NCBI GenBank assembly: GCA_963758525.1
Contig: CAVWVQ010000003.1
Span: forward strand, 1,024,001 to 1,088,000
DNA: 64,000 nucleotides
Direction of reading: 5' to 3'
DNA from: an uncultured Phycisphaerales bacterium
GTDB taxonomy: Bacteria > Planctomycetota > Phycisphaerae > Tepidisphaerales > Tepidisphaeraceae
Each line of letters begins with the position of its first letter. Positions within the stretch are counted from its first letter, which is position 1. Of the stretch, positions 1 through 64,000 are shown in pieces. The position numbers and the translations under genes were made by a program. Below the pieces are notes generated by a model. It worked only from the letters and a program-made list of their open reading frames with translations, had not been told where the DNA came from and did no database searches.

Positions 1-1
1 C

Positions 2-3000
2 GGCAACACCGTCTATAACAACGTCACCACCGGCATTCAGGGCAACAATAACGTTCTGATCACCGGCAATACCGTCTACGGCCAGAGCGGCGTCAACGCC
101 AGCGGCATCTCCCTCACCAGCGGCGCCAAAGCCCTCTCCAACGTCGTCTACCTCAACTACAACGGCATCGTCGAAGCCAACGACAGCGGCGGCCTGATCC
201 AGGGCAACCGGGTCTACGCCAACTCCAACGCCGGCATCTACTCGCAGAACGACACGGTGAATGCCAACACCGTCTATTCCAACGGGATCGGCATCTACGC
301 CGGCTACTACTACGGCGGGGGCGTGGTGGAAAACAACCTCGACTACGCCAACAGCACCGCCGCCCTGCAGATCAGCGGCAACAGTGGCAATCCAGGGAGT
401 GGCGTGCAGGTGCTGAACAACACCTTCTACCAGATCGTCGGCGATGCCATCGACGTGCTGGCTGGCGCCAGCAGCACCAACATCCAGAACAACATCCTGC
501 AGGTCAACGCGGGCTACGACCTCAACGTCGATCCCTCCAGCGAAGTCGGATTCAACAGCGATTACAATGACCTGTTCACGGGCACGGACCCTCGCGCTCA
601 AATCGGGTACTGGGGATACACTGCGTACGCGACGCTCGCAGCCTGGAAGACGATCTCCAACGGCGATGCGCACAGTATTTCAGCCGATCCGAAATGGGAG
701 AACATCAGCGGCGCGGACAGCGTGTTGGGATACAGCACCGTCAACGGAGGCTACGACGGCGGCCTCGATGACAACTTTTATCTCGCCGCCAAGTCGCCGG
801 CGATCGATATCGGGGACAGTTGGGGCGCGCCTCACACCGACTTCAGCGGGTTTCCGCGTTCCGACGATCCGGGGACGACAAACCACGGGACGCCGGATTA
901 TTTCGAGACGGATCTCGGCAGCCGCACCCTGGCGTTCACGGGAACGGCCCAGGGTTGGCAGAGCAGCGACAGCTACTGGTCGATGGCGTTGCCCTTCGCA
1001 TTCCCGTTCTACGGCGGGTCCTATTCAAGCGTGTTCGTATCATCGCGCGGCCTGCTGCAGTTTGCAGGAAGCGATTGGCCTGGCGACCCAACCAACAGCG
1101 TGAGCTCTCTGGCGTCTGCCGTGCGGATCGCGCCGCTGTGGGCGAATATCGGAACCGATGGCGCCGGCGACGACATCTACGTGGACAGCTCAGTCACAGG
1201 GCAAGTCACGATCGCCTGGAAAGCCACGAATGAGACGGACGGCACACCAGTGAATTTCTCCGCGACGCTGTTTAGTGACGGCCACTTGAAGTTTACCTAT
1301 GGAAGCGGCAACACGAACCTCAATCCGACGATTGGCATATCGGCCGGGAACAATCAGACGTATGCAGTTTCAAAATACAACGGCCAATCGAGCCTGACGA
1401 ACGCGGATGCCGTTCAGTTCAAGACGGCGGCGGGAATCGTTGACCTTGGCGCATTCGAGTTCCAGGGCAACAGTTCCAACACCACGCCCGTGACCATCAG
1501 CGCGACCACTCCCAGCGGCATCCAAACGGGAAACATCAATCCGGTCAGCCAGATCGGCCTGACGCTCACTGAAGCCGTGAACCCGATTGACGCGACCGCG
1601 CCGGCGGAATATGAACTTCGCGGCGCGGGCGCCGACGGACTTTTCGGGACCGCCGACGACACTGTCTATGCATTGACGCCCACGTACATTGCGAACTCCA
1701 ATCAGATTACGCTGAACGTGAACAAAGGCACGCTCGCGGGCGGCATGTATCGTTTGACCGCCTACTCGACCACGGCGGCGAGCCTGCACGACATCAACGG
1801 CCTGATGCTCGATGGCGACGCCAATGGAACCGCGGGCGGAAACTACGTCCGGACATTCACTGTAAAGACCCTGGCGGCGACGACGACAACACTGAGCAAG
1901 AGCTCGACGACCACGCTCAAATTCGGCCAAAGCGTGACCTTCACAGCGACGGTGGCCGGGACCGGGGGAACACCCACCGGCACTGTTACTTTCGAGGACG
2001 GCACGACGGTGCTGGGCACCGGCATGCTGAGCAACGGCATCGCGACGTTCGCCACCACGACGCTCCCGTTAGGCAGCAACTCGATCAAGGCGCTCTATGG
2101 CGGCGACACAAACTTCACGACCAGCACGTCCAACGCTCTCAGTCAGACTGTCAATCAGGCGGCGACGACCGCGATCGTCAGCGGCGCGCCCAGCGTGTTT
2201 GGTCAGAGCGCGACGTTTACCGCAACGGTCAACGCCGTCAGCCCCGGCGCCGGAACGCCAACTGGCGTGATCACCTTCAAGGACGGATCGACGGTCCTTG
2301 GAACCGGCACGCTCAGCGGCGGCGTCGCAACACTGGCCGTCAGTTCACTCGGTGTTGGAAGCCATTCGATCACCGCTGTCTACGGCGGCGACGCTGACTT
2401 TACCGCCAGCACGTCCCCCGCGTTTGCTCAGTCAGTCAGCCAGGCAGCGACGACCGCCACGCTGACCAAGAATACAACCGCCGCCATCAAGTTCGGACAG
2501 AGCGTGACGTTTACGGCAAAGCTCGCCGCCGTCAGCCCCGGCGCCGGAACGCCGACCGGCACGATCACGTTCATGGACGGATCGACCACGATCGGAACCG
2601 GCACGCTCAGCAACGGCGTTGCCACCCTGACAAGCACCACGCTCCCGGCGGGGAGCAACTCGATCAAGGCCGTCTACGGCGGCGACACCAACTTCATCGC
2701 CAGCACATCCAACGCGCTGAGCCAGACGGTCACCCAGACTCAGGGGGCAAGCTCCACGACGTTGACCGCCAGCACCAGCGCTGCGATCACCTTCGGACAA
2801 AGCATTACCTTCACGGCGACGCTCGCCCCCGTGAGTCCCGCGACCGGCACGCCAACCGGCACGGTGATGTTCGAGGACGGCGCTGTCGTACTGGGAACCG
2901 GAACGCTCGCCTCCGGAATCGCAACGTTCGCCACCAGTTCGCTGAGCGCGGGCAGCCATTCCATTACCGCCGTCTATGGTGGGGATTCCAACTTCACCAC

Positions 3001-6000
3001 CAGCACGTCCAGTGCGTTTGCGGAGACCGTCACCCAGTCCGCGTCTACGGCCGTATTGACCAAGAGCACGACGACTTCCATCAAGTTTGGACAGCCGGTG
3101 ACGTTGACTGCGACACTCGCCGCCGTCAGTCCCGGCGCGGGTGCGCCAACAGGCACAGTCACCTTCGTGGACGGATCGACCGTTCTCGGGACCGGGACGC
3201 TCAGCGGCGGAATTGCAACCCTGATGACCACGACCCTGCCGACGGGCAGCAACTCCATCAAGGCGGTCTACGGCGGAGATGCCAACTTCACGACGAGCAC
3301 GTCCAACTCCCTCAGCCAGACCGTTACACAGGCGGCGACGACCACAACATTGACCAAGAACGTCAACGTCGCCATCAAGTACGGACAGCCCGTGACGTTG
3401 ACTGCGACACTTGCCGCGGCGAGTCCCGGCGCGGGTACGCCAACAGGCACAGTCACGTTCCAGGCGGGAAGCACCATTCTCGGAACCGCTTCCCTCAGCA
3501 ACGGCGTCGCAACCTTGACGACTACGACGATTCCCGCCGGCAGCGATTCAATCAAGGCGGTATACAGCGGAGACGCCAACTTCACGACAAGCACGTCCAA
3601 TTCTCTCACCCAGACCGTGGCGCAGGCGGCGACGACCACGACCTTGACCAAGAACGTCAACGTCCCCATCAAGTACGGACAGCCCGTGACGCTGACGGCG
3701 ACACTTGCCGCGGTGAGTCCCGGCGCGGGTACGCCAACGGGCACAGTCACGTTCCAGACTGGAAGCACCGTTCTCGGAACCGCTTCGCTCAGCAACGGCG
3801 TCGCAACCTTGACGACCACGACGATTTCCCCGGGCAGCAACTCCATCAAGGCGGTCTACGGCGGAGATGCCAACTTCACGACGAGCACGTCCAATTCCCT
3901 CAGCCAGACAGTTACGCAGGCGGCGAGCAGCGCCACGGCGGGCGGAACCTCCGGCGTTTTCGGCCAAACCCTGACGTTGACGGCAACACTCGCCGCCGTC
4001 AGCCCCGGCACTGGGTCGCCGACGGGCACGGTCACCTTCAAGGACGGATCGACGGTCCTTGGAACCGGCACGCTCGGCGGCGGCGTCGCAACACTGGCCG
4101 TCAGTTCACTCGGTGTTGGAAGCCATTCGATCACCGCTGTCTACGGCGGCGACGCTGACTTTACCGCCAGCACGTCCCCCGCGTTTGCTCAGTCGGTCAG
4201 CCAGGCAGCGACGACCGCCACGCTGACCAAGAATACAACCGCCGCCATCAAGTTCGGACAGAGCGTGACGTTTACGGCAAAGCTCGCCGCCGTCAGCCCC
4301 GGCGCCGGAACGCCGACCGGCACGATCACGTTCATGGACGGATCGACCACGATCGGAACCGGCACGCTCAGCAACGGCGTTGCCACCCTGACAAGCACCA
4401 CGCTCCCGGCGGGGAGCAACTCGATCAAGGCCGTCTACGGCGGCGACACCAACTTCATCGCCAGCACATCCAACGCGCTGAGCCAGACGGTCACTCAGAC
4501 GCTGGCGGCGGCAACCACCACACTGAGCGAAAGCACCGGCGCGATCAAGTTCGGTCAGAGCGTCATCTTTACTGCAACGCTGGCCCCCGTGAGTCCCGCG
4601 ACAGGGACGCCCACGGGCACTGTCACGTTCAAGGATGGCGCGGTCGTGTTGGGAAGCGGAACACTCAGCGGCGGAATCGCAACATTCACCACCAGCTCGC
4701 TGAGCGTGGGCAGCCATTCCATTACCGCCGTCTACGGCGGCGATCCCAGCTTCGCCTCGAGCACTTCCAGTGCGCTTGCGGAGACTGTCGCCCAGTCGGC
4801 GTCGACTGCCGTATTGACCAAGAGCACGACAACCGCCATCAAGTTCGGACAGCCGGTGACGCTGACGGCGACACTTGCGGCCGTGAGCCCCGGCGGCGGC
4901 ACGCCGACCGGCGCGGTCACCTTCCAGGATGGATCGACCGTTCTCGGAACCGGGACGCTCAGCAGCGGCATCGCAACCTTGACAACCGCGACGATTCCCA
5001 CGGGCAGCAACTCGATCAAGGCGGTCTACGGCGGAGATACCAACTTCACCGCCAGCACCTCCAATTCTCTCAGCCAGACCGTGACGCAGGCGGCAAGCAC
5101 TGTGACGGTGAGCGGCGTGCCCGGCGTGTTCGGGCAGAACGTGACGCTGACGGCAACGCTCACTGCCGTGAGCCCCAGCACCGGCACCCCGACCGGCGTC
5201 GTCACCTTCAAAGACGCAAGCACCGTGCTTGGAACCGGAACACTCAGCGGCGGCGTTGCGACGTTTGCCTCCAACGCGCTGAGCATCGGCAGCCATTCGA
5301 TCACCGCCGTCTACGCCGGCGACACCAACTTCACCGCCAGCACGTCGGGCGCCTTCAACCAGGCGATCTCGCAGGCGGGGACGACCACCGCGTTGACCAA
5401 GAGTGCGACTGCGTCCCTTAGGTTCGGCCAGAGCGTGACGTTCACGGCGACGATCGCCGTGGTGACCCCCGGCGCCGGAACGCCTACCGGCGTCGTCACT
5501 TTCATGGACGGCGCGACCGCACTCGGAACCGGTACGCTCAGCAACGGGATTGCCACCCTCACGACCGCGACGCTCCCGACCGGCAGCAATTCCATCACGG
5601 CCGTCTACGGCGGCGACAGCAACTTCCTCGTAAGCATGTCCAATGCCCTTGCCCAGACCGTCACCCAGGCGGCAACGACCACCACGCTGACCAAAAACAC
5701 CACCGCGGCCGTCAAGTTCGGCACGAGCGTGACGTTCACCGCGACGCTCGCCGCCGTGAGTCCCGGCTCCGGCATGCCGACGGGCATCGTTACTTTCGAG
5801 GATGGAACCACCGTTCTCGGCACCGGGACGCTCAGCAACGGCGTGGTGACCTTCACGAGCACCCAACTCCCAACCGGCAGCAACTCGATCAAGGCCGCCT
5901 ATGGCGGCGACACGAATTTCACCGCCAGCACCTCCAGCGCTTTGAGCCAGACGGTGACGAAATCGGGGTCGACCACGACGCTCAGTGGCGTGCCGGGTGT

Positions 6001-7708
6001 CTTCGGTCAAAGTGTGACGCTTACTGCGATGGTGACGGCAGTGTCTCCCGGCACCGGCACGGCCAGCGGCACTGTTACATTCGAGGATGGGACGACCGTG
6101 CTCGGCAGCGGCACTCTCAGCGGCGGCATCGCCACCTTCGCAGTCAGTTCGCTGAGTCTTGGCACTCATTCGATCACCGCGGTCTATGGCGGGGACGCCA
6201 ACTTTACCGCCAGCACCTCAAGTCCTTTCTCCCAGATCATCCAGTCGGCATCGACCACCACGCTGACCAAGAGCACTACTGGCGTGGTCAGGTACGGTCA
6301 GAGCGTCACCTTCACGGCGACACTTGCCGCAGTGAGTCCCGGCGTCGGGACGCCAACGGGCGCGGTCACCTTCAAGGACGGCACGATTGTTCTTGGCGCC
6401 GGCACGCTCAGCGGCGGCATCGCTGCCTTGACGACCACCACCATTCCCGCAGGGAGCAATTCGATCACGGCTGTCTACGGCGGCGACACGACCTTTGCCG
6501 CCAGCACGTCCAATGCACTGAGCCAGACCGTCACGCAGGCGGCAACGACGACGACGTTGACCAAGAACGTCAACGTCGCCATCAAGTTTGGACAGCCGGT
6601 GACGCTGACGGCGACACTTGCGGCCGTGAGCCCCGGCGGCGGCACGCCGACCGGCGCGGTCACCTTCGAGGATGGATCGACCGTTCTCGGAACCGGGACG
6701 CTCAGCAGCGGCATCGCAACCTTGACAACCGCGACGATTCCCACGGGCAGCAACTCGATCAAGGCGGTCTACGGCGGAGATACCAACTTCACCGCCAGCA
6801 CCTCCAATTCTCTCAGCCAGACCGTGACGCAGGCGGCAAGCACTGTGACGGTGAGCGGCGTGCCCGGCGTGTTCGGGCAGAACGTGACGCTGACGGCAAC
6901 GCTCACTGCCGTGAGCCCCAGCACCGGCACCCCGACCGGCGTCGTCACCTTCAAAGACGTAAGCACCGTGCTTGGAACCGGAACACTCAGCGGCGGCGTT
7001 GCGACGTTTGCCTCCAACGCGCTGAGCATCGGCAGCCATTCGATCACCGCCGTCTACGCCGGCGACACCAACTTCACCGCCAGCACGTCGGGCGCCTTCA
7101 ACCAGGCGATCTCGCAGGCGGGGACGACCACCGCGTTGACCAAGAGTGCGACTGCGTCCCTTAGGTTCGGCCAGAGCGTGACGTTCACGGCGACGATCGC
7201 CGTGGTGACCCCCGGCGCCGGAACGCCTACCGGCGTCGTCACTTTCATGGACGGCGCGACCGCACTCGGAACCGGTACGCTCAGCAACGGGATTGCCACC
7301 CTCACGACCGCGACGCTCCCGACCGGCAGCAATTCCATCACGGCCGTCTACGGCGGCGACAGCAACTTCCTCGTAAGCATGTCCAATGCCCTTGCCCAGA
7401 CCGTCACCCAGGCGGCAACGACCACCACGCTGACCAAAAACACCACCGCGGCCGTCAAGTTCGGCACGAGCGTGACGTTCACCGCGACGCTCGCCGCCGT
7501 GAGTCCCGGCTCCGGCATGCCGACGGGCATCGTTACTTTCGAGGATGGAACCACCGTTCTCGGCACCGGGACGCTCAGCAACGGCGTGGTGACCTTCACG
7601 AGCACCCAACTCCCAACCGGCAGCAACTCGATCAAGGCCGCCTATGGCGGCGACACGAATTTCACCGCCAGCACGTCGGGGACACTCAGTCAGACGGTGA
7701 CGTCCTGA
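2..7708 (+). CDS. Giant surface protein/adhesin, 5'-partial: parallel beta-helix repeats, a NIDO-like segment, then 20 bacterial Ig-like (Big_3-type) repeats
   Basis: The frame is open from base 2 (GNTVYNNVTTGIQGNN...), upstream of the track start at 257. Beta-helix-type N/G-rich repeats are followed by 20 ~97-aa repeats (TVTFxDGxTVLGTGTLSxG...SITAVYGGDxNF), counted by their Y[GAS]GD motifs. The stop is at 7706-7708. Confidence 0.9.
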   Translation, partial: GNTVYNNVTTGIQGNNNVLITGNTVYGQSGVNASGISLTSGAKALSNVVYLNYNGIVEANDSGGLIQGNRVYANSNAGIYSQNDTVNANTVYSNGIGIYAGYYYGGGVVENNLDYANSTAALQISGNSGNPGSGVQVLNNTFYQIVGDAIDVLAGASSTNIQNNILQVNAGYDLNVDPSSEVGFNSDYNDLFTGTDPRAQIGYWGYTAYATLAAWKTISNGDAHSISADPKWENISGADSVLGYSTVNGGYDGGLDDNFYLAAKSPAIDIGDSWGAPHTDFSGFPRSDDPGTTNHGTPDYFETDLGSRTLAFTGTAQGWQSSDSYWSMALPFAFPFYGGSYSSVFVSSRGLLQFAGSDWPGDPTNSVSSLASAVRIAPLWANIGTDGAGDDIYVDSSVTGQVTIAWKATNETDGTPVNFSATLFSDGHLKFTYGSGNTNLNPTIGISAGNNQTYAVSKYNGQSSLTNADAVQFKTAAGIVDLGAFEFQGNSSNTTPVTISATTPSGIQTGNINPVSQIGLTLTEAVNPIDATAPAEYELRGAGADGLFGTADDTVYALTPTYIANSNQITLNVNKGTLAGGMYRLTAYSTTAASLHDINGLMLDGDANGTAGGNYVRTFTVKTLAATTTTLSKSSTTTLKFGQSVTFTATVAGTGGTPTGTVTFEDGTTVLGTGMLSNGIATFATTTLPLGSNSIKALYGGDTNFTTSTSNALSQTVNQAATTAIVSGAPSVFGQSATFTATVNAVSPGAGTPTGVITFKDGSTVLGTGTLSGGVATLAVSSLGVGSHSITAVYGGDADFTASTSPAFAQSVSQAATTATLTKNTTAAIKFGQSVTFTAKLAAVSPGAGTPTGTITFMDGSTTIGTGTLSNGVATLTSTTLPAGSNSIKAVYGGDTNFIASTSNALSQTVTQTQGASSTTLTASTSAAITFGQSITFTATLAPVSPATGTPTGTVMFEDGAVVLGTGTLASGIATFATSSLSAGSHSITAVYGGDSNFTTSTSSAFAETVTQSASTAVLTKSTTTSIKFGQPVTLTATLAAVSPGAGAPTGTVTFVDGSTVLGTGTLSGGIATLMTTTLPTGSNSIKAVYGGDANFTTSTSNSLSQTVTQAATTTTLTKNVNVAIKYGQPVTLTATLAAASPGAGTPTGTVTFQAGSTILGTASLSNGVATLTTTTIPAGSDSIKAVYSGDANFTTSTSNSLTQTVAQAATTTTLTKNVNVPIKYGQPVTLTATLAAVSPGAGTPTGTVTFQTGSTVLGTASLSNGVATLTTTTISPGSNSIKAVYGGDANFTTSTSNSLSQTVTQAASSATAGGTSGVFGQTLTLTATLAAVSPGTGSPTGTVTFKDGSTVLGTGTLGGGVATLAVSSLGVGSHSITAVYGGDADFTASTSPAFAQSVSQAATTATLTKNTTAAIKFGQSVTFTAKLAAVSPGAGTPTGTITFMDGSTTIGTGTLSNGVATLTSTTLPAGSNSIKAVYGGDTNFIASTSNALSQTVTQTLAAATTTLSESTGAIKFGQSVIFTATLAPVSPATGTPTGTVTFKDGAVVLGSGTLSGGIATFTTSSLSVGSHSITAVYGGDPSFASSTSSALAETVAQSASTAVLTKSTTTAIKFGQPVTLTATLAAVSPGGGTPTGAVTFQDGSTVLGTGTLSSGIATLTTATIPTGSNSIKAVYGGDTNFTASTSNSLSQTVTQAASTVTVSGVPGVFGQNVTLTATLTAVSPSTGTPTGVVTFKDASTVLGTGTLSGGVATFASNALSIGSHSITAVYAGDTNFTASTSGAFNQAISQAGTTTALTKSATASLRFGQSVTFTATIAVVTPGAGTPTGVVTFMDGATALGTGTLSNGIATLTTATLPTGSNSITAVYGGDSNFLVSMSNALAQTVTQAATTTTLTKNTTAAVKFGTSVTFTATLAAVSPGSGMPTGIVTFEDGTTVLGTGTLSNGVVTFTSTQLPTGSNSIKAAYGGDTNFTASTSSALSQTVTKSGSTTTLSGVPGVFGQSVTLTAMVTAVSPGTGTASGTVTFEDGTTVLGSGTLSGGIATFAVSSLSLGTHSITAVYGGDANFTASTSSPFSQIIQSASTTTLTKSTTGVVRYGQSVTFTATLAAVSPGVGTPTGAVTFKDGTIVLGAGTLSGGIAALTTTTIPAGSNSITAVYGGDTTFAASTSNALSQTVTQAATTTTLTKNVNVAIKFGQPVTLTATLAAVSPGGGTPTGAVTFEDGSTVLGTGTLSSGIATLTTATIPTGSNSIKAVYGGDTNFTASTSNSLSQTVTQAASTVTVSGVPGVFGQNVTLTATLTAVSPSTGTPTGVVTFKDVSTVLGTGTLSGGVATFASNALSIGSHSITAVYAGDTNFTASTSGAFNQAISQAGTTTALTKSATASLRFGQSVTFTATIAVVTPGAGTPTGVVTFMDGATALGTGTLSNGIATLTTATLPTGSNSITAVYGGDSNFLVSMSNALAQTVTQAATTTTLTKNTTAAVKFGTSVTFTATLAAVSPGSGMPTGIVTFEDGTTVLGTGTLSNGVVTFTSTQLPTGSNSIKAAYGGDTNFTASTSGTLSQTVTS
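1870..7705 (+). repeat. Intragenic tandem array of 20 Ig-like repeat units (~290 bp each) with two near-identical block duplications
   Basis: ~2270-2735 recurs at ~4031-4496 (offset 1761), and ~4835-5930 recurs at ~6578-7673 (offset 1743). The same offsets appear between matching antisense ORFs in the track. Confidence 0.92.
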
Positions 7709-7727
7709 TTCCAATTCGTCTGGCAAA

Positions 7728-8474
7728 CTACGTCAGGTCGGGCTCTTTGGAGGAGGCTAATCCGTTTTTTGCCGTAGCCGGAACACGGCAGAGCACCTGG
7801 TATTGCGCTCCAAGAGGAAGCCGGGACAATGCGGGTTCCAGGGCGCGCAGCGGCGCGAGCTGGCGGGGGAAGATGAACATGAAGTCGGTGCGGAGGATCT
7901 CGAAACCGGCGGTGCGCAACATGCGGCGGGTTTCAAAGATGTTGAGCGTGATCGCGTCGCGGTCGAAGGGGATGCGCTTCATCACCATGCGGGTGCCGGG
8001 GTTCCAGGGGTTGTTCTCCCAGAGGGCGAAAATGCCGCCGGGCTTGATCTGCTGGAAAACGCTGGCGACGACGCCCTTTCGATCGGCGGGGGGAATGTGA
8101 TGGAAGGTGCCATTCGAATAGGCGATGTCCGCGGCGAGGTCAGCGGGAGCGTGCTCGGGCTGATACGTCTGCGCCCAGGGGTTCTCGTTGCGGGCAATCT
8201 CCAGCGCGGCAGCGGAGACGTCGATGCCGATGACGGCGCCGGCAGCGAGCACGCGGCGGAGGGTTGCGAAGGCCGCGCCCGTGCCGCAGCCGAAGTCGAG
8301 CACGCGAGGTTTTGGCACGGTGCACTTCAGGCGATCGAGGCAACGCTTCAGCCAGGTGACGCGGCCTTCGATGAAGTAGTCCTTCGGCTCACCGGAAAGA
8401 GACAGCCCCTTGTTCAAAGCGGCATCATAGTCCGCGGCGAAGGAGTCGAACTCGGTGGGTATGGGTGCGTGCAT
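7728..8474 (-). CDS. Class I SAM-dependent methyltransferase
   Basis: VLDFGCGTG motif I, GIDVS motif II, FHHIPP and ENNPWNP segments typical of glycan-locus methyltransferases. Confidence 0.88.
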   Translation of the reverse strand: MHAPIPTEFDSFAADYDAALNKGLSLSGEPKDYFIEGRVTWLKRCLDRLKCTVPKPRVLDFGCGTGAAFATLRRVLAAGAVIGIDVSAAALEIARNENPWAQTYQPEHAPADLAADIAYSNGTFHHIPPADRKGVVASVFQQIKPGGIFALWENNPWNPGTRMVMKRIPFDRDAITLNIFETRRMLRTAGFEILRTDFMFIFPRQLAPLRALEPALSRLPLGAQYQVLCRVPATAKNGLASSKEPDLT

Positions 8475-8646
8475 GAGGCGTTCACTATTTCTTCGGCTCC
8501 CGAGATGCCGAGCATCACCCTGCCCGCTCCAGCAATGGCGGACTCGTCTCCATCAGCGATCCGGTAATATCTTGATTCTGATTCAGAACGGGGTGAGTAT
8601 ATTGCCGTCGACGATGGAATTCCCCTACTGAAACGGTCAGACGAAG

Positions 8647-9273
8647 ATGAGTCTCCTTGACGCGGTGCATGGCGGCTACGTTCACCGGCGACGGGTACGA
8701 GTGCTGTCGCAGCGCCTGTGCGATCTTCTGCCGCAAAACGCCCAGGTGCTCGACATCGGCTGCGGCGACGGGTTGTTGGACGCGGAAATCATGAAACGGC
8801 GTCCGGACGTGAGCATTGAGGGGATCGATCCCCTGGTCCGTGACACTTGCGTGATCCCCATGCAGTGGTTTGACGGCAAAACGATCCCCATGCCCGACGG
8901 CAGCCGCGAGTTTGCCATGTTCGTCGATGTTCTGCATCACGCCAATGATCCGATGATCCTGCTGCGTGAGGCGAGGCGGGTGGCCAGCAGGGCAATCATC
9001 ATCAAAGACCATACGTGCAACGGTTTTTTGGCCCGTCCGAGCTTGCGCGTCATGGATTGGGTGGGCAATTCGCGGCACGGTGTGGACCTGCCCTACAACT
9101 ACTGGGATAAGAGCCGCTGGCGGGAAGCGCTCGACTCCCTTGGCGTAAAGGAAACCGTCTGGGAGCAGGAACTCGGATTGTATCCACCGCCGGCGAACTG
9201 GATTTTCGGAAGATCGCTTCATTTTCTGGCTTACCTGCCGGTGTCGAATGGGCGCGCACGACTTCACGGCTGA
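8647..9273 (+). CDS. Class I SAM-dependent methyltransferase
   Basis: VLDIGCGDG motif I and VDVLHH...LLREARRV post-II region. Confidence 0.88.
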   Translation: MSLLDAVHGGYVHRRRVRVLSQRLCDLLPQNAQVLDIGCGDGLLDAEIMKRRPDVSIEGIDPLVRDTCVIPMQWFDGKTIPMPDGSREFAMFVDVLHHANDPMILLREARRVASRAIIIKDHTCNGFLARPSLRVMDWVGNSRHGVDLPYNYWDKSRWREALDSLGVKETVWEQELGLYPPPANWIFGRSLHFLAYLPVSNGRARLHG

Positions 9274-9308
9274 CACCAGGCTTTGCGCGACCGAGGGCGG
9301 GCGGAACA

Positions 9309-10481
9309 TCAGGTTCGTTTCATTCCGAGCATGCTAACGAAGAAGCTCGAGAGGATTGCCTGGAATCCCAGTGCCGCCAGCGTGAAGCCGGGAATCACGA
9401 TACGCATCGTTGAGGGATAATCGAGATCCCCCCAACCGGCTTGTGCCCAGCGACCGACCGCCCACGCGAGGAAGCCAAGACCGGCAATGAATGAAGAAGC
9501 GCCAGGATCAATCCGCGCTCGAGTGTGGCAACCGCGAAGATGCGATCGTAGGTCGGGTTCCCGGGCAGCAGCCCCTCACTGATCGCGAAGATTTTGGCGG
9601 CGACCGCAAACCAGGCCGCCTGGGCGCCCATGAGCAGCAGCAATGTGGAGACGAGCAGCGTGTGTGCGTCGAAGGTGACGCCGCGGAGATGGACTGCGGG
9701 AATCGCCAGCCCGTAGCCGATCGCGCCCAACAGCATCAGGAAAAGTCCCGGGATGAGAAAGAGCCAGCGCGGGCTGTACATCAGATAGAAGCGGAGCGTC
9801 CGCCAACCGTCCCGGAAGGTTTTCAGATGCGGGGCGTGGGACTTTCGGCCGTCGGGATGGAGCGTGATGGCGACTTCGGTGATGTTCTCCTTATAGATGC
9901 TCGACTTGATGATCATTTCCGTCGCAAACTCCATCCCGGTGCATCGCAGGGCGAGGCGGTCGTAGAGCGTCCTGGTGAACCCGCGCATCCCGCAGTAGAT
10001 GTCGTGAATCGGCGCCTTGAACATGGTGGAGGCCATGATCGAGAACATCGGGTTGCCCCACCAGCGGTGGAGAAATGGCATGGCGCCCGCGCGGACGGTG
10101 CCGCCACCGCGCGGAAGCCGGCAGCCCTGCACCATGTCATACCCTTCGCGCAGGCGAGCGAGGAACTTGGGCGTTTCGAGAAAATCGTAGCTGTCGTCGG
10201 CATCGCCCATGAGAACGTATCGGCCCCGGGCCGCGCTGATGCCTCCCATCAGGGCGTTGCCGTACCCCGCGGCTGCGACCTGCACGACCCGCGCCGAGGC
10301 GCGAGGCAATGTCCTGAGAACCGTCGACGCTGCCGTTGTCGGCAACGATCACTTCACCCGCGATTTGATGCTCGCGCAAAACGCGCATCGCCTTTTCCAC
10401 ACAAATGCCCACAGTGTCTGCCTCGTTGAGACAGGGCATCACGATCGAGAGCTCAACCGCCCCTCCTGAGGAGTCGGCCAT
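9309..10481 (-). CDS. DPM1-like GT2 glycosyltransferase (polyprenol-phosphate sugar synthase) with C-terminal membrane domain; two apparent frameshifts
   Basis: MADSSGGAVELSIVMPCLNEA...ADNGSVDGS is in one frame, GYGNAL...MGDADDSYD in a second (shift ~10290), and the C-terminus GASSFIAGLG...TMRIVIPG...SFFVSMLGMKRT* in a third (shift ~9500, stop at 9309). Confidence 0.8.
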
Positions 10482-10702
10482 GCGCTCTGCGGGAACTTCG
10501 CGGTAGATCGGTTCGATCACGGAAGCGGAGGGAGCTGAAATGGAGCCTTCCCGGGTTATCATATCAATTGGCACAAGTATAACCGCGCACAAGAAAAGAT
10601 GGAAACTCGGGCTCCGCGCAGAGGGGATCGTCCGATAAAACCACTTCAAGACAGCCTGCTGCGTCCGGGTCCAGTCAATCGACACGGAAAAATAGGCGCC
10701 CA

Positions 10703-12515
10703 TTAGAATGGCGAATGCATGTTATCGGGCGATCCGGGGCGCGGCGGGGGAATCCGGAAGCCTCCTTGCAAGTTAGGCGGCTTGCGCAGCCTCACGCCCG
10801 GATTTAGATACGGCGCATTGGGCAATGGCGCGTCCCAGACCTGATTCGATCCCTTCGGCGCAATATAGAGCACCACCCCACCGAAAATGATCTCCTGACG
10901 AAGATTAGGCTGCACTGGTCCGGTGTGAAAGCCGCCGTTGGAATCAGGCGACACCCAGCAGATTTCGCAGACCTCCTCAAGCGATGTGACGGGCCAGCTC
11001 TGATGTATCACCGGCCCTAATGCGATCGCACCTGACAATAAGACCGGGATGAGGCGGCGCCACGCCCGACCATCCGGACGCAGCACCGTACTGGCAAACA
11101 GCGACGCACCTGCCGCGAACCAGATAAAGAACAGATGTGAGGCGTATCGCGGGTCAGGGGCTGTCTTGAACCAGGTAACGATTCCGATCCCCGCCGACAG
11201 CATCACCCAATGCAGCGGCCCCCATTCAGCTTCCGATCGTACGCCCCACCGCTGCCAGAGGAGCGTCGCGACGAGCAGCACTGTCCCCAGGGAGAATGGA
11301 ATCAGGCCCTTCCAGACATTCCAGGAATGCAGAACCCGAATATCAATCCACCGGCGCACCCATGAATAGTCCTTCGTCGTGTCGGCCAATGTTCCCGCCC
11401 GGCAATAGTTCACAAACGCATGTTCAACCTTCACAACGTCCCGTTTATTCACCCGCCAGTCGACGCTCGTGGCTAGCATGGGGCTGGGATAGAGAGGATA
11501 GCCGGTGAGGATAATTTGGCTGACGATCCAGCCGATCGCGATGAATACCGAAAGCGCGATCGCCACCGCGCCGCGGAGGAGGCGCGTTGTCGCAGGCTGT
11601 CTGCTGATGACGATGGGAAACAGAGCGGCCACCGCCAGTGGCGTGGCAAAGGAAACTGAGCTGATCTTGGCTGAAATCGCCGCGCCGCAGAGGGTGCAAC
11701 AGGCGAGTACTTGAAATAGCTGTCGGGACGGATCCTCGCCCGGCGTACGGGATTGCAAAAACGCCGCCGCGCTGACCACCGCCAACGCCATGGATGCGAT
11801 GTCCGCGGAATAGCTGCTCGCCTGCAGGTCCATCGCCCATTCGACCACTGCCAGGGCCGCGAAAGCCATCAGCCAGTGGTCGGGGCGATGCCGCGCCCCA
11901 CCTCTGACCACGCCAAAGGCCCCGCGCAATACCATCGCCGCCAGGCTGACCAGGAAAAAACCGTTGAGTAAATGGTTGCCATCCCCCGCCCACACACCCT
12001 GATTCATCATCGCCGCAAGCAGATGCACTGAGCTGGTGAACCCGAGCCGCATGCTCAGGTTGGCCAACCCCGGAACGATCGCGTATTGGCTGGCCCACTT
12101 CATCGCGGCAAGGTGATACAGCCCCGCGTCGTAGAACGCATCAGGCCCGGCGGCGCGGTCGGCTATCCATATCGCGCACAGCAACAGCAAAAGCAGATAT
12201 GCTCGAAACTCCCAGATCGGAAGGCGGGTGATGCACGCAAAGAGCGGCGGCAGCGCGCAAGCAAAGCGCTAAGCCGACCAGCAGAACCGCCGACAGCGCG
12301 TACCCATCGATCGGCCATCGCAGATGCCAGACCTGGAGCAAACCAAGAATGGTCCCCAATCCAATCCAGAACGACCAGACGAAGTCAGAAGGACGTGTCT
12401 CGTGCACCCGGCAGATTCGAGCCCAGATCCATCCGTACCCCAGGCACGCCAGACCATAGATCGCCCACGTGACAAGCGTGCCGCCCAGCAAGGCACAAAA
12501 ATGCGCAGTCATCAT
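10703..12515 (-). CDS. Multi-pass membrane protein (LIC_10190-like, possible GT-C fold); one apparent frameshift
   Basis: The hydrophobic N-terminus MMTAHFCALLGG... (ORF 12141..12605) joins DAGLYHLAAMKW...PGLANLSMRLGF and APDPRY (ORF 10703..12190) near 12200-12250. Confidence 0.65.
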
Positions 12516-12605
12516 CTCAACGCGGGTATAACGATAACCTGATGACGCATCAAGCGCCCCAGAAAACGATGCGGCAGCGGGTGCGCCGCTGCGACAAAAC
12601 AACAA

Positions 12606-13628
12606 TCATCGCTTTTTCCACACGAAGATCCCATGGTTGTATGGCCCATTCCCCTGCATGCAAAGCTCGTCAACCCACGCGCAATACGGACGCAGGTGCT
12701 TGTTAAACAAGCCCATGAACAAATCGTCACAGCGCATGCAGTAGCTCAAATATCGTTCCATAAAAGCGGAGAAGAGCTCGTTTTTGGGATTGGCGCGAGC
12801 CTTGTCGGTCCAATCGTAGAAGGTCTGGTTGGCGGCGAATCGCACGGAAAAGCCGGCGGCATCGCCCAGCGCTTGCAATTCGTCGACGCGGAAAATGTGC
12901 TTGTCTTCGCCGAGTGATTTATCGATGTCACGCCGGCAGTAAAACTTCATGGTGTCGAGAAACAACTGCAACTGCCGTTGCAATTCGGCGGTCCAGCTTT
13001 CACCGGCGGCAGCGACAATTGTCGGCAGGGACTGCGCCATGCAGGCCATCAGCACTGCTCCCTCCTGGCAGGGTTCTTCCATGACCATCAATCCGCCGGG
13101 CTTGAGCACGCGCGCCGCTTCCCTGACGAAGGCCGGGATGTCGACGACGTGATGCAGCACCGACCGGAGGATGATGAGCGAAAACGTCCTGCTCGGAAGG
13201 CGGTTGAGGTCTTCCGCCATCAGAACGCCGAAGCCGACCTGCTCGGAAACCGCCTCGGATTGGGCGAGCTTTCGGTGCGCGATGTTGAGAAATGCCGGCG
13301 ACGGGTCGGTGAGCAGAACGTAGGGATAGACCTTCTCCATGGCCAGGCCGAGCGAGGCCAATCCCGTGCCGCACCCGATCTCGATGGCGGGAGCCGTCAG
13401 ATCTCCCTCATGGGCTCGGCAGATGTTGACCACGCCCTGCCCCACCGCGCGATTGGTCGGCTCATTGTGATACTGGGTGTCGTAGTCGCTTTCGTCGTGC
13501 GCGAAACGCCGCGGGGTGGAGATCAGATAAAGATGGTCGCTTCGGGAAAGCCCGCGCAGCCAGTTGCGAAAGCTGGGGGACACTACATCGGTCGCCGACG
13601 GCGCTGAATTGGCTTGTGCAGTGGTCAT
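12606..13628 (-). CDS. Class I SAM-dependent methyltransferase
   Basis: IEIGCGTG, LTDPS and RSVLHH...AARVLKPGG motifs. The likely start is MTTAQ at 13628. Confidence 0.85.
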   Translation of the reverse strand: MTTAQANSAPSATDVVSPSFRNWLRGLSRSDHLYLISTPRRFAHDESDYDTQYHNEPTNRAVGQGVVNICRAHEGDLTAPAIEIGCGTGLASLGLAMEKVYPYVLLTDPSPAFLNIAHRKLAQSEAVSEQVGFGVLMAEDLNRLPSRTFSLIILRSVLHHVVDIPAFVREAARVLKPGGLMVMEEPCQEGAVLMACMAQSLPTIVAAAGESWTAELQRQLQLFLDTMKFYCRRDIDKSLGEDKHIFRVDELQALGDAAGFSVRFAANQTFYDWTDKARANPKNELFSAFMERYLSYCMRCDDLFMGLFNKHLRPYCAWVDELCMQGNGPYNHGIFVWKKR

Positions 13629-13708
13629 ATTGTAAAGGCGAAGTTTCCGCGAAAAGGGAGAGTGCAGTGTACTGAGTTCAAAGCGAAGCGGAAAGCGAGC
13701 GATACCCG

Positions 13709-15679
13709 TCACCGTCCCGCATCCGCCTGCGGCAGCAAGATATTGAAGAGCGTTCCGCCTCGATACAGGATGTAGCGAGTTCCAGTCGCGCCGTCGACCA
13801 GCGACGTTTGCGTCGGTTCGGCGATGACCAGTTCCGCGCGATGCGGCGCGTACCCGTCGATCTCCACAAACGGGTTCACGAATTCATAATTCGGCGCGTG
13901 ATTGTTGCGGCGATCGATTGTGTACATTGCGGCATATTCGGGGAAATTGTCGTAGGTCGCGAAGCCGACCCATTTCATGTGGCGCTGCCTGATGAGCGTT
14001 GCCAGACCGACAAAATCGCTGTTGTGGCCGATGTACGTGAACCGCCGGGTCAGGTCATCGCGATGGAACAGACTTGCGCTTCCGAAGAGCCGTCGCGGGT
14101 TTTCCCGGATCGTGGGGATCAGGGAGCAGCCGAGCGATAACGCAAGCAGGGGAAGCACCAGGGCGCGCCAGCGTGCGGTGATCGCGACGGCCAGGACGGG
14201 TGCGAAGAGCGCCGTCTGTGGAATGAAATAGCGCACGTGCCATTCCTGCCATTTGCCCAGCCAGTTGAAAATGAGGAACCCCCCGAGCGCGATTCCGCAC
14301 AAAAGCAGCGCCGCAGGGATATCCATGCGCCGGCGTGCCATGACGAGCGCAAAGGGGAGCAGCAGGAGCAGCAGCATCAGGGGCGGGGAGCCGGCGCGGT
14401 CTTCGTCAGCCCCGCGAAAGCGCAGTCCGTTGTAGGCGGAGAACGGCGTCGTGGTGCGCGGGTCGTTGACGCCGATGTGCAGCACGTGGTCATGGAGCCA
14501 GACGACGCCGCGATACATCGCGTCGTTAAACGGCTGATGGGTGATGGCCGCGTGCCAGGCGAACAGCCGCACGACGTTCGAAAGCAGAACCCTGGGGCCG
14601 TGGACTTCGTTGTAGAGCGGATAGCCGCCCTGATCCGGGGCCGGGCCATCAATACGGCCAAAGGCGCGGTAATTGCGGGCGAAGTGCGGCAGATTGATCG
14701 CGAGCGCGACCAGTCCCGTGGCGCAAAGCATTCCGAATTGCCGAGCCGTGAATTGGCGGCAGATCGCAATGCAGAGCACGATGACAACGGGAATCACGAA
14801 CAATGGCCCGGTCCCTTTCGTGTCCCCGGCGCATCCCATTGCGGCGCCAAAGAGCAGGACGTCGAGCCACCGGAGGGGCGCGCCGTCCAGGACCCGGAAA
14901 AGCCAACACGCGCAGATGACGATCCACATCGCGACAACGATGTCGTTTTTTGTGTTGGACGCCTGCATGAAGACCACCGGGCTGGTGAGGAGGATCAGGC
15001 AGGCGAGAAGTTGAACGGCACGGCCGCCGCCGAGACGTTCCGTGAGCAGAGACACGCCGCAGAACGTGACCAGCAGCGCTGCAAATTGAATGAGGTTGGT
15101 CCAGCGGTCGGAATTGGAGAGGGCCATCAGGTGCGCCCCAACGAACTCGCTGAACGGCGGCATCTCCAACTGGCGCAGATTGTTCGCGGGGTAATGCCTA
15201 ACGTTGGCGTGCTGCAGCCACAGGACCTGGCGGGGGAGATGGTAGCTGTAGGAGTCGTAATTGTTGGGAGGATTGAACAGGGCGGACGTCAGGGCAAGCG
15301 AAAGGATGCTCGCCAGCGGAATTGCCGCGACCACCGTCAGAAGTCGCGGACGGGAAAACCGCAGCCTCGCGCGGAACGCCGGGTTGTAGTAATGGCACGC
15401 GCCAGAGATTCCGCCGATGGTGGCGACGAGCCACCAGAGAAGGATCGGGACGAACTTGAGTTGGCTGATGACGCTGAGCGATTCGGTGCCAAGAACAACC
15501 CAGAAGCCCAGCAAAGCGGCCGCTTTGAGGATGGCGTTGCGCAGTGTCGGTTGCCCGTCGACGTCGCGCGGGTCCGACGCCGTGCGCGAATGACAAACCC
15601 CGCGGCAATCGCGCAAATAAAACGCGACGGCCCACGCGAGGAACGCGAGCAGTGGGAGCACGCCCAGCGCAATTCTCAT
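13709..15679 (-). CDS. ArnT/PMT-like (GT-C) membrane glycosyltransferase
   Basis: More than 10 hydrophobic segments, a first-loop motif PPNNYDSYSYHLPR, plus QASNTKND and WHVRY motifs. Confidence 0.7.
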   Translation of the reverse strand: MRIALGVLPLLAFLAWAVAFYLRDCRGVCHSRTASDPRDVDGQPTLRNAILKAAALLGFWVVLGTESLSVISQLKFVPILLWWLVATIGGISGACHYYNPAFRARLRFSRPRLLTVVAAIPLASILSLALTSALFNPPNNYDSYSYHLPRQVLWLQHANVRHYPANNLRQLEMPPFSEFVGAHLMALSNSDRWTNLIQFAALLVTFCGVSLLTERLGGGRAVQLLACLILLTSPVVFMQASNTKNDIVVAMWIVICACWLFRVLDGAPLRWLDVLLFGAAMGCAGDTKGTGPLFVIPVVIVLCIAICRQFTARQFGMLCATGLVALAINLPHFARNYRAFGRIDGPAPDQGGYPLYNEVHGPRVLLSNVVRLFAWHAAITHQPFNDAMYRGVVWLHDHVLHIGVNDPRTTTPFSAYNGLRFRGADEDRAGSPPLMLLLLLLPFALVMARRRMDIPAALLLCGIALGGFLIFNWLGKWQEWHVRYFIPQTALFAPVLAVAITARWRALVLPLLALSLGCSLIPTIRENPRRLFGSASLFHRDDLTRRFTYIGHNSDFVGLATLIRQRHMKWVGFATYDNFPEYAAMYTIDRRNNHAPNYEFVNPFVEIDGYAPHRAELVIAEPTQTSLVDGATGTRYILYRGGTLFNILLPQADAGR

Positions 15680-15821
15680 GTCTCGTTTCCGGTCCTGAAT
15701 CAATCAAGCGATTGTCGGGTCCCCAATAGCAATCTGTATAATTCACCGCCCGAGCATGCACAAGCGATGGCCGCGGCGACCATTGGCGGGTGTGGCGCTC
15801 GAAAGTGGCGATCGGCTCCGA

Positions 15822-15889
15822 GTAGGGCGGGATTCATCCCGCCGATTTGTTGGCCGGCTGAGAAAACGGCGGGATGAATCCCGCCCTAC
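15822..15889. repeat. GTAG-type REP doublet (REPIN)
   Basis: GTAGGGCGGGATTCATCCCGCCG (15822-15844) and its exact reverse complement (15867-15889). Each has a GTAG tetranucleotide and an internal palindrome. Confidence 0.9.
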
Positions 15890-16036
15890 GATCGCAAAAT
15901 CTGCAATCGCCACAAATAAAAGTTACACCCCCATTGGCTCGAAATGTTTTGAACGCCGGTTTGAAAGTTGCGGAGATTGGTATCCAGCGATACGTTGCTT
16001 GCGGGGTAACTTGATCATCGAATATGGAGGCAGATC

Positions 16037-16498
16037 ATGAGAGCGTTGAAACGGTCTTTATTGGCGATTGCGGTAACGGGCGGACTTTACACTGGAGTTG
16101 GCTCGGCTCGCGCGGCGGACACCGAAAAGTTTCCGCACATGCACCACGCCCTGGCGCATCTGCGTTATGCCAAAGATGAGTTGACTGCGGCCGGAGGCGC
16201 CTTCAAAGCACGTAGTGCGGAGACCATCGCGTCCATTGATTTCGCCATCAAAGAGATTGACGACGGACTGAAAGGGGAAGGCGATTCATCCGACACACCG
16301 GCTGATTCAGCCTTGACCGACAGAGACAGCGAAGCCAACTTTGCGCATCTGCATCATGGCCTGGATCGGCTGACGGAGGCTCGCGTTGAGTTGGAGAACG
16401 CGGAAACCGTTTTTGCCGGACACCGCGGCAAGGCGATCAACTCCGTTGATAACGCGATTCGCATCGTGGAGGACAGTCTTCACGACGTCCAGAAATAA
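16037..16498 (+). CDS. Secreted His-rich helical-repeat protein (SmbP-like, function uncertain)
   Basis: GGAGG RBS, signal peptide ending SARA-AD, and two internal repeats (FPHMHHALAHL / FAHLHHGLDRL...GHRGKAI). Confidence 0.75.
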   Translation: MRALKRSLLAIAVTGGLYTGVGSARAADTEKFPHMHHALAHLRYAKDELTAAGGAFKARSAETIASIDFAIKEIDDGLKGEGDSSDTPADSALTDRDSEANFAHLHHGLDRLTEARVELENAETVFAGHRGKAINSVDNAIRIVEDSLHDVQK

Positions 16499-16576
16499 GG
16501 CGGCTAGGGAAAACTGAGCCACGGCCAGCGCTGATGGCCCAGCGCTGCCTCGCTTCGCTCGGCCGCAACCAAAACG

Positions 16577-16734
16577 AAGAGCCGCGAAGACGCGAAGACG
16601 CGAAGACGCGAAGACAGACGCGAAGGTAAGAAAATCAAAAATGGGAGATCGAAGCCCAAGGAATTGTGCCTTGGGGTTTCAGGTGCAATTGAATTGTCTT
16701 CCTTCGCGTTTGACTTCGCGGCTTCGCGGCTCTT
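16577..16734. repeat. Intergenic inverted repeat built from CGCGAAGA octamers
   Basis: AAGAGC(CGCGAAGA)4... faces ...CTTCGCGGCTTCGCGGCTCTT. A solo right arm occurs at 46805-46848. Confidence 0.8.
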
Positions 16735-16890
16735 GATCGTTTGGCTGATCGCCTGCCCGGGAAAATTTGCGCAGCGCGCGACGATCTAATGGGTTGTGGC
16801 ACGGATGAGAAAGATCTCTTGTCCGTGCCATTTGTGCGCGCTGGATGCGTGCGCTGCTGGACCGTATCATCCCGACTTCGCCAAAACCCA

Positions 16891-17679
16891 ATGACCACCA
16901 GTCTCTACCGCTATCGAGGATTCATCTGGCATCGCGCGATCACCGATATCCGCAATCGCTACGCGGGAACGGGAATCGGCATGTTCTGGAATCTCATCCA
17001 TCCGCTGGCGCTGATTGTGACGTATTCCCTTGTTTTCTCTACAATTATGGCGGCGCGCATCGACCACATGGAGGGCAAAAAGTTGCCTTACGTGGTGTAC
17101 CTGTGCTCGGGGCTGTTTCCGTGGCTGGCGCTGAATGAATCGATCATTGCGGGGTGCAATGCGTTTGTGGCCAATGCCAACTACCTGCGCAAGCTGCCGG
17201 TGCCGGAGCAGGTGTTTGTTGCGTCGGCGGCAATGTCTTCCACGCTGACGCTGTTGATGAATTTCGCGCTGCTGCTGCTGATCGCGGTGCCGCTGAACTT
17301 CATGCCGACATGGTATTGGCTGCTGCTTCCGCTGCCGTTGATCGCGTTGCAGGCATTGGGCTTCGGCATCGGTTTGTTGCTTGGAACGCTGAATGTTTTC
17401 TTCCGCGATATCGCGCAGTGGACGACGGTCACGCTGCAAATTGCGATGTGGACGGTGCCGATCGTGTACGCGGCGAAGATACTTCCGCCGTGGGTGCTGA
17501 GGGGTTTGGCGTGGCATCCGGTCATGCCGGCCATCGAAACTGTCCGGCATCTGCTGATGGATTCGACTTTGCCCCCTGCTCACGATTGGATCGGGATGTT
17601 TGCGTGGCCGGTGGCGATCGGGATCATCGCCGATCTGGTTCTGCGCAAGCTGCGGGCGGAAATCCGGGACTTGGTATGA
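16891..17679 (+). CDS. wzm: ABC-2 polysaccharide export permease
   Basis: DIRNRYAGTGIGMFWNLIHPL, NANYLRKLPVP and LNVFFRDI motifs. ATG at 16891; its stop overlaps the wzt start (ATGA). Confidence 0.92.
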   Translation: MTTSLYRYRGFIWHRAITDIRNRYAGTGIGMFWNLIHPLALIVTYSLVFSTIMAARIDHMEGKKLPYVVYLCSGLFPWLALNESIIAGCNAFVANANYLRKLPVPEQVFVASAAMSSTLTLLMNFALLLLIAVPLNFMPTWYWLLLPLPLIALQALGFGIGLLLGTLNVFFRDIAQWTTVTLQIAMWTVPIVYAAKILPPWVLRGLAWHPVMPAIETVRHLLMDSTLPPAHDWIGMFAWPVAIGIIADLVLRKLRAEIRDLV

Positions 17680-19132
17680 GCGAGCCGGCGGCGTCGCGAG
17701 AATCTGTGGGCTCTGCTTCCTCCTCCGCTGGTAGTCCGGGGAAGGATCGAGGTGGCGGCCAGACTTGGGCGGCGCCGAGGACAAACTCGGCCCCCACCCC
17801 AGCCCTGCCCCGGAGTATCAGGGGAGGGAGCAAAGACGGCGAGCCACTGGTTCGGGCCTGGAGTCTGGGGAAGCGATACAAGCTGTACGATAATCCGTAC
17901 GCACGATTGGTCGAATGGGCCTCCTTCGGCTCGGCGGTGCGCCATCGCGATTTCTGGGCGCTGCGTGATGTCGCCCTGGAATTGGACCGCGGCGAATGCC
18001 TGGGGATCGTGGGGCGAAATGGGGCCGGCAAGAGCACGCTGCTGCGCCTGCTCAGCGGAACGCTGCGGCCAACCACCGGCGACTTTGACATCACCGGACA
18101 GGTCTTCTCCCTGCTGGAGCTCGGCACGGGGTTCAACGCGGAATTGACCGGCCGCGCAAACGTTCAGCAGACCGCGCAGCTCCTGGGACTTCCGCCGGAT
18201 TACGCAACGGAGCACATGCACACCATTGAAGAATTCGCCGACCTGGGCGATTTCTTCGATCGCCCGGTGCGCATCTATTCATCGGGCATGTCGGTGCGGC
18301 TCGCGTTCTCGATGTTCGCGGCTTTCGAGCCCGAAGTGCTGATCGTCGATGAGGCGCTGGCGGTGGGCGATGCGTCGTTTCAACGGAAATGCTATCGGCG
18401 CATGGAAGAGATGATCGGCAGCGGCCGGCACGGTGTCATCCTTGCCGCGCACGATACCGGCGCCATCACCAAGTTCTGCACCAAGGCGATCTGGCTCGAT
18501 GGCGGACACATGCGCATGAGCGGCAAGCCGCAGGAAGTGGTGCAGGCGTATCTCAGGGAATTGCTTCTCAGCGGCGCACAGATCGCCCCGGCCCCGGCAA
18601 AGCCGATCGCAGCAGCGAGCGGCGCGTCGCAGCCGCTGCGGGCTCCCGCGAAGGTGCCGGGCGAGGGATTGCTGTCGCGCAGCCGCGCGGCGGTGCTCTA
18701 TCCCTCGAGCGGCGCCGAGCTGCTTGGCGTCTGGGTGGAGGACAGCGCCGGGCATGTTGTGCAGACGCTGCAGATCGACGAGTCTGCGAGCATTTGCTAT
18801 GCTCTTCGATTCACGAGCCCGCAGGAAAATCCCGTCTTCGGGACCCGGGTGACGAACATCCGCGGAGATCCGTTGGTGGTCACGAATACGCAGGTGCAAG
18901 GCGTGTCGGTCGGCCGTTACAACGCGGGGGACAGCGAAGTGGTGCGCTGGCCTTGCGCCCGGGGCTGGGCGTTGGAGACTACTTCATTTCCTGCGGTTGC
19001 TCGCTGCATGACGATCCGCAACAGTTTCTGCTGCGCGAAGTGGATGCGTATCAGTTCACGGTGACGGGAACGCCCCGATGTTGGGGCGTTTGCAACCTCC
19101 TGGATGCCCCTCAGTTGAGCAGCCAAGCATGA
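17676..19132 (+). CDS. wzt: ABC polysaccharide export ATPase with Wzt C-terminal carbohydrate-binding domain; one apparent frameshift
   Basis: GRNGAGKST Walker A, YSSGMSVRLAF signature and IVDEALAVGD Walker B. The C-terminal domain continues as LRPGLGVGDYFISCG... after a shift at ~18950. Confidence 0.88.
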
Positions 19133-22100
19133 TTTCAGAACAGGGTGACGGTCTGGTTTTTCTGTTGGGCGTGCCGCGCTCCGGCACCACGCTGCTGGCG
19201 ACGATGCTCGCGCAGCACCCGCAAATTGTCAGTCCCCCCGAGCCCTGGCTGATGCTGGCGCTGGAGGCGATGGGGCAAACCCCGTTCGATCACCCTGCCG
19301 ACCCGCAACTGGTCGGCGAGGCGATGCTGAAGTTCGCCAACGACGACGCGAAAGTCGTTGCGTCCCGCGCCTATGCGCTGAGCGTCTACAACCGCATTCT
19401 CGCCGACGCCGGCCGCAGCGTGCTGGTCGACAAAACACCGCGCTACTATCTGATTCTTCCGTTCCTCAAGCAACTGTTTCCCAACGCGAAATATCTCTGG
19501 CTGCATCGCAATCCTCTGGACGTCGCTGCCTCGTTCAAGACGACCTGGAACGTCGACCTGGCGGCGGACATGCGAGCGTCGGGCGCAAACCGCGGTTGCA
19601 TGGACCTGGTGCTGGGAACGCGGACACTGGCGGATTTTGCCGACGCGGCTGCGCCTCCGGTGCATCGCATTGCCTATGAGCATCTCGTCGCGGAACCGCA
19701 GCGCCTCGCTGCCGAGGCGATTGCATTTCTGGGGCTGGAGCCGGCGGAAAATCTCGGCCATTTTGAGTTGCGCGAGAGCGAGCTGGCAAAATCCGATTTC
19801 GGTGATCGAAAGATCATCCAGACGCACGAACCTCACGCGCAATCCGTCGGGAAATGGGAGAAGGATCTGCCGCGCGAGGATCTGCAGACGCTCGTGGACG
19901 CGGTCGGCGCCGAGTTGTTCCGCCGCCTCGGATATCAGGGCGTGCTGTCCCGTTTGGCTGAGCTTGGGGTTGCAGAGCCGTCGGCTGAAGCCACGGCGCT
20001 GGCGCAGCAGCCGATTCAAGCGCGTTACGCCGAGCGGCTCGCGTCGGTCCAGGCGGTCTGCACCCTTCGCGGCGCGGGCTTCGCCGGTCCGGCGCCGCGG
20101 GACATCGCTTCACTTTTTTCCAATCCATTTGTTTCCCTGCTGCTGGAGATGAATGGCTGGCGGCAGAAGATCGTCGATCTGCATCGCGAGATTGCCGCGC
20201 AGACCCAAAGGGCCGCTGCCGCCGAATCGCTCGCACAGGAAAAATCCGCCGAGATGGCGGCGACCGCGTCGCGCATGCACGGACTGGAGACGGGCCTCGC
20301 CGAGGCATACGAGACGGCCCGGAAACTGCGCGATGAACTGGATCACAGTACCAGCGCCGCGAAGAACGGGAGTCCTGGCGGCTTGCAAAGTTCCCCGCAG
20401 GCGTTCGCGCATGTCAACGCCCCGGATGTCGTGCGCGACGCGGGCGAAGATCGCGCCTACCGCCCGAGTTGGTCGGGAGCGAGTGGAATGCTCAACGACG
20501 AACACGCCGGCATTTATGATGCCACCAAGGACCTCCCCGGCTGGCAGGATCCTGCCGACAGCCAGAAGCTCTATGAGATGGCTTATCACAGCGGGGCCAT
20601 CATCCTGGAAATCGGTGTCTATGGCGGACGCAGCGCCGTTGTCGAGTTGCGCGCCGCCCTTGCCGCGCTGGAAAAAAAAGAGGGAAGCAAGCCGCAGTTT
20701 TATGGCGTCGATCTGGATCCGATGGCTATTCCGCGCAGCCTCAAATCGCTGAAAGACGCGGGCATCGATCAATATTGCCTGCTGTTTCACGGCACGCTGA
20801 AGGATTTTCACCGCGATGTTCCCATCACCCCCACGATGGTCTTCGTCGACGGAGATCACAGCTACGAAGGGGTGCTGGCCGATCTGGCGCTCCTGGCGAC
20901 ATTCGTCGCGCCGGGAACGCCGATCATGTGTCACGACTACTCCGGCATCCCCGGCGTCAAGCGCGGAGTCGACGAGGCAATCGCCACCGGCCGCTTTGAG
21001 GTGATGGGTCTGTTTGCCGGCTCGATTTTGCTGCGCGCATCGTCGCTGTGCGCCGGAATTCCGCGCGGACTGGGGCAGCGGACCTTCGAGCAGATTCGCG
21101 ACGCGCTCCTGGAGGTCTACCTATCGCCCGAGGTGAAGCCGGAATCCCCCGTCAACCATGCCGCCAACCGGCAGATCACTCTGGCGGCACGTCAGGAACT
21201 GCGGATCGGAACCGACGTCGCCGGCAGCAGCGGGCGCGGGCAGTGGCCCTACGTTCGCCCGCACGCGGACCCGTTGCCGGCAACGCTTCCCGACGGCCGC
21301 CCCTGGCCGAAGATTTCGATCGTTACGCCGACGCTCAATCAGGGGAAGTTTATCGAGCGGACGATCCTCTCGGTGCTGCACCAGAACTATCCGAACGTCG
21401 AATACATCATCATGGACGGCGGCTCAGTCGACCAAACGCTGAGCATCCTCGCGCGCTACGCGCAGCGGGTCCGCATCATCAGCGAAAAGGACACCGGGCA
21501 GAGCAACGCCATCAATAAGGGCCTGCGGCTCTGCACCGGCGATCTGTTCACCTGGCTCAACAGCGACGACATGCTCGCGCCCGAGGCGCTGTCCAGCCTG
21601 GCGATGGGTTTCTACGCGTCCGGCGCGGATATCGTCGCCGGCGTCTGCCAGGTTCAGAAAGATGGAAGCGTGGTCAATCGTCACATGACCACCTGCGGCG
21701 ATGGCCCCCTCTTGCTGGACGATCTGCTCGATCTCGACGGCACCTGGATGCAGGGCCAATTCTTCTATCAGCCGGAAGTGATGTTCACGCGGGCGATCTG
21801 GGAACGCGCCGGCGCCCACGTCGAGGAATCGCTGCATTACTCAATGGACTATGAGCTGTGGCTCAGATTCGCGGAGCAGGGCGCAAAAGTGCATCCGATC
21901 GGGCGGACGATTGCGCTGTTTGGAGTACACGCCGAACAGAAGACGTTTCGCGTGGAGGATTTTCTTCCCGAGCTGCGAAAGGTGCGCGACGCGTTCATCG
22001 CCCGCACGAGCCGCCGCGCACCGTCCGCGCGTCCCGCGCCCGCGAAAAAGCAACTGCGCATCGTCTTCTTCAATGACTTGGGCTGGGTTGTTGGCGCGGG

Positions 22101-23562
22101 AATCGCGCACCATCGTCTGGCGGTGGCACTGGCATCCACCGGGTGCGAGATTGTCCCCATCGCCATCTCGCCCGACGTGACGCCGGCGCGGCTCTCCAGC
22201 GAGAAGATCATTGAGGCTATCACGCAGCATGCGCCCGATCTGGTCGTCATCGGAAACATTCACGGCGCCAGCCTCTCCCCCACCGTGATCGGCCAGATCA
22301 GCTCCCGATGGGCGACGGTGCAGATCATTCATGATTTGTGGATGCTCACCGGGCACTGCGCCTACAACGGTGATTGCGACAAATATCTGCTGGGCTGCGA
22401 TGAGAGCTGTCCGACGCCGCATGAATATCCCGTGCTGGCGCCTCCGAAAATCCGCCCCGCGTGGGAGGCCAAGGGACAGGTCATCCTCAGCGACCATGCG
22501 CCGATCCTCGCGGGACTCAGCGGATGGACCGTGGAATTCATCAAGACAAGATTTCCGCATCTGGCGTCAGCCAATCCTCCCAAGCTGATCAACGCCCGGT
22601 GCGGCTTGCCGCCGGAATTCTTCAATGCTCCGGACAAGCGCACCGCCCGGCAATGGCTCGCGCTGCCGGAGGATAAGTTCATCATCCTCTTCTCCGCATC
22701 GAACCTCAGCGACAAACGAAAGGGGCTCGGCCGGCTCCTCGAGGCGCTGCAACTGCTTCAACTCCCCGACGTGCTGGCGGTTTGCATCGGGCACATGGAC
22801 GCGGCCGCAACAGCCGAGGGGGTGGCGGTGCGATCGATGGGATATGTCTCCGACGCATCGGAACTGGCGATGTGCTACGCCGCCGCCGATCTGTTCGTCG
22901 GTCCCAGTCACATGGAAACATTCGGACAAACCTTCATCGAAGCCGCCGCATGCGGAACCCCTTCGGTTGCCTTTGCCGTCGGCGGCGTGCCCGATGCGCT
23001 TCTTTCCGGCGCGAGCGGACGACTGGTTCATTCCGTTACCGCGCGGGCCCTGGCCGACGCGATTGAAGAACTGCATCAGAACCCGACGCTTCGCCAGAAC
23101 ATGGGCGCATGGGGCCGGCTGTGGGCCGCCAATGAATGGTCGCTCCGCTCCGCGGCGCAGCGATTTCTCTCGCAGCTCAATGCCATCGGCCTGCTCGCGC
23201 AACTTGGCGCAGCGCCCAGGACCGCTTTCCCCACCGAGCCCGCGAGCGTTCCCGCTCCAACGTATCTCGACATGCAAAACCCCGCCCGCGCCGCCGCCCC
23301 GTCCAACGGCGGCCCCATGGTGCAGGCGCGCATCGCCCGCCTCGAAGCCGAGCGAGACCAGTTGCAGGCCCGCGTCCGGCAGATCACCAACACCCGCCTG
23401 TGGCGAACCGTCTCGACCGTCTATCCCGTCTACTACCGCACGATCCACGCCTCCTATTTCCCCGGCTGGCTGCGCGGAATGGTGCAGCGCCGCGTAAGGG
23501 GGATGGCCGCCGGGCCCCCGGCGAAGGCGCCGCCTAACGGAGATGCCGGGAAGTCGCATTGA
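19129..23562 (+). CDS. Multidomain glycan synthase: sulfotransferase + coiled coil + Methyltransf_24-type methyltransferase + GT2 + GT4 (WcaC-like)
   Basis: GVPRSGTTLL (PAPS loop), DKTPRY and HRNPLDVAAS; a heptad-rich segment; EIGVYGGRS and FVDGDHSYEGV...HDY; ISIVTPTLNQG...WLNSDD; HDLWMLTGHC...CPTP and ETFGQTFIEAAACGTP. Confidence 0.9.
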   Translation: MISEQGDGLVFLLGVPRSGTTLLATMLAQHPQIVSPPEPWLMLALEAMGQTPFDHPADPQLVGEAMLKFANDDAKVVASRAYALSVYNRILADAGRSVLVDKTPRYYLILPFLKQLFPNAKYLWLHRNPLDVAASFKTTWNVDLAADMRASGANRGCMDLVLGTRTLADFADAAAPPVHRIAYEHLVAEPQRLAAEAIAFLGLEPAENLGHFELRESELAKSDFGDRKIIQTHEPHAQSVGKWEKDLPREDLQTLVDAVGAELFRRLGYQGVLSRLAELGVAEPSAEATALAQQPIQARYAERLASVQAVCTLRGAGFAGPAPRDIASLFSNPFVSLLLEMNGWRQKIVDLHREIAAQTQRAAAAESLAQEKSAEMAATASRMHGLETGLAEAYETARKLRDELDHSTSAAKNGSPGGLQSSPQAFAHVNAPDVVRDAGEDRAYRPSWSGASGMLNDEHAGIYDATKDLPGWQDPADSQKLYEMAYHSGAIILEIGVYGGRSAVVELRAALAALEKKEGSKPQFYGVDLDPMAIPRSLKSLKDAGIDQYCLLFHGTLKDFHRDVPITPTMVFVDGDHSYEGVLADLALLATFVAPGTPIMCHDYSGIPGVKRGVDEAIATGRFEVMGLFAGSILLRASSLCAGIPRGLGQRTFEQIRDALLEVYLSPEVKPESPVNHAANRQITLAARQELRIGTDVAGSSGRGQWPYVRPHADPLPATLPDGRPWPKISIVTPTLNQGKFIERTILSVLHQNYPNVEYIIMDGGSVDQTLSILARYAQRVRIISEKDTGQSNAINKGLRLCTGDLFTWLNSDDMLAPEALSSLAMGFYASGADIVAGVCQVQKDGSVVNRHMTTCGDGPLLLDDLLDLDGTWMQGQFFYQPEVMFTRAIWERAGAHVEESLHYSMDYELWLRFAEQGAKVHPIGRTIALFGVHAEQKTFRVEDFLPELRKVRDAFIARTSRRAPSARPAPAKKQLRIVFFNDLGWVVGAGIAHHRLAVALASTGCEIVPIAISPDVTPARLSSEKIIEAITQHAPDLVVIGNIHGASLSPTVIGQISSRWATVQIIHDLWMLTGHCAYNGDCDKYLLGCDESCPTPHEYPVLAPPKIRPAWEAKGQVILSDHAPILAGLSGWTVEFIKTRFPHLASANPPKLINARCGLPPEFFNAPDKRTARQWLALPEDKFIILFSASNLSDKRKGLGRLLEALQLLQLPDVLAVCIGHMDAAATAEGVAVRSMGYVSDASELAMCYAAADLFVGPSHMETFGQTFIEAAACGTPSVAFAVGGVPDALLSGASGRLVHSVTARALADAIEELHQNPTLRQNMGAWGRLWAANEWSLRSAAQRFLSQLNAIGLLAQLGAAPRTAFPTEPASVPAPTYLDMQNPARAAAPSNGGPMVQARIARLEAERDQLQARVRQITNTRLWRTVSTVYPVYYRTIHASYFPGWLRGMVQRRVRGMAAGPPAKAPPNGDAGKSH

Positions 23563-23589
23563 TCAACAACCCAACCGCCCGCACTTCAG

Positions 23590-23755
23590 TTCCTTCTCCT
23601 TCAGCCGCCTCGCTCGCGAGGCGTGTCCGGGAACCGTACCCGTCCAAGAGGATGTCGAAAACGATGCAAAGCGTGGCGGTGGAACGCCGCTGCATTATCG
23701 TGGCGCCAGCGCCGCTGGACACGCCTCGCAAGCGAGGCGGCTAAAGGAGAAGGAA
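23590..23755. repeat. REP-like inverted doublet with ~41-bp arms
   Basis: TTCCTTCTCCTTCAGCCGCCTCGCTCGCGAGGCGTGTCC (from 23590) versus GGACACGCCTCGCAAGCGAGGCGGCTAAAGGAGAAGGAA (to 23755). Each arm contains an internal palindrome. Confidence 0.85.
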
Positions 23756-23944
23756 GTGAGCGCCCGCGAACGGCATACCTTCAAGAAGGGCCTGCGCGGC
23801 AGCACCTTGTAGTGCGGGCCTCCAGGCTGCAATTGAAGCTGTGCAAAGGTAGCTTGCTCCCGTTTCATGGCATTATGCGAGCTGCTGGACGCCGCCCGCG
23901 CAATGGCGCCCGGCGATCCGGTCCCGGCTGCGGCGGCCCTCCAG

Positions 23945-24628
23945 TTAGTCCCTCGGCGTGATCACATTCAATTGAATCGCATGGCGAAAGCGGAATCCAA
24001 CCTTTTCGTACAGAAACTTCGCGGCGTTTTCGGATTTCACGTGCAGAAATGGAGTCTTGCCATCGGCAAGAGCCTGCGAGGCGAGTGAGAGCAGGAGCGA
24101 GCGGGCATGGCCGAGGCCTCGGAAGCTGGGATCGGTGCAGACGGCGCTGATCTCGGTAAAGGCGTCGAGCCGGAGGCGCTGGCCTGCCATTGCGATCAGG
24201 CGTCCTTCGTCTGAGCGGATGCCGAGATACTGGCCCATGCGAATGGTGTTGGGCAGGAACGGACCGGGCTCGGTCGCGGCGGTCAGCGCAAGCATTTCCG
24301 GTACGTCGGATTCCTTCAGGTGCAGAAGCGTTGCGGGCGACGAGCCGTTGGGCCGCTCGCAGACCATCTGATCGATCAGCCGGCTGCGAACAATCTGCCA
24401 TGTCTCTGGGATGTCGATTGGACCGGCCGTAAAAAGTCCGACGTTTTCTCCGATCGGCACGAGGCCGCGCAAATCTGAAAACGCGGCGGGCGTGGCTTCG
24501 CGCACCGCGGCCAGCGGAGATACATCGCTGGGATATCGGCGGGCGAGGCCGGACGAACGCGCGATCGACGCATGCGCGCTGGTCAACGCAAACCAGATCG
24601 GATTGTCGAGCATTCTGAAATCGGTCAT
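23945..24628 (-). CDS. GNAT acetyltransferase (FR47-like)
   Basis: LDNPIWFALT, TEPGPF, MAGQRL, EISAVCTDPSFRGLGHA and LYEKVGF motifs. Confidence 0.9.
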   Translation of the reverse strand: MTDFRMLDNPIWFALTSAHASIARSSGLARRYPSDVSPLAAVREATPAAFSDLRGLVPIGENVGLFTAGPIDIPETWQIVRSRLIDQMVCERPNGSSPATLLHLKESDVPEMLALTAATEPGPFLPNTIRMGQYLGIRSDEGRLIAMAGQRLRLDAFTEISAVCTDPSFRGLGHARSLLLSLASQALADGKTPFLHVKSENAAKFLYEKVGFRFRHAIQLNVITPRD

Positions 24629-24639
24629 CGGCCGGTCAC

Positions 24640-25392
24640 TCACCGAAATCCGCCGGTGACAAACAAGGTTTCGCCCGTGACCCATTTTGAATCATCGGTC
24701 GCGAAGTAGACGACAGCCGGCGCGATGTCGTCGGGATGACCGACGCGCCCGAGCTTCGCGCCTGCGACGTACCCTTTCGTGAAGGCACTGTCCGGATCAC
24801 CGGCGCCGGCGTTGCCTTCGGTGACCACCATGCCGGGGTTCACGGAATTGACGCGAATCTTTTTGGGTCCGAGTTCGGCGGCAAGCGTTCGCGTAATCGA
24901 ATCGACCGCGGCTTTGGTCGCCGAGTAGACGCTTGCGCCGGGAAGCGCGGCGGTTGATACAACGGAGCTGATGTTTACCACGCTTCCGCCGGCCGGGCCG
25001 AAATGTTTGACGGCTTCCTGGGTCGCCATGAGCAGCCCGAGAACGTTGAGATCGAAGTGCTCATGAAAATGCGCGGGCGTCACCTGGTCGAGCGGCGCGA
25101 ACTTATAGATGCCGGCGTTGTTCACCAGCACGTCGAGACGGGAATACGCCTTTTTCGTCTCGGCGAACAATCGCGTCACGTCGGCCTGCTTCGACATGTC
25201 TCCCTGCACCGCGATGGCTTTGCCCCCCTTCCCGGTGATCTCGGAGACAACCTTGTCAGCCCCGGCCTTGCTCGACGCATAATTGACGACGACCGCCGCG
25301 CCCTCCGCGGCAAGCTGCCGGGCGATCTCCGCTCCAAGGCCCTTCGACGCTCCGGTAACCACCGCGACTTTTCCAGATAGTTTTGCAGACAT
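24640..25392 (-). CDS. SDR family oxidoreductase
   Basis: TGASKGLG, NNAG and YSATK motifs. Confidence 0.93.
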   Translation of the reverse strand: MSAKLSGKVAVVTGASKGLGAEIARQLAAEGAAVVVNYASSKAGADKVVSEITGKGGKAIAVQGDMSKQADVTRLFAETKKAYSRLDVLVNNAGIYKFAPLDQVTPAHFHEHFDLNVLGLLMATQEAVKHFGPAGGSVVNISSVVSTAALPGASVYSATKAAVDSITRTLAAELGPKKIRVNSVNPGMVVTEGNAGAGDPDSAFTKGYVAGAKLGRVGHPDDIAPAVVYFATDDSKWVTGETLFVTGGFR

Positions 25393-25551
25393 GCCAGCTC
25401 CTGTTTCCCTGTGTGTTTCGTGTGACCCGTCAGTGTAGGCCGGCTTGTTTCCCGGATCGATGACAGGCTTCTTTAATCTGCACATCCTCCGCCTGCCGCG
25501 GTGCAAATGTCGATTCGTCGATTCTCAGATTCGCTTTCAGTTTCCCAGTTC

Positions 25552-25944
25552 TTATTTGCTTCTCGGGGTTCGAGTGCGCGGCCTGCGCGTCGCTGGAGCA
25601 CCATCGCGTGAGTTGCCTTGCAACTGCAGGTGATGCGCCTTGACGATGGCAGCGACCAATCCGGGAAATCGCTTCTCGAGCTCGGCGCATCGGGATGTGT
25701 TGTGCATCTCGACGCCCCGGCGCTCGCCACGAATCAGGCCGGCTTCGCGGAGCGCCTTGAAATGCTGCGACAGCGTTGATTTGGGAATCGCTTTCTCGCT
25801 GATGCTCAGGAAGTCGGAGCAATTGATGGGGCATTGCGAGCCGACGATTCTGGCGTAGATCGCCACCCGCACCGGGTCGGACAGTGCATGAAGGATCCCC
25901 TCGACCGTGATGTCTTCAATCGATGGATGAAAAAGCGGCCGCAT
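25552..25944 (-). CDS. ArsR/SmtB-family transcriptional regulator
   Basis: LHALSDPVR and KSTLSQHFKALREAGLI winged HTH. Confidence 0.88.
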   Translation of the reverse strand: MRPLFHPSIEDITVEGILHALSDPVRVAIYARIVGSQCPINCSDFLSISEKAIPKSTLSQHFKALREAGLIRGERRGVEMHNTSRCAELEKRFPGLVAAIVKAHHLQLQGNSRDGAPATRRPRTRTPRSK

Positions 25945-25966
25945 GAGCAATTTATTCTACTCTGGC

Positions 25967-26004
25967 TTGACTCTCAGTTCAATAGTTCTATTATTCGGAA
26001 CAAT
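25967..26004 (+). promoter_or_regulatory. Putative sigma70 promoter overlapped by an imperfect inverted repeat (candidate ArsR operator)
   Basis: TTGACT-N16-TATTAT (25967-25994) with an ATAGTTC...GAACAAT inverted repeat (25982-26004), lying between the divergent ArsR and SDR genes. Confidence 0.5.
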
Positions 26005-26074
26005 GCGACTTCAGAAGAACAAACGCGTCGTTTTCCAGTTCTGAAGGACGCACGCACACTCGAAGGAGAAGCAG

Positions 26075-26821
26075 ATGAGCAAGCTCACGGGAAAAGTCGC
26101 GGTGGTCACTGGGGCATCCAAAGGGATCGGCGCCGGCATCGCCAGGGCGCTGGCAGCGGAAGGCGCGTCGGTCGTGGTCAACTACGCCTCGAGCAAATCG
26201 GGCGCGGAGACGGTCGTCGCCGCGATTACCAAGGCCGGCGGGAAGGCCGTGGCCGTCGGCGGCGACGTCTCGAAGAAGGCGGACGCCGAGGGAATTATCG
26301 CGGCCGCCATCAAAAACTACGGCCGTCTCGACATTCTCGTGAACAACTCGGGGGTCTACGAATTCGCGCCGATCGAGGCGGTCACGGAAGAGAATTTCCA
26401 CAGGATCTTCAATATCAACGTGCTCGGCGCGATCCTCGTCACCCAGGCAGCCGTCAAACATCTTGGCGAGGGATCGAGCATCATCAACATCGGCTCGGGC
26501 GTCAGCCGGCTCACTCCGGCGGGATCGACGGTGTATACCGGCACCAAGGGCGCGCTGGACGCCATCACCGGAGTGCTCGCCCGCGAACTGGGGCCGCGAA
26601 AAATCCGCGTGAACACCATCAACCCCGGAATGGTGGAGACCGAAGGCACGCAGACCGGCGGCTTCATCGGCTCTGATTTCGAGAAGGCCCTGATTTCCCA
26701 GGCGCCGCTCGGTCGCACGGGCAAGGTCAGCGACATTGCGCCCATTGCCGTCTTCCTCGCTTCGGACGATTCCGCGTGGCTCACCGGAGAACAACTCCTC
26801 GCCACCGGCGGCATCCGCTGA
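26075..26821 (+). CDS. SDR family oxidoreductase (close paralog of 24640..25392)
   Basis: AAGGAG RBS; TGASKGIG, NNSG and YTGTK motifs. Confidence 0.93.
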   Translation: MSKLTGKVAVVTGASKGIGAGIARALAAEGASVVVNYASSKSGAETVVAAITKAGGKAVAVGGDVSKKADAEGIIAAAIKNYGRLDILVNNSGVYEFAPIEAVTEENFHRIFNINVLGAILVTQAAVKHLGEGSSIINIGSGVSRLTPAGSTVYTGTKGALDAITGVLARELGPRKIRVNTINPGMVETEGTQTGGFIGSDFEKALISQAPLGRTGKVSDIAPIAVFLASDDSAWLTGEQLLATGGIR

Positions 26822-26862
26822 TACCCCTTGGACTTCCGCGCGGAAGCTGAGAGCATGGGACC

Positions 26863-27732
26863 GTGGACGAATCTCTGCCGCGCTTCAGCATCGTCACCCC
26901 GTCGTTCAACCAGGGCCGCTACCTCCGCAGGGCGGTGCGCAGCGTGTTGCTTCAGGACTATCCGAATCTGGAATACATGGTTTTCGACGGAGGATCGACC
27001 GATGATACGCTCGAAGTGCTGCGCCCCTACGTGAATCGCCTGACGTATTTCCAGAGCGGACCTGACGGTGGGCAGGCAAATGCGATTGCCAGCGGATTCG
27101 AGCGATGCACGGGGCAAATCATGGGGTGGCTCAACAGCGACGACCTGCTCGCGCCCGGTGCGCTTCATTTCGTCGCGCAATATTTCGCGCAGCATCCGGA
27201 AGTCGACGCGATCTACTCCCATCGCTGCATAGTCGATGAGAACGGTCGGGTGATTTCCTATTGGATCCTCCCGCAACACAGCAATTATCTGATGCGACGA
27301 TGGGACATGATTCCGCAGGAAACCTGTTTCTGGCGGCGAGGCTTATTTGAGAAGTGCGGCAATCTGAACCGGTCATATCAGTTCGCGCTCGACTACGACC
27401 TTTTTCTGCGCTTCATGTCGGCGGGGCGGTTCGTGCGCGTCGATCGTGTGCTGGGCGCATTTCGCAAGCACAAACAGTCCAAGACGTTGCGGCTCCTGCG
27501 AACCGAAGGACGCGCTGAGATTCGTGCCGTGCGGCAGCAACAGGCCGTCAAGATCTCACTGCCGGAAAAGCTCGTCGGCGCGCTGTTCTTCCGATGGGTT
27601 ATCGGTCGTGGCTGGTGGCATGCCATGCATCGCGGAAGCCTCGCCGGGGCTTTGCCTGGCGTGGGTTATGACTATGACGCAGTCTGGGACGGTCGCCTGG
27701 GCGAGCCCGATCCGGTTGAGGCGGCAAAGTGA
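26863..27732 (+). CDS. GT2 glycosyltransferase
   Basis: FSIVTPSFNQG, DGGSTD, WLNSDD and ALDYDLFLR motifs. Confidence 0.9.
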   Translation: MDESLPRFSIVTPSFNQGRYLRRAVRSVLLQDYPNLEYMVFDGGSTDDTLEVLRPYVNRLTYFQSGPDGGQANAIASGFERCTGQIMGWLNSDDLLAPGALHFVAQYFAQHPEVDAIYSHRCIVDENGRVISYWILPQHSNYLMRRWDMIPQETCFWRRGLFEKCGNLNRSYQFALDYDLFLRFMSAGRFVRVDRVLGAFRKHKQSKTLRLLRTEGRAEIRAVRQQQAVKISLPEKLVGALFFRWVIGRGWWHAMHRGSLAGALPGVGYDYDAVWDGRLGEPDPVEAAK

Positions 27733-27799
27733 GGCAAATGGGCGGGGCAGCAACATCTGACATTCGTCGGCGTCGATCAATTCGGTTACACTATCGAGC

Positions 27800-28666
27800 G
27801 TGCGATCCGTCCTTGCCGATTCCGTTTCGCGCCCGGTGATGGTTTCCATCCCGCCCAGTCCGCCAAGACCGCGCGTGCTGGCAATCGTTCCTGTATTTAA
27901 CGAACGCAATTCCGTCGCCAAGGTGGTGCATCGCCTGCGGCGGGCGCTGCCGGAGATCGACGTGCTCGTCATCGACGACGGCTCCACCGACGATACCGCC
28001 CGGCAGGTTCCCTGCGGAACGCCAGTGGTCAGTCTTCCATTCAACCTGGGTATCGGCGGCGCGATGCAGACCGGCTACCGCTATGCCGCGTTGTATGGCT
28101 ACAACATTGCCGTCCAGGTTGACGGCGACGGACAGCACCGCCCTTCGGAAGTGCGGCGCCTGGTCGAGGTGCTGCTCGAAGGCAACGTCGATCTGGTCGT
28201 CGGCTCGCGTTTTCTGGAAACGACGAAATTCTATCAGACCCCGCCGCGCAAGCTCGGCGCCTGGATGCTGCGGGCGCTGATCCGCCAGCTCTCGGGCCTT
28301 ACCATGACTGACTGCACGAGCGGCTTCCGCGCCGCCAATGCCAATGTCATTCGCGCATTCGCCCACTGGTATCCCGAGGATTATCCCGAGCCTGAAGTCA
28401 TTCTTTTGCTGCACCGCGCTGGATATCGCGTGGGTGAGCTTGCGGTGCGCATGCGCCACCGCCGAACCGGACGCACCAGCATCGGGCTGATGCGCGGCCT
28501 GTTCTATGTTGTGAAAGTCGCGGTCTGCCTGCTGCTGGACCTGGTCCGCGAGCCTTGGCCGAGCGGGAAGGTGGGAAAATCAGATGAACCTGTTCCGGAG
28601 CATCTCTCTGCTGGCGATCGGTGGCAGCCTGCTGCTTTTGGCCGTACTCCGTCTTCGCAAGTATAA
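27800..28666 (+). CDS. DPM1-like GT2 glycosyltransferase (true 3' end probably ~28587)
   Basis: IVPVFNE, DDGSTD, NLGIGGAMQTG, VDGDGQH and DCTSGFRA motifs. The 83-nt overlap with the next gene would become a canonical ATGA overlap after a 1-nt indel. Confidence 0.85.
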   Translation: MRSVLADSVSRPVMVSIPPSPPRPRVLAIVPVFNERNSVAKVVHRLRRALPEIDVLVIDDGSTDDTARQVPCGTPVVSLPFNLGIGGAMQTGYRYAALYGYNIAVQVDGDGQHRPSEVRRLVEVLLEGNVDLVVGSRFLETTKFYQTPPRKLGAWMLRALIRQLSGLTMTDCTSGFRAANANVIRAFAHWYPEDYPEPEVILLLHRAGYRVGELAVRMRHRRTGRTSIGLMRGLFYVVKVAVCLLLDLVREPWPSGKVGKSDEPVPEHLSAGDRWQPAAFGRTPSSQV

Positions 28667-28952
28667 GCTCAAAGAGCGCTACACCATCCTCTTCCTCCTC
28701 ATCGGCACGCCCTTTCTCCTCCTGGCGTTCCGCCCCGACACCGTCGGCTGGCTTGCCATGCGCCTGGGCATTCAATACACCACCTTCGCCCTGATCTGCG
28801 TCTCCGCATTTCTGTTTCTCATCGTCTTCGAGCTGCTGTCAATCGTGAGCGTGCAGGATCAGAAGATTAACGCCCTCGCCCAGCTGGTCGCGATTCTGAT
28901 GGAGAAACAGAAACTCGCGGAGCAACCGCCGCAGGATATCACCAATCGATAA
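28584..28952 (+). CDS. DUF2304-like small membrane protein
   Basis: LRKYKLKERY, three TM helices and an amphipathic KINALAQLVAI tail. It has the usual position downstream of a DPM1-like GT2. Confidence 0.8.
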   Translation: MNLFRSISLLAIGGSLLLLAVLRLRKYKLKERYTILFLLIGTPFLLLAFRPDTVGWLAMRLGIQYTTFALICVSAFLFLIVFELLSIVSVQDQKINALAQLVAILMEKQKLAEQPPQDITNR

Positions 28953-29020
28953 CGGCCCTGAGAACCGCTCCGCGCTCAAAAACGGTTTCAGAAACGCAGT
29001 TTTCGATCACCACTCCGAGT

Positions 29021-29083
29021 CTGAGGTACACCGAAGGCTCGCATTCCCCGGCCGCTCGATCCGAGCTTTCGGCGTACCTCAGG
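29021..29083. repeat. REP-like inverted repeat (CTGAGGTAC.CCGAAG...TTTCGG.GTACCTCAG)
   Basis: Direct reading of an imperfect hairpin in the intergenic region. Confidence 0.65.
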
Positions 29084-29416
29084 CTCGGCGTCAGGTTGTG
29101 TAACCGGATCTGAATCGCGAGGTCCGCACGCGCTGCATTGCGTCGGCATGTCGCAGCGTTGCAGGCTCAGGCAGCGCCTCTCGCCCGCCGTGCTTCGATG
29201 TCATTCTGAAATGGGCCGCGCAGCAGACGCCATTGCGATTTCAGATTCCAGTTGAGCTCCCTTGCCCGCTCGCAATGCGCGATTTCTCTGGAAGAAGAAT
29301 CCTCGCGCAAACATCTGCGGCGTCCGGTTTGCATCGCTCCCAGCATGCCGCGTTTCACGCCGCAATGTCATCATTTGTACTTCCGGAAACCCCGGACCAG
29401 CTTAAGGAGATCCACC

Positions 29417-30300
29417 ATGACTCGAAGAATTCACGCCATACTCGCTCTCGCCGCCAGCGCCACGCTTGGAGCCGGAACGCTGCTGGCAGCGGATCCGCAA
29501 GTGACCGTGCCCAACGACAGCCAGGCCGGTCGCGAGGCATCCCGCGACAGGGCGCCGGCGCGCAGCCGACGGCTGACGAGGCAGCTTCTACCGATCAGCA
29601 GATCAAGTCGCAGCTCACCTCGATCGCACAGGATCCGTCAACTGCTCCCGACAAGCTGTTTATTTTGAACAGCGCAATCGACAGCCAGTGCGAGGTCAAC
29701 CTGAGCCAGATCGCACAGTCGCGCTCGAGCGATCCGCAGGTGCAGAAGCTGGCCGCCCGCATGATTCAGGACCACGATACATTGAACCAGCGGCTGCAGC
29801 AGACCGGCCAGGAGCTGGGCGTGCAGGTCCCGCAGTCTGTGCCCTCGATGAAATACCAGGAAGCGCAGATCTTCTCCTCGCTCTCGGGCAAGACTCTTGA
29901 TCAGCAATACCTCGCCGATATGAACGCCAGCCACGCCAAGGCCATCGCATGTTTCGAGGCAGCCAGCACGCTCTCACAAAACCCGCGCGTGAAACAGCTC
30001 GCCACGGAGACCCTGCCGACACTGCACGAGCACCGACGCATGGTGCAGCAGGTCGCCAGCTCGATGGGAATCAATTTCCGTCAGGGCGACGAGGCGATGC
30101 CAGCCGGCGCGCATATGCGCGGCGACAATTCGGCTAACGATTCCTCGGCCAATAACAGCAACCCGAATAATCCGGGCAACCAAGGCAATCCGATCGGCGC
30201 CACAACGCCGGGCTCGGGGTACAACAACACCTCGGGTGTGGGTTCCACAGCCGGCAATTCGCCGCTGGGAGTGCATACGACGGACAAGAACGGCCGCTGA
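29417..30300 (+). CDS. Secreted DUF4142 domain protein; apparent frameshift near 29560
   Basis: AAGGAG + ATG at 29417 gives the signal peptide MTRRIHAILALAASATLG. A second frame carries the DUF4142 motifs (VQKLAARMIQDH, LDQQYL, ETLPTLHEH). Confidence 0.78.
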
Positions 30301-30330
30301 ACGATCTTCAGCGCCTCCGAATCTTCCAGG

Positions 30331-30366
30331 CGACAGCGGCGACCGCGAGGGTCGCCGCTGTCGTTT
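30331..30366 (+). terminator. Probable intrinsic terminator
   Basis: 14-bp perfect stem CGACAGCGGCGACC / GGTCGCCGCTGTCG followed by TTT, 30 nt after the DUF4142 stop. Confidence 0.65.
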
Positions 30367-30648
30367 GCAATCCGATTCCGCTCCCGAAACGAATGTTGGT
30401 TCCGCATGGAATTAAGCTGATAGATACCGACGCCACGAGGGCCGGCATCTATGTAGCACGGCCGTCTCGGCTGTGGCTTTGGGATCACAGCCGGGACGGC
30501 TGTGCTACAGATGGATCCCTTCGGGCGCGGGTCGTGGGTGTTGAGCAGTTTCTTGCTGCGGCCTTCGACCCCGCCACACGTCAGGGCCCGACGCAGGCCA
30601 TTACGCTCGGCGAATTTATGCAGCCGGCAAACCAGTGCGCAGCGGCTG

Positions 30649-30852
30649 CTACATCCGTCGAATCCGGAGATAGCGCTGCAACTCCGGATACATCCAGACG
30701 AACGCGGCCAGGCCAATTGCGATAAGAATCATCCCGCTGATCGAGAGAGGCCGGCTCAGCACCGAGCTCGATCTGCCGTTGTACTCATCTGATGCGCTGT
30801 GAATCATCTCGTAAGGACGCCGAATTGCTTCCTTTATCAGGCTCATGATCAT
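30649..30852 (-). CDS. Small single-TM protein ending PELQRYLRIRRM
   Basis: GGAGG RBS upstream, one hydrophobic helix and a basic C-terminal motif. Confidence 0.65.
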   Translation of the reverse strand: MIMSLIKEAIRRPYEMIHSASDEYNGRSSSVLSRPLSISGMILIAIGLAAFVWMYPELQRYLRIRRM

Positions 30853-30997
30853 GCCTCCGATTTTTTGCCTGTGTCGTTGAAATCACGGCCGCGGCGCGGA
30901 TTCGCGCGCTCGCGATGAACGATCGCAAGCACTGCTCTATAGTCACGTGGATGTCCCCGCCCCGTCAGCCAGTAAAATGCGCGGATTTCAGGAATTC

Positions 30998-33900
30998 TTA
31001 CGCTCCGTCAGATTTTGCAACGTCGCTCACGGCATCATTTTGCCGCATCCGCTCCCTGGCTCTCCTTTTCGCGTCCAGAAGACTGTCGGTATAACCAGCG
31101 CCTCCCTGGGCGCTTTCCCTCCGCTGGACTTGTCTGAAGAAACGGGAGCCGACTGCGACCCACCCACGAGGCTGGTGATGTCTCCCTCGACGCCTTTGCC
31201 GACATTGAACCGCGCCCTGGGATCGGGGAGCTGCGCGACCGGCGTTGCCGCGGGCCCGCGACTGACCGCTTCCGTGCGCCGAGTGACAACATCCCGCCGA
31301 ACGTCCTTCAACGCCGCCAGCGTAGTGATCGCGTCGCCGCGCTGAAGCGTCGTGAAGCTGCGCACCCGTTCCGCCACGGCAAAGCCCATCCGCTTGGTCG
31401 ATTGCCAGTCCCACGCGATGCGCCGCACCGCGACATCCGTCAACACCAGCCCCAGCAGGATCATGATCAGCATGTCCCACAGCGGTGCCGACTGCATCGC
31501 CGGCGCCAGCCCATCGCGCGAGAAGATATCGGCCTGCGCCGCGTCCCACGAACTGATCAGCCGGCCGCCCGTGCGCAAGCGAATCTCTTCGAGCTGCGCG
31601 TCGTTGCTCTGCAGATCGCGCATCTCGGGGGAACTGTCCATCGACACGCCGGACATCAGCATTCCGGTTTTTCCGTCGCTGCTGCGGTACCGCAGGCCGG
31701 CCACATACGTGCCGGATTCGGCCGTCGCGAAGTCCCCTTCATAAATTCCGGGGGCCGTCTGATCGAGTCGGACCGGAATATCTTTCATGTCCGGCCCGAC
31801 AACCGTGCCGCTGATGTTCAGAAAATTCTTCCCGCCTCCCTGGGCATCCACCGCCTGCACGCGAACGTGCCCCTTGCCGCCTTCGATGCGCGTATCCACT
31901 TCAAAATCGGGCGACATCGGAGCGCGCGAAACGCTGCGGATCACCTGCGTCCAGAACTTCGCGTACGAAGGTGAGCTGACCCAGAGCACCCCCACTTTTG
32001 ATGTGCATCGCCCGTAAACACCACCGATTTGCCCAGACCCGCCTGCCAGTGGCCGAGGATTGGGTCGCTCATCTTCCCGGACACGAGCGGGATGTCCACG
32101 CCGGGATCGAACTTTCGGCTCACCAGAACCTGCCCGAACAGCGGCTCAAAAGAACCGATGCCGCGCACCAATTCGTCAGAGGCATCGACCAACCGGACGG
32201 GGATGCCGTTCGTGTTTTCCTGAATCAGACTGCGGCGAACGATCTGCGCTTCCTTGATGAAGATTTGCGGAAGCTGATTGGGGGCCTGGTTGATCGGCCC
32301 ATACGCCCGGCCATGCGTTCCCTTGGCAAGATCGCTCATCGCCTGGGGGACCGTCGGCGAACTGGGATCCTCGGCAAATGCCGTCACCGTCGAGACGCTG
32401 ATCTTGTTGTCCACGCAAGCCTGAATCGTTGCCGGACTGGCGCCGCCCGAATCGCCGTCGCTGATGACGATGACGTGCTTCTGCCGGGCGTTCGATTCGA
32501 TCAGCCCTTTGGCGTTCCCCGGGCCGCCCCCTTTGAGGGTCAGCTCGATCGCCTCGTTGAAGTCGGGGAGATCGCCGTCGTGCATCTTCTTGATGGCATA
32601 CTTGGCGGTTGTCCCGTCCCCTTTTTCGCGGAGCGGCAGCACCCATTCGCACCCGCCGCCCATCGGGTTGTAATCGACGATCCCCACTTCATCCTGCGCG
32701 CTGAGGGCATCGATCGCCTGCAAGGCGCACTGTTCGCCCCAGTACGTCCCCTCGGGAATTTCGCCGGGATCCATCACCAGCACCAGCGCCCCTTTCCCCA
32801 CCATCCGCTCGGCCGGAATATCCATGTTCACCGGCAAAATCTTCTCTACTTCCGACCCCGCCCAGCCGCCGGCGCCAAAGGCGTGCTCTCCGCCGATCAT
32901 GATCAGGCCGCCTCCGAAATCGTGCACGAAATGGCCGAGCATCGCGTCTTGATCAGTCGTCACGCCGCCCGCCCCCCGCGGCACGTTGTCGAGAATTACC
33001 ACGTCGTAGTCCTGCATGTAGAGCAGGTCGGTGGGAATGCGATCCGCGGTGATCTCATGCAGCTCGATCTTTTCGTCCTTCAGGGAATTGGCCAGCGTCT
33101 GATCGAGATTCCCGCCGGCGTCGTGCGAGTTGTTGACGTACAGCACTTGCCCCTTCCCCCGCACCACGGTGAATGCGTCGCCGGTATTGTTTTGAGCCAG
33201 CGTATCGACCTTTCCCTGTCCCGGATCGGGGATGAACTCCGCGCTGAACCGATGAACCCCCCTGCTGTTCAGCGCCGGCACCTGAATCGTTTTGTGATTC
33301 ATCCCCGGCTGCAGCGTCACCGCGACAGGATGGTCCGTCAGCGGAACATTGCCGTCCCCGGTTTCGTGCGTGACCACGATCTTTCCCGTCACCGGCTTGT
33401 CGTTGGTCGATCGAATATAAACATCGAGACTGAACGGCTCGTTCTCCCGCCGCCACGACGGAGCAACGAGCCGCTCGACCATGATCTCGTTGGTGAGATT
33501 GTACTGGAGCGGGAAAACGTCGATGGGAATGTGCATCGACTCGGCAAGCGTGAGAGCCGCGTTGAGGTCGCCGGCGGTCTGGTTCCCGTCCCACATCAGC
33601 AGGATGCGATGCATCGTGTCCGGCGACATGCTTGCCATCGCCAATTGCAGCGCTGACGCAACATTCGTTCCCGAAGAAGAAACCGGCGTCCCCCGTCCGT
33701 CGAGGCTCAGGGTGCGATCGGCAATCGCTTCCACCAACGGAATCCCCCGAAAACCCACGACGCCGATCTTGTCGTCCGGCTTCTTCCGCTCATCCTTGGC
33801 CAGGGCCATGAAGTATTGATCGATCGACCGCTGCAGCGACGGCCCCGGATACTCCTGCACCATCGTCGTCGAGTCGCTCGCGTCGCGCAGGCAATAGACC

Positions 33901-34154
33901 TCGACATTGGTCGCCGCGCTCTGCCAACGCAATCCGCTCAGCAGCGCCACCAGCGTCAACAGCACGGCCAGCCGCACGCCGATCGTCACCCATTTCCGGA
34001 CCCCGGTCATCCCCGTCAACGACCGCAGCCCCAGAAAAAGGACGGGCGTTGCCAGAACCGCAAACGCGATTGCCGCCACCCACCACGAGCAATATTCCAG
34101 ACGGAACGGCAGCGGAACCACGGCAAGCATCAGCGGGAGTTGAGTAGGAGTCAT
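30998..34154 (-). CDS. Membrane-anchored double-VWA + GATase1-like domain protein; two apparent frameshifts
   Basis: DASDS and DPGE MIDAS-like motifs, WDGNQT and ISDGD, GGGLIMIGGEHAFGAGGW, and WQAGLGKSVVFTGDA. Shifts at ~31995 (W...YAKFWTQVIR) and ~31105 (TDSLLDAKRRAR..., stop at 30998). Confidence 0.82.
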
Positions 34155-34253
34155 TCGGCATCCGCCCCGCAGCATCCACCGACAGTTCGAGCACCGCCAC
34201 AACCATCAGTCATCAGCAATAACCCGCATTATAGACCCACCCGCACGCGACGC

Positions 34254-34321
34254 CATCCTCTGCCGAGCATCCTCTGGCGGACATCCCCTGCGAACATCCC
34301 CTGTCGGACATCCTCTGTCGA
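34254..34321. repeat. Five degenerate 13-14-bp tandem repeats (CATCC[TC]CTG....)
   Basis: CATCCTCTGCCGAG, CATCCTCTGGCGGA, CATCCCCTGCGAA, CATCCCCTGTCGGA, CATCCTCTGTCGA. Confidence 0.8.
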
Positions 34322-34369
34322 CAGGGCAACGACAGTTACTACTGCTCCGAAAAGAGATGTGGGAGACCA

Positions 34370-34486
34370 AGAAATGGCCAAGGCCCAATGGCCAACAAAA
34401 TCCCAAATCGCAATGACCAATGGGAGAACCAGCCTTGGGACTTGGACTCTTGGTGCTTTGTTGGCCATTGGGCCTTGGACATTTCT
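34370..34486. repeat. 30-bp inverted repeat element (MITE/REP-like)
   Basis: AGAAATGGCCAAGGCCCAATGGCCAACAAA (34370-34399) versus TTTGTTGGCCATTGGGCCTTGGACATTTCT (34457-34486), one mismatch. Confidence 0.85.
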
Positions 34487-34564
34487 GCTCTGAAAGGAGA
34501 CGCTACCCAATGCCAGACGCGACCCCATTTTCATTCTCTCTGGGCGTGGCGCCCTCATGAAAAC

Positions 34565-34635
34565 TCGGGGAGAGGGCCGGGGTGAGGGTGATTTCGAACG
34601 CCGAGAAACTTTGATAGTCGAAATCACCCCGGAGT
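34565..34635. repeat. Degenerate GGGAGAGGGCCGGGGTGAGGG-type palindromic repeat
   Basis: GGGGAGAGGGCCGGGGTGAGGGTGATTTCGA...TCGAAATCACCC. The right arm is partly deleted. It resembles the element inside wzt. Confidence 0.7.
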
Positions 34636-34799
34636 TGCAGAAGGCATTCACCAGCCCGAGGGACAAAAGAAACGATGTTTTGCGCGGCCCCGTGCTTCTG
34701 ATGGCTCGCCTCGGTGTCTCCGTGCCTCCGTGGTGAACTCTTTTTGGCCTCGGGCATGAAACTCCAAAGCCTCGTCGCATGACGTCTGCAGCACGCTGG

Positions 34800-36383
34800 C
34801 TACTTCGCGGGATCGATCGAACTCTTGGGATTCCAATCATCGGTGCGGAAGGGCGAGCCAGGAAGGCCGTTCTTGTTATAAAGGTTGGCCAGCGGACTCT
34901 GCGCCCACGCGTAGCGTACAGCTGTCGGGCTGGGCACCTGCTCGCTCGAAACCACCACGGTGTTCCCGTCGATGGCTGCCAGCGCCTCGACCCACTTGTG
35001 GTCCGCGCCCGCGATCAGGAAGCCCTGCAACTTCGTGAGGGACGGGGTGATCTTCGCTTTCGGGTCTTTCCATGGCGAACTGCCGATCACAAGTCCCTCG
35101 CCGATGGTGTCCGGCCGAAAGCGGATGCGGATGCGGGCGCCTTCCACCTTCATCGAATCGTAGAGCGGCCCGGAGCAGGCGACGTTTTCTCCATAAGCGA
35201 TGTGCCGCGCCAGCAGCGACAGGCGCAAACCCACGTCCGCCTTGTCGGGCGGGTGAATGAAATAGGGCGTCCCGATGTCGAGGGTTACAGCCATGCCGGT
35301 CTTGGGCAGCGAAAGCGTCCTGAGCTGCGCCTCGCGCACGAGGGGCCAGTTGTCCCTGTAGCGCTGCGCAAGGTTCGCGAGCTGGACGTAGAGGAACGGG
35401 AAATCACCCTCCTTCCAACGCGTTCGCCAGCCGGTGATCATCGCCGGAAACAGTCTGGCGTATTCCAGGGCCGACGCGGGCGCGGCGTTGTCCTCCCCCT
35501 GGTACCAGATCACCCCCTTGATCGCGAAGGGGATGATGGGGTTGATCATCGCGTTGAAAAGGCTGCTGGGGATCGTGGGTCCGTAGCCTCTTCTCAGCAG
35601 CGAGCCGCCCGGCTTTTCCCCGGGCTTTGATTGCGCCGCCACCTGCGCGGCGAAATCCCTGTCGCCGCCGGGATATTTCGCCGCGACCTTCTGCTGCTCC
35701 TCCACATAGTGATGGAAATCCGGGTCGGACTGCAGGGTGGCCGGATCCGTCCAGACCTGCGCGGCGGTCCCACCCCACGCAGCCTCGATCAGCCCCACGG
35801 GCCGCTTGAGCACGGCACGCAGGTGCTTGCCAAAGTAATAGCCCACGGCGCTGAACTTGCCGACCGTCTCTGGCGTGCAAACTTCCCAGATGTCCGCCGC
35901 TGGCGTCGTCGGCGAGATGTCGTCGCGCGGAGCCAGCGCAAAATTCGGCGGCACCATGCAGAGGCGAAGCTGATTGTCGTTTGCCTGCGCCGCCGCCGCT
36001 GCCGCGTTGTCCGTCTTGGTGAGCGGCAGTTCCATGTTCGACTGACCGGAACAGAGCCAGACCTCACCCACGAGCACGTCGCTGAGGGTGATCGTGTTGC
36101 TCGCGGCAACCGTCAACGTCCCGGCGGCCGTTCCCGCCGGCAGCGCGGGAAGATCGATCCGCCACTTGCCGTCGGACCCAGCGGTTGTCTCCGCCCTCTC
36201 GTTGCGGAAAGTGACGATTACTTTTTCCTGCGGATTGGCCCAGCCCCAGACAGGAAGCGTCGCCCCTTGTTGAAGCACCATGTGGTCGCCGAAAATGCCC
36301 GGCAACCGCACGTCGGCATGGACAACCGAGGTTAGCAGAGAAAGAATGATGGGGAAGATAAATCGGCTTGAAAAGAAACACAT
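34800..36383 (-). CDS. Sialate O-acetylesterase (SASA/SGNH), secreted
   Basis: VRLPGIFGDHMVLQ, GEVWLCSGQSNM, GVIWYQGE, IHPPDK and AVRYAW motifs. The exact start is uncertain. Confidence 0.9.
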   Translation of the reverse strand: MCFFSSRFIFPIILSLLTSVVHADVRLPGIFGDHMVLQQGATLPVWGWANPQEKVIVTFRNERAETTAGSDGKWRIDLPALPAGTAAGTLTVAASNTITLSDVLVGEVWLCSGQSNMELPLTKTDNAAAAAAQANDNQLRLCMVPPNFALAPRDDISPTTPAADIWEVCTPETVGKFSAVGYYFGKHLRAVLKRPVGLIEAAWGGTAAQVWTDPATLQSDPDFHHYVEEQQKVAAKYPGGDRDFAAQVAAQSKPGEKPGGSLLRRGYGPTIPSSLFNAMINPIIPFAIKGVIWYQGEDNAAPASALEYARLFPAMITGWRTRWKEGDFPFLYVQLANLAQRYRDNWPLVREAQLRTLSLPKTGMAVTLDIGTPYFIHPPDKADVGLRLSLLARHIAYGENVACSGPLYDSMKVEGARIRIRFRPDTIGEGLVIGSSPWKDPKAKITPSLTKLQGFLIAGADHKWVEALAAIDGNTVVVSSEQVPSPTAVRYAWAQSPLANLYNKNGLPGSPFRTDDWNPKSSIDPAK

Positions 36384-36493
36384 AGATTTAATTTGGGAAG
36401 ACTTCTTAACGACGGCTATTCCCCCGCATAATCTGCGGCGACGGACCATCTTCGCAGCGCGGCTGCTGGTTGGGAAGAGGCGGATTGTCCCGG

Positions 36494-36972
36494 TCACGCC
36501 GCTGAGGTTTGTGCCAACGCGGCGAGGGCGGCGTCAACATCGCGGCGTTGTTTGGGTGAAAGGTGTTCGCCCTCGCGTCGAAGCAGGTCGCGCATGACGG
36601 AGGGGAACTCGCAGGCGCGGAGCAACTGATCGTAGGCTTTGTCCTGAAGGCTGCCGCCTTCGTAACGGGCTAGCGTGGCGGGGCTGGTGCCAAGCAGGGT
36701 AGCGAATCCATCCTGGCTAAGAGCATACTTTTCGCGAATAGCGCGGATTTGCTGCGGCGAAAGAAGCCCATGACGTTGGCGGTATTCGGCATAGAGCCTG
36801 ACCGTCGGATCGCCGAAGCCTTCCTCGATCACCGATTCACCGCAATTCAGGCAGATCAGGCGGGGGACATCCAGGGCAATTTTTTCTCCTCGGACTTCGT
36901 ACTCTTCGCGCACCGTTTGGCGCGAGCCTCACGATCTACTTCACATATCGGGCAATAAATTGTTCTGCTCAT
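36494..36972 (-). CDS. mqsA: MqsA-type antitoxin (Zn ribbon + HTH); apparent frameshift near 36920
   Basis: MSRTIYCPIC (ATG overlapping the toxin stop), then CLNCGE...IRAIREKYALSQDGFATLLGTSPATLARYEGG in another frame. Confidence 0.82.
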
Positions 36973-37291
36973 GATCCACCACCTTTCAGTGGATAAGCCA
37001 GGGGGTGCTCGGCGGGGTGAAAGCTGCGCACAACCGGTCGAGAAAATGGCCTTTTCGGATCGAGGCGGAGCTTGACGTACACGTCGATGCCGCTTTCAAC
37101 ACAGCCAAAAATCCAGACCTCCTTGCCGTCCTCATCCCTGTCCATTTCAGGGCCCAGGCAAAAATCTCCCGGGCGCAGCGAGCAAATACGCTCAATGGCC
37201 TGGGCTTGAGTCATATTCAGAGCCACCAAGCCTTGAATGTTCTTTGGCGTTTGTCGGAACTCAACCTTCGATCCGAACTCCACGCAGACAC
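36969..37291 (-). pseudogene. mqsR: MqsR-type toxin, probably 5'-truncated at a RAYT-flank site
   Basis: KNIQGLVALNMT...DFCLGPEMD...VWIFG...VYVKL...SFHPAEHPL. Toxin-like sequence begins immediately after GGGTCACAAGCC, with no RBS or normal start. Confidence 0.7.
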
Positions 37292-38089
37292 GGCTTGTGA
37301 CCCGGGTCACAAGGTCACAAGCCTATTGCCGCCACGGTTTGCCTTCAGCCTTTTCTCGGCGACTTCGATTTCGGCGGTCGGCCGATGGGGCGCAATGAAC
37401 TTTCCGTGCCCAGCGCCCGGGCCGTCCGTTGCGACCAGCGATCATCGCCGTAAGGCCGCCCACGATCAATCGCGCGGCGCAGTGCAGCCAACTCTTCCTC
37501 GGTTTCCGCCCGGTTCAGCAGGGCGGTCCATCTCACGGGTCTTTCCACCGGCCATGCGGTCAGCATCGGAGCGACCGAACAGCTGCGGTCGTCCCTGGCC
37601 CACAGCGAATTCCACCGCCAGTCCTGCGCCTTCGCCACCAGATCGGCCCGCAAGGCATTGCGCTCCACGTACCGGCAGACACTCAGAAAATGACCGTCCT
37701 GCTGAATCGGAAAACTCCGGAACCGGCCCTGGTACAGATGCCCGCGCCCCACGCTGTGGCGATGGGCATGCCAGCGGGCCGCGTGGGTCATGGTCAGCCA
37801 TTGCATAAACCGCGATAACTGGCCGTCGGTTTTGGGCCATAGCACCAAATGGAAATGATTGGGCATGAGGCAATACGCGCAGAGCCGCATTCCCCGGTGT
37901 ACATCCAGCGCCTCGACCAGCACCTTCTCGAACGCCTGGTAGTCCCCGGCATCCTCGAACAGCTTGAGCTTTCCTGGCGCGCGGTTCATCACATGATACG
38001 CCAGGCCGCCAGGGGAGAAGCGAGGTTTGCGAGCCATCAACCCAGTGTATCAGCCCATCAATCGCAAGGAAAGGCTTATGACCCCCTTT
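37292..38089 (-). mobile_element. RAYT-like unit: HUH transposase bounded by inverted short sites GGCTT[AG]TGACC
   Basis: AAAGGCTTATGACCCCCTTT at 38070-38089 and GGCTTGTGACC-CG-GGTCACAA-GGTCACAAGCCTAT at 37292-37326 flank the gene, with opposite orientations. Confidence 0.7.
37345..38037 (-). CDS. REP-associated tyrosine transposase-like (RAYT/TnpA-REP, Y1 HUH) protein
   Basis: YHVMNR, AYCLMPNHFHLVL (HUH), GHLYQGRFRS, RYVERNALRA (catalytic Tyr), WRWNS and a C-terminal RPIGRP. Confidence 0.92.
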   Translation of the reverse strand: MARKPRFSPGGLAYHVMNRAPGKLKLFEDAGDYQAFEKVLVEALDVHRGMRLCAYCLMPNHFHLVLWPKTDGQLSRFMQWLTMTHAARWHAHRHSVGRGHLYQGRFRSFPIQQDGHFLSVCRYVERNALRADLVAKAQDWRWNSLWARDDRSCSVAPMLTAWPVERPVRWTALLNRAETEEELAALRRAIDRGRPYGDDRWSQRTARALGTESSLRPIGRPPKSKSPRKG

Positions 38090-38688
38090 CTTCACTCGCG
38101 GCGACGTTTCCCGCCGCGGATTACTCGGCCGACACTGTCGGCGCAATCCGCAAATCACTGAAGGCAGCGATGGTAAGCGAGGGCTTGTTTTCCGATGAGG
38201 CGGACGCGCTGCTGAACACATGGGAAACCTCTTACTTTCGACGTCCCGGACTGCGACTGTTCTTTCTGTGCCCCGACGACTGGACGAACCGCGTGTTGCC
38301 TTTGCATCTGTCGGTTGATGCCGATATCAAGCGCGTCATGATCGGGCGAATCGAGATTGTGACGCCCGAGCAGCGCCAACTGCTCTCCCGCATCGCCACG
38401 GGACCGGCCTCCAATGCCGGCCAATGGAACTGGGTCTCCGATGCTCTGAAGCAGGCGGGCGGCGGGCGCGACGACTATTACCGTGAGGACTGGTACCTGG
38501 GCGCGATAGACGGACGCACCAGCTTGCAGAGTCTGCACGTCCAGATGCCCGATGACTATCGCGAGTACCTGCAACTCGGCCGCTTCCGCAATACGCTGAT
38601 CCTGGACGAAGCCCATCGCCGCCCAACTACCGCGTTAACGGCTTTCATCGATAATTACTCGCTTGAGGCAACCGGGGGGAAGCGGTGA
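38090..38688 (+). pseudogene. 3' fragment of a conserved hypothetical gene (GLFxDEAxALLNTW...RVMIGRIE type)
   Basis: Protein-like sequence starts directly after the site at 38089 with no start codon or RBS. The upstream part of track ORF 37849 is RAYT antisense. Confidence 0.65.
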
Positions 38689-38750
38689 TCCATCGAGCCT
38701 GTCTATTTCCGGGAGAGCCATGCTCCGAATCTGTTTGGTGGGAAGAACTA

Positions 38751-39097
38751 GGTGACGCGAGTCTTAATATCGCGCATGCCACGTCAGTTTTGCCCTTTCA
38801 GCTTGCTTTTTGGCTTCCGCCATCCCGGCGGACGGCCGCGGGGGCGGAGGCTCTGCTGCAAGTGTAGCTTCTGGGCCGTCCGCTGCACCCATGGCGGGCT
38901 TCCAAAGGGACGGGAACGCTCGATGCTGAGCGTCACCGCCTTCTCCTCTGCCGCCGTCTGCGGCTGGTTCACCAGTTCCAGCCAACCGCAGGGCCGATCG
39001 ATCGGCCAATCCGAAAGCAGGGACGCCAGCGCGTGGCCGCGATGCTGCCGGGCAAAACAGCTTCCCCATCGCCACTCCTCGGCCCGCTCCACCAGGC
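38751..39097 (-). pseudogene. 3' remnant of a second RAYT-like transposase with its downstream site
   Basis: LVERAEEWRWGS...DWPIDRP...RPFG...WVQRTA...SLRPRGRP aligns with the C-terminus of the intact RAYT. It is followed on the minus strand by ATATTAAGACTCGCGTCACC. Confidence 0.85.
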
Positions 39098-39147
39098 TCT
39101 GTCTGAAAACCCTAAGTCCTCACGACGCCTCAGAATGGCTTTGGCCG

Positions 39148-39582
39148 CTAGGAGTTCATCGCCTGCTGTGCTGTGTCGACCCTAGACATTCGTCCCACCC
39201 AAGCGTTGCGCAGTATTTCATCGCTTCTTTTCTCCGCTGTCGGCCATTCCATCTCCAACTGTCCGAGAAGTGCAAGGACAACGACAAGAAATCGCTTTAT
39301 GCCGGGAGAACCACGATTCATCTCCCGGGTAAGGCGCTGAAGCGACTGGTCGAGGCTTGAAGTATCATTGATGTACGGCAAGAAAAACTCGTACGTGGCA
39401 ACCTTGAGTGCAGCAGCGAGCTTGTCGATGGCATCGAACGATGGGACTTTCTGCCCCCGCTCAATTTCCGCAATGTGCTTGTAGCCAACCGAAGCCGCTC
39501 TGCCCAACTGCTCCAAGGTCAACCCCCGGCTCTTGCGAAGCAGTCGTAATCTCCGGCCGAACGTAATTTTGGCGGTTTCCAT
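39148..39582 (-). CDS. XRE/Cro-C1 HTH transcriptional regulator
   Basis: FGRRLRLLRKSRGLTLEQLG...IAEIERGQKVPSFDAIDKLAAAL. Confidence 0.88.
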   Translation of the reverse strand: METAKITFGRRLRLLRKSRGLTLEQLGRAASVGYKHIAEIERGQKVPSFDAIDKLAAALKVATYEFFLPYINDTSSLDQSLQRLTREMNRGSPGIKRFLVVVLALLGQLEMEWPTAEKRSDEILRNAWVGRMSRVDTAQQAMNS

Positions 39583-39922
39583 CAGTGAAGCGCCGATGGT
39601 ACGGAGCACCGCAATTTGAATAACTATCCAACGGATGCCATTTGTATTGATTTTTCTATCCAATGGACGTAACTTACCCGCGCTCTATCGCTGCCGGGGC
39701 AGCATCGCCACTGGCGGCGCGTATTTCCGTTCAACTGCCCTCAAAGGGACGGGGGCGTGGCGGTAGGGTTGAAGCTCAAGTCAATTCGCTGATCTTAGCA
39801 AATTCTGATACGCCAGCGGGGAGGATTTTGAGTAGTTGCTCACTGCGGCGGATGAACGGAGCCGGAAATGCAATCGGAGTGACGAACTTCGGTGGCTAGC
39901 GGAGACAAAGGAGGAGCCCAGT

Positions 39923-41437
39923 ATGAAATGGTTCAAATCGGCGTTCACGTTGACTTTCGCCGGGATCGTATTCGCATCTGGCTGCAGCAAACGCGAGAGC
40001 TCGCAACAGCCAGCGGCGGCAGCGGCAACTGGAGCCGCGGCACCCCAAACACAACCGAAGGAAGCGACCGGCGAAACAGCACAGGCGCCAGTGGTTCCCG
40101 CGCGGGATGTGCCTCGCGAAGCGGAAGTGCGGTTAGTCAAAGCGCTGCAAGAGGATGATTTCGAGGCTATCTACAAGAACGATTCGCGCGCTCAATCGCA
40201 CGAAAAGGAAGTTCGTGCCAACCAACCGGTCTTCGCACAAGAGAAGCTGCTTGCTGACTCGCATGACGCGGCGAAGCGAGAATTTCGGTCTGAACCGCTG
40301 GGGCAATTCGCCGCGCCCTACGTTGAATTGGCAAACCTGCTTGAGTTCATGCCCTCGGTCGAGTTCGTTGAGGAGAAGGCGCGCGAGGACGTTACCGACG
40401 TGTACGTCCGGTTCAAGTTCCGCTCACCGGACTCGGGTCCGCTGATCAGGACGCGCGACGGCGATGTCCAATTTGCAGTGGTCCGGGAGGAGGTGGGCAA
40501 GCTGTCGTTCAATCAAGATGGGGCTTTCGTAGGATATGAACCGGTCCTCGAGTTCCGCCAGCTATTTCCCGTGGTGCCCCATATCCTATGTATCTATTAT
40601 GACTATCCGTTCCACATGGGTGCCCCTCCGAAAAACGAGTACGACTGCTTCATTCTTGCTTCCGCAACGCCGTCGAAATGGGGAGCCAGCCGACTGAACG
40701 GCGAGCAACTGGCAACCCCGTCGAATACCCATTTTATTGCCACTTCGCCCGGCGAATACATCGTCTCGGCTACTTTCACGAACGCCGCCGGGGTCAATAA
40801 CACTGAGTACGTGTCATTCAAGTTGAGTGACGACAGCCAGCATCTCACTTCGCATTTCGTGCGCCAGTTTTGCCATTCCCGGTGGAAGCAAGCGTCGATT
40901 AAAGCCCTTGGGATGGCGCTCTTCGATCGATTCCCTATGAGTGACGACCCAGTCGCTGTGGTGGACCCCCACGGCAATCCAAGGTACATCTCCCCACAGC
41001 CGGACGCACCACCAACGCTAAGCGAGGATGAAGCGCGCGCGAAAAGCGCCAAAAATCTTACGCGGATAGGACTTGTAGCGCAGATGTATTCAAACTCGAA
41101 AGGCAGGCTCCCTAACAACTTTGCGGAACTCGTTCCGGAAGATGATGGAGCCTCCGTTACAACGTTTCTCAATCCACGGCTGCGCACCACAGGCCCGACT
41201 GCGGACGCTATGAGCGATCAGGAAAGAGGGGAATGGGCCGACGCACATGGCGATTACGTGTGGGTTGGTGGGGGAAGGACGGATTTCGGAACCGCCGCCA
41301 CTCTGTTGGCATACGAAAAACCCGAAGGACTGAAGGACGGCATTAACATGCTTTACGGCGACGGACATGTGACATTTCAGGATATGCAGACGGCCAGACA
41401 ACAGATCGAAGCCGCGCACCAGAAAGTGTCGAACTGA
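39923..41437 (+). CDS. Lipoprotein with C-terminal DUF1559-like/H-X9-DG-type module
   Basis: GGAGG RBS, lipobox FASG-C, and a C-terminal SAKNLTRIGLVAQMY...LP...YEKP...INMLYGDGHV module. Confidence 0.8.
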   Translation: MKWFKSAFTLTFAGIVFASGCSKRESSQQPAAAAATGAAAPQTQPKEATGETAQAPVVPARDVPREAEVRLVKALQEDDFEAIYKNDSRAQSHEKEVRANQPVFAQEKLLADSHDAAKREFRSEPLGQFAAPYVELANLLEFMPSVEFVEEKAREDVTDVYVRFKFRSPDSGPLIRTRDGDVQFAVVREEVGKLSFNQDGAFVGYEPVLEFRQLFPVVPHILCIYYDYPFHMGAPPKNEYDCFILASATPSKWGASRLNGEQLATPSNTHFIATSPGEYIVSATFTNAAGVNNTEYVSFKLSDDSQHLTSHFVRQFCHSRWKQASIKALGMALFDRFPMSDDPVAVVDPHGNPRYISPQPDAPPTLSEDEARAKSAKNLTRIGLVAQMYSNSKGRLPNNFAELVPEDDGASVTTFLNPRLRTTGPTADAMSDQERGEWADAHGDYVWVGGGRTDFGTAATLLAYEKPEGLKDGINMLYGDGHVTFQDMQTARQQIEAAHQKVSN

Positions 41438-41535
41438 TTCCCATTGGTCTGTAGCGAGATAGCATCTCGGGGCGATGCAAACCGGTCGCGAACCTGGCGC
41501 GGGCCGACAACGTCAACTTAGGAAGGAAAACAATT

Positions 41536-41886
41536 ATGAACGCTCGGCTTTATACTCTGCTGCTGATCGGTGCGCTTGCGATGAGCGGATGCGCCTCGAA
41601 CGGAGCGGATTTCAACTCGGACAAGGTTGCCGACATCCACAAGGGCACTACTACCGAACCTCAACTGATTTCGATGTTCGGGGAGCCGAACCAGCGGAGC
41701 ATCGATTCGGACGCCCGCACACGTCTGGTCTGGTTCTACGCTCATGCCCACGTCACTGCCTCAAGCTTCTTCTTTCATGGCGGCGGTGCTAAGACTCAAA
41801 AGACACTAACGGTGACGCTCAAAGATGGGTTAGTGACCGATTATTCGTTAGCAGAAGGAGGATCGGGTGCGCGGGTGGGCTCGTAA
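41536..41886 (+). CDS. Small lipoprotein, SmpA/OmlA (BamE)-like domain
   Basis: Lipobox MSG-C, IHKGTTTEPQLISMFGEP and WFY motifs. Confidence 0.78.
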   Translation: MNARLYTLLLIGALAMSGCASNGADFNSDKVADIHKGTTTEPQLISMFGEPNQRSIDSDARTRLVWFYAHAHVTASSFFFHGGGAKTQKTLTVTLKDGLVTDYSLAEGGSGARVGS

Positions 41887-42206
41887 CAGTCGTGGGCACT
41901 CAGATCGCTTCCCGTTTCTTTTGGCCCACGCTCCTTCGGGAGAGAGGCACCGGCAGGGATAGGGTGGGGGATCCCCCAGCAGCACAAAAACACCCCGCTT
42001 CGGGGTGCCTCGTGGAATAGCCGTTATTGCTCCATCTTTCTACATTCCCAACAGACGGCACTTCGGAACTCGTTCCTCTACCAACGCCTCTCGTTCGGGC
42101 TGGCGCCGATATGGTTGTCCGGTAACCTGACGGTCAACGTCAAAAGCACTCGCCGCGACGGCCCGCCGGTAATCGATCGGCTGGATCCAGATCGCGCCGA
42201 GCGGGT

Positions 42207-42258
42207 TGTCAGTTATCACTTCAAATGCCACCACCGATTATCACTTCAAATGCCAACA
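42207..42258. mobile_element. Orphan IS21-family-like terminal sequence
   Basis: TGTC followed by an 18-bp direct repeat TTATCACTTCAAATGCCA (42213-42230 and 42238-42255), the architecture of IS21 ends. No istA/istB follows. Confidence 0.55.
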
Positions 42259-42409
42259 GGTCCGATATACTTTTTCACCTGATCGATTTCAAATCCACGC
42301 TGAGTTTGTGACTGTCGGCAATCACGTCTCCGCGGGTTGCTCACCCCCCACAGAAGATACTGCCACAGAGGCGTTGGTGTCTTCCGGAGGGGAATGCGGA
42401 TTAACTAAA

Positions 42410-42521
42410 GGTGACGCGAACCTTAATATTGCGTATGCACCGTCAGTTTTGCCCTTCCTGCTTGCTTTTTGGCTTCCGCCATCCCGGCGGACGGCCGCGG
42501 GGGCGGAGGCTCTGCTGCAAG
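42410..42521 (-). repeat. Second copy of the RAYT 3' end + site (direct repeat of 38751-38862)
   Basis: 112-bp ungapped match with 8 mismatches counted by eye. It encodes LQQSLRPRGRPPGWRKPKSRKGKTDG... on the minus strand. Confidence 0.92.
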
Positions 42522-42560
42522 AAGGAAGTGATACGGAAGGAAGTGATACGGGGACGCAGC

Positions 42561-43732
42561 TAGTGTAGTGTATCATAAATAAGCTATCCTAATTATTAGT
42601 TGCGTGTCTGATCCTCCAACAGGAGGATAACCCCTTGCGCATCGCACCCGATGTCACCGTCACGGATGAACAACGTAGAGTTTTGGAACAGTGGTCGCGC
42701 GGCCGAAGCACGCCGGCACGACTGGTCCTTCGCTCGCAGATTATTTTGCAGGCTGCCGAAGGCGTCGCCAACAACCTGATCGCGCAGTCGCTGGAGACCG
42801 ACCGGTTGCTGGTCGGCAAGTGGCGCAAGCGATTCATCGAGAAGGGTCTGGAAGGAATCAAAAAAGATGCTCCGCGCGGGGGCCGTCCGCCGGTGAGTCG
42901 CAACGCGATGACCGCTCGCATCATCGAGTGGACCACCCAGAAAAGGCCGAAGAACGCCACGCATTGGAGTTGCCGGACGCTGGCCAGGGAATTGGGGGCC
43001 AGCTCCGCGATGGTCAATCGCGTGTGGCGGGCCAATGGGCTCAAGCCGCATCTGATCCATACTTTCAAGTTGAGCAACGACAAACAGTTCATCGAGAAAG
43101 TCGTGGACGTCGTGGGCTTGTACCTCAATCCGCCGGAGCACGCGTTGGTGCTCTGCGTGGATGAGAAGACACAGATTCAGGCTTTGGATCGCACTCAGCC
43201 GTCATTGCCGCTGAAGAAGGGACGATGCGGGACGATGACGCATGATTACAAGCGGAACGGAACGACGACGCTCTTTGCGGCACTGAATGTAGCCGAGGGA
43301 AAACTCATCGGCACATGCATGGAGAAACATCGGCATCAAGAGTGGATCAAGTTCCTCAGGCAGATCGACGAGCAGACGCCAGCGGACCTGGACTTGCACC
43401 TGATCGCAGACAACTACTCCACGCACAAGCACCCGAAAGTGAAGAGCTGGCTCAAGCGTCATCCACGCTTTCACATGCACTTCATCCCGACCAGCAGCTC
43501 GTGGCTGAATCTGGTGGAGCGGTGGTTCCGGGAGATCACGGACAAAAGAATCCGTCGTGGCGTTTTCCGCAGCGTGCCGGAGTTAACAGACGCGATCATG
43601 GCCTACATCGCAGCGCACAACGAGAACCCCAAGTCATTCGAATGGACGGCAAAAGCCGAGGACATTATTGTAAAAGTCCGACGGGCGCGCGAGGTGCTGA
43701 ATAAGAGTGTATTAGCCTGACACACTACACTA
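42561..43732 (+). mobile_element. IS630-family insertion sequence
   Basis: Terminal inverted repeats TAGTGTAGTGT (42561) and ACACTACACTA (ending 43732). Both ends are in a CTAG context, consistent with TA duplication. Confidence 0.92.
42635..43720 (+). CDS. IS630 DDE transposase
   Basis: N-terminal HTHs (THWSCRTLA) and the triad CVDEKTQIQAL / IADNYSTH / SWLNLVERWF. AGGAGG RBS and TTG start. Confidence 0.95.
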   Translation: MRIAPDVTVTDEQRRVLEQWSRGRSTPARLVLRSQIILQAAEGVANNLIAQSLETDRLLVGKWRKRFIEKGLEGIKKDAPRGGRPPVSRNAMTARIIEWTTQKRPKNATHWSCRTLARELGASSAMVNRVWRANGLKPHLIHTFKLSNDKQFIEKVVDVVGLYLNPPEHALVLCVDEKTQIQALDRTQPSLPLKKGRCGTMTHDYKRNGTTTLFAALNVAEGKLIGTCMEKHRHQEWIKFLRQIDEQTPADLDLHLIADNYSTHKHPKVKSWLKRHPRFHMHFIPTSSSWLNLVERWFREITDKRIRRGVFRSVPELTDAIMAYIAAHNENPKSFEWTAKAEDIIVKVRRAREVLNKSVLA

Positions 43733-44139
43733 GTTGATAGCTTGAAATCTGACGGATTGAGCGTCAGCAAATGGGTGAGACCTTCGGCCTTCATCAAGGC
43801 AACGAGTTTCGTGTCATGGACTTGAACCCCGAAAACGGAGTGGGCCATGACGAGCCGCTTCCATTCCGCGTAGCTGGCGGCAGAATCAGTGAGCACTTCG
43901 ACGGCGAGTTCAATGAGGGCCAGCCGACGTTGTGCTTCCTGGGTCGTCAGACCGAACCCGCCACGGGCGGTGGCAGGCCTGGTCGTGACGTTCCAAAACT
44001 CCACGACATTTTGCATTCCGCAATAGAATGTGTCGCCCCGGCCCTTGAGAAGGTCCAGGGCATCAACCACGTCTTGATGTTGCGGGTCTCCTGGATGCAC
44101 CAGCCTCAGCAAGATTCCCGTGTCGAGCAGATACCGCAT
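43733..44139 (-). pseudogene. PIN-domain (VapC-like) toxin, 3'-truncated
   Basis: MRYLLDTGILLR, EFWNVTTRP, VHDTKLVA and LLTLNPSDFK. The usual final strand is replaced by site/IS sequence. Confidence 0.8.
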
Positions 44140-44306
44140 CAGTCGTGGTCGTCGTAAAGGTCAGCACGAGAAAAGTCTGCCGGGATGGGAGGAAGCGGCG
44201 GCATTCCCGCCGATGCATCATCAAGCCACTGACGAAACTCGGCCTGACGACGTAGCTTCTCCAAAGCTTGGGCGGCTTTTTCGTCAAGTGTCACGGTTGT
44301 CGCCAT
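44139..44306 (-). CDS. Putative antitoxin (55 aa), below the ORF-track cutoff
   Basis: GAGG RBS, then MATTVTLDEKAAQALEKLRRQAEFRQWLDDASAGMPPLPPIPADFSRADLYDDHD*. Its stop overlaps the PIN ATG (TGATG). Confidence 0.7.
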   Translation of the reverse strand: MATTVTLDEKAAQALEKLRRQAEFRQWLDDASAGMPPLPPIPADFSRADLYDDHD

Positions 44307-44410
44307 CGCACATCCCTCGAAAATGAGCTTATCATCGACGCTCCCCTTGGTCCATAATGGAGAGAACTAAAGTGGTGTGGCGAGCAACCGAATCCGGCCG
44401 GTAGCGGGGA

Positions 44411-44593
44411 CGCTGGGAGGCAGCCAAGCGCGGCCGGCCGAAAAAGCCTCCCGGCACCAAGGCTGTGCCGACGCTCATTACCGTCGATCCTCAACTCCTC
44501 CGCCGTGCCGACGCCTATGCGAAAAGAGCCGGCCTCAGTCGCTCCCAGCTTTTTTCCGACGCTCTCCGTCGGCGAATTGAAATCGCGACGTGA
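44411..44593 (+). pseudogene. 5'-truncated ribbon-helix-helix (CopG-like) gene fragment
   Basis: Manual translation gives RWEAAKRGRPKKPPGTKAVPTLITVDPQLLRRADAYAKRAGLSRSQLFSDALRRRIEIAT*. There is an in-frame TAG at 44402 and no start codon upstream of the fragment. Confidence 0.65.
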
Positions 44594-44654
44594 AGATCAT
44601 CTGCCCATTCGAAGCTCGAGTGCTTCCGCGACAACTGGCTGTGACGAATTTTGG

Positions 44655-46790
44655 TTACTGCGCAGGTTCCGGCGTGGCGGTCTCCCGGCCGGGAGCGGTC
44701 GGGGCGGCGGAGGGATCCACCATCCATTGGCACGAGTCGGTGACTTTTCCCTGGCTCGTGATCGCAGTCGCTTTCACTTCATTGTTGCCGGGTTGAAGCG
44801 TCACATTGAGCCAGCGGAAAACCCTGACCTTATCCGGTGAAACCGCGGGCAGCGCCTTTCCATTGATGGTCAGCTCCACCTTGTCACAGTTCGAAAAGAC
44901 CTCAATCTCCGTCGCCGGCTTCCGTCGCGGAGTCGACCGGCTGGAGGCAATGTGGACCATTGGCTTGTCGGTCCAATTCGCCTGATAGAAGAAATAAGCA
45001 TCCTTCTTGATCTTGCGATCCTCGGTCACCAGCCCCTTGTCATTGACGCCGACAAAGCCTCCCTCGTGACGGTGCGCGGATTGGAAATCGAACATGCACC
45101 AGATAAAGGTTCCCCACAGGTGGGGATTGTCCTTGAATCGATCCCAGATCACCTCATGGACGTGGACTTGCCATTGTTCGGAGTGGAGCGGGCCCGCGCG
45201 CTTTTGGGTCAGGGGACCTTCCTGTTGCTCCTTGGGAGCGGGGTTGGCGCCAGCACCATATTCGCTATAGGCGATGCGCTTCCCTGCTTCGGCCGAGTCC
45301 TCCTTAATCAACGACTCAACCTTGTCGATCCCGGCGTACCAGCCAGGATAACGATTGAAGCTGGGGTGGTCAGGAATCTGGTTATAGGTTGTGTGACCTT
45401 TATAAATCGCGCACACGATCAGGCGCGACGGATCCAATTCTTTCGCGACCGCCTTGAGATGCTGGAGCAGGGCATCCGGCGCGGGCGTCGTGCTGAGTCC
45501 CAGCTCATTAAAGAGCCCCCAAAAGGCAATGCTGGGATGGTTGTAACGCTGGAGGATCATTTCGCGAAGCTGCTGCTCAGCGTTGGCGGCAAACTCAGGT
45601 TTGTTGGAAATGAGATTCACCAGCGGAATTTCATCCCAAAGCAGAATCCCATTATGGTCGCAGAGATTGTGGAGATAATCACTCTGGGGATAATGCGCCA
45701 GCCGGATGGCGGTAACGCCCATATCCAACATGATCTGGGCATCCTCATCATAGTTGGCGGGAGTCGCCGCCCAACCCTGATCGCCCCAGTCCTGGTGTCG
45801 ATTCACGCCATGGATCGGATAGGGCTTGCCGTTCAGTAGAAAGCCCCGCTGTTCGCTGATCTCGACCGTGCGCAGGCCAAGTGGTTGACTGATGGAGTCG
45901 GAAATGCCAGTCCCTGCGAGCAGGGAAACCGTTGCCGTGTAGAGATAGGGATCCTTGCGTCCATTCCAACGGTGGGGAGAGGAAATATTCAAACTGAGAA
46001 GAATCGACTTGGTCTTACCCGCTTCAACGGAGACGGGTTGGGTCTGGGTGGCCACGATCCCCCCGCCGGCGTCGGCGATATCAGCTTTGACCTGTACTTG
46101 CACCGGACTGGTTTTGCCGTTGGAAACCAGTGTCTTGACTTCTATTTGCGCCGCCGAATCGTTCAGCGATTTCGTCGTCAGGTAGACGCCGGGAGAGCCC
46201 AGCTCGAGCGGCGATATGCAGACCGGATCCGTGACGATCAGATGGACCGGACGGTAGAGCCCTCCATCGACGTTGAAATCTCCGCCTAAGGGTGCCACGT
46301 CCTTCTGGCCCGAGTTATCGACCTGGACCCGCAACTCATTGGCGCCGGGATGAAGAAGCGGCGTCAATTCGTAGCAGAAGGCGGTGAACCCCCCGCGATG
46401 TTCCCCCAGTTCCTGTCCATTCAGATAAGTCTTCGCGACCAGTGAAGCGGCTTCAAAACGAAGGAAAACTCTTCTCCCCTGCCACTCGGCCGGAACATCA
46501 ATGGTGCGGGCATACCAGCAGTCGCCCCGGTAATAGTTATTTTTGTAATGAGGATCTTTCTTGTGGTCGCCCTGATCGGCGCTCACCGTGTTCCAGGTAT
46601 GAGGGAGGGTGACCGCCTCCCACTGATCCGTCGCTGCGGTCAGGCCCGCGTCCTCTTTGATAAATTTCCAGCCATCGGCGAGGACCTGGTCCTGGCGTGT
46701 GGCCGCAGCTCCAAAAGCGATGGAGCCCCCGCAAAGAATTGCGCCCACGACGAGAACGAAAAAACGGAGTTGGCGTGTCAATCGATGCAC
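44655..46790 (-). CDS. Secreted GH2 glycoside hydrolase (beta-galactosidase/glucuronidase-like)
   Basis: LPHTWN, HRGGFTAF, HGVNRHQD, RLAHYPQ, WGLFNE (acid/base), SEYGAG (nucleophile) and NDKGLVT. Probable GTG start at 46790. Confidence 0.92.
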   Translation of the reverse strand: MHRLTRQLRFFVLVVGAILCGGSIAFGAAATRQDQVLADGWKFIKEDAGLTAATDQWEAVTLPHTWNTVSADQGDHKKDPHYKNNYYRGDCWYARTIDVPAEWQGRRVFLRFEAASLVAKTYLNGQELGEHRGGFTAFCYELTPLLHPGANELRVQVDNSGQKDVAPLGGDFNVDGGLYRPVHLIVTDPVCISPLELGSPGVYLTTKSLNDSAAQIEVKTLVSNGKTSPVQVQVKADIADAGGGIVATQTQPVSVEAGKTKSILLSLNISSPHRWNGRKDPYLYTATVSLLAGTGISDSISQPLGLRTVEISEQRGFLLNGKPYPIHGVNRHQDWGDQGWAATPANYDEDAQIMLDMGVTAIRLAHYPQSDYLHNLCDHNGILLWDEIPLVNLISNKPEFAANAEQQLREMILQRYNHPSIAFWGLFNELGLSTTPAPDALLQHLKAVAKELDPSRLIVCAIYKGHTTYNQIPDHPSFNRYPGWYAGIDKVESLIKEDSAEAGKRIAYSEYGAGANPAPKEQQEGPLTQKRAGPLHSEQWQVHVHEVIWDRFKDNPHLWGTFIWCMFDFQSAHRHEGGFVGVNDKGLVTEDRKIKKDAYFFYQANWTDKPMVHIASSRSTPRRKPATEIEVFSNCDKVELTINGKALPAVSPDKVRVFRWLNVTLQPGNNEVKATAITSQGKVTDSCQWMVDPSAAPTAPGRETATPEPAQ

Positions 46791-46907
46791 AAATATTCCC
46801 TCTTCCTTCGCGTTTTTTCTTCGCGCCTTTGCGCCTTCGCGGCTCTTTATTTTGCGGGTCCTCGAGACCGGGATTTCGAAGAACTCCATCACTTGATCGG
46901 GAAAGGT

Positions 46908-47576
46908 CTATCGCATCGGGGATCGCAGCCACTGCTGAAACGCACGCAAACCCGCATTTTCGTCCATGAGCATCAGCCGGGTGAAACGGTCGACAATCTC
47001 CGGCGTCATGAATGACAGCGCTTCGGACGCGGCGATGGGTTCGTAATCCCCCGACTCCGTGCGCCGAAAAAACGCAAACCGCTCGCCGTCGTACCGCCAC
47101 AGCTCGCGCACGCCCAGAGCGGCATACACGCTGGGGCGATCGATGGGCTCATGCGTAATGTCGATCTCGACCGCCAGATCGGGCGGAGGATCGCGTTTGA
47201 GATCGATGTCCGTGCGGCCGTGGACCGACGGCTCATTCTGAATGTAGTAGCACTCGTCTGCTTCCAAACCCTTCGCAAGATCCTGCCGTTTCCAGGTCGT
47301 TGAGCCGAAGCTGCTGACGGGAATCGCCAGCTCGAAAGTGGCCATCTCGATCAACCGGCCTGCCAGCTTCTTCATTCTCCCGTGAATGAGTGCCGGCGAC
47401 ACGAGCACCAGCCTTCCCTGGTCGTACGTGATGCGCATGTGCTGCCCGTCGGTGTCGCGGAGCAACAATTCGTAGAGCTCCCAGCTCACGTTTTCGAGCG
47501 CCATCACGCCGGCAACTCCGCAAACTCCGAGAATGTCTCTAGTGGCGGTCATGCCGATCTGCTTCTCTCGCGGCAT
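46908..47576 (-). CDS. Uma2/DUF820 family putative endonuclease
   Basis: VSWELYE, GLEADECYY, PPDLAVEIDIT and YAALGVRELWRYDG motifs. Confidence 0.9.
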   Translation of the reverse strand: MPREKQIGMTATRDILGVCGVAGVMALENVSWELYELLLRDTDGQHMRITYDQGRLVLVSPALIHGRMKKLAGRLIEMATFELAIPVSSFGSTTWKRQDLAKGLEADECYYIQNEPSVHGRTDIDLKRDPPPDLAVEIDITHEPIDRPSVYAALGVRELWRYDGERFAFFRRTESGDYEPIAASEALSFMTPEIVDRFTRLMLMDENAGLRAFQQWLRSPMR

Positions 47577-47642
47577 AGCATAACGGTGCCGTTCAGGGTC
47601 GACAATCGGTTCAGACGGTGGCCTGTCCGGACGCTGCCGCAA

Positions 47643-47969
47643 TCACTTCGCGTGCTTCTGTCCCCATTCTTGCAATGCCTTGAGGATCGGGCCGAGCGTT
47701 CGGCCTTTGTCGGTCAGGAAGTATTCCGCGCGCGGCGGGTGTTGTTCGTAAAACCGCCGGTCGACGATCTCGCGATCCATCAGACTCTTCAGCCGGGCCG
47801 ACAGCGTGTTGGAACTGACACCTTGCAGCGACCGCTCAAAATCCCCAAAGCGGAGCGGCCCGCGCTTGAACAGATCACGCAGGATCAGGAGTGTCCATCG
47901 TTCGCCGATGACGTCCAACGTTCGGGCAACCGGGCAGGCCGTGTCGTCTTTCAACTTCATCTGCTTCAT
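47643..47969 (-). CDS. HxlR-family winged-helix regulator
   Basis: CPVARTLDVIGERWTLLILRDL, LSARLK and PPRAEYFLTDKG motifs. Confidence 0.92.
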   Translation of the reverse strand: MKQMKLKDDTACPVARTLDVIGERWTLLILRDLFKRGPLRFGDFERSLQGVSSNTLSARLKSLMDREIVDRRFYEQHPPRAEYFLTDKGRTLGPILKALQEWGQKHAK

Positions 47970-48019
47970 CTTTCGTCTCTTGGGCTGAAATAACAACACC
48001 CGATAGACAAGCAAAACGA

Positions 48020-48046
48020 TAGTGACTACAATAAAACAAGTCACTA
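48020..48046. promoter_or_regulatory. Palindromic operator candidate TAGTGACT-N11-AGTCACTA
   Basis: Perfect 8-bp inverted repeat between the divergent HxlR and membrane-protein genes, just upstream of the AAGGAG RBS. Confidence 0.7.
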
Positions 48047-48061
48047 ACTGAAGGAGACTCT

Positions 48062-48928
48062 GTGATGAATTCCGCACTTGCAGAACGCAGTCGAAAGGCC
48101 TGGAGCTGGTTTCTTCTCGCCGTGGCGTTGGCCGGCGGCTGGTTCGGACTGAATCTCCTGCTGCCAAACCTGGCGGTCGGGCCGATTCCCACACGGCTGA
48201 TGTTCATCATCGCCGTCAACGCGATGTTCCTTTACGGACTCTGGCGGAGCCTGGCGCGCACAGACTTCCCGCAGTCCAAACGCGTCGCCGGCTGGCTGGG
48301 CGTTGCGCTCGTGTTGACGGTCTGGCTTGGGGCAACCTGGGTGCTGGCCGTGAACGGCGTCTTCCAGAAAAGCCTCGGCAAGGTCCCGTCGCTGCCGTTC
48401 GCAATCCTTCTTCCCGTTCTCCCCGGAGCATTCCTGCTGACGCGTTCGCGCACGGTGGCATCGCTGCTGGATGCAACCCCGCCGTCCTGGCTGGTTGGCC
48501 TTCAGCTCTACCGCATTCTCGGCGCGATGTTCCTGGTCTACTTTATTCGAGACGCCATGCCCGGCGCATTCGCTCTGCCGGCGGGAATCGGCGACGTCAT
48601 CACAGGCTTGCTCGCCCTCCCCGCGGCCGTCTGGATTGGCTCAGCCTCTCCAATCGGCACAAGAATCGGCATCCGGTGGAACCTGTTCGGCCTGACCGAC
48701 TTTATCGTCGCCGTCACCATGGGAATGCTGACTTCCCCCGGACCGGCGCATCTGCTCGCGCTCGACCATCCCAACGTCCAGATCGCCATGTTCCCCGCCG
48801 TCATCACCCCGGCTTTCGTTGTCCCCTTTTCGATCCTCCTGCACGTGCTTTCCCTGAGGCAGCTCAAGCGCGGGGCGAAGACATCCGCGGCAATTGCGGG
48901 GAAAGAACCCGTTCTGGCAACCGCATGA
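48062..48928 (+). CDS. Hypothetical multi-pass membrane protein
   Basis: About 8 TM helices; QLYRILG, FALPAGIGD, WNLFGLTD and PAFVVP motifs; AAGGAG RBS. Confidence 0.85.
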   Translation: MMNSALAERSRKAWSWFLLAVALAGGWFGLNLLLPNLAVGPIPTRLMFIIAVNAMFLYGLWRSLARTDFPQSKRVAGWLGVALVLTVWLGATWVLAVNGVFQKSLGKVPSLPFAILLPVLPGAFLLTRSRTVASLLDATPPSWLVGLQLYRILGAMFLVYFIRDAMPGAFALPAGIGDVITGLLALPAAVWIGSASPIGTRIGIRWNLFGLTDFIVAVTMGMLTSPGPAHLLALDHPNVQIAMFPAVITPAFVVPFSILLHVLSLRQLKRGAKTSAAIAGKEPVLATA

Positions 48929-49366
48929 AGGAGGGCCAAATCTAGCAGGGGGCCGCTCCCGGCCTCGAAGCGCGTCCCGTTATTGGTCTGCGTCCCGTTA
49001 TTCGTCAGTTGGATATTAACGCTCGCGTCACCCGCACTTGTTCCGAGGCCTTCGCGTTGTCTCGGCCTCGATCAGAAGCTACTGTTATTCATATGGAAAA
49101 CGTAACACGTACTGCACTGACGGATGGACGGATCTGAAAATTGAACGGGGTCGCAGATCTTCCGGACAAGTCCTGCGGTTTACGGTTCTGTTGCCAACGA
49201 CCAGAATCGTTGGCGTGGCAGAAATCCAGATTCCGTTAATGGAGGGCTACAGCCTGGCGGACAAGGTCGGTGAAGCCGAAGCAAAGAGCATTGAAGAGGA
49301 CCTTCAGGCGCTAGCCGTGCGCGTTGCGGATGCGGTTCAGAGCAGCGTCAGCAAGGCAAGCTAAGC

Positions 49367-49869
49367 ATGACTCTCGTGCTGACGAATGTGACCGAGTATG
49401 GCATCGCCATGGCCGCGGACGACGCGCTCACCGAGCGGCTGGGCAAAGAAGTGAGGATTCTTCACGGAGCCACAAAACTCTTCGCGCACTACCACTGCCA
49501 TTGCGGCTTGGCAACTTGGGGTCTCGGTGCCCTGCCGAACAGAAACCCGGAGCACGCCCCATTTCGATCGAATTCATCATCAAGCGGTTCCTGCGAGAAG
49601 CGGTGAACGTCAATTCGCTTGATACACTGATTGCGGGGCTGGTAGACCGGCTGAACAATGAGCACCCCAAGGCTAAAGAAGCTGCCATGATCGACATTGG
49701 AGGGTGCGTCTTCGTCGACGGAATGTGGAATCCCGTCGTACATCAGATCGATCGAAGCAGCGGCCAGTCGATCTCATCCAAATCTTTCAGATCGCTGAAG
49801 AACTCAGACTCTGCTCCGTACGCATGGCTGTTCGTGAACACCGATCGCTGCCTCAGTTGCGACAGCTGA
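49367..49869 (+). pseudogene. Ntn-hydrolase/proteasome-beta-like gene, frameshifted and probably truncated
   Basis: MTLVLTNVTEYGIAMAADDALT (Thr2, xAAD), ATKLF and ATWGLG. It continues in another frame after ~49550 and ends early. Confidence 0.5.
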
Positions 49870-49981
49870 TGTACGCCGACTCCGGCCCGAGCGTTGGCAT
49901 TCCAGTGTTCCACCCCATTCTGTCGTCCCCGGTTGTCACGCGGCACGGGCGTCTCCGCCGGTCCAAACCTGTCTTTGGCGT

Positions 49982-50503
49982 TCAACGCTGAAGCGTGAAC
50001 TCGTCACGGATACTTGTGAACATTGCGAGCTTCTCGGGCGGCGGGGCAGAGCCGCCGAAGGTGAGGAATACCTTGAATGCGGAGGTGCCGCTCCGGTCGT
50101 AGAACTGAAAACTGAGCGTGTTCACGCCGTCCATGTGGCCGGGTTTCTCAACTGCGAACACGCCAGCCAGTTGCTGATGGCGGATGTGCATGTCAAGCGT
50201 CTTGGTTTGGACATTGAAGTATTCGCCGAACGTGCTGAAGTTCCCGAACTGGCCAAAGCATTCCAGCGTCACGGCCCCGTTTGTGGCGATGACGTGCACC
50301 TGTCCAAGCAACTCAAAACGGCGAATCAACTCCTCCCACCGCAACATGTCCAGTTCCACCGCATGTCCGGCTGGCAGGCAACGGATTACCTCGACTTCGC
50401 TCACGCCGAGCTCGCGGGCCACTTGAACGGTCATCTTCCGGCGATTGAGCTCGAGTGCCTTGCGGATACGTTCGATGGTCTGCTCTTGAGCGGCTTGCGA
50501 CAT
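49982..50503 (-). CDS. hutX: HutX/ChuX heme utilization carrier protein
   Basis: VARELGVSEVEVIRCLP, EYFNV, DMHI, VEKP and SFQFYD..G..AFKVFL motifs. Confidence 0.8.
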   Translation of the reverse strand: MSQAAQEQTIERIRKALELNRRKMTVQVARELGVSEVEVIRCLPAGHAVELDMLRWEELIRRFELLGQVHVIATNGAVTLECFGQFGNFSTFGEYFNVQTKTLDMHIRHQQLAGVFAVEKPGHMDGVNTLSFQFYDRSGTSAFKVFLTFGGSAPPPEKLAMFTSIRDEFTLQR

Positions 50504-50790
50504 GAACTCCAGCTTAAACCCCCGTGCACACCACACCAACTGTGGCCGATGTAATCATGTTGTTGGCGACACGTTCATACAGCGGCTGACGATCACTCAT
50601 CTTCGGCTGCCGCCCCCCGCTGTTTCGCGCATTGGTGGGCCGAAGTATCCCCGCGCTGCATGCTGTTGAAAGAGATTCTTCCGCGCAATTCGCGCTTTGA
50701 CGACTATCGGGTGGAGCACGACTTCATGCGCGGGGTTGGATTGACGGATTTGCCGTTCCATCCAGTTTCCTCTTCAGCGGCGACTGGCAC

Positions 50791-50808
50791 CATTACGCAT
50801 CTGTAATG
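50791..50808. promoter_or_regulatory. CATTAC-N6-GTAATG palindrome upstream of the moxR-bat operon
   Basis: Perfect 6-bp inverted repeat about 105 bp before the moxR ATG. Confidence 0.45.
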
Positions 50809-50911
50809 TTCCAGAAAGATTGCAGCCATCAGGCTGGTCTATTGTTTGACCAGTGCGAGCAACACCTGGGTTGCGGCATCGCGAGAAACTAACAGATAAG
50901 GACGCAGAACA

Positions 50912-52075
50912 ATGAACATCTGGAACAAGAAATCAGGCGGCGATGGAAATGGCGATGGTGCTGCGAACCATAGTGCGGCGGTCGCCGTACGCAACGCGCC
51001 ACAGGACAATCACGCAACCGGCACGTCAGTGTCCCCGGCGGCCACGCGATGGACTTCGGCGGCGCCGCGCACGGAATACGCCGGTCGCAACGTCAGCATC
51101 CAGGCCATCAATGAATCGGTGGCGCAGACTTCGGCCTGGGTGCGGCCGCTTCAACACGAAATCAGCCGGGTGATCGTCGGTCAGCAACACCTGATCGACC
51201 GGCTGCTCATCGGATTGGTCGGCAACGGACATCTCCTGCTCGAAGGTGTGCCGGGCCTGGCCAAGACGCTGTCGCTGAAAACACTCGCTGCCGCCTCGCA
51301 CATGAAGTTTCAGCGGCTGCAGTTCACACCGGACATGCTGCCCGCCGACATCGTGGGCACCATGATTTACAACCCGCGCGAGGGATCGTTCCACACCAAG
51401 CACGGCCCGGTCTTCGCCAATCTGGTGTTGGCCGACGAGATCAATCGCGCGCCGGCCAAGGTGCAAAGCGCGTTATTGGAGGCGATGCAGGAGCGCCAGG
51501 TCACGCTTGGCGACGAAACGTACAAGCTGCCCGATCCCTTCCTGGTGATGGCCACGCAGAACCCGCTCGAGCACGAGGGAACCTACCCGCTGCCCGAAGC
51601 ACAGGTCGACCGGTTCATGCTCAAGATCATCGTCGATTATCCGAATCGCACCGAGGAAAGGGCGATTCTCGACACGATGGCCAGCACCGAACCCAAGTTC
51701 GAGGTCGCCCCGGTCGTGACCGTCGACGACGTCATCCGCGCCCGCCACGTGGTCAACACGATCTATGTCGACGACAAGGTGAAGGACTACATCGTTGATC
51801 TGGTGCTGGCGACGCGCGATCCGCAGGGGCACGGCGTGGATCTCAACGGATACATTGAAAACGGGGCTTCACCGCGGGCGACGATCAATCTCACGGTGGC
51901 GGCGCGCGCCTCGGCGTTCCTCCAGGGCCGCGGCTACGTCACGCCGCAGGATGTGAAGGATCTCGCGCTCGACGTGCTGCGGCATCGGGTGATGGTCAGT
52001 TACGAGGCCGAGGCGGAAAACATTAGTTCCCAGGACATCATCCAGAAGATTCTGGAAACGCTGCCCGTGCCATGA
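50912..52075 (+). CDS. moxR: MoxR-family AAA+ ATPase
   Basis: LEGVPGLAKT, QFTPDMLPAD, LADEINRAPAKVQSALLEAMQE and GTYPLPEAQVDRF motifs. Confidence 0.95.
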   Translation: MNIWNKKSGGDGNGDGAANHSAAVAVRNAPQDNHATGTSVSPAATRWTSAAPRTEYAGRNVSIQAINESVAQTSAWVRPLQHEISRVIVGQQHLIDRLLIGLVGNGHLLLEGVPGLAKTLSLKTLAAASHMKFQRLQFTPDMLPADIVGTMIYNPREGSFHTKHGPVFANLVLADEINRAPAKVQSALLEAMQERQVTLGDETYKLPDPFLVMATQNPLEHEGTYPLPEAQVDRFMLKIIVDYPNRTEERAILDTMASTEPKFEVAPVVTVDDVIRARHVVNTIYVDDKVKDYIVDLVLATRDPQGHGVDLNGYIENGASPRATINLTVAARASAFLQGRGYVTPQDVKDLALDVLRHRVMVSYEAEAENISSQDIIQKILETLPVP

Positions 52076-52104
52076 AACGCGCGGGCAATGAGCAAGGAGA
52101 TGCC

Positions 52105-53016
52105 ATGAACTCTGATCAAACCCGCGAGATCCTGAAGAAGGTTCGCCAGATTGCAATTCGCACCAACCGGCTCGTCACCGATTCGATGGCCGGCGAATAC
52201 CATTCGGTCTTTCGTGGCCGGGGCATGGACTTCGACGAAGTCCGGGAGTACGTCCCCGGCGACGAGGTGCGGACGATTGACTGGAATGTGACGGCTCGCG
52301 CCGGTCGGCCATTCGTAAAGAAATTCACCGAGGAACGCGAGCTGACGATTCTGCTGCTGGTGGACCTCAGCGCCTCCGGCAACTTCGGATCGACGCATCA
52401 GAGCAAGCGCGAGCTGGCCGCGGAGCTGGCGAGCGTTCTTGCCTTCTCCGCCATCCGCAATGGCGACAAGGTCGGGTTGATCCTCTTCACCGACCAGATC
52501 GAGCAATTCATTCCCCCCAAAAAAGGCCGCCGTCACGTTTTGCGTGTGATACGCGAAATTCTCTACTTTCAGCCGCAGCAACGCGGCACGAACGTGGCGC
52601 AAGCGTTGGACTTTGCGAACAGTGTCACGTCGCGCCGCGCGGTGGTGTTTCTGATTTCCGATTTTCAATCCAGCGGGAATCAGCGCGCCGCGTTAAGCGT
52701 GCTTCGGCGTGCGATGCGACAGACGCGTCAACGGCACGATCTGGTGGCAGTGCGGATCCAAGACCCGCACGAAGCCAGGCTGCCCGAGGTCGGGCTGCTC
52801 GCCATGGAGGACGCCGAGACGGGGGAACTGATCGAACTCGACACGCTGAATCCGCAGGTCCGGGCGCAGTTTCAACTGGACGCTCAGGAACGTCTCACTG
52901 AACTGCGGCGGACCTTCAACGGCGAGGCGGTTGACTCGCTGGAACTGATCGCGGGTGAACCGTATGTGCCAGCGCTCAAGCGATTCTTCGAAACCCGCGC
53001 AGGGAGACAACAATGA
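52105..53016 (+). CDS. DUF58 (VWA-like) protein
   Basis: GEYHSVFRGRGMDFDEVREYVPGDEVRTIDWNVTAR, DLSAS and ISDF motifs; AAGGAG RBS. Confidence 0.93.
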   Translation: MNSDQTREILKKVRQIAIRTNRLVTDSMAGEYHSVFRGRGMDFDEVREYVPGDEVRTIDWNVTARAGRPFVKKFTEERELTILLLVDLSASGNFGSTHQSKRELAAELASVLAFSAIRNGDKVGLILFTDQIEQFIPPKKGRRHVLRVIREILYFQPQQRGTNVAQALDFANSVTSRRAVVFLISDFQSSGNQRAALSVLRRAMRQTRQRHDLVAVRIQDPHEARLPEVGLLAMEDAETGELIELDTLNPQVRAQFQLDAQERLTELRRTFNGEAVDSLELIAGEPYVPALKRFFETRAGRQQ

Positions 53017-53719
53017 GACATGGGAAACCATTCAGGCGCGCGGCCAACAGGCTGGCGGCGATGATCGTGTTGCTGGGCATCAGCGGTGGACTGGCGCGGC
53101 GCAATCGCCGGCGCCGCCAGCCACTCCGGCAGTCCGGGCAACGGCGTCAAACCCGGCAGCCGCTGCTCAGGAAGACATCCGCGACATTCGGCCGCCGATT
53201 CACATTCCCTACGGCTGGCTGTGGGCTGCTTATGCCGCCGGCGGATTCGCGCTGGCCGGGCTGACCCTTGCGGCCTGGCGCTGGCATCAGCGGCATGGCC
53301 AATCGCGCCGCAGGCTTCTGTACGAATTGACCCTCGAGCAGCTCGAAGTGGTCCGCGCTCTCATGGAGCCGGGCAAGGGGTATCAGTTCTCCCTTGCCGT
53401 CTCGGAGATTGTCCGCAATTACATCGAGCGACGCTTCGGGGCGCGGGCAGCGCATCGGACTACGGAGGAGTTCCTCCACGACCTGTTAGACGAGTCCCAC
53501 GCCGCGATCTCGGTGCATCAGCCGTTGCTGGCGGATTTCCTGGAGCACTGCGACCTGGCCAAATTCGCGCGCTGGCACCTCTCTGTCCCGCAGATGGAGA
53601 CGATGTACCAAAGCGCCCGCACGTTTGTCATGGAAACTGGTAAACCCGCTGCCGCGGTGGTCGCCGCGACATCCGCGACGGCCCCCGAAGCACTCCTCAC
53701 CGAGCCGAGATCAATATGA
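53013..53719 (+). CDS. Bat-operon membrane protein (DUF4381-like); apparent frameshift near 53095
   Basis: ATG overlapping the DUF58 stop gives a signal/TM segment. A second frame gives EDIRDIRPPI, VRNYIERRF...TTEEFL and CDLAKFA. Confidence 0.75.
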
Positions 53720-54713
53720 TTCGCTTTCTCTATCCGCACCTGTTGTGGCTGCTCACGCTATTGCCGTTGCTCATGCTTTGGCGCGGTCGCCGGGGGCCGG
53801 TCGCGGCAGTCGAGTATTCCAATGCCGACCTGGCCCGCCAGGTGAAACGCGAAACGCGCAGCCGTGCCGGCCGCTGGTTGGTGGCACTCCCGCTCGGCGT
53901 GTCGGCGCTGCTGATCATCGGCCTGGCGCGGCCGCAGTTTGGCCGTCGCGACGCGACGGTGCGCGCCAGCGGCATCGACATGATGCTGGCGCTGGACGTG
54001 TCGGGCTCGATGCAGTCGCTGGATTTCAAGGTCGATGGGCAGCCGGTGAGCCGCGTCGATGTCGTCAAATCCGTCGTGGGCAAATTCATCGAGGCGCGCC
54101 CCGATGACCGGATTGGCATGATCGAGTTCGCGCATTCTCCGTATCTCGTCTGCCCGTTGACGCTCGATCACGACTGGCTGTTGCGAAATCTCGACCGCGT
54201 TCAGATCGGCGGCATCGATGACGGCACCGCGATCGGGTCGGGGATCGCCGCGTGCGTGAATCGTTTGCGCGATCAACCCGGGAAATCAAAAGTGGTTGTG
54301 CTGTTGACCGACGGCCAGAACAACTGCGGCAAAGTATCGCCTGTCATGGCCGCCGAAGCCGCCAAAGCGCTCGGCGTCAAAGTGTACACCATCGGCGCCG
54401 GCGTGCGCGGCGAAGCGCCCATGCCGGTCACCGATTCGGACGGCAACAAACGGATTGTCATGATCCAGACGGACGTGGACGAGAAGGCGCTGCAGGAAAT
54501 TGCCGCCGAGACGGGCGGGAAATTCTTCCGGGCTACGGACACGGCTTCGCTGAAGAACATCTATGGCGAGATCGATCGGCTCGAAAAGACCACGCACACG
54601 TTGAAGAAATTCGAAGCTCAGCGCGAGCTGTTCCCGTGGCGCTGGTGCCCGCGCTCTGTCTGCTCGGCGCGAGCATCGCCCTGACACAGACCCGATTCCG
54701 CAGGCTGCCATAA
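53716..54713 (+). CDS. batA: BatA VWA protein; apparent frameshift near 54640
   Basis: LARPQ, DVSGSM MIDAS, GTAIGSG, LLTDGQNN and TGGKFFRATD. The C-terminal TM ending TRFRRLP* is in another frame. Confidence 0.88.
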
Positions 54714-54745
54714 ACAAGCACGCAAAACACAACCCTGGTGACATT

Positions 54746-56869
54746 ATGAACTTTGCCCAACCTCTCTGGCTCATCGCGGGTCTCGCCGCCTGCACCTTTC
54801 TCTGGTGGCGGTATCGCCGGTTCGACCGGAAACAACACGTGGCACTGACCACGTTTGTCTCCCCGCACTTGCTCGACCAACTGGCGCACTCGGTATCGTC
54901 AGGACGCCGGACGCTGAAACATGCGCTGGTCATCGGAGGCGTCGCCTGCACGTTCATCGCGCTGGCGCGGCCGCAGGCGGGTTATCGCTGGGAAGAAACG
55001 CACCGCAAAGGCCTCGACATCATGTTCGCCGTCGATACGTCCAGGAGCATGCTCACGCAGGACGTGAAGCCCGACCGGCTGACGCGCGCCAAGATGGCCG
55101 TCGACGACCTCGTCAACAAACTGGACGGCGATGACGTGGGCCTGATCGCGTTCGCCGGCGACGCTTTCCTGCAAAGCCCGATGACCCTGGACTATGACGC
55201 CTTCCGAGAATCACTCGACGCGCTCGACACTTCCACCATCCCGCGCGGCGGCACCGACATCGCCCGCGCCATCGGCGAAGCCCAGGCGGCGTTCCAGACA
55301 GAAAACGATCACGACAAAATCCTCGTGCTGGTCACCGATGGCGAAGATCTCCAAGGCAGCGGCATCACCGCCGCCGAGGCCGCGGCGAAGAATGGCGTGA
55401 AGATCTTCACCGTTGGCGTCGGCACCACGGCTGGCGAGCTGATTCCCGCGCCGGCCGAAAACGGCGGGACGGAGTTCCTCAGAGATGCATCCGGCCAGTT
55501 CGTGAAATCGAGGCTCGATGAAACAATGCTCAAGAAAATCGCCGCGGTGACCGGCGGAATGTACCAGCCGCTCGGCCAGCGGGGCGAGGGATTGACGACG
55601 ATTTACAATCAGGGGCTCGCGCCCTTCCAGCGACACGATCTCGCGTCGCGTCAGCACCGCGTTCCTCTCGAACGGTTCCAGTGGCCATTGGCCGCGGCAT
55701 TGTGCTGCTTCCTGGCCGAGTTCCTCATCGGCACACGCAAACGAGTGCGGCGCGCTGCGGCGGCACCGGCGTCGGGCAAAGCGGCTCGCTTCGCCCAACG
55801 CCGACCAAAACTCGCCGTGTCGGCTGCGGCTGCCGCGCTGGCTCTGACAATCTTCGCATGGCCGGGTTTTGTGCAGGCGTCGCCACAGAGCGCGGAAAAG
55901 GCGTATCAGAAGGGGGACTTTGCTGCGGCGGAGCAGCAATACCAGGCTGCGGCTGTAAAGGCGCCGAGCAATGCGGAGTTGGAATTCAACATCGGATCGG
56001 CCGCTTACAAGGCAGCGAGTTTCGACAAGGCCGCCGAAGCGTTTCAGAAGAGCCTGAAGACGGATCAGGTCAATCTTCAGCAGAGCACGTACTACAACCT
56101 CGGCAATACCCAGTACCGCCAGGGCCAGCAGACGGAGAAGACCAATCCGCAACAAACCATGACGAGCTGGCAGCAGGCGATCCAGTCATACGAAGCCGCG
56201 CTGCAACTCAAACCTGATGACGCCGATGCTCGCTACAACCGCGACCTCGTGAAGAGGAAGCTCGAAAAACTGCAACAACAACAACAGCAGCAGCAGAGCA
56301 AAGACAACAAGGACCAAAAGGATAAGGACCAAAAGAACCAGGATCAGAAAAACCAGGGTCAGGCGAAACAAGATCAGGAGAATCCAGATCAGAAGGGCCA
56401 GGATCAGAAGAATCAGGACCAGGCGAAGCAGAATCAGAAAGGTCAAGGCCAGCAGAGCCAAGGCCAGGCGAAACAAGAGCAGAAGGGCCAGGACCAGAAG
56501 AATCAGGGTCAAGCAAAGCAGGACCAGAAGAGTCAGGATCAGAAGAATCAAGGGCAACAGCAACAGGCGGGCGCCCAGCCGCAGCAACCGAAGCCGGATG
56601 CGGGCAAGGATCAATCCGGTCAGCAAGCCAGGGCCGGCCAGCAACCCCAGTCGCCTAAGCCGAACGGACAGGATCAGGCCAGTGCTGAACCGAAGAAACC
56701 CAGTTCAGACGCATCAGCCGACGCCCAGCCTGTTCCCGGTCAGATGACCCGCGAAGAAGCCAAGGCCCTGCTCAACTCGCTGAAGGGGGACGAACACCGG
56801 TTGCCCGCCGCGCCGCTCGGCCGCAACGAGTCAAAGGACGACAGCGCACCGCCTTTGAAAGATTGGTAA
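54746..56869 (+). CDS. batB: BatB-BatC fusion (VWA + TPR + Gln-rich linker)
   Basis: DTSRSM, PDRLTRAK and VTDGED; TPRs (YYNLGNTQY); Q/K/D-rich repeats; and the BatC-type end MTREEAKALL...KDW. Confidence 0.88.
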   Translation: MNFAQPLWLIAGLAACTFLWWRYRRFDRKQHVALTTFVSPHLLDQLAHSVSSGRRTLKHALVIGGVACTFIALARPQAGYRWEETHRKGLDIMFAVDTSRSMLTQDVKPDRLTRAKMAVDDLVNKLDGDDVGLIAFAGDAFLQSPMTLDYDAFRESLDALDTSTIPRGGTDIARAIGEAQAAFQTENDHDKILVLVTDGEDLQGSGITAAEAAAKNGVKIFTVGVGTTAGELIPAPAENGGTEFLRDASGQFVKSRLDETMLKKIAAVTGGMYQPLGQRGEGLTTIYNQGLAPFQRHDLASRQHRVPLERFQWPLAAALCCFLAEFLIGTRKRVRRAAAAPASGKAARFAQRRPKLAVSAAAAALALTIFAWPGFVQASPQSAEKAYQKGDFAAAEQQYQAAAVKAPSNAELEFNIGSAAYKAASFDKAAEAFQKSLKTDQVNLQQSTYYNLGNTQYRQGQQTEKTNPQQTMTSWQQAIQSYEAALQLKPDDADARYNRDLVKRKLEKLQQQQQQQQSKDNKDQKDKDQKNQDQKNQGQAKQDQENPDQKGQDQKNQDQAKQNQKGQGQQSQGQAKQEQKGQDQKNQGQAKQDQKSQDQKNQGQQQQAGAQPQQPKPDAGKDQSGQQARAGQQPQSPKPNGQDQASAEPKKPSSDASADAQPVPGQMTREEAKALLNSLKGDEHRLPAAPLGRNESKDDSAPPLKDW

Positions 56870-56871
56870 CC

Positions 56872-58722
56872 ATGAACGCCACACTCACTCGCACTCTCCA
56901 ATGCATCGCAGCGTTCGCGGTGATGACCGCGTTCGCTCTTCCGGCCCTGGCCGCGAACCCGCCCGTTAGCGCCACGCTCGAGCCGTCGCATGTGGCGGTC
57001 GGCGAATCCGCACAGCTGACGGTCACCATGAGCGGCGCGACTGCCGATGAACCCGCACTCCCTCATGTGGATGGACTGGAGTTTACTCCGATGGGGCAAA
57101 CGAGCGAGACACAGTCCATCAACGGCGTCGTCACCGCCAGCAGCAGCTACACGTATCTGGTCACCGCCAACCGCGCGGGGCGATTTACGATTCCCTCGAT
57201 AAAGATCGGTCAGGGGAGCGCCGCCGAGACCACTCAGCCGATCGTCTTGCAAGTCACGGGGGCAGGCTCGGCCACCGCGCCGCACGCGGGTCGCCACGCG
57301 CTGCCGGCACTTCCGTCCCCCAACGTTCCGGGCGGCGAGGATGATCGTGCCGTTTCCGCCGAAGGACAACAGGCCTTTCTGCATCTCGTGATGCCCAAAC
57401 GCCATTTGCACGTTGGCGAACTCTTGCCGGTGCAGATCAAGGCGTACTTCCGCGACGGTTTGCAAGCCACGATCAATGGCTTGCCCTCGCTCAGCAGCGA
57501 CGCGTTCACCTTGAACTCGCTCGGTGACAAGCCCGCCCAGACAGAGGAGGAGATTGACGGTCAGCAATACGCTGTGCTGACCTGGACCACGGCTCTTTCC
57601 GCCGTAAAAGCGGGCGATTACTCGCTGAAACTGGAGATGCCTGTGCTATTGACTGTCAGGCAGAAGGCGAGCAGGCCGCGCGATCCATTTGGCGATTCGT
57701 TATTTGATGATTCGTTCTTCGACAACTTCTTCGGGAACACCGTCCAGAAACAGATGAACTTGACCAGCGAGGCGGACACCGTAAGTGTCCACTCGCTGCC
57801 CTTAGCCAATCGGCCCGCCGATTTCAGCGGCGCGGTGGGGCAATTTACCGTCGCGGCTGAAGCGAGCCCCGACCACGTGAGCGCCGGCGACCCGATCACA
57901 CTGCGCCTGACCGTCGCCGGCCGGGGAAATTTCGATCGGGTTTCCTCGGACTTGCTCCGCAATTCATCCGGCTGGAAAACGTACAAGCCCGTCGCACGAT
58001 TTGCGCCAGCCGACAGCGTTGGCTCCGAAGGAAGTAAAACGTTTGAGCAGGCGGTCGTGCCGTTGCAAGCGGGCCAGATCCAGATCCCGCCGCTGAGCTT
58101 CAGTTATTTCGATCCGGAAACGGCCAGGTATGTGAAACGCACCACCGCGCCCATTGCGATCGAGGTCGCGCAGGTCGCGAACGCGTCGGCCGCCGCACCA
58201 TCTGCCGCGGCGCCCGCCAGCCTGGTGCAATCAGAGTTCTCACCCAATCGCGTTGAACCGGGAGTGTTTACTCCCACGCTTCGGCCGCTGTTTTTGCAGA
58301 CGTGGTTTCTCGTCGCCAACCTCCTGGCCTGGTGCGGCCTGGCGACCGTCTTCTACCTTCTCCGCCGCCGCGCCCGGCTCGCGGCCAATCCTCACCTCGT
58401 TTGCGCGCGGCGGGCCGACCGTGCGATCCACGAGCAACTTGCGGTGATGGAATCAGCGATCCAGCACGCCCAGACCAACGTGTTCTTCGCTGCCGCCCGC
58501 CGCGCGTTGCAGCAGCGGCTTGGCGAACGGTGGGGGTTGCCCCCGGAAGCGATCACGCTGACCGAAATCAACGCACGCCTCAACGGTGAGGCCGACGGCA
58601 TCCGTCCCGTTTTCCAAATGGCCGACCAGGTTGCGTACAGCCATGAGAGTCTCCCCGCCGGCGACCTCGCGGGCTGGAAGCGCATCCTCACGGAACAACT
58701 CAAGCAACTGGAGAGTCTATGA
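56872..58722 (+). CDS. batD: BatD protein
   Basis: Signal peptide, SINGVV, PADFSGAVGQF, FSYFDPET and a C-terminal TM segment. Confidence 0.88.
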   Translation: MNATLTRTLQCIAAFAVMTAFALPALAANPPVSATLEPSHVAVGESAQLTVTMSGATADEPALPHVDGLEFTPMGQTSETQSINGVVTASSSYTYLVTANRAGRFTIPSIKIGQGSAAETTQPIVLQVTGAGSATAPHAGRHALPALPSPNVPGGEDDRAVSAEGQQAFLHLVMPKRHLHVGELLPVQIKAYFRDGLQATINGLPSLSSDAFTLNSLGDKPAQTEEEIDGQQYAVLTWTTALSAVKAGDYSLKLEMPVLLTVRQKASRPRDPFGDSLFDDSFFDNFFGNTVQKQMNLTSEADTVSVHSLPLANRPADFSGAVGQFTVAAEASPDHVSAGDPITLRLTVAGRGNFDRVSSDLLRNSSGWKTYKPVARFAPADSVGSEGSKTFEQAVVPLQAGQIQIPPLSFSYFDPETARYVKRTTAPIAIEVAQVANASAAAPSAAAPASLVQSEFSPNRVEPGVFTPTLRPLFLQTWFLVANLLAWCGLATVFYLLRRRARLAANPHLVCARRADRAIHEQLAVMESAIQHAQTNVFFAAARRALQQRLGERWGLPPEAITLTEINARLNGEADGIRPVFQMADQVAYSHESLPAGDLAGWKRILTEQLKQLESL

Positions 58723-59486
58723 AGCTCCCAACAATCATGGTGCCCTTGCTTGCGATGCTCATCGCCAGTTCGGCGGCGCGCGCAACGGAACAGCAAACGG
58801 CCTTTGAACAAGCCAACACGGCCTTCGCCCAGAAAGACTACGGCCGTGCAGCGAACGACTACCAGGCCATCATCACGCGGCAGGGATTCTCCGCGCCAGT
58901 GTTGTTCAATCTTGCCAACGCCTACTATCAGGACGGCAAGATCGGTCTGGCAATTCTGAACTACGAGCGCGCCCAGCTTCTCGCGCCGAACGACGCCGAC
59001 ATCGCCTTCAATCTCCATCTTGCCCGCGCCAAAGTTGGTCTGGCGGATCGTCCCGCGGCGTGGTTCGACCGTGCGGCGCGTTTTCTCACTCTTAACGCAT
59101 TGTCCTGGCTCGCTGCTTTCGCCGTGCTGTTCATCGCCGCCGGGATTGCGGCGCAGCAGTTCACCAGCCGCCGTCGGTTCGCCTGTGCGCAGGGGATGAC
59201 GGCAGCGGCTTGCGTGTTGCTGGCAACGGTCTTGGCCGTGGGCATCCGGTGGTCGGACCTGCGCAAGGCGATCGTCATCGTGAAGAACACGCCGGTATAC
59301 ATTTCACCGGTCACGGTCGCCCAGCCTTTGTACACATTGGCCGAGGGCCAGACGGTCGTGCTGGGCCAGGCGCACGGCGAATTCATGCTCGTCGAAACCA
59401 GTGACGGCCATCGCGGCTGGGTAAAACGCGCGGATATCAGCCGCCTCATCCCCGGGACGCACGAAGCGCAGATTGCGTCGACGTGA
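58719..59486 (+). CDS. batE: BatE (TPR + TM + SH3b)
   Basis: FNLANAYYQDGKIGLAILNYERAQLLAPND and C-terminal LAEG...GWV. Confidence 0.88.
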   Translation: MKLPTIMVPLLAMLIASSAARATEQQTAFEQANTAFAQKDYGRAANDYQAIITRQGFSAPVLFNLANAYYQDGKIGLAILNYERAQLLAPNDADIAFNLHLARAKVGLADRPAAWFDRAARFLTLNALSWLAAFAVLFIAAGIAAQQFTSRRRFACAQGMTAAACVLLATVLAVGIRWSDLRKAIVIVKNTPVYISPVTVAQPLYTLAEGQTVVLGQAHGEFMLVETSDGHRGWVKRADISRLIPGTHEAQIAST

Positions 59487-59583
59487 TGTCCCGTTCCGGC
59501 GACGCTGGTTCTGGAATACTTTTCACGCGGCAGTCCTGCGTGTCGTTGTTTGTGCAGCTCGAGTGATCTCTGATAATGGGCAT

Positions 59584-60252
59584 ATGCGCATTCTGGTGGT
59601 TGAGGACGATCCGCAAATCGCGTCATTTGTCGCGAAGGGACTGAAGCAGAGCGGCTACGCGGTTGACCAGTGCGGCGATGGAGACGAGGCGTTGGCGCTG
59701 GCCAAGACCACGGACTACGACGCGGCCGTCGTGGACATCATGCTGCCGAAGCTCGATGGCCTGAGTCTCGTGCAACGACTGCGACGCCAAAACAATTGTG
59801 TTCCCGTGCTCTTTCTCAGCGCCAAAGCGTCGGTGGACGACCGCGTGCGCGGATTACAGGCCGGCGGGGATGATTATCTCACCAAGCCCTTTGCGTTGTC
59901 GGAAATGCTGGCGCGGGTGCAGGCATTGATCCGACGCGCCACGCAGGTTGCCGAGCCGTCCAGGCTCACTGCAGGCGATCTGGTGCTGGATCTGCTGTCG
60001 CGGTCGGTGACGCGCGCACTCGAGACGATCGAACTGCAGCCGCGTGAGTTCGCGTTGCTCGAATACCTCATGCGCAACGCGGGGCGTCCGGTGACGAAGG
60101 CAATGATCCTTGAACATGTCTGGGATTACAGTTTCGATCCTCAAACCAACGTCGTCGACGTGCTCGTGCATCGGCTGCGCGGAAAGATCGATCCTGACAA
60201 AACCCGGCTGCACACTATTCGCGGGGTGGGGTATGTCCTCCGACCTGCTTAG
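59584..60252 (+). CDS. OmpR-family response regulator (CusR/heavy-metal type)
   Basis: MRILVVEDD, DIMLP, GGDDYLTKPF and EHVWDYSFDPQTNVVDVLVHRLR motifs. Confidence 0.93.
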   Translation: MRILVVEDDPQIASFVAKGLKQSGYAVDQCGDGDEALALAKTTDYDAAVVDIMLPKLDGLSLVQRLRRQNNCVPVLFLSAKASVDDRVRGLQAGGDDYLTKPFALSEMLARVQALIRRATQVAEPSRLTAGDLVLDLLSRSVTRALETIELQPREFALLEYLMRNAGRPVTKAMILEHVWDYSFDPQTNVVDVLVHRLRGKIDPDKTRLHTIRGVGYVLRPA

Positions 60253-61645
60253 GAGTCTGGCACGCTCAGCCGCCGTGCGACTCAGCCTGTGGTTCGCTGT
60301 CATCTTTATCTTCAGCGTCGCGGGCTTGTTTGGGCTGCTCTACTATTTGCTCTCCGCCACCATCGATCGCGCCGATCGTGCCGTGCTCCAATCGTATCTC
60401 AAGGACTATGCCGACGTTTACCAGTCGCAGGGTCTGGGCGCGTTGCGTGACCGCATTTACGAGCAAAATGCACCACCCGCCGAAAAGTCGTTATTCGTGC
60501 GGCTCGCCAGCGCGCAAAACGACCTTACGTTCGCCAAAGTGCCCGATGACTGGATCAGCTTTGGGCAGGTTGACCCGGGGTTGGAGGGCTACCGGCAAGG
60601 CGCACGCATCATGCGAATCCCGCGTGATGCCGAGCGGGACTTTCTCCTGGATTCCGCGGTGCTGCCAGACGGTTCGCTGATTCAGGTTGGACGCAGCACC
60701 AACAATCGCGAGGTCTTGCTTGATCCGTTACGACACACGTTTCTCGTCGTGGGCACTGTCGTAGTGGTGTTGGGTCTTATAGCGGGGGCGGTCTTTGCCC
60801 ATCACACGATGTTGCCGGTTCGTCAAATTGTGGCTACCGCCCGTTCGATCATCCTGACCGGAAAACTCGACGCCCGCGTTCCGGGCCGATCCTCCCATGA
60901 CGAACTGGCCGAGATGGTCCAGCTCTTCAACCGGGTTCTCGACAAAAACCAATCGCTCATTGGGGCAATGCGCGAGTCGCTCGACAACGTCGCGCACGAT
61001 CTGCGGACGCCGTTGACGCGCCTCCGCGGCACGGCGGAACTGGCGCTGCAGGACAAGACCGATCCCTCCGCGGCGGACGAGGCGTTGGCCGGCTGCGTGG
61101 AAGAGGCCGAGCGTGTGCTGAGCATTCTCAACACGTTGATGGACATCACCGAGGCCGAGAACGGGATGATGAAACTCCAGCAAGAATCGCTGGATCTGCG
61201 TCTCATCATCCGCGAGGTTGTCGAGCTCTATCAGTACGTGGCGGAGGAAAAAAAAGTCTCCGTTCACACCGATCTGGACGAACCTTGCGTCGCCTCCGTC
61301 GATCGCAATCGTCTGCGCCAAGTCTTCGGCAACCTGCTCGATAATGCCATCAAGTACACCGATGCCGGCGGATCGGTCGCCATCTACGCGCGCACCGAGA
61401 ACGGCGCCGCGGTGGTCAGCTTCCACGACACCGGCTGCGGCATTCCCGCCGACGAGACGAGCAAAATATGGGCGAGGCTCTATCGCGGCGACAAAAGCCG
61501 GTCCCAACGCGGACTGGGGCTCGGGCTGAGCCTGATCAAGGCAGTCGTCGAGGCGCACCAAGGCCAAGTCTTCGTCACCAGTACAGTCGGCGAAGGCTCG
61601 GAGTTTACCGTAACCCTCCCCATTGCCACGGTTGCCCAGCGTTGA
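60233..61645 (+). CDS. HAMP-domain sensor histidine kinase
   Basis: Two TM helices, HAMP, VAHDLRTPLTRL H-box, NLLDNAIKY, DTGCGI and GLGLGLS. Confidence 0.93.
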   Translation: MSSDLLRSLARSAAVRLSLWFAVIFIFSVAGLFGLLYYLLSATIDRADRAVLQSYLKDYADVYQSQGLGALRDRIYEQNAPPAEKSLFVRLASAQNDLTFAKVPDDWISFGQVDPGLEGYRQGARIMRIPRDAERDFLLDSAVLPDGSLIQVGRSTNNREVLLDPLRHTFLVVGTVVVVLGLIAGAVFAHHTMLPVRQIVATARSIILTGKLDARVPGRSSHDELAEMVQLFNRVLDKNQSLIGAMRESLDNVAHDLRTPLTRLRGTAELALQDKTDPSAADEALAGCVEEAERVLSILNTLMDITEAENGMMKLQQESLDLRLIIREVVELYQYVAEEKKVSVHTDLDEPCVASVDRNRLRQVFGNLLDNAIKYTDAGGSVAIYARTENGAAVVSFHDTGCGIPADETSKIWARLYRGDKSRSQRGLGLGLSLIKAVVEAHQGQVFVTSTVGEGSEFTVTLPIATVAQR

Positions 61646-62044
61646 GCTGGTGCGAGACGGTAGGGTCGTCCACCAATTCGAATTAGCAACGGCCGTAGCT
61701 CCTCAACGTGCATCCATGAGCGACAAGTGACGATCGGCCTTACTCGTCCGCGGGAAAGAAAGGAGGTTCATAAGCCAATCCTTTAAAGAGGTCTACCCCC
61801 CTTCTCGAAGTTTTACCGAGGACCGTTTGGTTGGCCCGTAATTCACGCCGTATTCCTGAAATTTACGCCCCGCTCGCGCATCATATGCGGTAGAGGAAGA
61901 TGGAGTGATTGCAAGTTGATGATGGCAAGTGTCCTGTATTTAGGTCTCGCTGGGAACGATTGCTTGTCGAGCAGCCCACGCAAATTTGCAACATTTTGCG
62001 GACAGCCTTCCGCTCGCGGAGAATTCCTGCACCGAGGTGAGAAC

Positions 62045-64000
62045 ATGAAAACGGGACGGCAAACGCTCAAACGCGGGATTCGACTGAATCCCTGGCTTCT
62101 GTTTCTATTGATGACAATCAGCAGCCTGGGAAGGCTCGGCGCCGCTGCGAGCATCGATACCACGCAGCCATCCGCAGGTGTCGTTCGATCAGCAGTTGCC
62201 GTGGTTTGGAACCCATCCGATTCACTGGCTGGCGTGCCGCAGCCTGAATTGATCGAATTGAAACTGGCTCACTGGGGCATATTTCGGCTCGTCGATCGTT
62301 CCGCGATCGCCTCTGTTCTTAAAGAACAGCAACTTGCGGCGGCCCTGGGGCCGAGCGATGGAAGCAATCGAATAAAGCTCGGCCGACTGCTCAAGGCTGA
62401 CTTCCTGGTCATTCTGCGATCATCGGGAGACGTTTCAGCACGGAAAATGGAGATTACCGTCTGCGAAACGCACGGCGGATTGCGTATAGCGACTGAGCGA
62501 ATACCCCTTGGCACCGACCCCGAGCAAGACGCCGCTGCTGCCGTCAAGTTGATCCAACCGGCGCTGGAAAGAGGGACGGCGGGAATCACGACGATTTTTG
62601 CGGTACCGCCGTTTCAAAATCTTGATCTCGAGCAAACCTTTGATTCGATGCAGGATGCCTATGCGCTGGTGATCCAGCAATCCCTGCTCAGTCACAAAGG
62701 TGTTCTGGTAGTCGAACTCGCCGAAGCGCAGGCAATTAGTCAGGAGCTGGCGCTGTCGAACGACCAGGCGGTACACCGGCGTGCCCCGATCTATGTGGTC
62801 GGTGAATTTCGCCACGGCACAGGAACAAAATCGCCGACGATCACGATAACGCTCAAATGCACGCAAGCGGGAAACGACCTGCTCCCGCCCCGGTCACAGA
62901 CCGTCGGCAATGGAAGCGTTCCCGAACTGCTACTTGCCGCAAGTGAGAATATCTTCTCCGCCAGCCGTCGAACGGCCAACCCAGCCACAACACCGGCCGC
63001 CGAAGAGGAGCAATTACCAACAGAGGCGAAAAGGGAGGCCGCGCTGCTGGACGAACGCGGCGAGGCCTTCGCACTAGTCGGCGATTGGGAACGGGCGTTG
63101 CCCCTGCTGGAAGCCAGCTTGCTCGTGCAGCCAAACCAGCCTTGGGTCCACGCCGCGGCGTTTAAAGTGCTTGGGCATTTGCCGCTTGGTTTGGATCACT
63201 ACTACCGTACTCTCCCCGGTTGGGGGGACAAAGATCAGTGGGACAGCGCCAATACAGCGGCCATCGTCGGATTCAGGGCTCGCCAGATTGACCATTTGGA
63301 AGCATTTCTCAGGTCGACCATCCCCTGCGACACGTACAAACATTATGGACCATGTTTTAAGATCATTCGGGCATCCCAGTGGGAGTACCACACGCATGTC
63401 CGGGATCTGGCGGCGCAGGATTTGGCTTTGCGGCGACGCCAGCGGGATATGTTCTTTGATGTTTTTGAAGCAAAGGTGCGAGCGCATGCGACGGACGCAT
63501 ATGCGTGTGGTCTGTGGGGCCGCGAACTCGGGCAATTTCTGTATCCGCAAGAGACTCTTGAAGAAAAAGTGCAAACGAAACTGCGTGCAATCAAACTATT
63601 CAAAGATGCACCCATCGCAGGCAAGGGCGAGAACATCATTTACGTAATCTGCCGGTACGATGAACTCCGCGGAATGAAAGGCCTTCCTTGGCCGCAACTA
63701 GACCGACTGCTGACGGCGGCCGAGGCGTTGAACTCCCCAAACGTATCCACGATTGTTGCCAGGATTCGCGCTGAAGGGCCGGACTTCAAGATGCACTTTT
63801 CCACGTTTCGGTACGTGCCGCCCCCCGCGGCGCAAGACACGGCCGCCTATCGTCCATTGAATCTGACTTTCAGGGACTCAAATGGCCTTGCGCTGGCGAA
63901 CCACGCGCAGATTTTTGATTGGAAACCTGCCGGCAAAGGGGCAGATGTGGCCATAGGTCGGGACGCTCTGTTCGTGATGACAGAAAAGGATGTGCTTCAG
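62045..64000 (+). CDS. Large secreted protein with N-terminal CsgG/HfaB-like domain and TPR-like helices, 3'-partial (absent from the ORF track)
   Basis: GAGG RBS and ATG at 62045. Manual translation MKTGRQ...LLFLLMTISSLG...RLVDRSAIASVLKEQQL...IKLGRLLKADFLV...GDWERALPLLEASLLVQP stays open to the window end. Confidence 0.78.
   Translation, partial: MKTGRQTLKRGIRLNPWLLFLLMTISSLGRLGAAASIDTTQPSAGVVRSAVAVVWNPSDSLAGVPQPELIELKLAHWGIFRLVDRSAIASVLKEQQLAAALGPSDGSNRIKLGRLLKADFLVILRSSGDVSARKMEITVCETHGGLRIATERIPLGTDPEQDAAAAVKLIQPALERGTAGITTIFAVPPFQNLDLEQTFDSMQDAYALVIQQSLLSHKGVLVVELAEAQAISQELALSNDQAVHRRAPIYVVGEFRHGTGTKSPTITITLKCTQAGNDLLPPRSQTVGNGSVPELLLAASENIFSASRRTANPATTPAAEEEQLPTEAKREAALLDERGEAFALVGDWERALPLLEASLLVQPNQPWVHAAAFKVLGHLPLGLDHYYRTLPGWGDKDQWDSANTAAIVGFRARQIDHLEAFLRSTIPCDTYKHYGPCFKIIRASQWEYHTHVRDLAAQDLALRRRQRDMFFDVFEAKVRAHATDAYACGLWGRELGQFLYPQETLEEKVQTKLRAIKLFKDAPIAGKGENIIYVICRYDELRGMKGLPWPQLDRLLTAAEALNSPNVSTIVARIRAEGPDFKMHFSTFRYVPPPAAQDTAAYRPLNLTFRDSNGLALANHAQIFDWKPAGKGADVAIGRDALFVMTEKDVLQ

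Follow-up and report, generated by a model that had tools for sequence, protein, structure and literature searches.

The region described here, part of a 64,000-nucleotide window (the whole stretch of DNA analysed), appears from its sequence to be an accumulation of TIRYT elements, some intact and others decayed. Each of the two ends of such an element is probably nicked and joined to target DNA without regard to the other, and neighbouring genes would therefore be deleted or duplicated. We assign this reading a probability of about 0.6, one joint figure that also covers the passenger genes as bystanders in a tolerant hot spot, cut and sometimes stranded. A TIRYT unit of this genome measures ~770 bp and consists of a HUH/Y1 transposase gene between terminal inverted repeats (TIRs) of 20-25 bp.

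Transposase, ends and passenger DNA of the region

The intact Y1 gene and the two 3' remnants reported in the earlier note are real, since the product of the former scores 47.9 bits against Pfam Y1_Tnp (cut-off 23) and the remnants are 93% identical to each other. H61-F-H63, Y123 and N127 are invariant among the 46 sequences compared, and the Y1_Tnp core carries the HUH motif together with a class 2 motif of the Y---NP type, which reads YVERNA in the protein of the window and YVERNP or YVEANP in the others. The modelled fold is closest to TnpA-REP (PDB 4ER8), and a PDB sequence search returned nothing significant. A C-terminal extension of ~80 residues ending in GRP, conserved and confidently modelled, lies beyond the 165-aa length of 4ER8; such an additional domain is a mark of TIRYTs and of TnpA-Y1 subclass 2.1, and the lack of a Pfam HTH match in it is fitting for 2.1.1 rather than 2.1.2. 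Our tree holds only the relatives found in this analysis, and the placement in subclass 2.1, made from published descriptions, is provisional. Also as in TIRYTs, the gene is flanked by TIRs with a GGGG[AT][CG]A[CG]-like core, the right end of the window copy being damaged and the last base of the A-type core, GGGGTCAT, departing from the consensus.

All seven site strings previously listed were confirmed in position and strand, each occurring once (7/7). The absence of a hairpin and of GTAG was likewise borne out, none of the seven sites folding better than its shuffles (z -1.24 to +1.01), so that the REP hairpins missing from TIRYTs are also missing here. The sites are TIRs of at least four TIRYT subfamilies, not one site family: a and b, of A-type, belong to the intact gene, c, d and g are D-like, e is of C-type and f of a further type, and in the tree of relatives the end type follows the transposase clade. 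The proposal of a non-REP Y1/HUH subgroup is supported, that of one enzyme serving one site family is not. Nor are the sites single asymmetric points, as a and b are the opposite arms of one inverted repeat, with the transposase between them, the other five belonging to remnants or being orphan ends. The loose motif G[AT]C[AC]CC, taken earlier as the common signal, is at background (23 in the region against 22.4 expected); the signal lies in the subfamily-specific ends of 20-25 bp, with 106 matches in the genome against 4 in the reversed genome.

Features of the region (positions in the window)
Feature	Position	Strand	Remarks
MqsA-like antitoxin	36494..36913	-	TIGR03830 match from model position 16
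MqsR-like toxin gene	36969..37292	-	first 14 codons absent, cut at site a; homologues 121 aa
Site a	37292..37325	-	damaged A-type right end of intact element
Intact TIRYT transposase, subfamily A	37345..38037	-	230 aa, TnpA-Y1 subclass 2.1-like
Site b	38071..38095	+	A-type left end, tip ~38095
3' gene fragment, 197 codons	38095..38688	+	cut at tip of site b, ~270 codons absent
Site c	38740..38765	+	D-type right end, faces remnant 1
D-type transposase 3' remnant 1	38787..39092	-	inner break by unrelated MITE
MITE stub, 58 bp	39095..39152	+	from a multi-copy MITE of ~270 bp, unrelated to TIRYT
Low-GC passenger block	39148..41886		XRE regulator and two lipoprotein-like proteins
Site d	42399..42424	+	D-type right end, faces remnant 2
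D-type element 3' remnant 2	~42425..42521	-	cut by tip of site e
Site e	42524..42563	+	C-type end, stuttered tip
IS630	42562..43733	+	inserted at TA of site e
PIN (VapC) toxin and small upstream partner	43738..44306	-	toxin C-terminally cut
Possible D-type tip	within 44362..44580	+	11-mer, not significant by itself
3' part of BrnT-partner antitoxin gene	within 44362..44580	+	after possible D-type tip; whole paralogue 27 kb downstream
Apparently whole genes between ends	44655..48928		GH2, Uma2, HxlR, membrane protein
Site f	48972..49008	-	orphan end of further type, faces left; two tandem partial copies
Site g	49017..49043	-	D-like orphan end, faces left, tip ~49043

At site a the missing tip has given way to a short tandem together with a partial copy in inverted orientation, whose inner edge adjoins the cut toxin gene; by eye, the 5' end of the MqsA-like antitoxin gene appears frameshifted. 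The fragment at site b is matched by a paralogue and relatives from about residue 270 of frames of 395-464 aa. Site e is joined on its outer side into remnant 2 and on its inner side, beyond IS630, into the PIN gene, whose toxin has lost ~20 C-terminal residues (134 aa against 154 in the closest homologues). Elsewhere the genome carries a 99.9% identical IS630 copy, at an unrelated CTAG, and targeting of site e by this element was rejected in favour of an ordinary TA insertion. The possible end at 44362 is tentative, with 6 exact matches in the genome and 3 in the control. Also tentative is the start of a possible next gene, of which seven codons run up to the tip of site c. The lipoprotein-like proteins of the passenger block measure 504 aa (with a weak H-X9-DG match) and 116 aa. 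Reading the region as a defence island was rejected, scans of 13 proteins having given only generic HTH matches and one candidate Uma2 match.

Junctions and insertion outcomes across the genome

Searched with seeds taken from itself, the genome holds 106 TIRYT ends and 49 transposase-derived stretches, 18 of them of at least 600 nt. TIRs flank the transposase gene in 38 of 53 loci and in none of 37 control windows, and 48 of 89 ends are still attached to transposase DNA. Element copies reach 99.1% identity over 741 nt within unrelated flanks and without a short target duplication; since copies up to 99% identical occupy unrelated loci, the units move. The junction lies 11 (sometimes 12) nt outside the core, and the first flanking base is C or T. 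Position 12 after the core is a pyrimidine in 89% of 104 ends of this genome, in 20/20 canonical B ends and in 89% of 113 D ends from metagenomes, in which positions 9-10 stand at 50%; a C shared by donor and target leaves the junction uncertain by one base, and the ends are rich in C. Self-duplications restart at C or T in 37/40 cases of one set and 15/17 of another.

Two claims of the earlier note gain weight from controls. That the sites are points of DNA joining agrees with the coincidence of repeat boundaries with tips (16/89, against 39/1500 in controls), and that neighbouring genes are repeatedly cut at them agrees with 17 of 23 traceable coding flanks being cut at ends against 5 of 122 controls, three such genes lying in the window.

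None of the 21 two-ended units carries a short target duplication. Fourteen were testable for insertion outcome, and of these none is clean, four lie inside direct duplications of 0.5-6.4 kb that start at the tip (two of the four in a multi-copy repeat) and ten have unmatched flanks. Similar duplications occur at one Nitrospira locus and in one metagenome contig, although of 42 foreign loci only two were flagged for a long duplication, which in one case measured 56 nt. In three moss samples, contigs carry a D end joined into the signal-peptide codons of a copy of a gene, 94% identical to the gene left of the region. No empty site of the locus was seen, nor a close strain (best run share 0.07); same-genus genomes have single genes in common with it but not the gene order around these, and none of the passenger genes of the window was found beside an end in the foreign loci fetched.

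Proposed mechanism and alternative origins of the patchwork

HUH enzymes leave a 3'-OH and a 5'-phosphotyrosine. In the mechanism that we propose, the transposase would bind the end repeat, probably via its C-terminal extension, nick the C-rich strand at the tip and the target 5' of a pyrimidine, and join the 3'-OH of the end to the 5' end of the target. Because the repeats are inverted, the two joins would fall on opposite strands and need not be coordinated, and they would probably use replicating DNA. Duplications of 0.5-6 kb would result where the two targets are crossed, and deletions where they are separated; a stutter would follow if the target lay within the end itself, and mini-dimers and orphan ends if it lay within the element. 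Other routes to unmatched flanks are deletions at a later time, recombination of one copy with another, and the action of other IS elements.

More tentatively, and at clearly less than even odds, TIRYTs could represent a third mode of HUH transposition, in which an IS-like unit with unfolded inverted ends has its two 3'-OH tips joined to independent pyrimidine targets on opposite strands; every jump would therefore delete or duplicate hundreds to thousands of bases, strand pieces of islands and integron arrays, and could move DNA held between ends of different subfamilies.

The copies cluster, at 83-99% identity, among other IS, introns and repeats, remnant 1 was broken by the MITE and not by a TIRYT site, and recombination between two direct copies would yield unmatched flanks, all of which suits units inserting cleanly like an ordinary IS, with flanks scrambled later by host recombination, other IS and random decay in tolerant regions. 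We consider this unlikely: recombination between two copies predicts elements at the outer borders of the duplications, whereas the source sites are intact genes without an end (a LysM-YkuD gene and an integron integrase), the stutters begin anew at a pyrimidine located directly at the tip, and the testable units include no clean case. Some clean insertions may exist, because 7 of the 21 two-ended units fell outside the testable set.

It is quite improbable that the ends are cassette joints of a domesticated capture system whose enzyme shuttles passenger DNA and builds a gene store, the integron-like array envisaged by the earlier note. In its favour, 28 of 89 ends lie without transposase DNA or a partner within the limits of our script, passenger blocks have a low GC content, a chimera composed of three end types has been copied between two loci, parts of islands can be left stranded by duplications (C3 819 kb), and a diversifying role has been proposed for subclass 2.1 (10.1101/2020.03.09.984088). 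Against it, successive ends are inverted in 38 of 54 cases and direct in 16, the several end types are each bound to their own clade, the cargo is often broken (three passenger genes in the window), and the transposase genes are multi-copy and decaying, not single-copy. Twelve of 100 inter-end intervals recur elsewhere, all 12 of transposase DNA, and end-bounded host genes recur in none. Two abundant repeats beside ends (X and Y) were rejected as passengers, their borders lying mostly not at ends.

It is very improbable that a single resident RAYT, itself immobile, has spread the sites as REP-like repeats, for all the TnpA-REP-like fold and mini-dimers resembling REP doublets, as the sites have neither hairpin nor GTAG, the NCBIfam REP-associated model gives 57.2 bits (below its cut-off of 80), about half of the ends still sit on transposase DNA, and whole units, unless assembly artefacts, are duplicated at 99% identity at unrelated loci.

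Relation to known systems and significance

Both the sites and the enzyme class were described in 2013 as TIRtron/TIRYT (Di Nocera et al., PMC3733652), later as TnpA-Y1 subclass 2.1 (Quentin et al. 2018, 10.1101/279083) and RAYT group 1, in which duplicates are more frequent (6.3%) than in any other true RAYT group (Bertels et al. 2017, PMC5581495). As far as the available parts of these papers go, the elements share with them a TIR-flanked Y1 gene, a GGGGWSAS-like core, the lack of REPs, a C-terminal extension and TIR copies that are single, dimeric or clustered, and differ from the published TIRYTs in being multi-copy and up to 99% identical, with many subfamilies per genome and long duplications at tips.

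The HUH fold and the Y-x3-N motif are shared with TnpA-REP of RAYT groups 2 and 3 (PMC8266576; PDB 4ER8). In the portions of that account available, these enzymes nick near the recognised repeat, on either side, with strand transfer through a 5'-phosphotyrosine and a 3'-OH, as we infer here; however, they need GTAG and a hairpin, their cut falls at C|T (or C|A), and they usually occur as single copies. In this genome the site is unfolded, the cut appears to fall at a constant distance and 5' of C or T, and gene and ends move as one; the GTAG-tagged hairpins and the single non-duplicating gene per repeat family of a canonical RAYT or REPtron were not found.

With IS200/IS605 (IS608, ISDra2) the elements share a small mobile unit, a Y1 transposase and no short target duplication. 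That family, in the accessible text of 10.1101/279083, carries its hairpin ends on a single strand and inserts precisely, by peel-and-paste; in place of its short core-only TnpA, Y---Q and subterminal hairpins, our elements have a protein of 230 aa, Y---N and inverted, unfolded ends on opposite strands with imprecise outcomes. Long, variable direct repeats also flank IS1549/IS1634 insertions (8-514 bp, in the part of PMC2266710 available), although those transposases are DDE and not HUH enzymes, and here the offsets reach ~6.4 kb, and duplications are outnumbered by unmatched flanks. Clusters of complete and truncated copies in variable regions recall the subclass 2.1 genes beside prochlorosin genes (10.1101/2020.03.09.984088), for which diversifying recombination was proposed, causation being unresolved by the authors' own note; unlike in our window, its authors found no inverted repeats.

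Integrons (IntI, attI, attC), too, are patchworks in which unrelated accessory genes meet at short sites. Integrons rely on a tyrosine recombinase, folded attC sites in direct repeat and whole cassettes. Among the 20 ORFs of the region there is no IntI, and no directly repeated, folded sites separate whole cassettes; an integron locus elsewhere in the genome (C1 198-211 kb) looks quite different.

The TIRYT kind itself is known; the evidence of mobility, the junction rule and the long duplications are not in the literature searched, in which, subscription journals lying outside its coverage, nothing was found on TIRYT junctions, mobility or capture. Subclass 2.1 is the second largest TnpA-Y1 subclass, present in 14.9% of strains (10.1101/279083), and the parts of the papers searched describe no substrate or reaction for it. 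From this genome follows a concrete prediction of the cut: its strand, its distance of 11 nt from the core and its place 5' of a pyrimidine. The genome also supplies several enzyme-end pairs found in nature that would suit specificity swaps, as well as evidence of movement of the genes. Should the two ends integrate independently of one another, TIRYTs would be widespread generators of deletions and tandem duplications on the kilobase scale in variable regions, which would explain the recurrent ends at island joints without any cassette system.

A Y1 transposase between inverted ends

The gene at 37345-38037 of the window (C3:1024001-1088000, in a host genome of 6.47 Mb and 6 contigs) encodes an intact Y1 transposase, whose residues H61, H63, Y123 and N127 are invariant among 46 sequences. 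The closest relatives bearing names belong to the Phycisphaerales and to other Planctomycetota. The predicted structure (mean pLDDT 93.7) bears a C-terminal extension and has E. coli TnpA-REP as its nearest match (4ER8, E 8.8e-8), and the protein scores 57.2 with the NCBIfam REP-associated model, under the cut-off of 80. Protein matches were obtained in 25 of the 31 genomes searched, a set that includes the own genome and one unpublished genome, the latter entering only this tally and that for the gene at 38095-38688.

The seven short sites reported in the earlier note (a to g, 37325 to 49017) were all recovered in place, and folding checks agreed that they do not form hairpins; the loose motif proposed as their common signal occurs at background density (23 vs 22.4). 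Instead of that motif, inspection of the DNA on both sides of all transposase copies revealed inverted repeats of 20-25 bp, distinct for each subfamily (A to D among them). Sites a and b form the two arms flanking the intact gene; two 3' remnants of a D-type transposase (remnant 1, 38787-39092; remnant 2, ~42425-42521) have c and d as their right ends, and the ends at e, f and g are of other types. This arrangement is the TIRtron/TIRYT anatomy (a Y1/HUH transposase gene between terminal inverted repeats) described in PMC3733652; TIRYT has been equated with subclass 2.1 (10.1101/279083) and with RAYT group 1. Both the enzyme class and the repeats are already known.

Among related loci, 38 of 53 (counting three own-genome loci and two duplicates) had the gene flanked by an inverted repeat (17/22 or better), versus 0 of 37 control windows, and for A, B and C the end type tracks the transposase clade in a tree built without the D remnant. 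A search with fuzzy seeds drawn from the own genome yielded 106 end matches, versus 4 in the reversed genome taken as control. Once edited (two chance-like matches removed, two added by hand), the set comprised 89 outermost ends in 35 clusters: 48 next to transposase DNA, 13 in short dimers and 28 scored as solo, although by eye four or more of these are degenerate dimers.

The genome is also rich in inverted pairs of tandem 7/8-mers (GGGTTCA/GGGTGTCA; 102 matches to a 24-mer; e.g. C3:4774789-4774919), a unit resembling the TIRYT core. At C3:4371000-4371900 a different Y1 gene lies between GTAG hairpins as a canonical-looking REPtron (12 matches), and a second GTAG hairpin family has 113 matches genome-wide; some TIRYT tips, the outer edges of the ends, fall within or next to hairpin repeats of REPtron type or of this second family.

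Mobility, junctions and truncated genes

Transposase-derived DNA forms 49 stretches in the genome, 18 of them of at least 600 nt, and B-type copies are 83-99% identical. Two B-type copies on separate contigs share 99.1% over 741 nt between unrelated flanks, with no short target duplication at either. As judged from such sequence comparisons, TIRYT units move.

On the C-rich strand, conservation ends 11-12 nt past the core. A C or T occupies position 12 after the core in 89% of the 104 own ends and 20/20 canonical B ends. In the metagenome set (113 distinct D-type ends, drawn from 76 of 132 stretches), pyrimidines account for 50% at positions 9-10, 83% at 11, 89% at 12 and 45-60% from 13 onward. 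Where the flank restarts within the end itself, it opens with C or T in 37/40 and 15/17 cases (two sets). Assignment of the junction is ambiguous by one base where a C is common to donor and target. Among the matches listed with a known uncut target, the base preceding the cut may be A, G or T.

TIRYT ends act as breakpoints. Repeat boundaries fall at the tip in 16 of 89 ends versus 39 of 1500 nearby control positions. Of the flanks whose reading frame is backed by a paralogue, 17 of 23 are interrupted at the tip versus 5 of 122 controls, the subjects being six-frame ORFs, several of them other mobile elements or shadow frames. The claim that neighbouring genes are cut at the sites holds for the four loci listed below. 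Contrary to a picture of uniform end-cutting, it is an unrelated MITE that interrupts remnant 1, and the GH2, Uma2, HxlR and membrane genes appear whole.

Genes truncated in the window and direct duplications beginning at tips
Feature	Location	Extent or cause
MqsR-like toxin gene	site a	lacks 14 codons
Gene after site b		~270 codons missing
Remnant 2	site e	truncated by the tip
PIN gene	inner side of site e	~20 residues missing
Duplication	C3 881 kb	529 nt
Duplication	C3 2841 kb	~830 nt
Duplication	C3 819 kb	offset ~5.2 kb
Duplication	C1 205 kb	offset ~6.4 kb

Elsewhere in the window, 42207-42393, ending beside the tip of site d, matches multi-copy DNA of a same-genus genome (G002) at 79-88% and is probably an IS fragment. 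Within 31941-34202, a VWA-domain frame stops at 31941, overlapping the next frame, which suggests a frameshift or an error in the assembly; MqsA likewise appears frameshifted near 36913-36964. Both 34340-34750 and 46790-46860 belong to unrelated families of multi-copy intergenic repeats. A second cluster with D, B and C ends, 18-28 kb right of site g (L098:3100-6720; C3:1091100-1094700), holds an intact transposase of C type. It also encodes a BrnT-like toxin-antitoxin pair, and a 3' fragment of this antitoxin lies at 44403-44577.

Outcomes of insertion

Two-ended units number 21, and in 14 at least one flank is of known origin. None of these 14 is a clean insertion with both flanks forming one continuous target. 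Four lie within direct duplications beginning at the tip; in the other ten the traced flank lacks a continuation on the opposite side, two of these being weak because the traced repeat is short. The source gene of the C3 819 kb duplication is intact, and an island part of 4.5 kb is stranded between the duplicate copies; at C1 205 kb the 5' part of the integron integrase region is duplicated, with an A-type TIRYT element at the joint. The source sites of these two carry no ends, which speaks against recombination between two older TIRYT copies. A multi-copy repeat is involved in two of the four, although local copies are 95% identical versus mostly 83-93% to others.

Outside this genome, duplications were flagged at two of 42 foreign loci, a Nitrospira one of 500 nt and another of 56 nt. 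Of the 11 metagenome units whose flanks were usable, one has a duplication, with the end joined at +11 to a T. In contigs of three moss samples, possibly one campaign, a D end is joined into the signal-peptide codons of an esterase-gene copy 94% identical to the window gene at 36343, oriented as expected from a deletion starting at site c, the identity of the D copy being ambiguous. No empty site of the window locus was found in the same-genus and other genomes searched.

In the C3 819 kb region (L100, C3:813700-820700), the duplicated DNA is the 3' part of a LysM-YkuD gene, and the island encodes DUF932, trypsin-like and nucleoside 2-deoxyribosyltransferase proteins and ends at a C-type mini-dimer.

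Capture, integrons and a possible mechanism

The capture reading suggested earlier finds partial support: sites that join DNA and cut neighbouring genes are borne out, an integron-like array is not. Successive end pairs are inverted in 38 of 54 cases and direct in 16. A real integron elsewhere in this genome has an integrase and direct repeats of 110-128 bp. Recurrence elsewhere was seen for 12 of the 100 inter-end intervals: ten are elements, two a single chimera of transposase pieces, and none is copied host cargo. This chimera, present at two loci, combines three end types; mixed-end units can therefore be copied. GC near ends is slightly low (0.590 vs 0.607). Repeats X (600-900 bp, multi-copy, no clear gene; C3:4263770-4264490 and ~15 other loci) and Y (200-300 bp) cluster with TIRYT elements, but ends do not bound them. 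The genuine integron (L099, C1:198000-211000) has attC-like repeats and two group II intron copies. The most array-like example is a 7984-bp metagenome contig (L130-L133): behind a full D-type element, three D-end groups lie within 5 kb, separated by short genes and one sulfatase-like gene.

A diversifying role of subclass 2.1 has been proposed and later qualified (10.1101/2020.03.09.984088), and the DDE elements IS1549 and IS1634 are known to be flanked by long direct repeats of variable length (PMC2266710). No description of TIRYT mobility, the junction rule or long duplications was found in the non-subscription literature searched. HUH chemistry leaves a 5'-phosphotyrosine and a 3'-OH, and TnpA-REP cleaves on either side of its repeat (PMC8266576). 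We infer that the TIRYT enzyme, putatively binding the end via its C-terminal extension, would nick the C-rich strand at the tip, and that the 3'-OH of the end would be joined to target DNA cleaved 5' of a pyrimidine, putatively during replication. With inverted ends, the two joins would fall on opposite strands and could therefore be uncoupled, and the relative position of the two targets would decide between duplication, deletion, stutter and mini-element.
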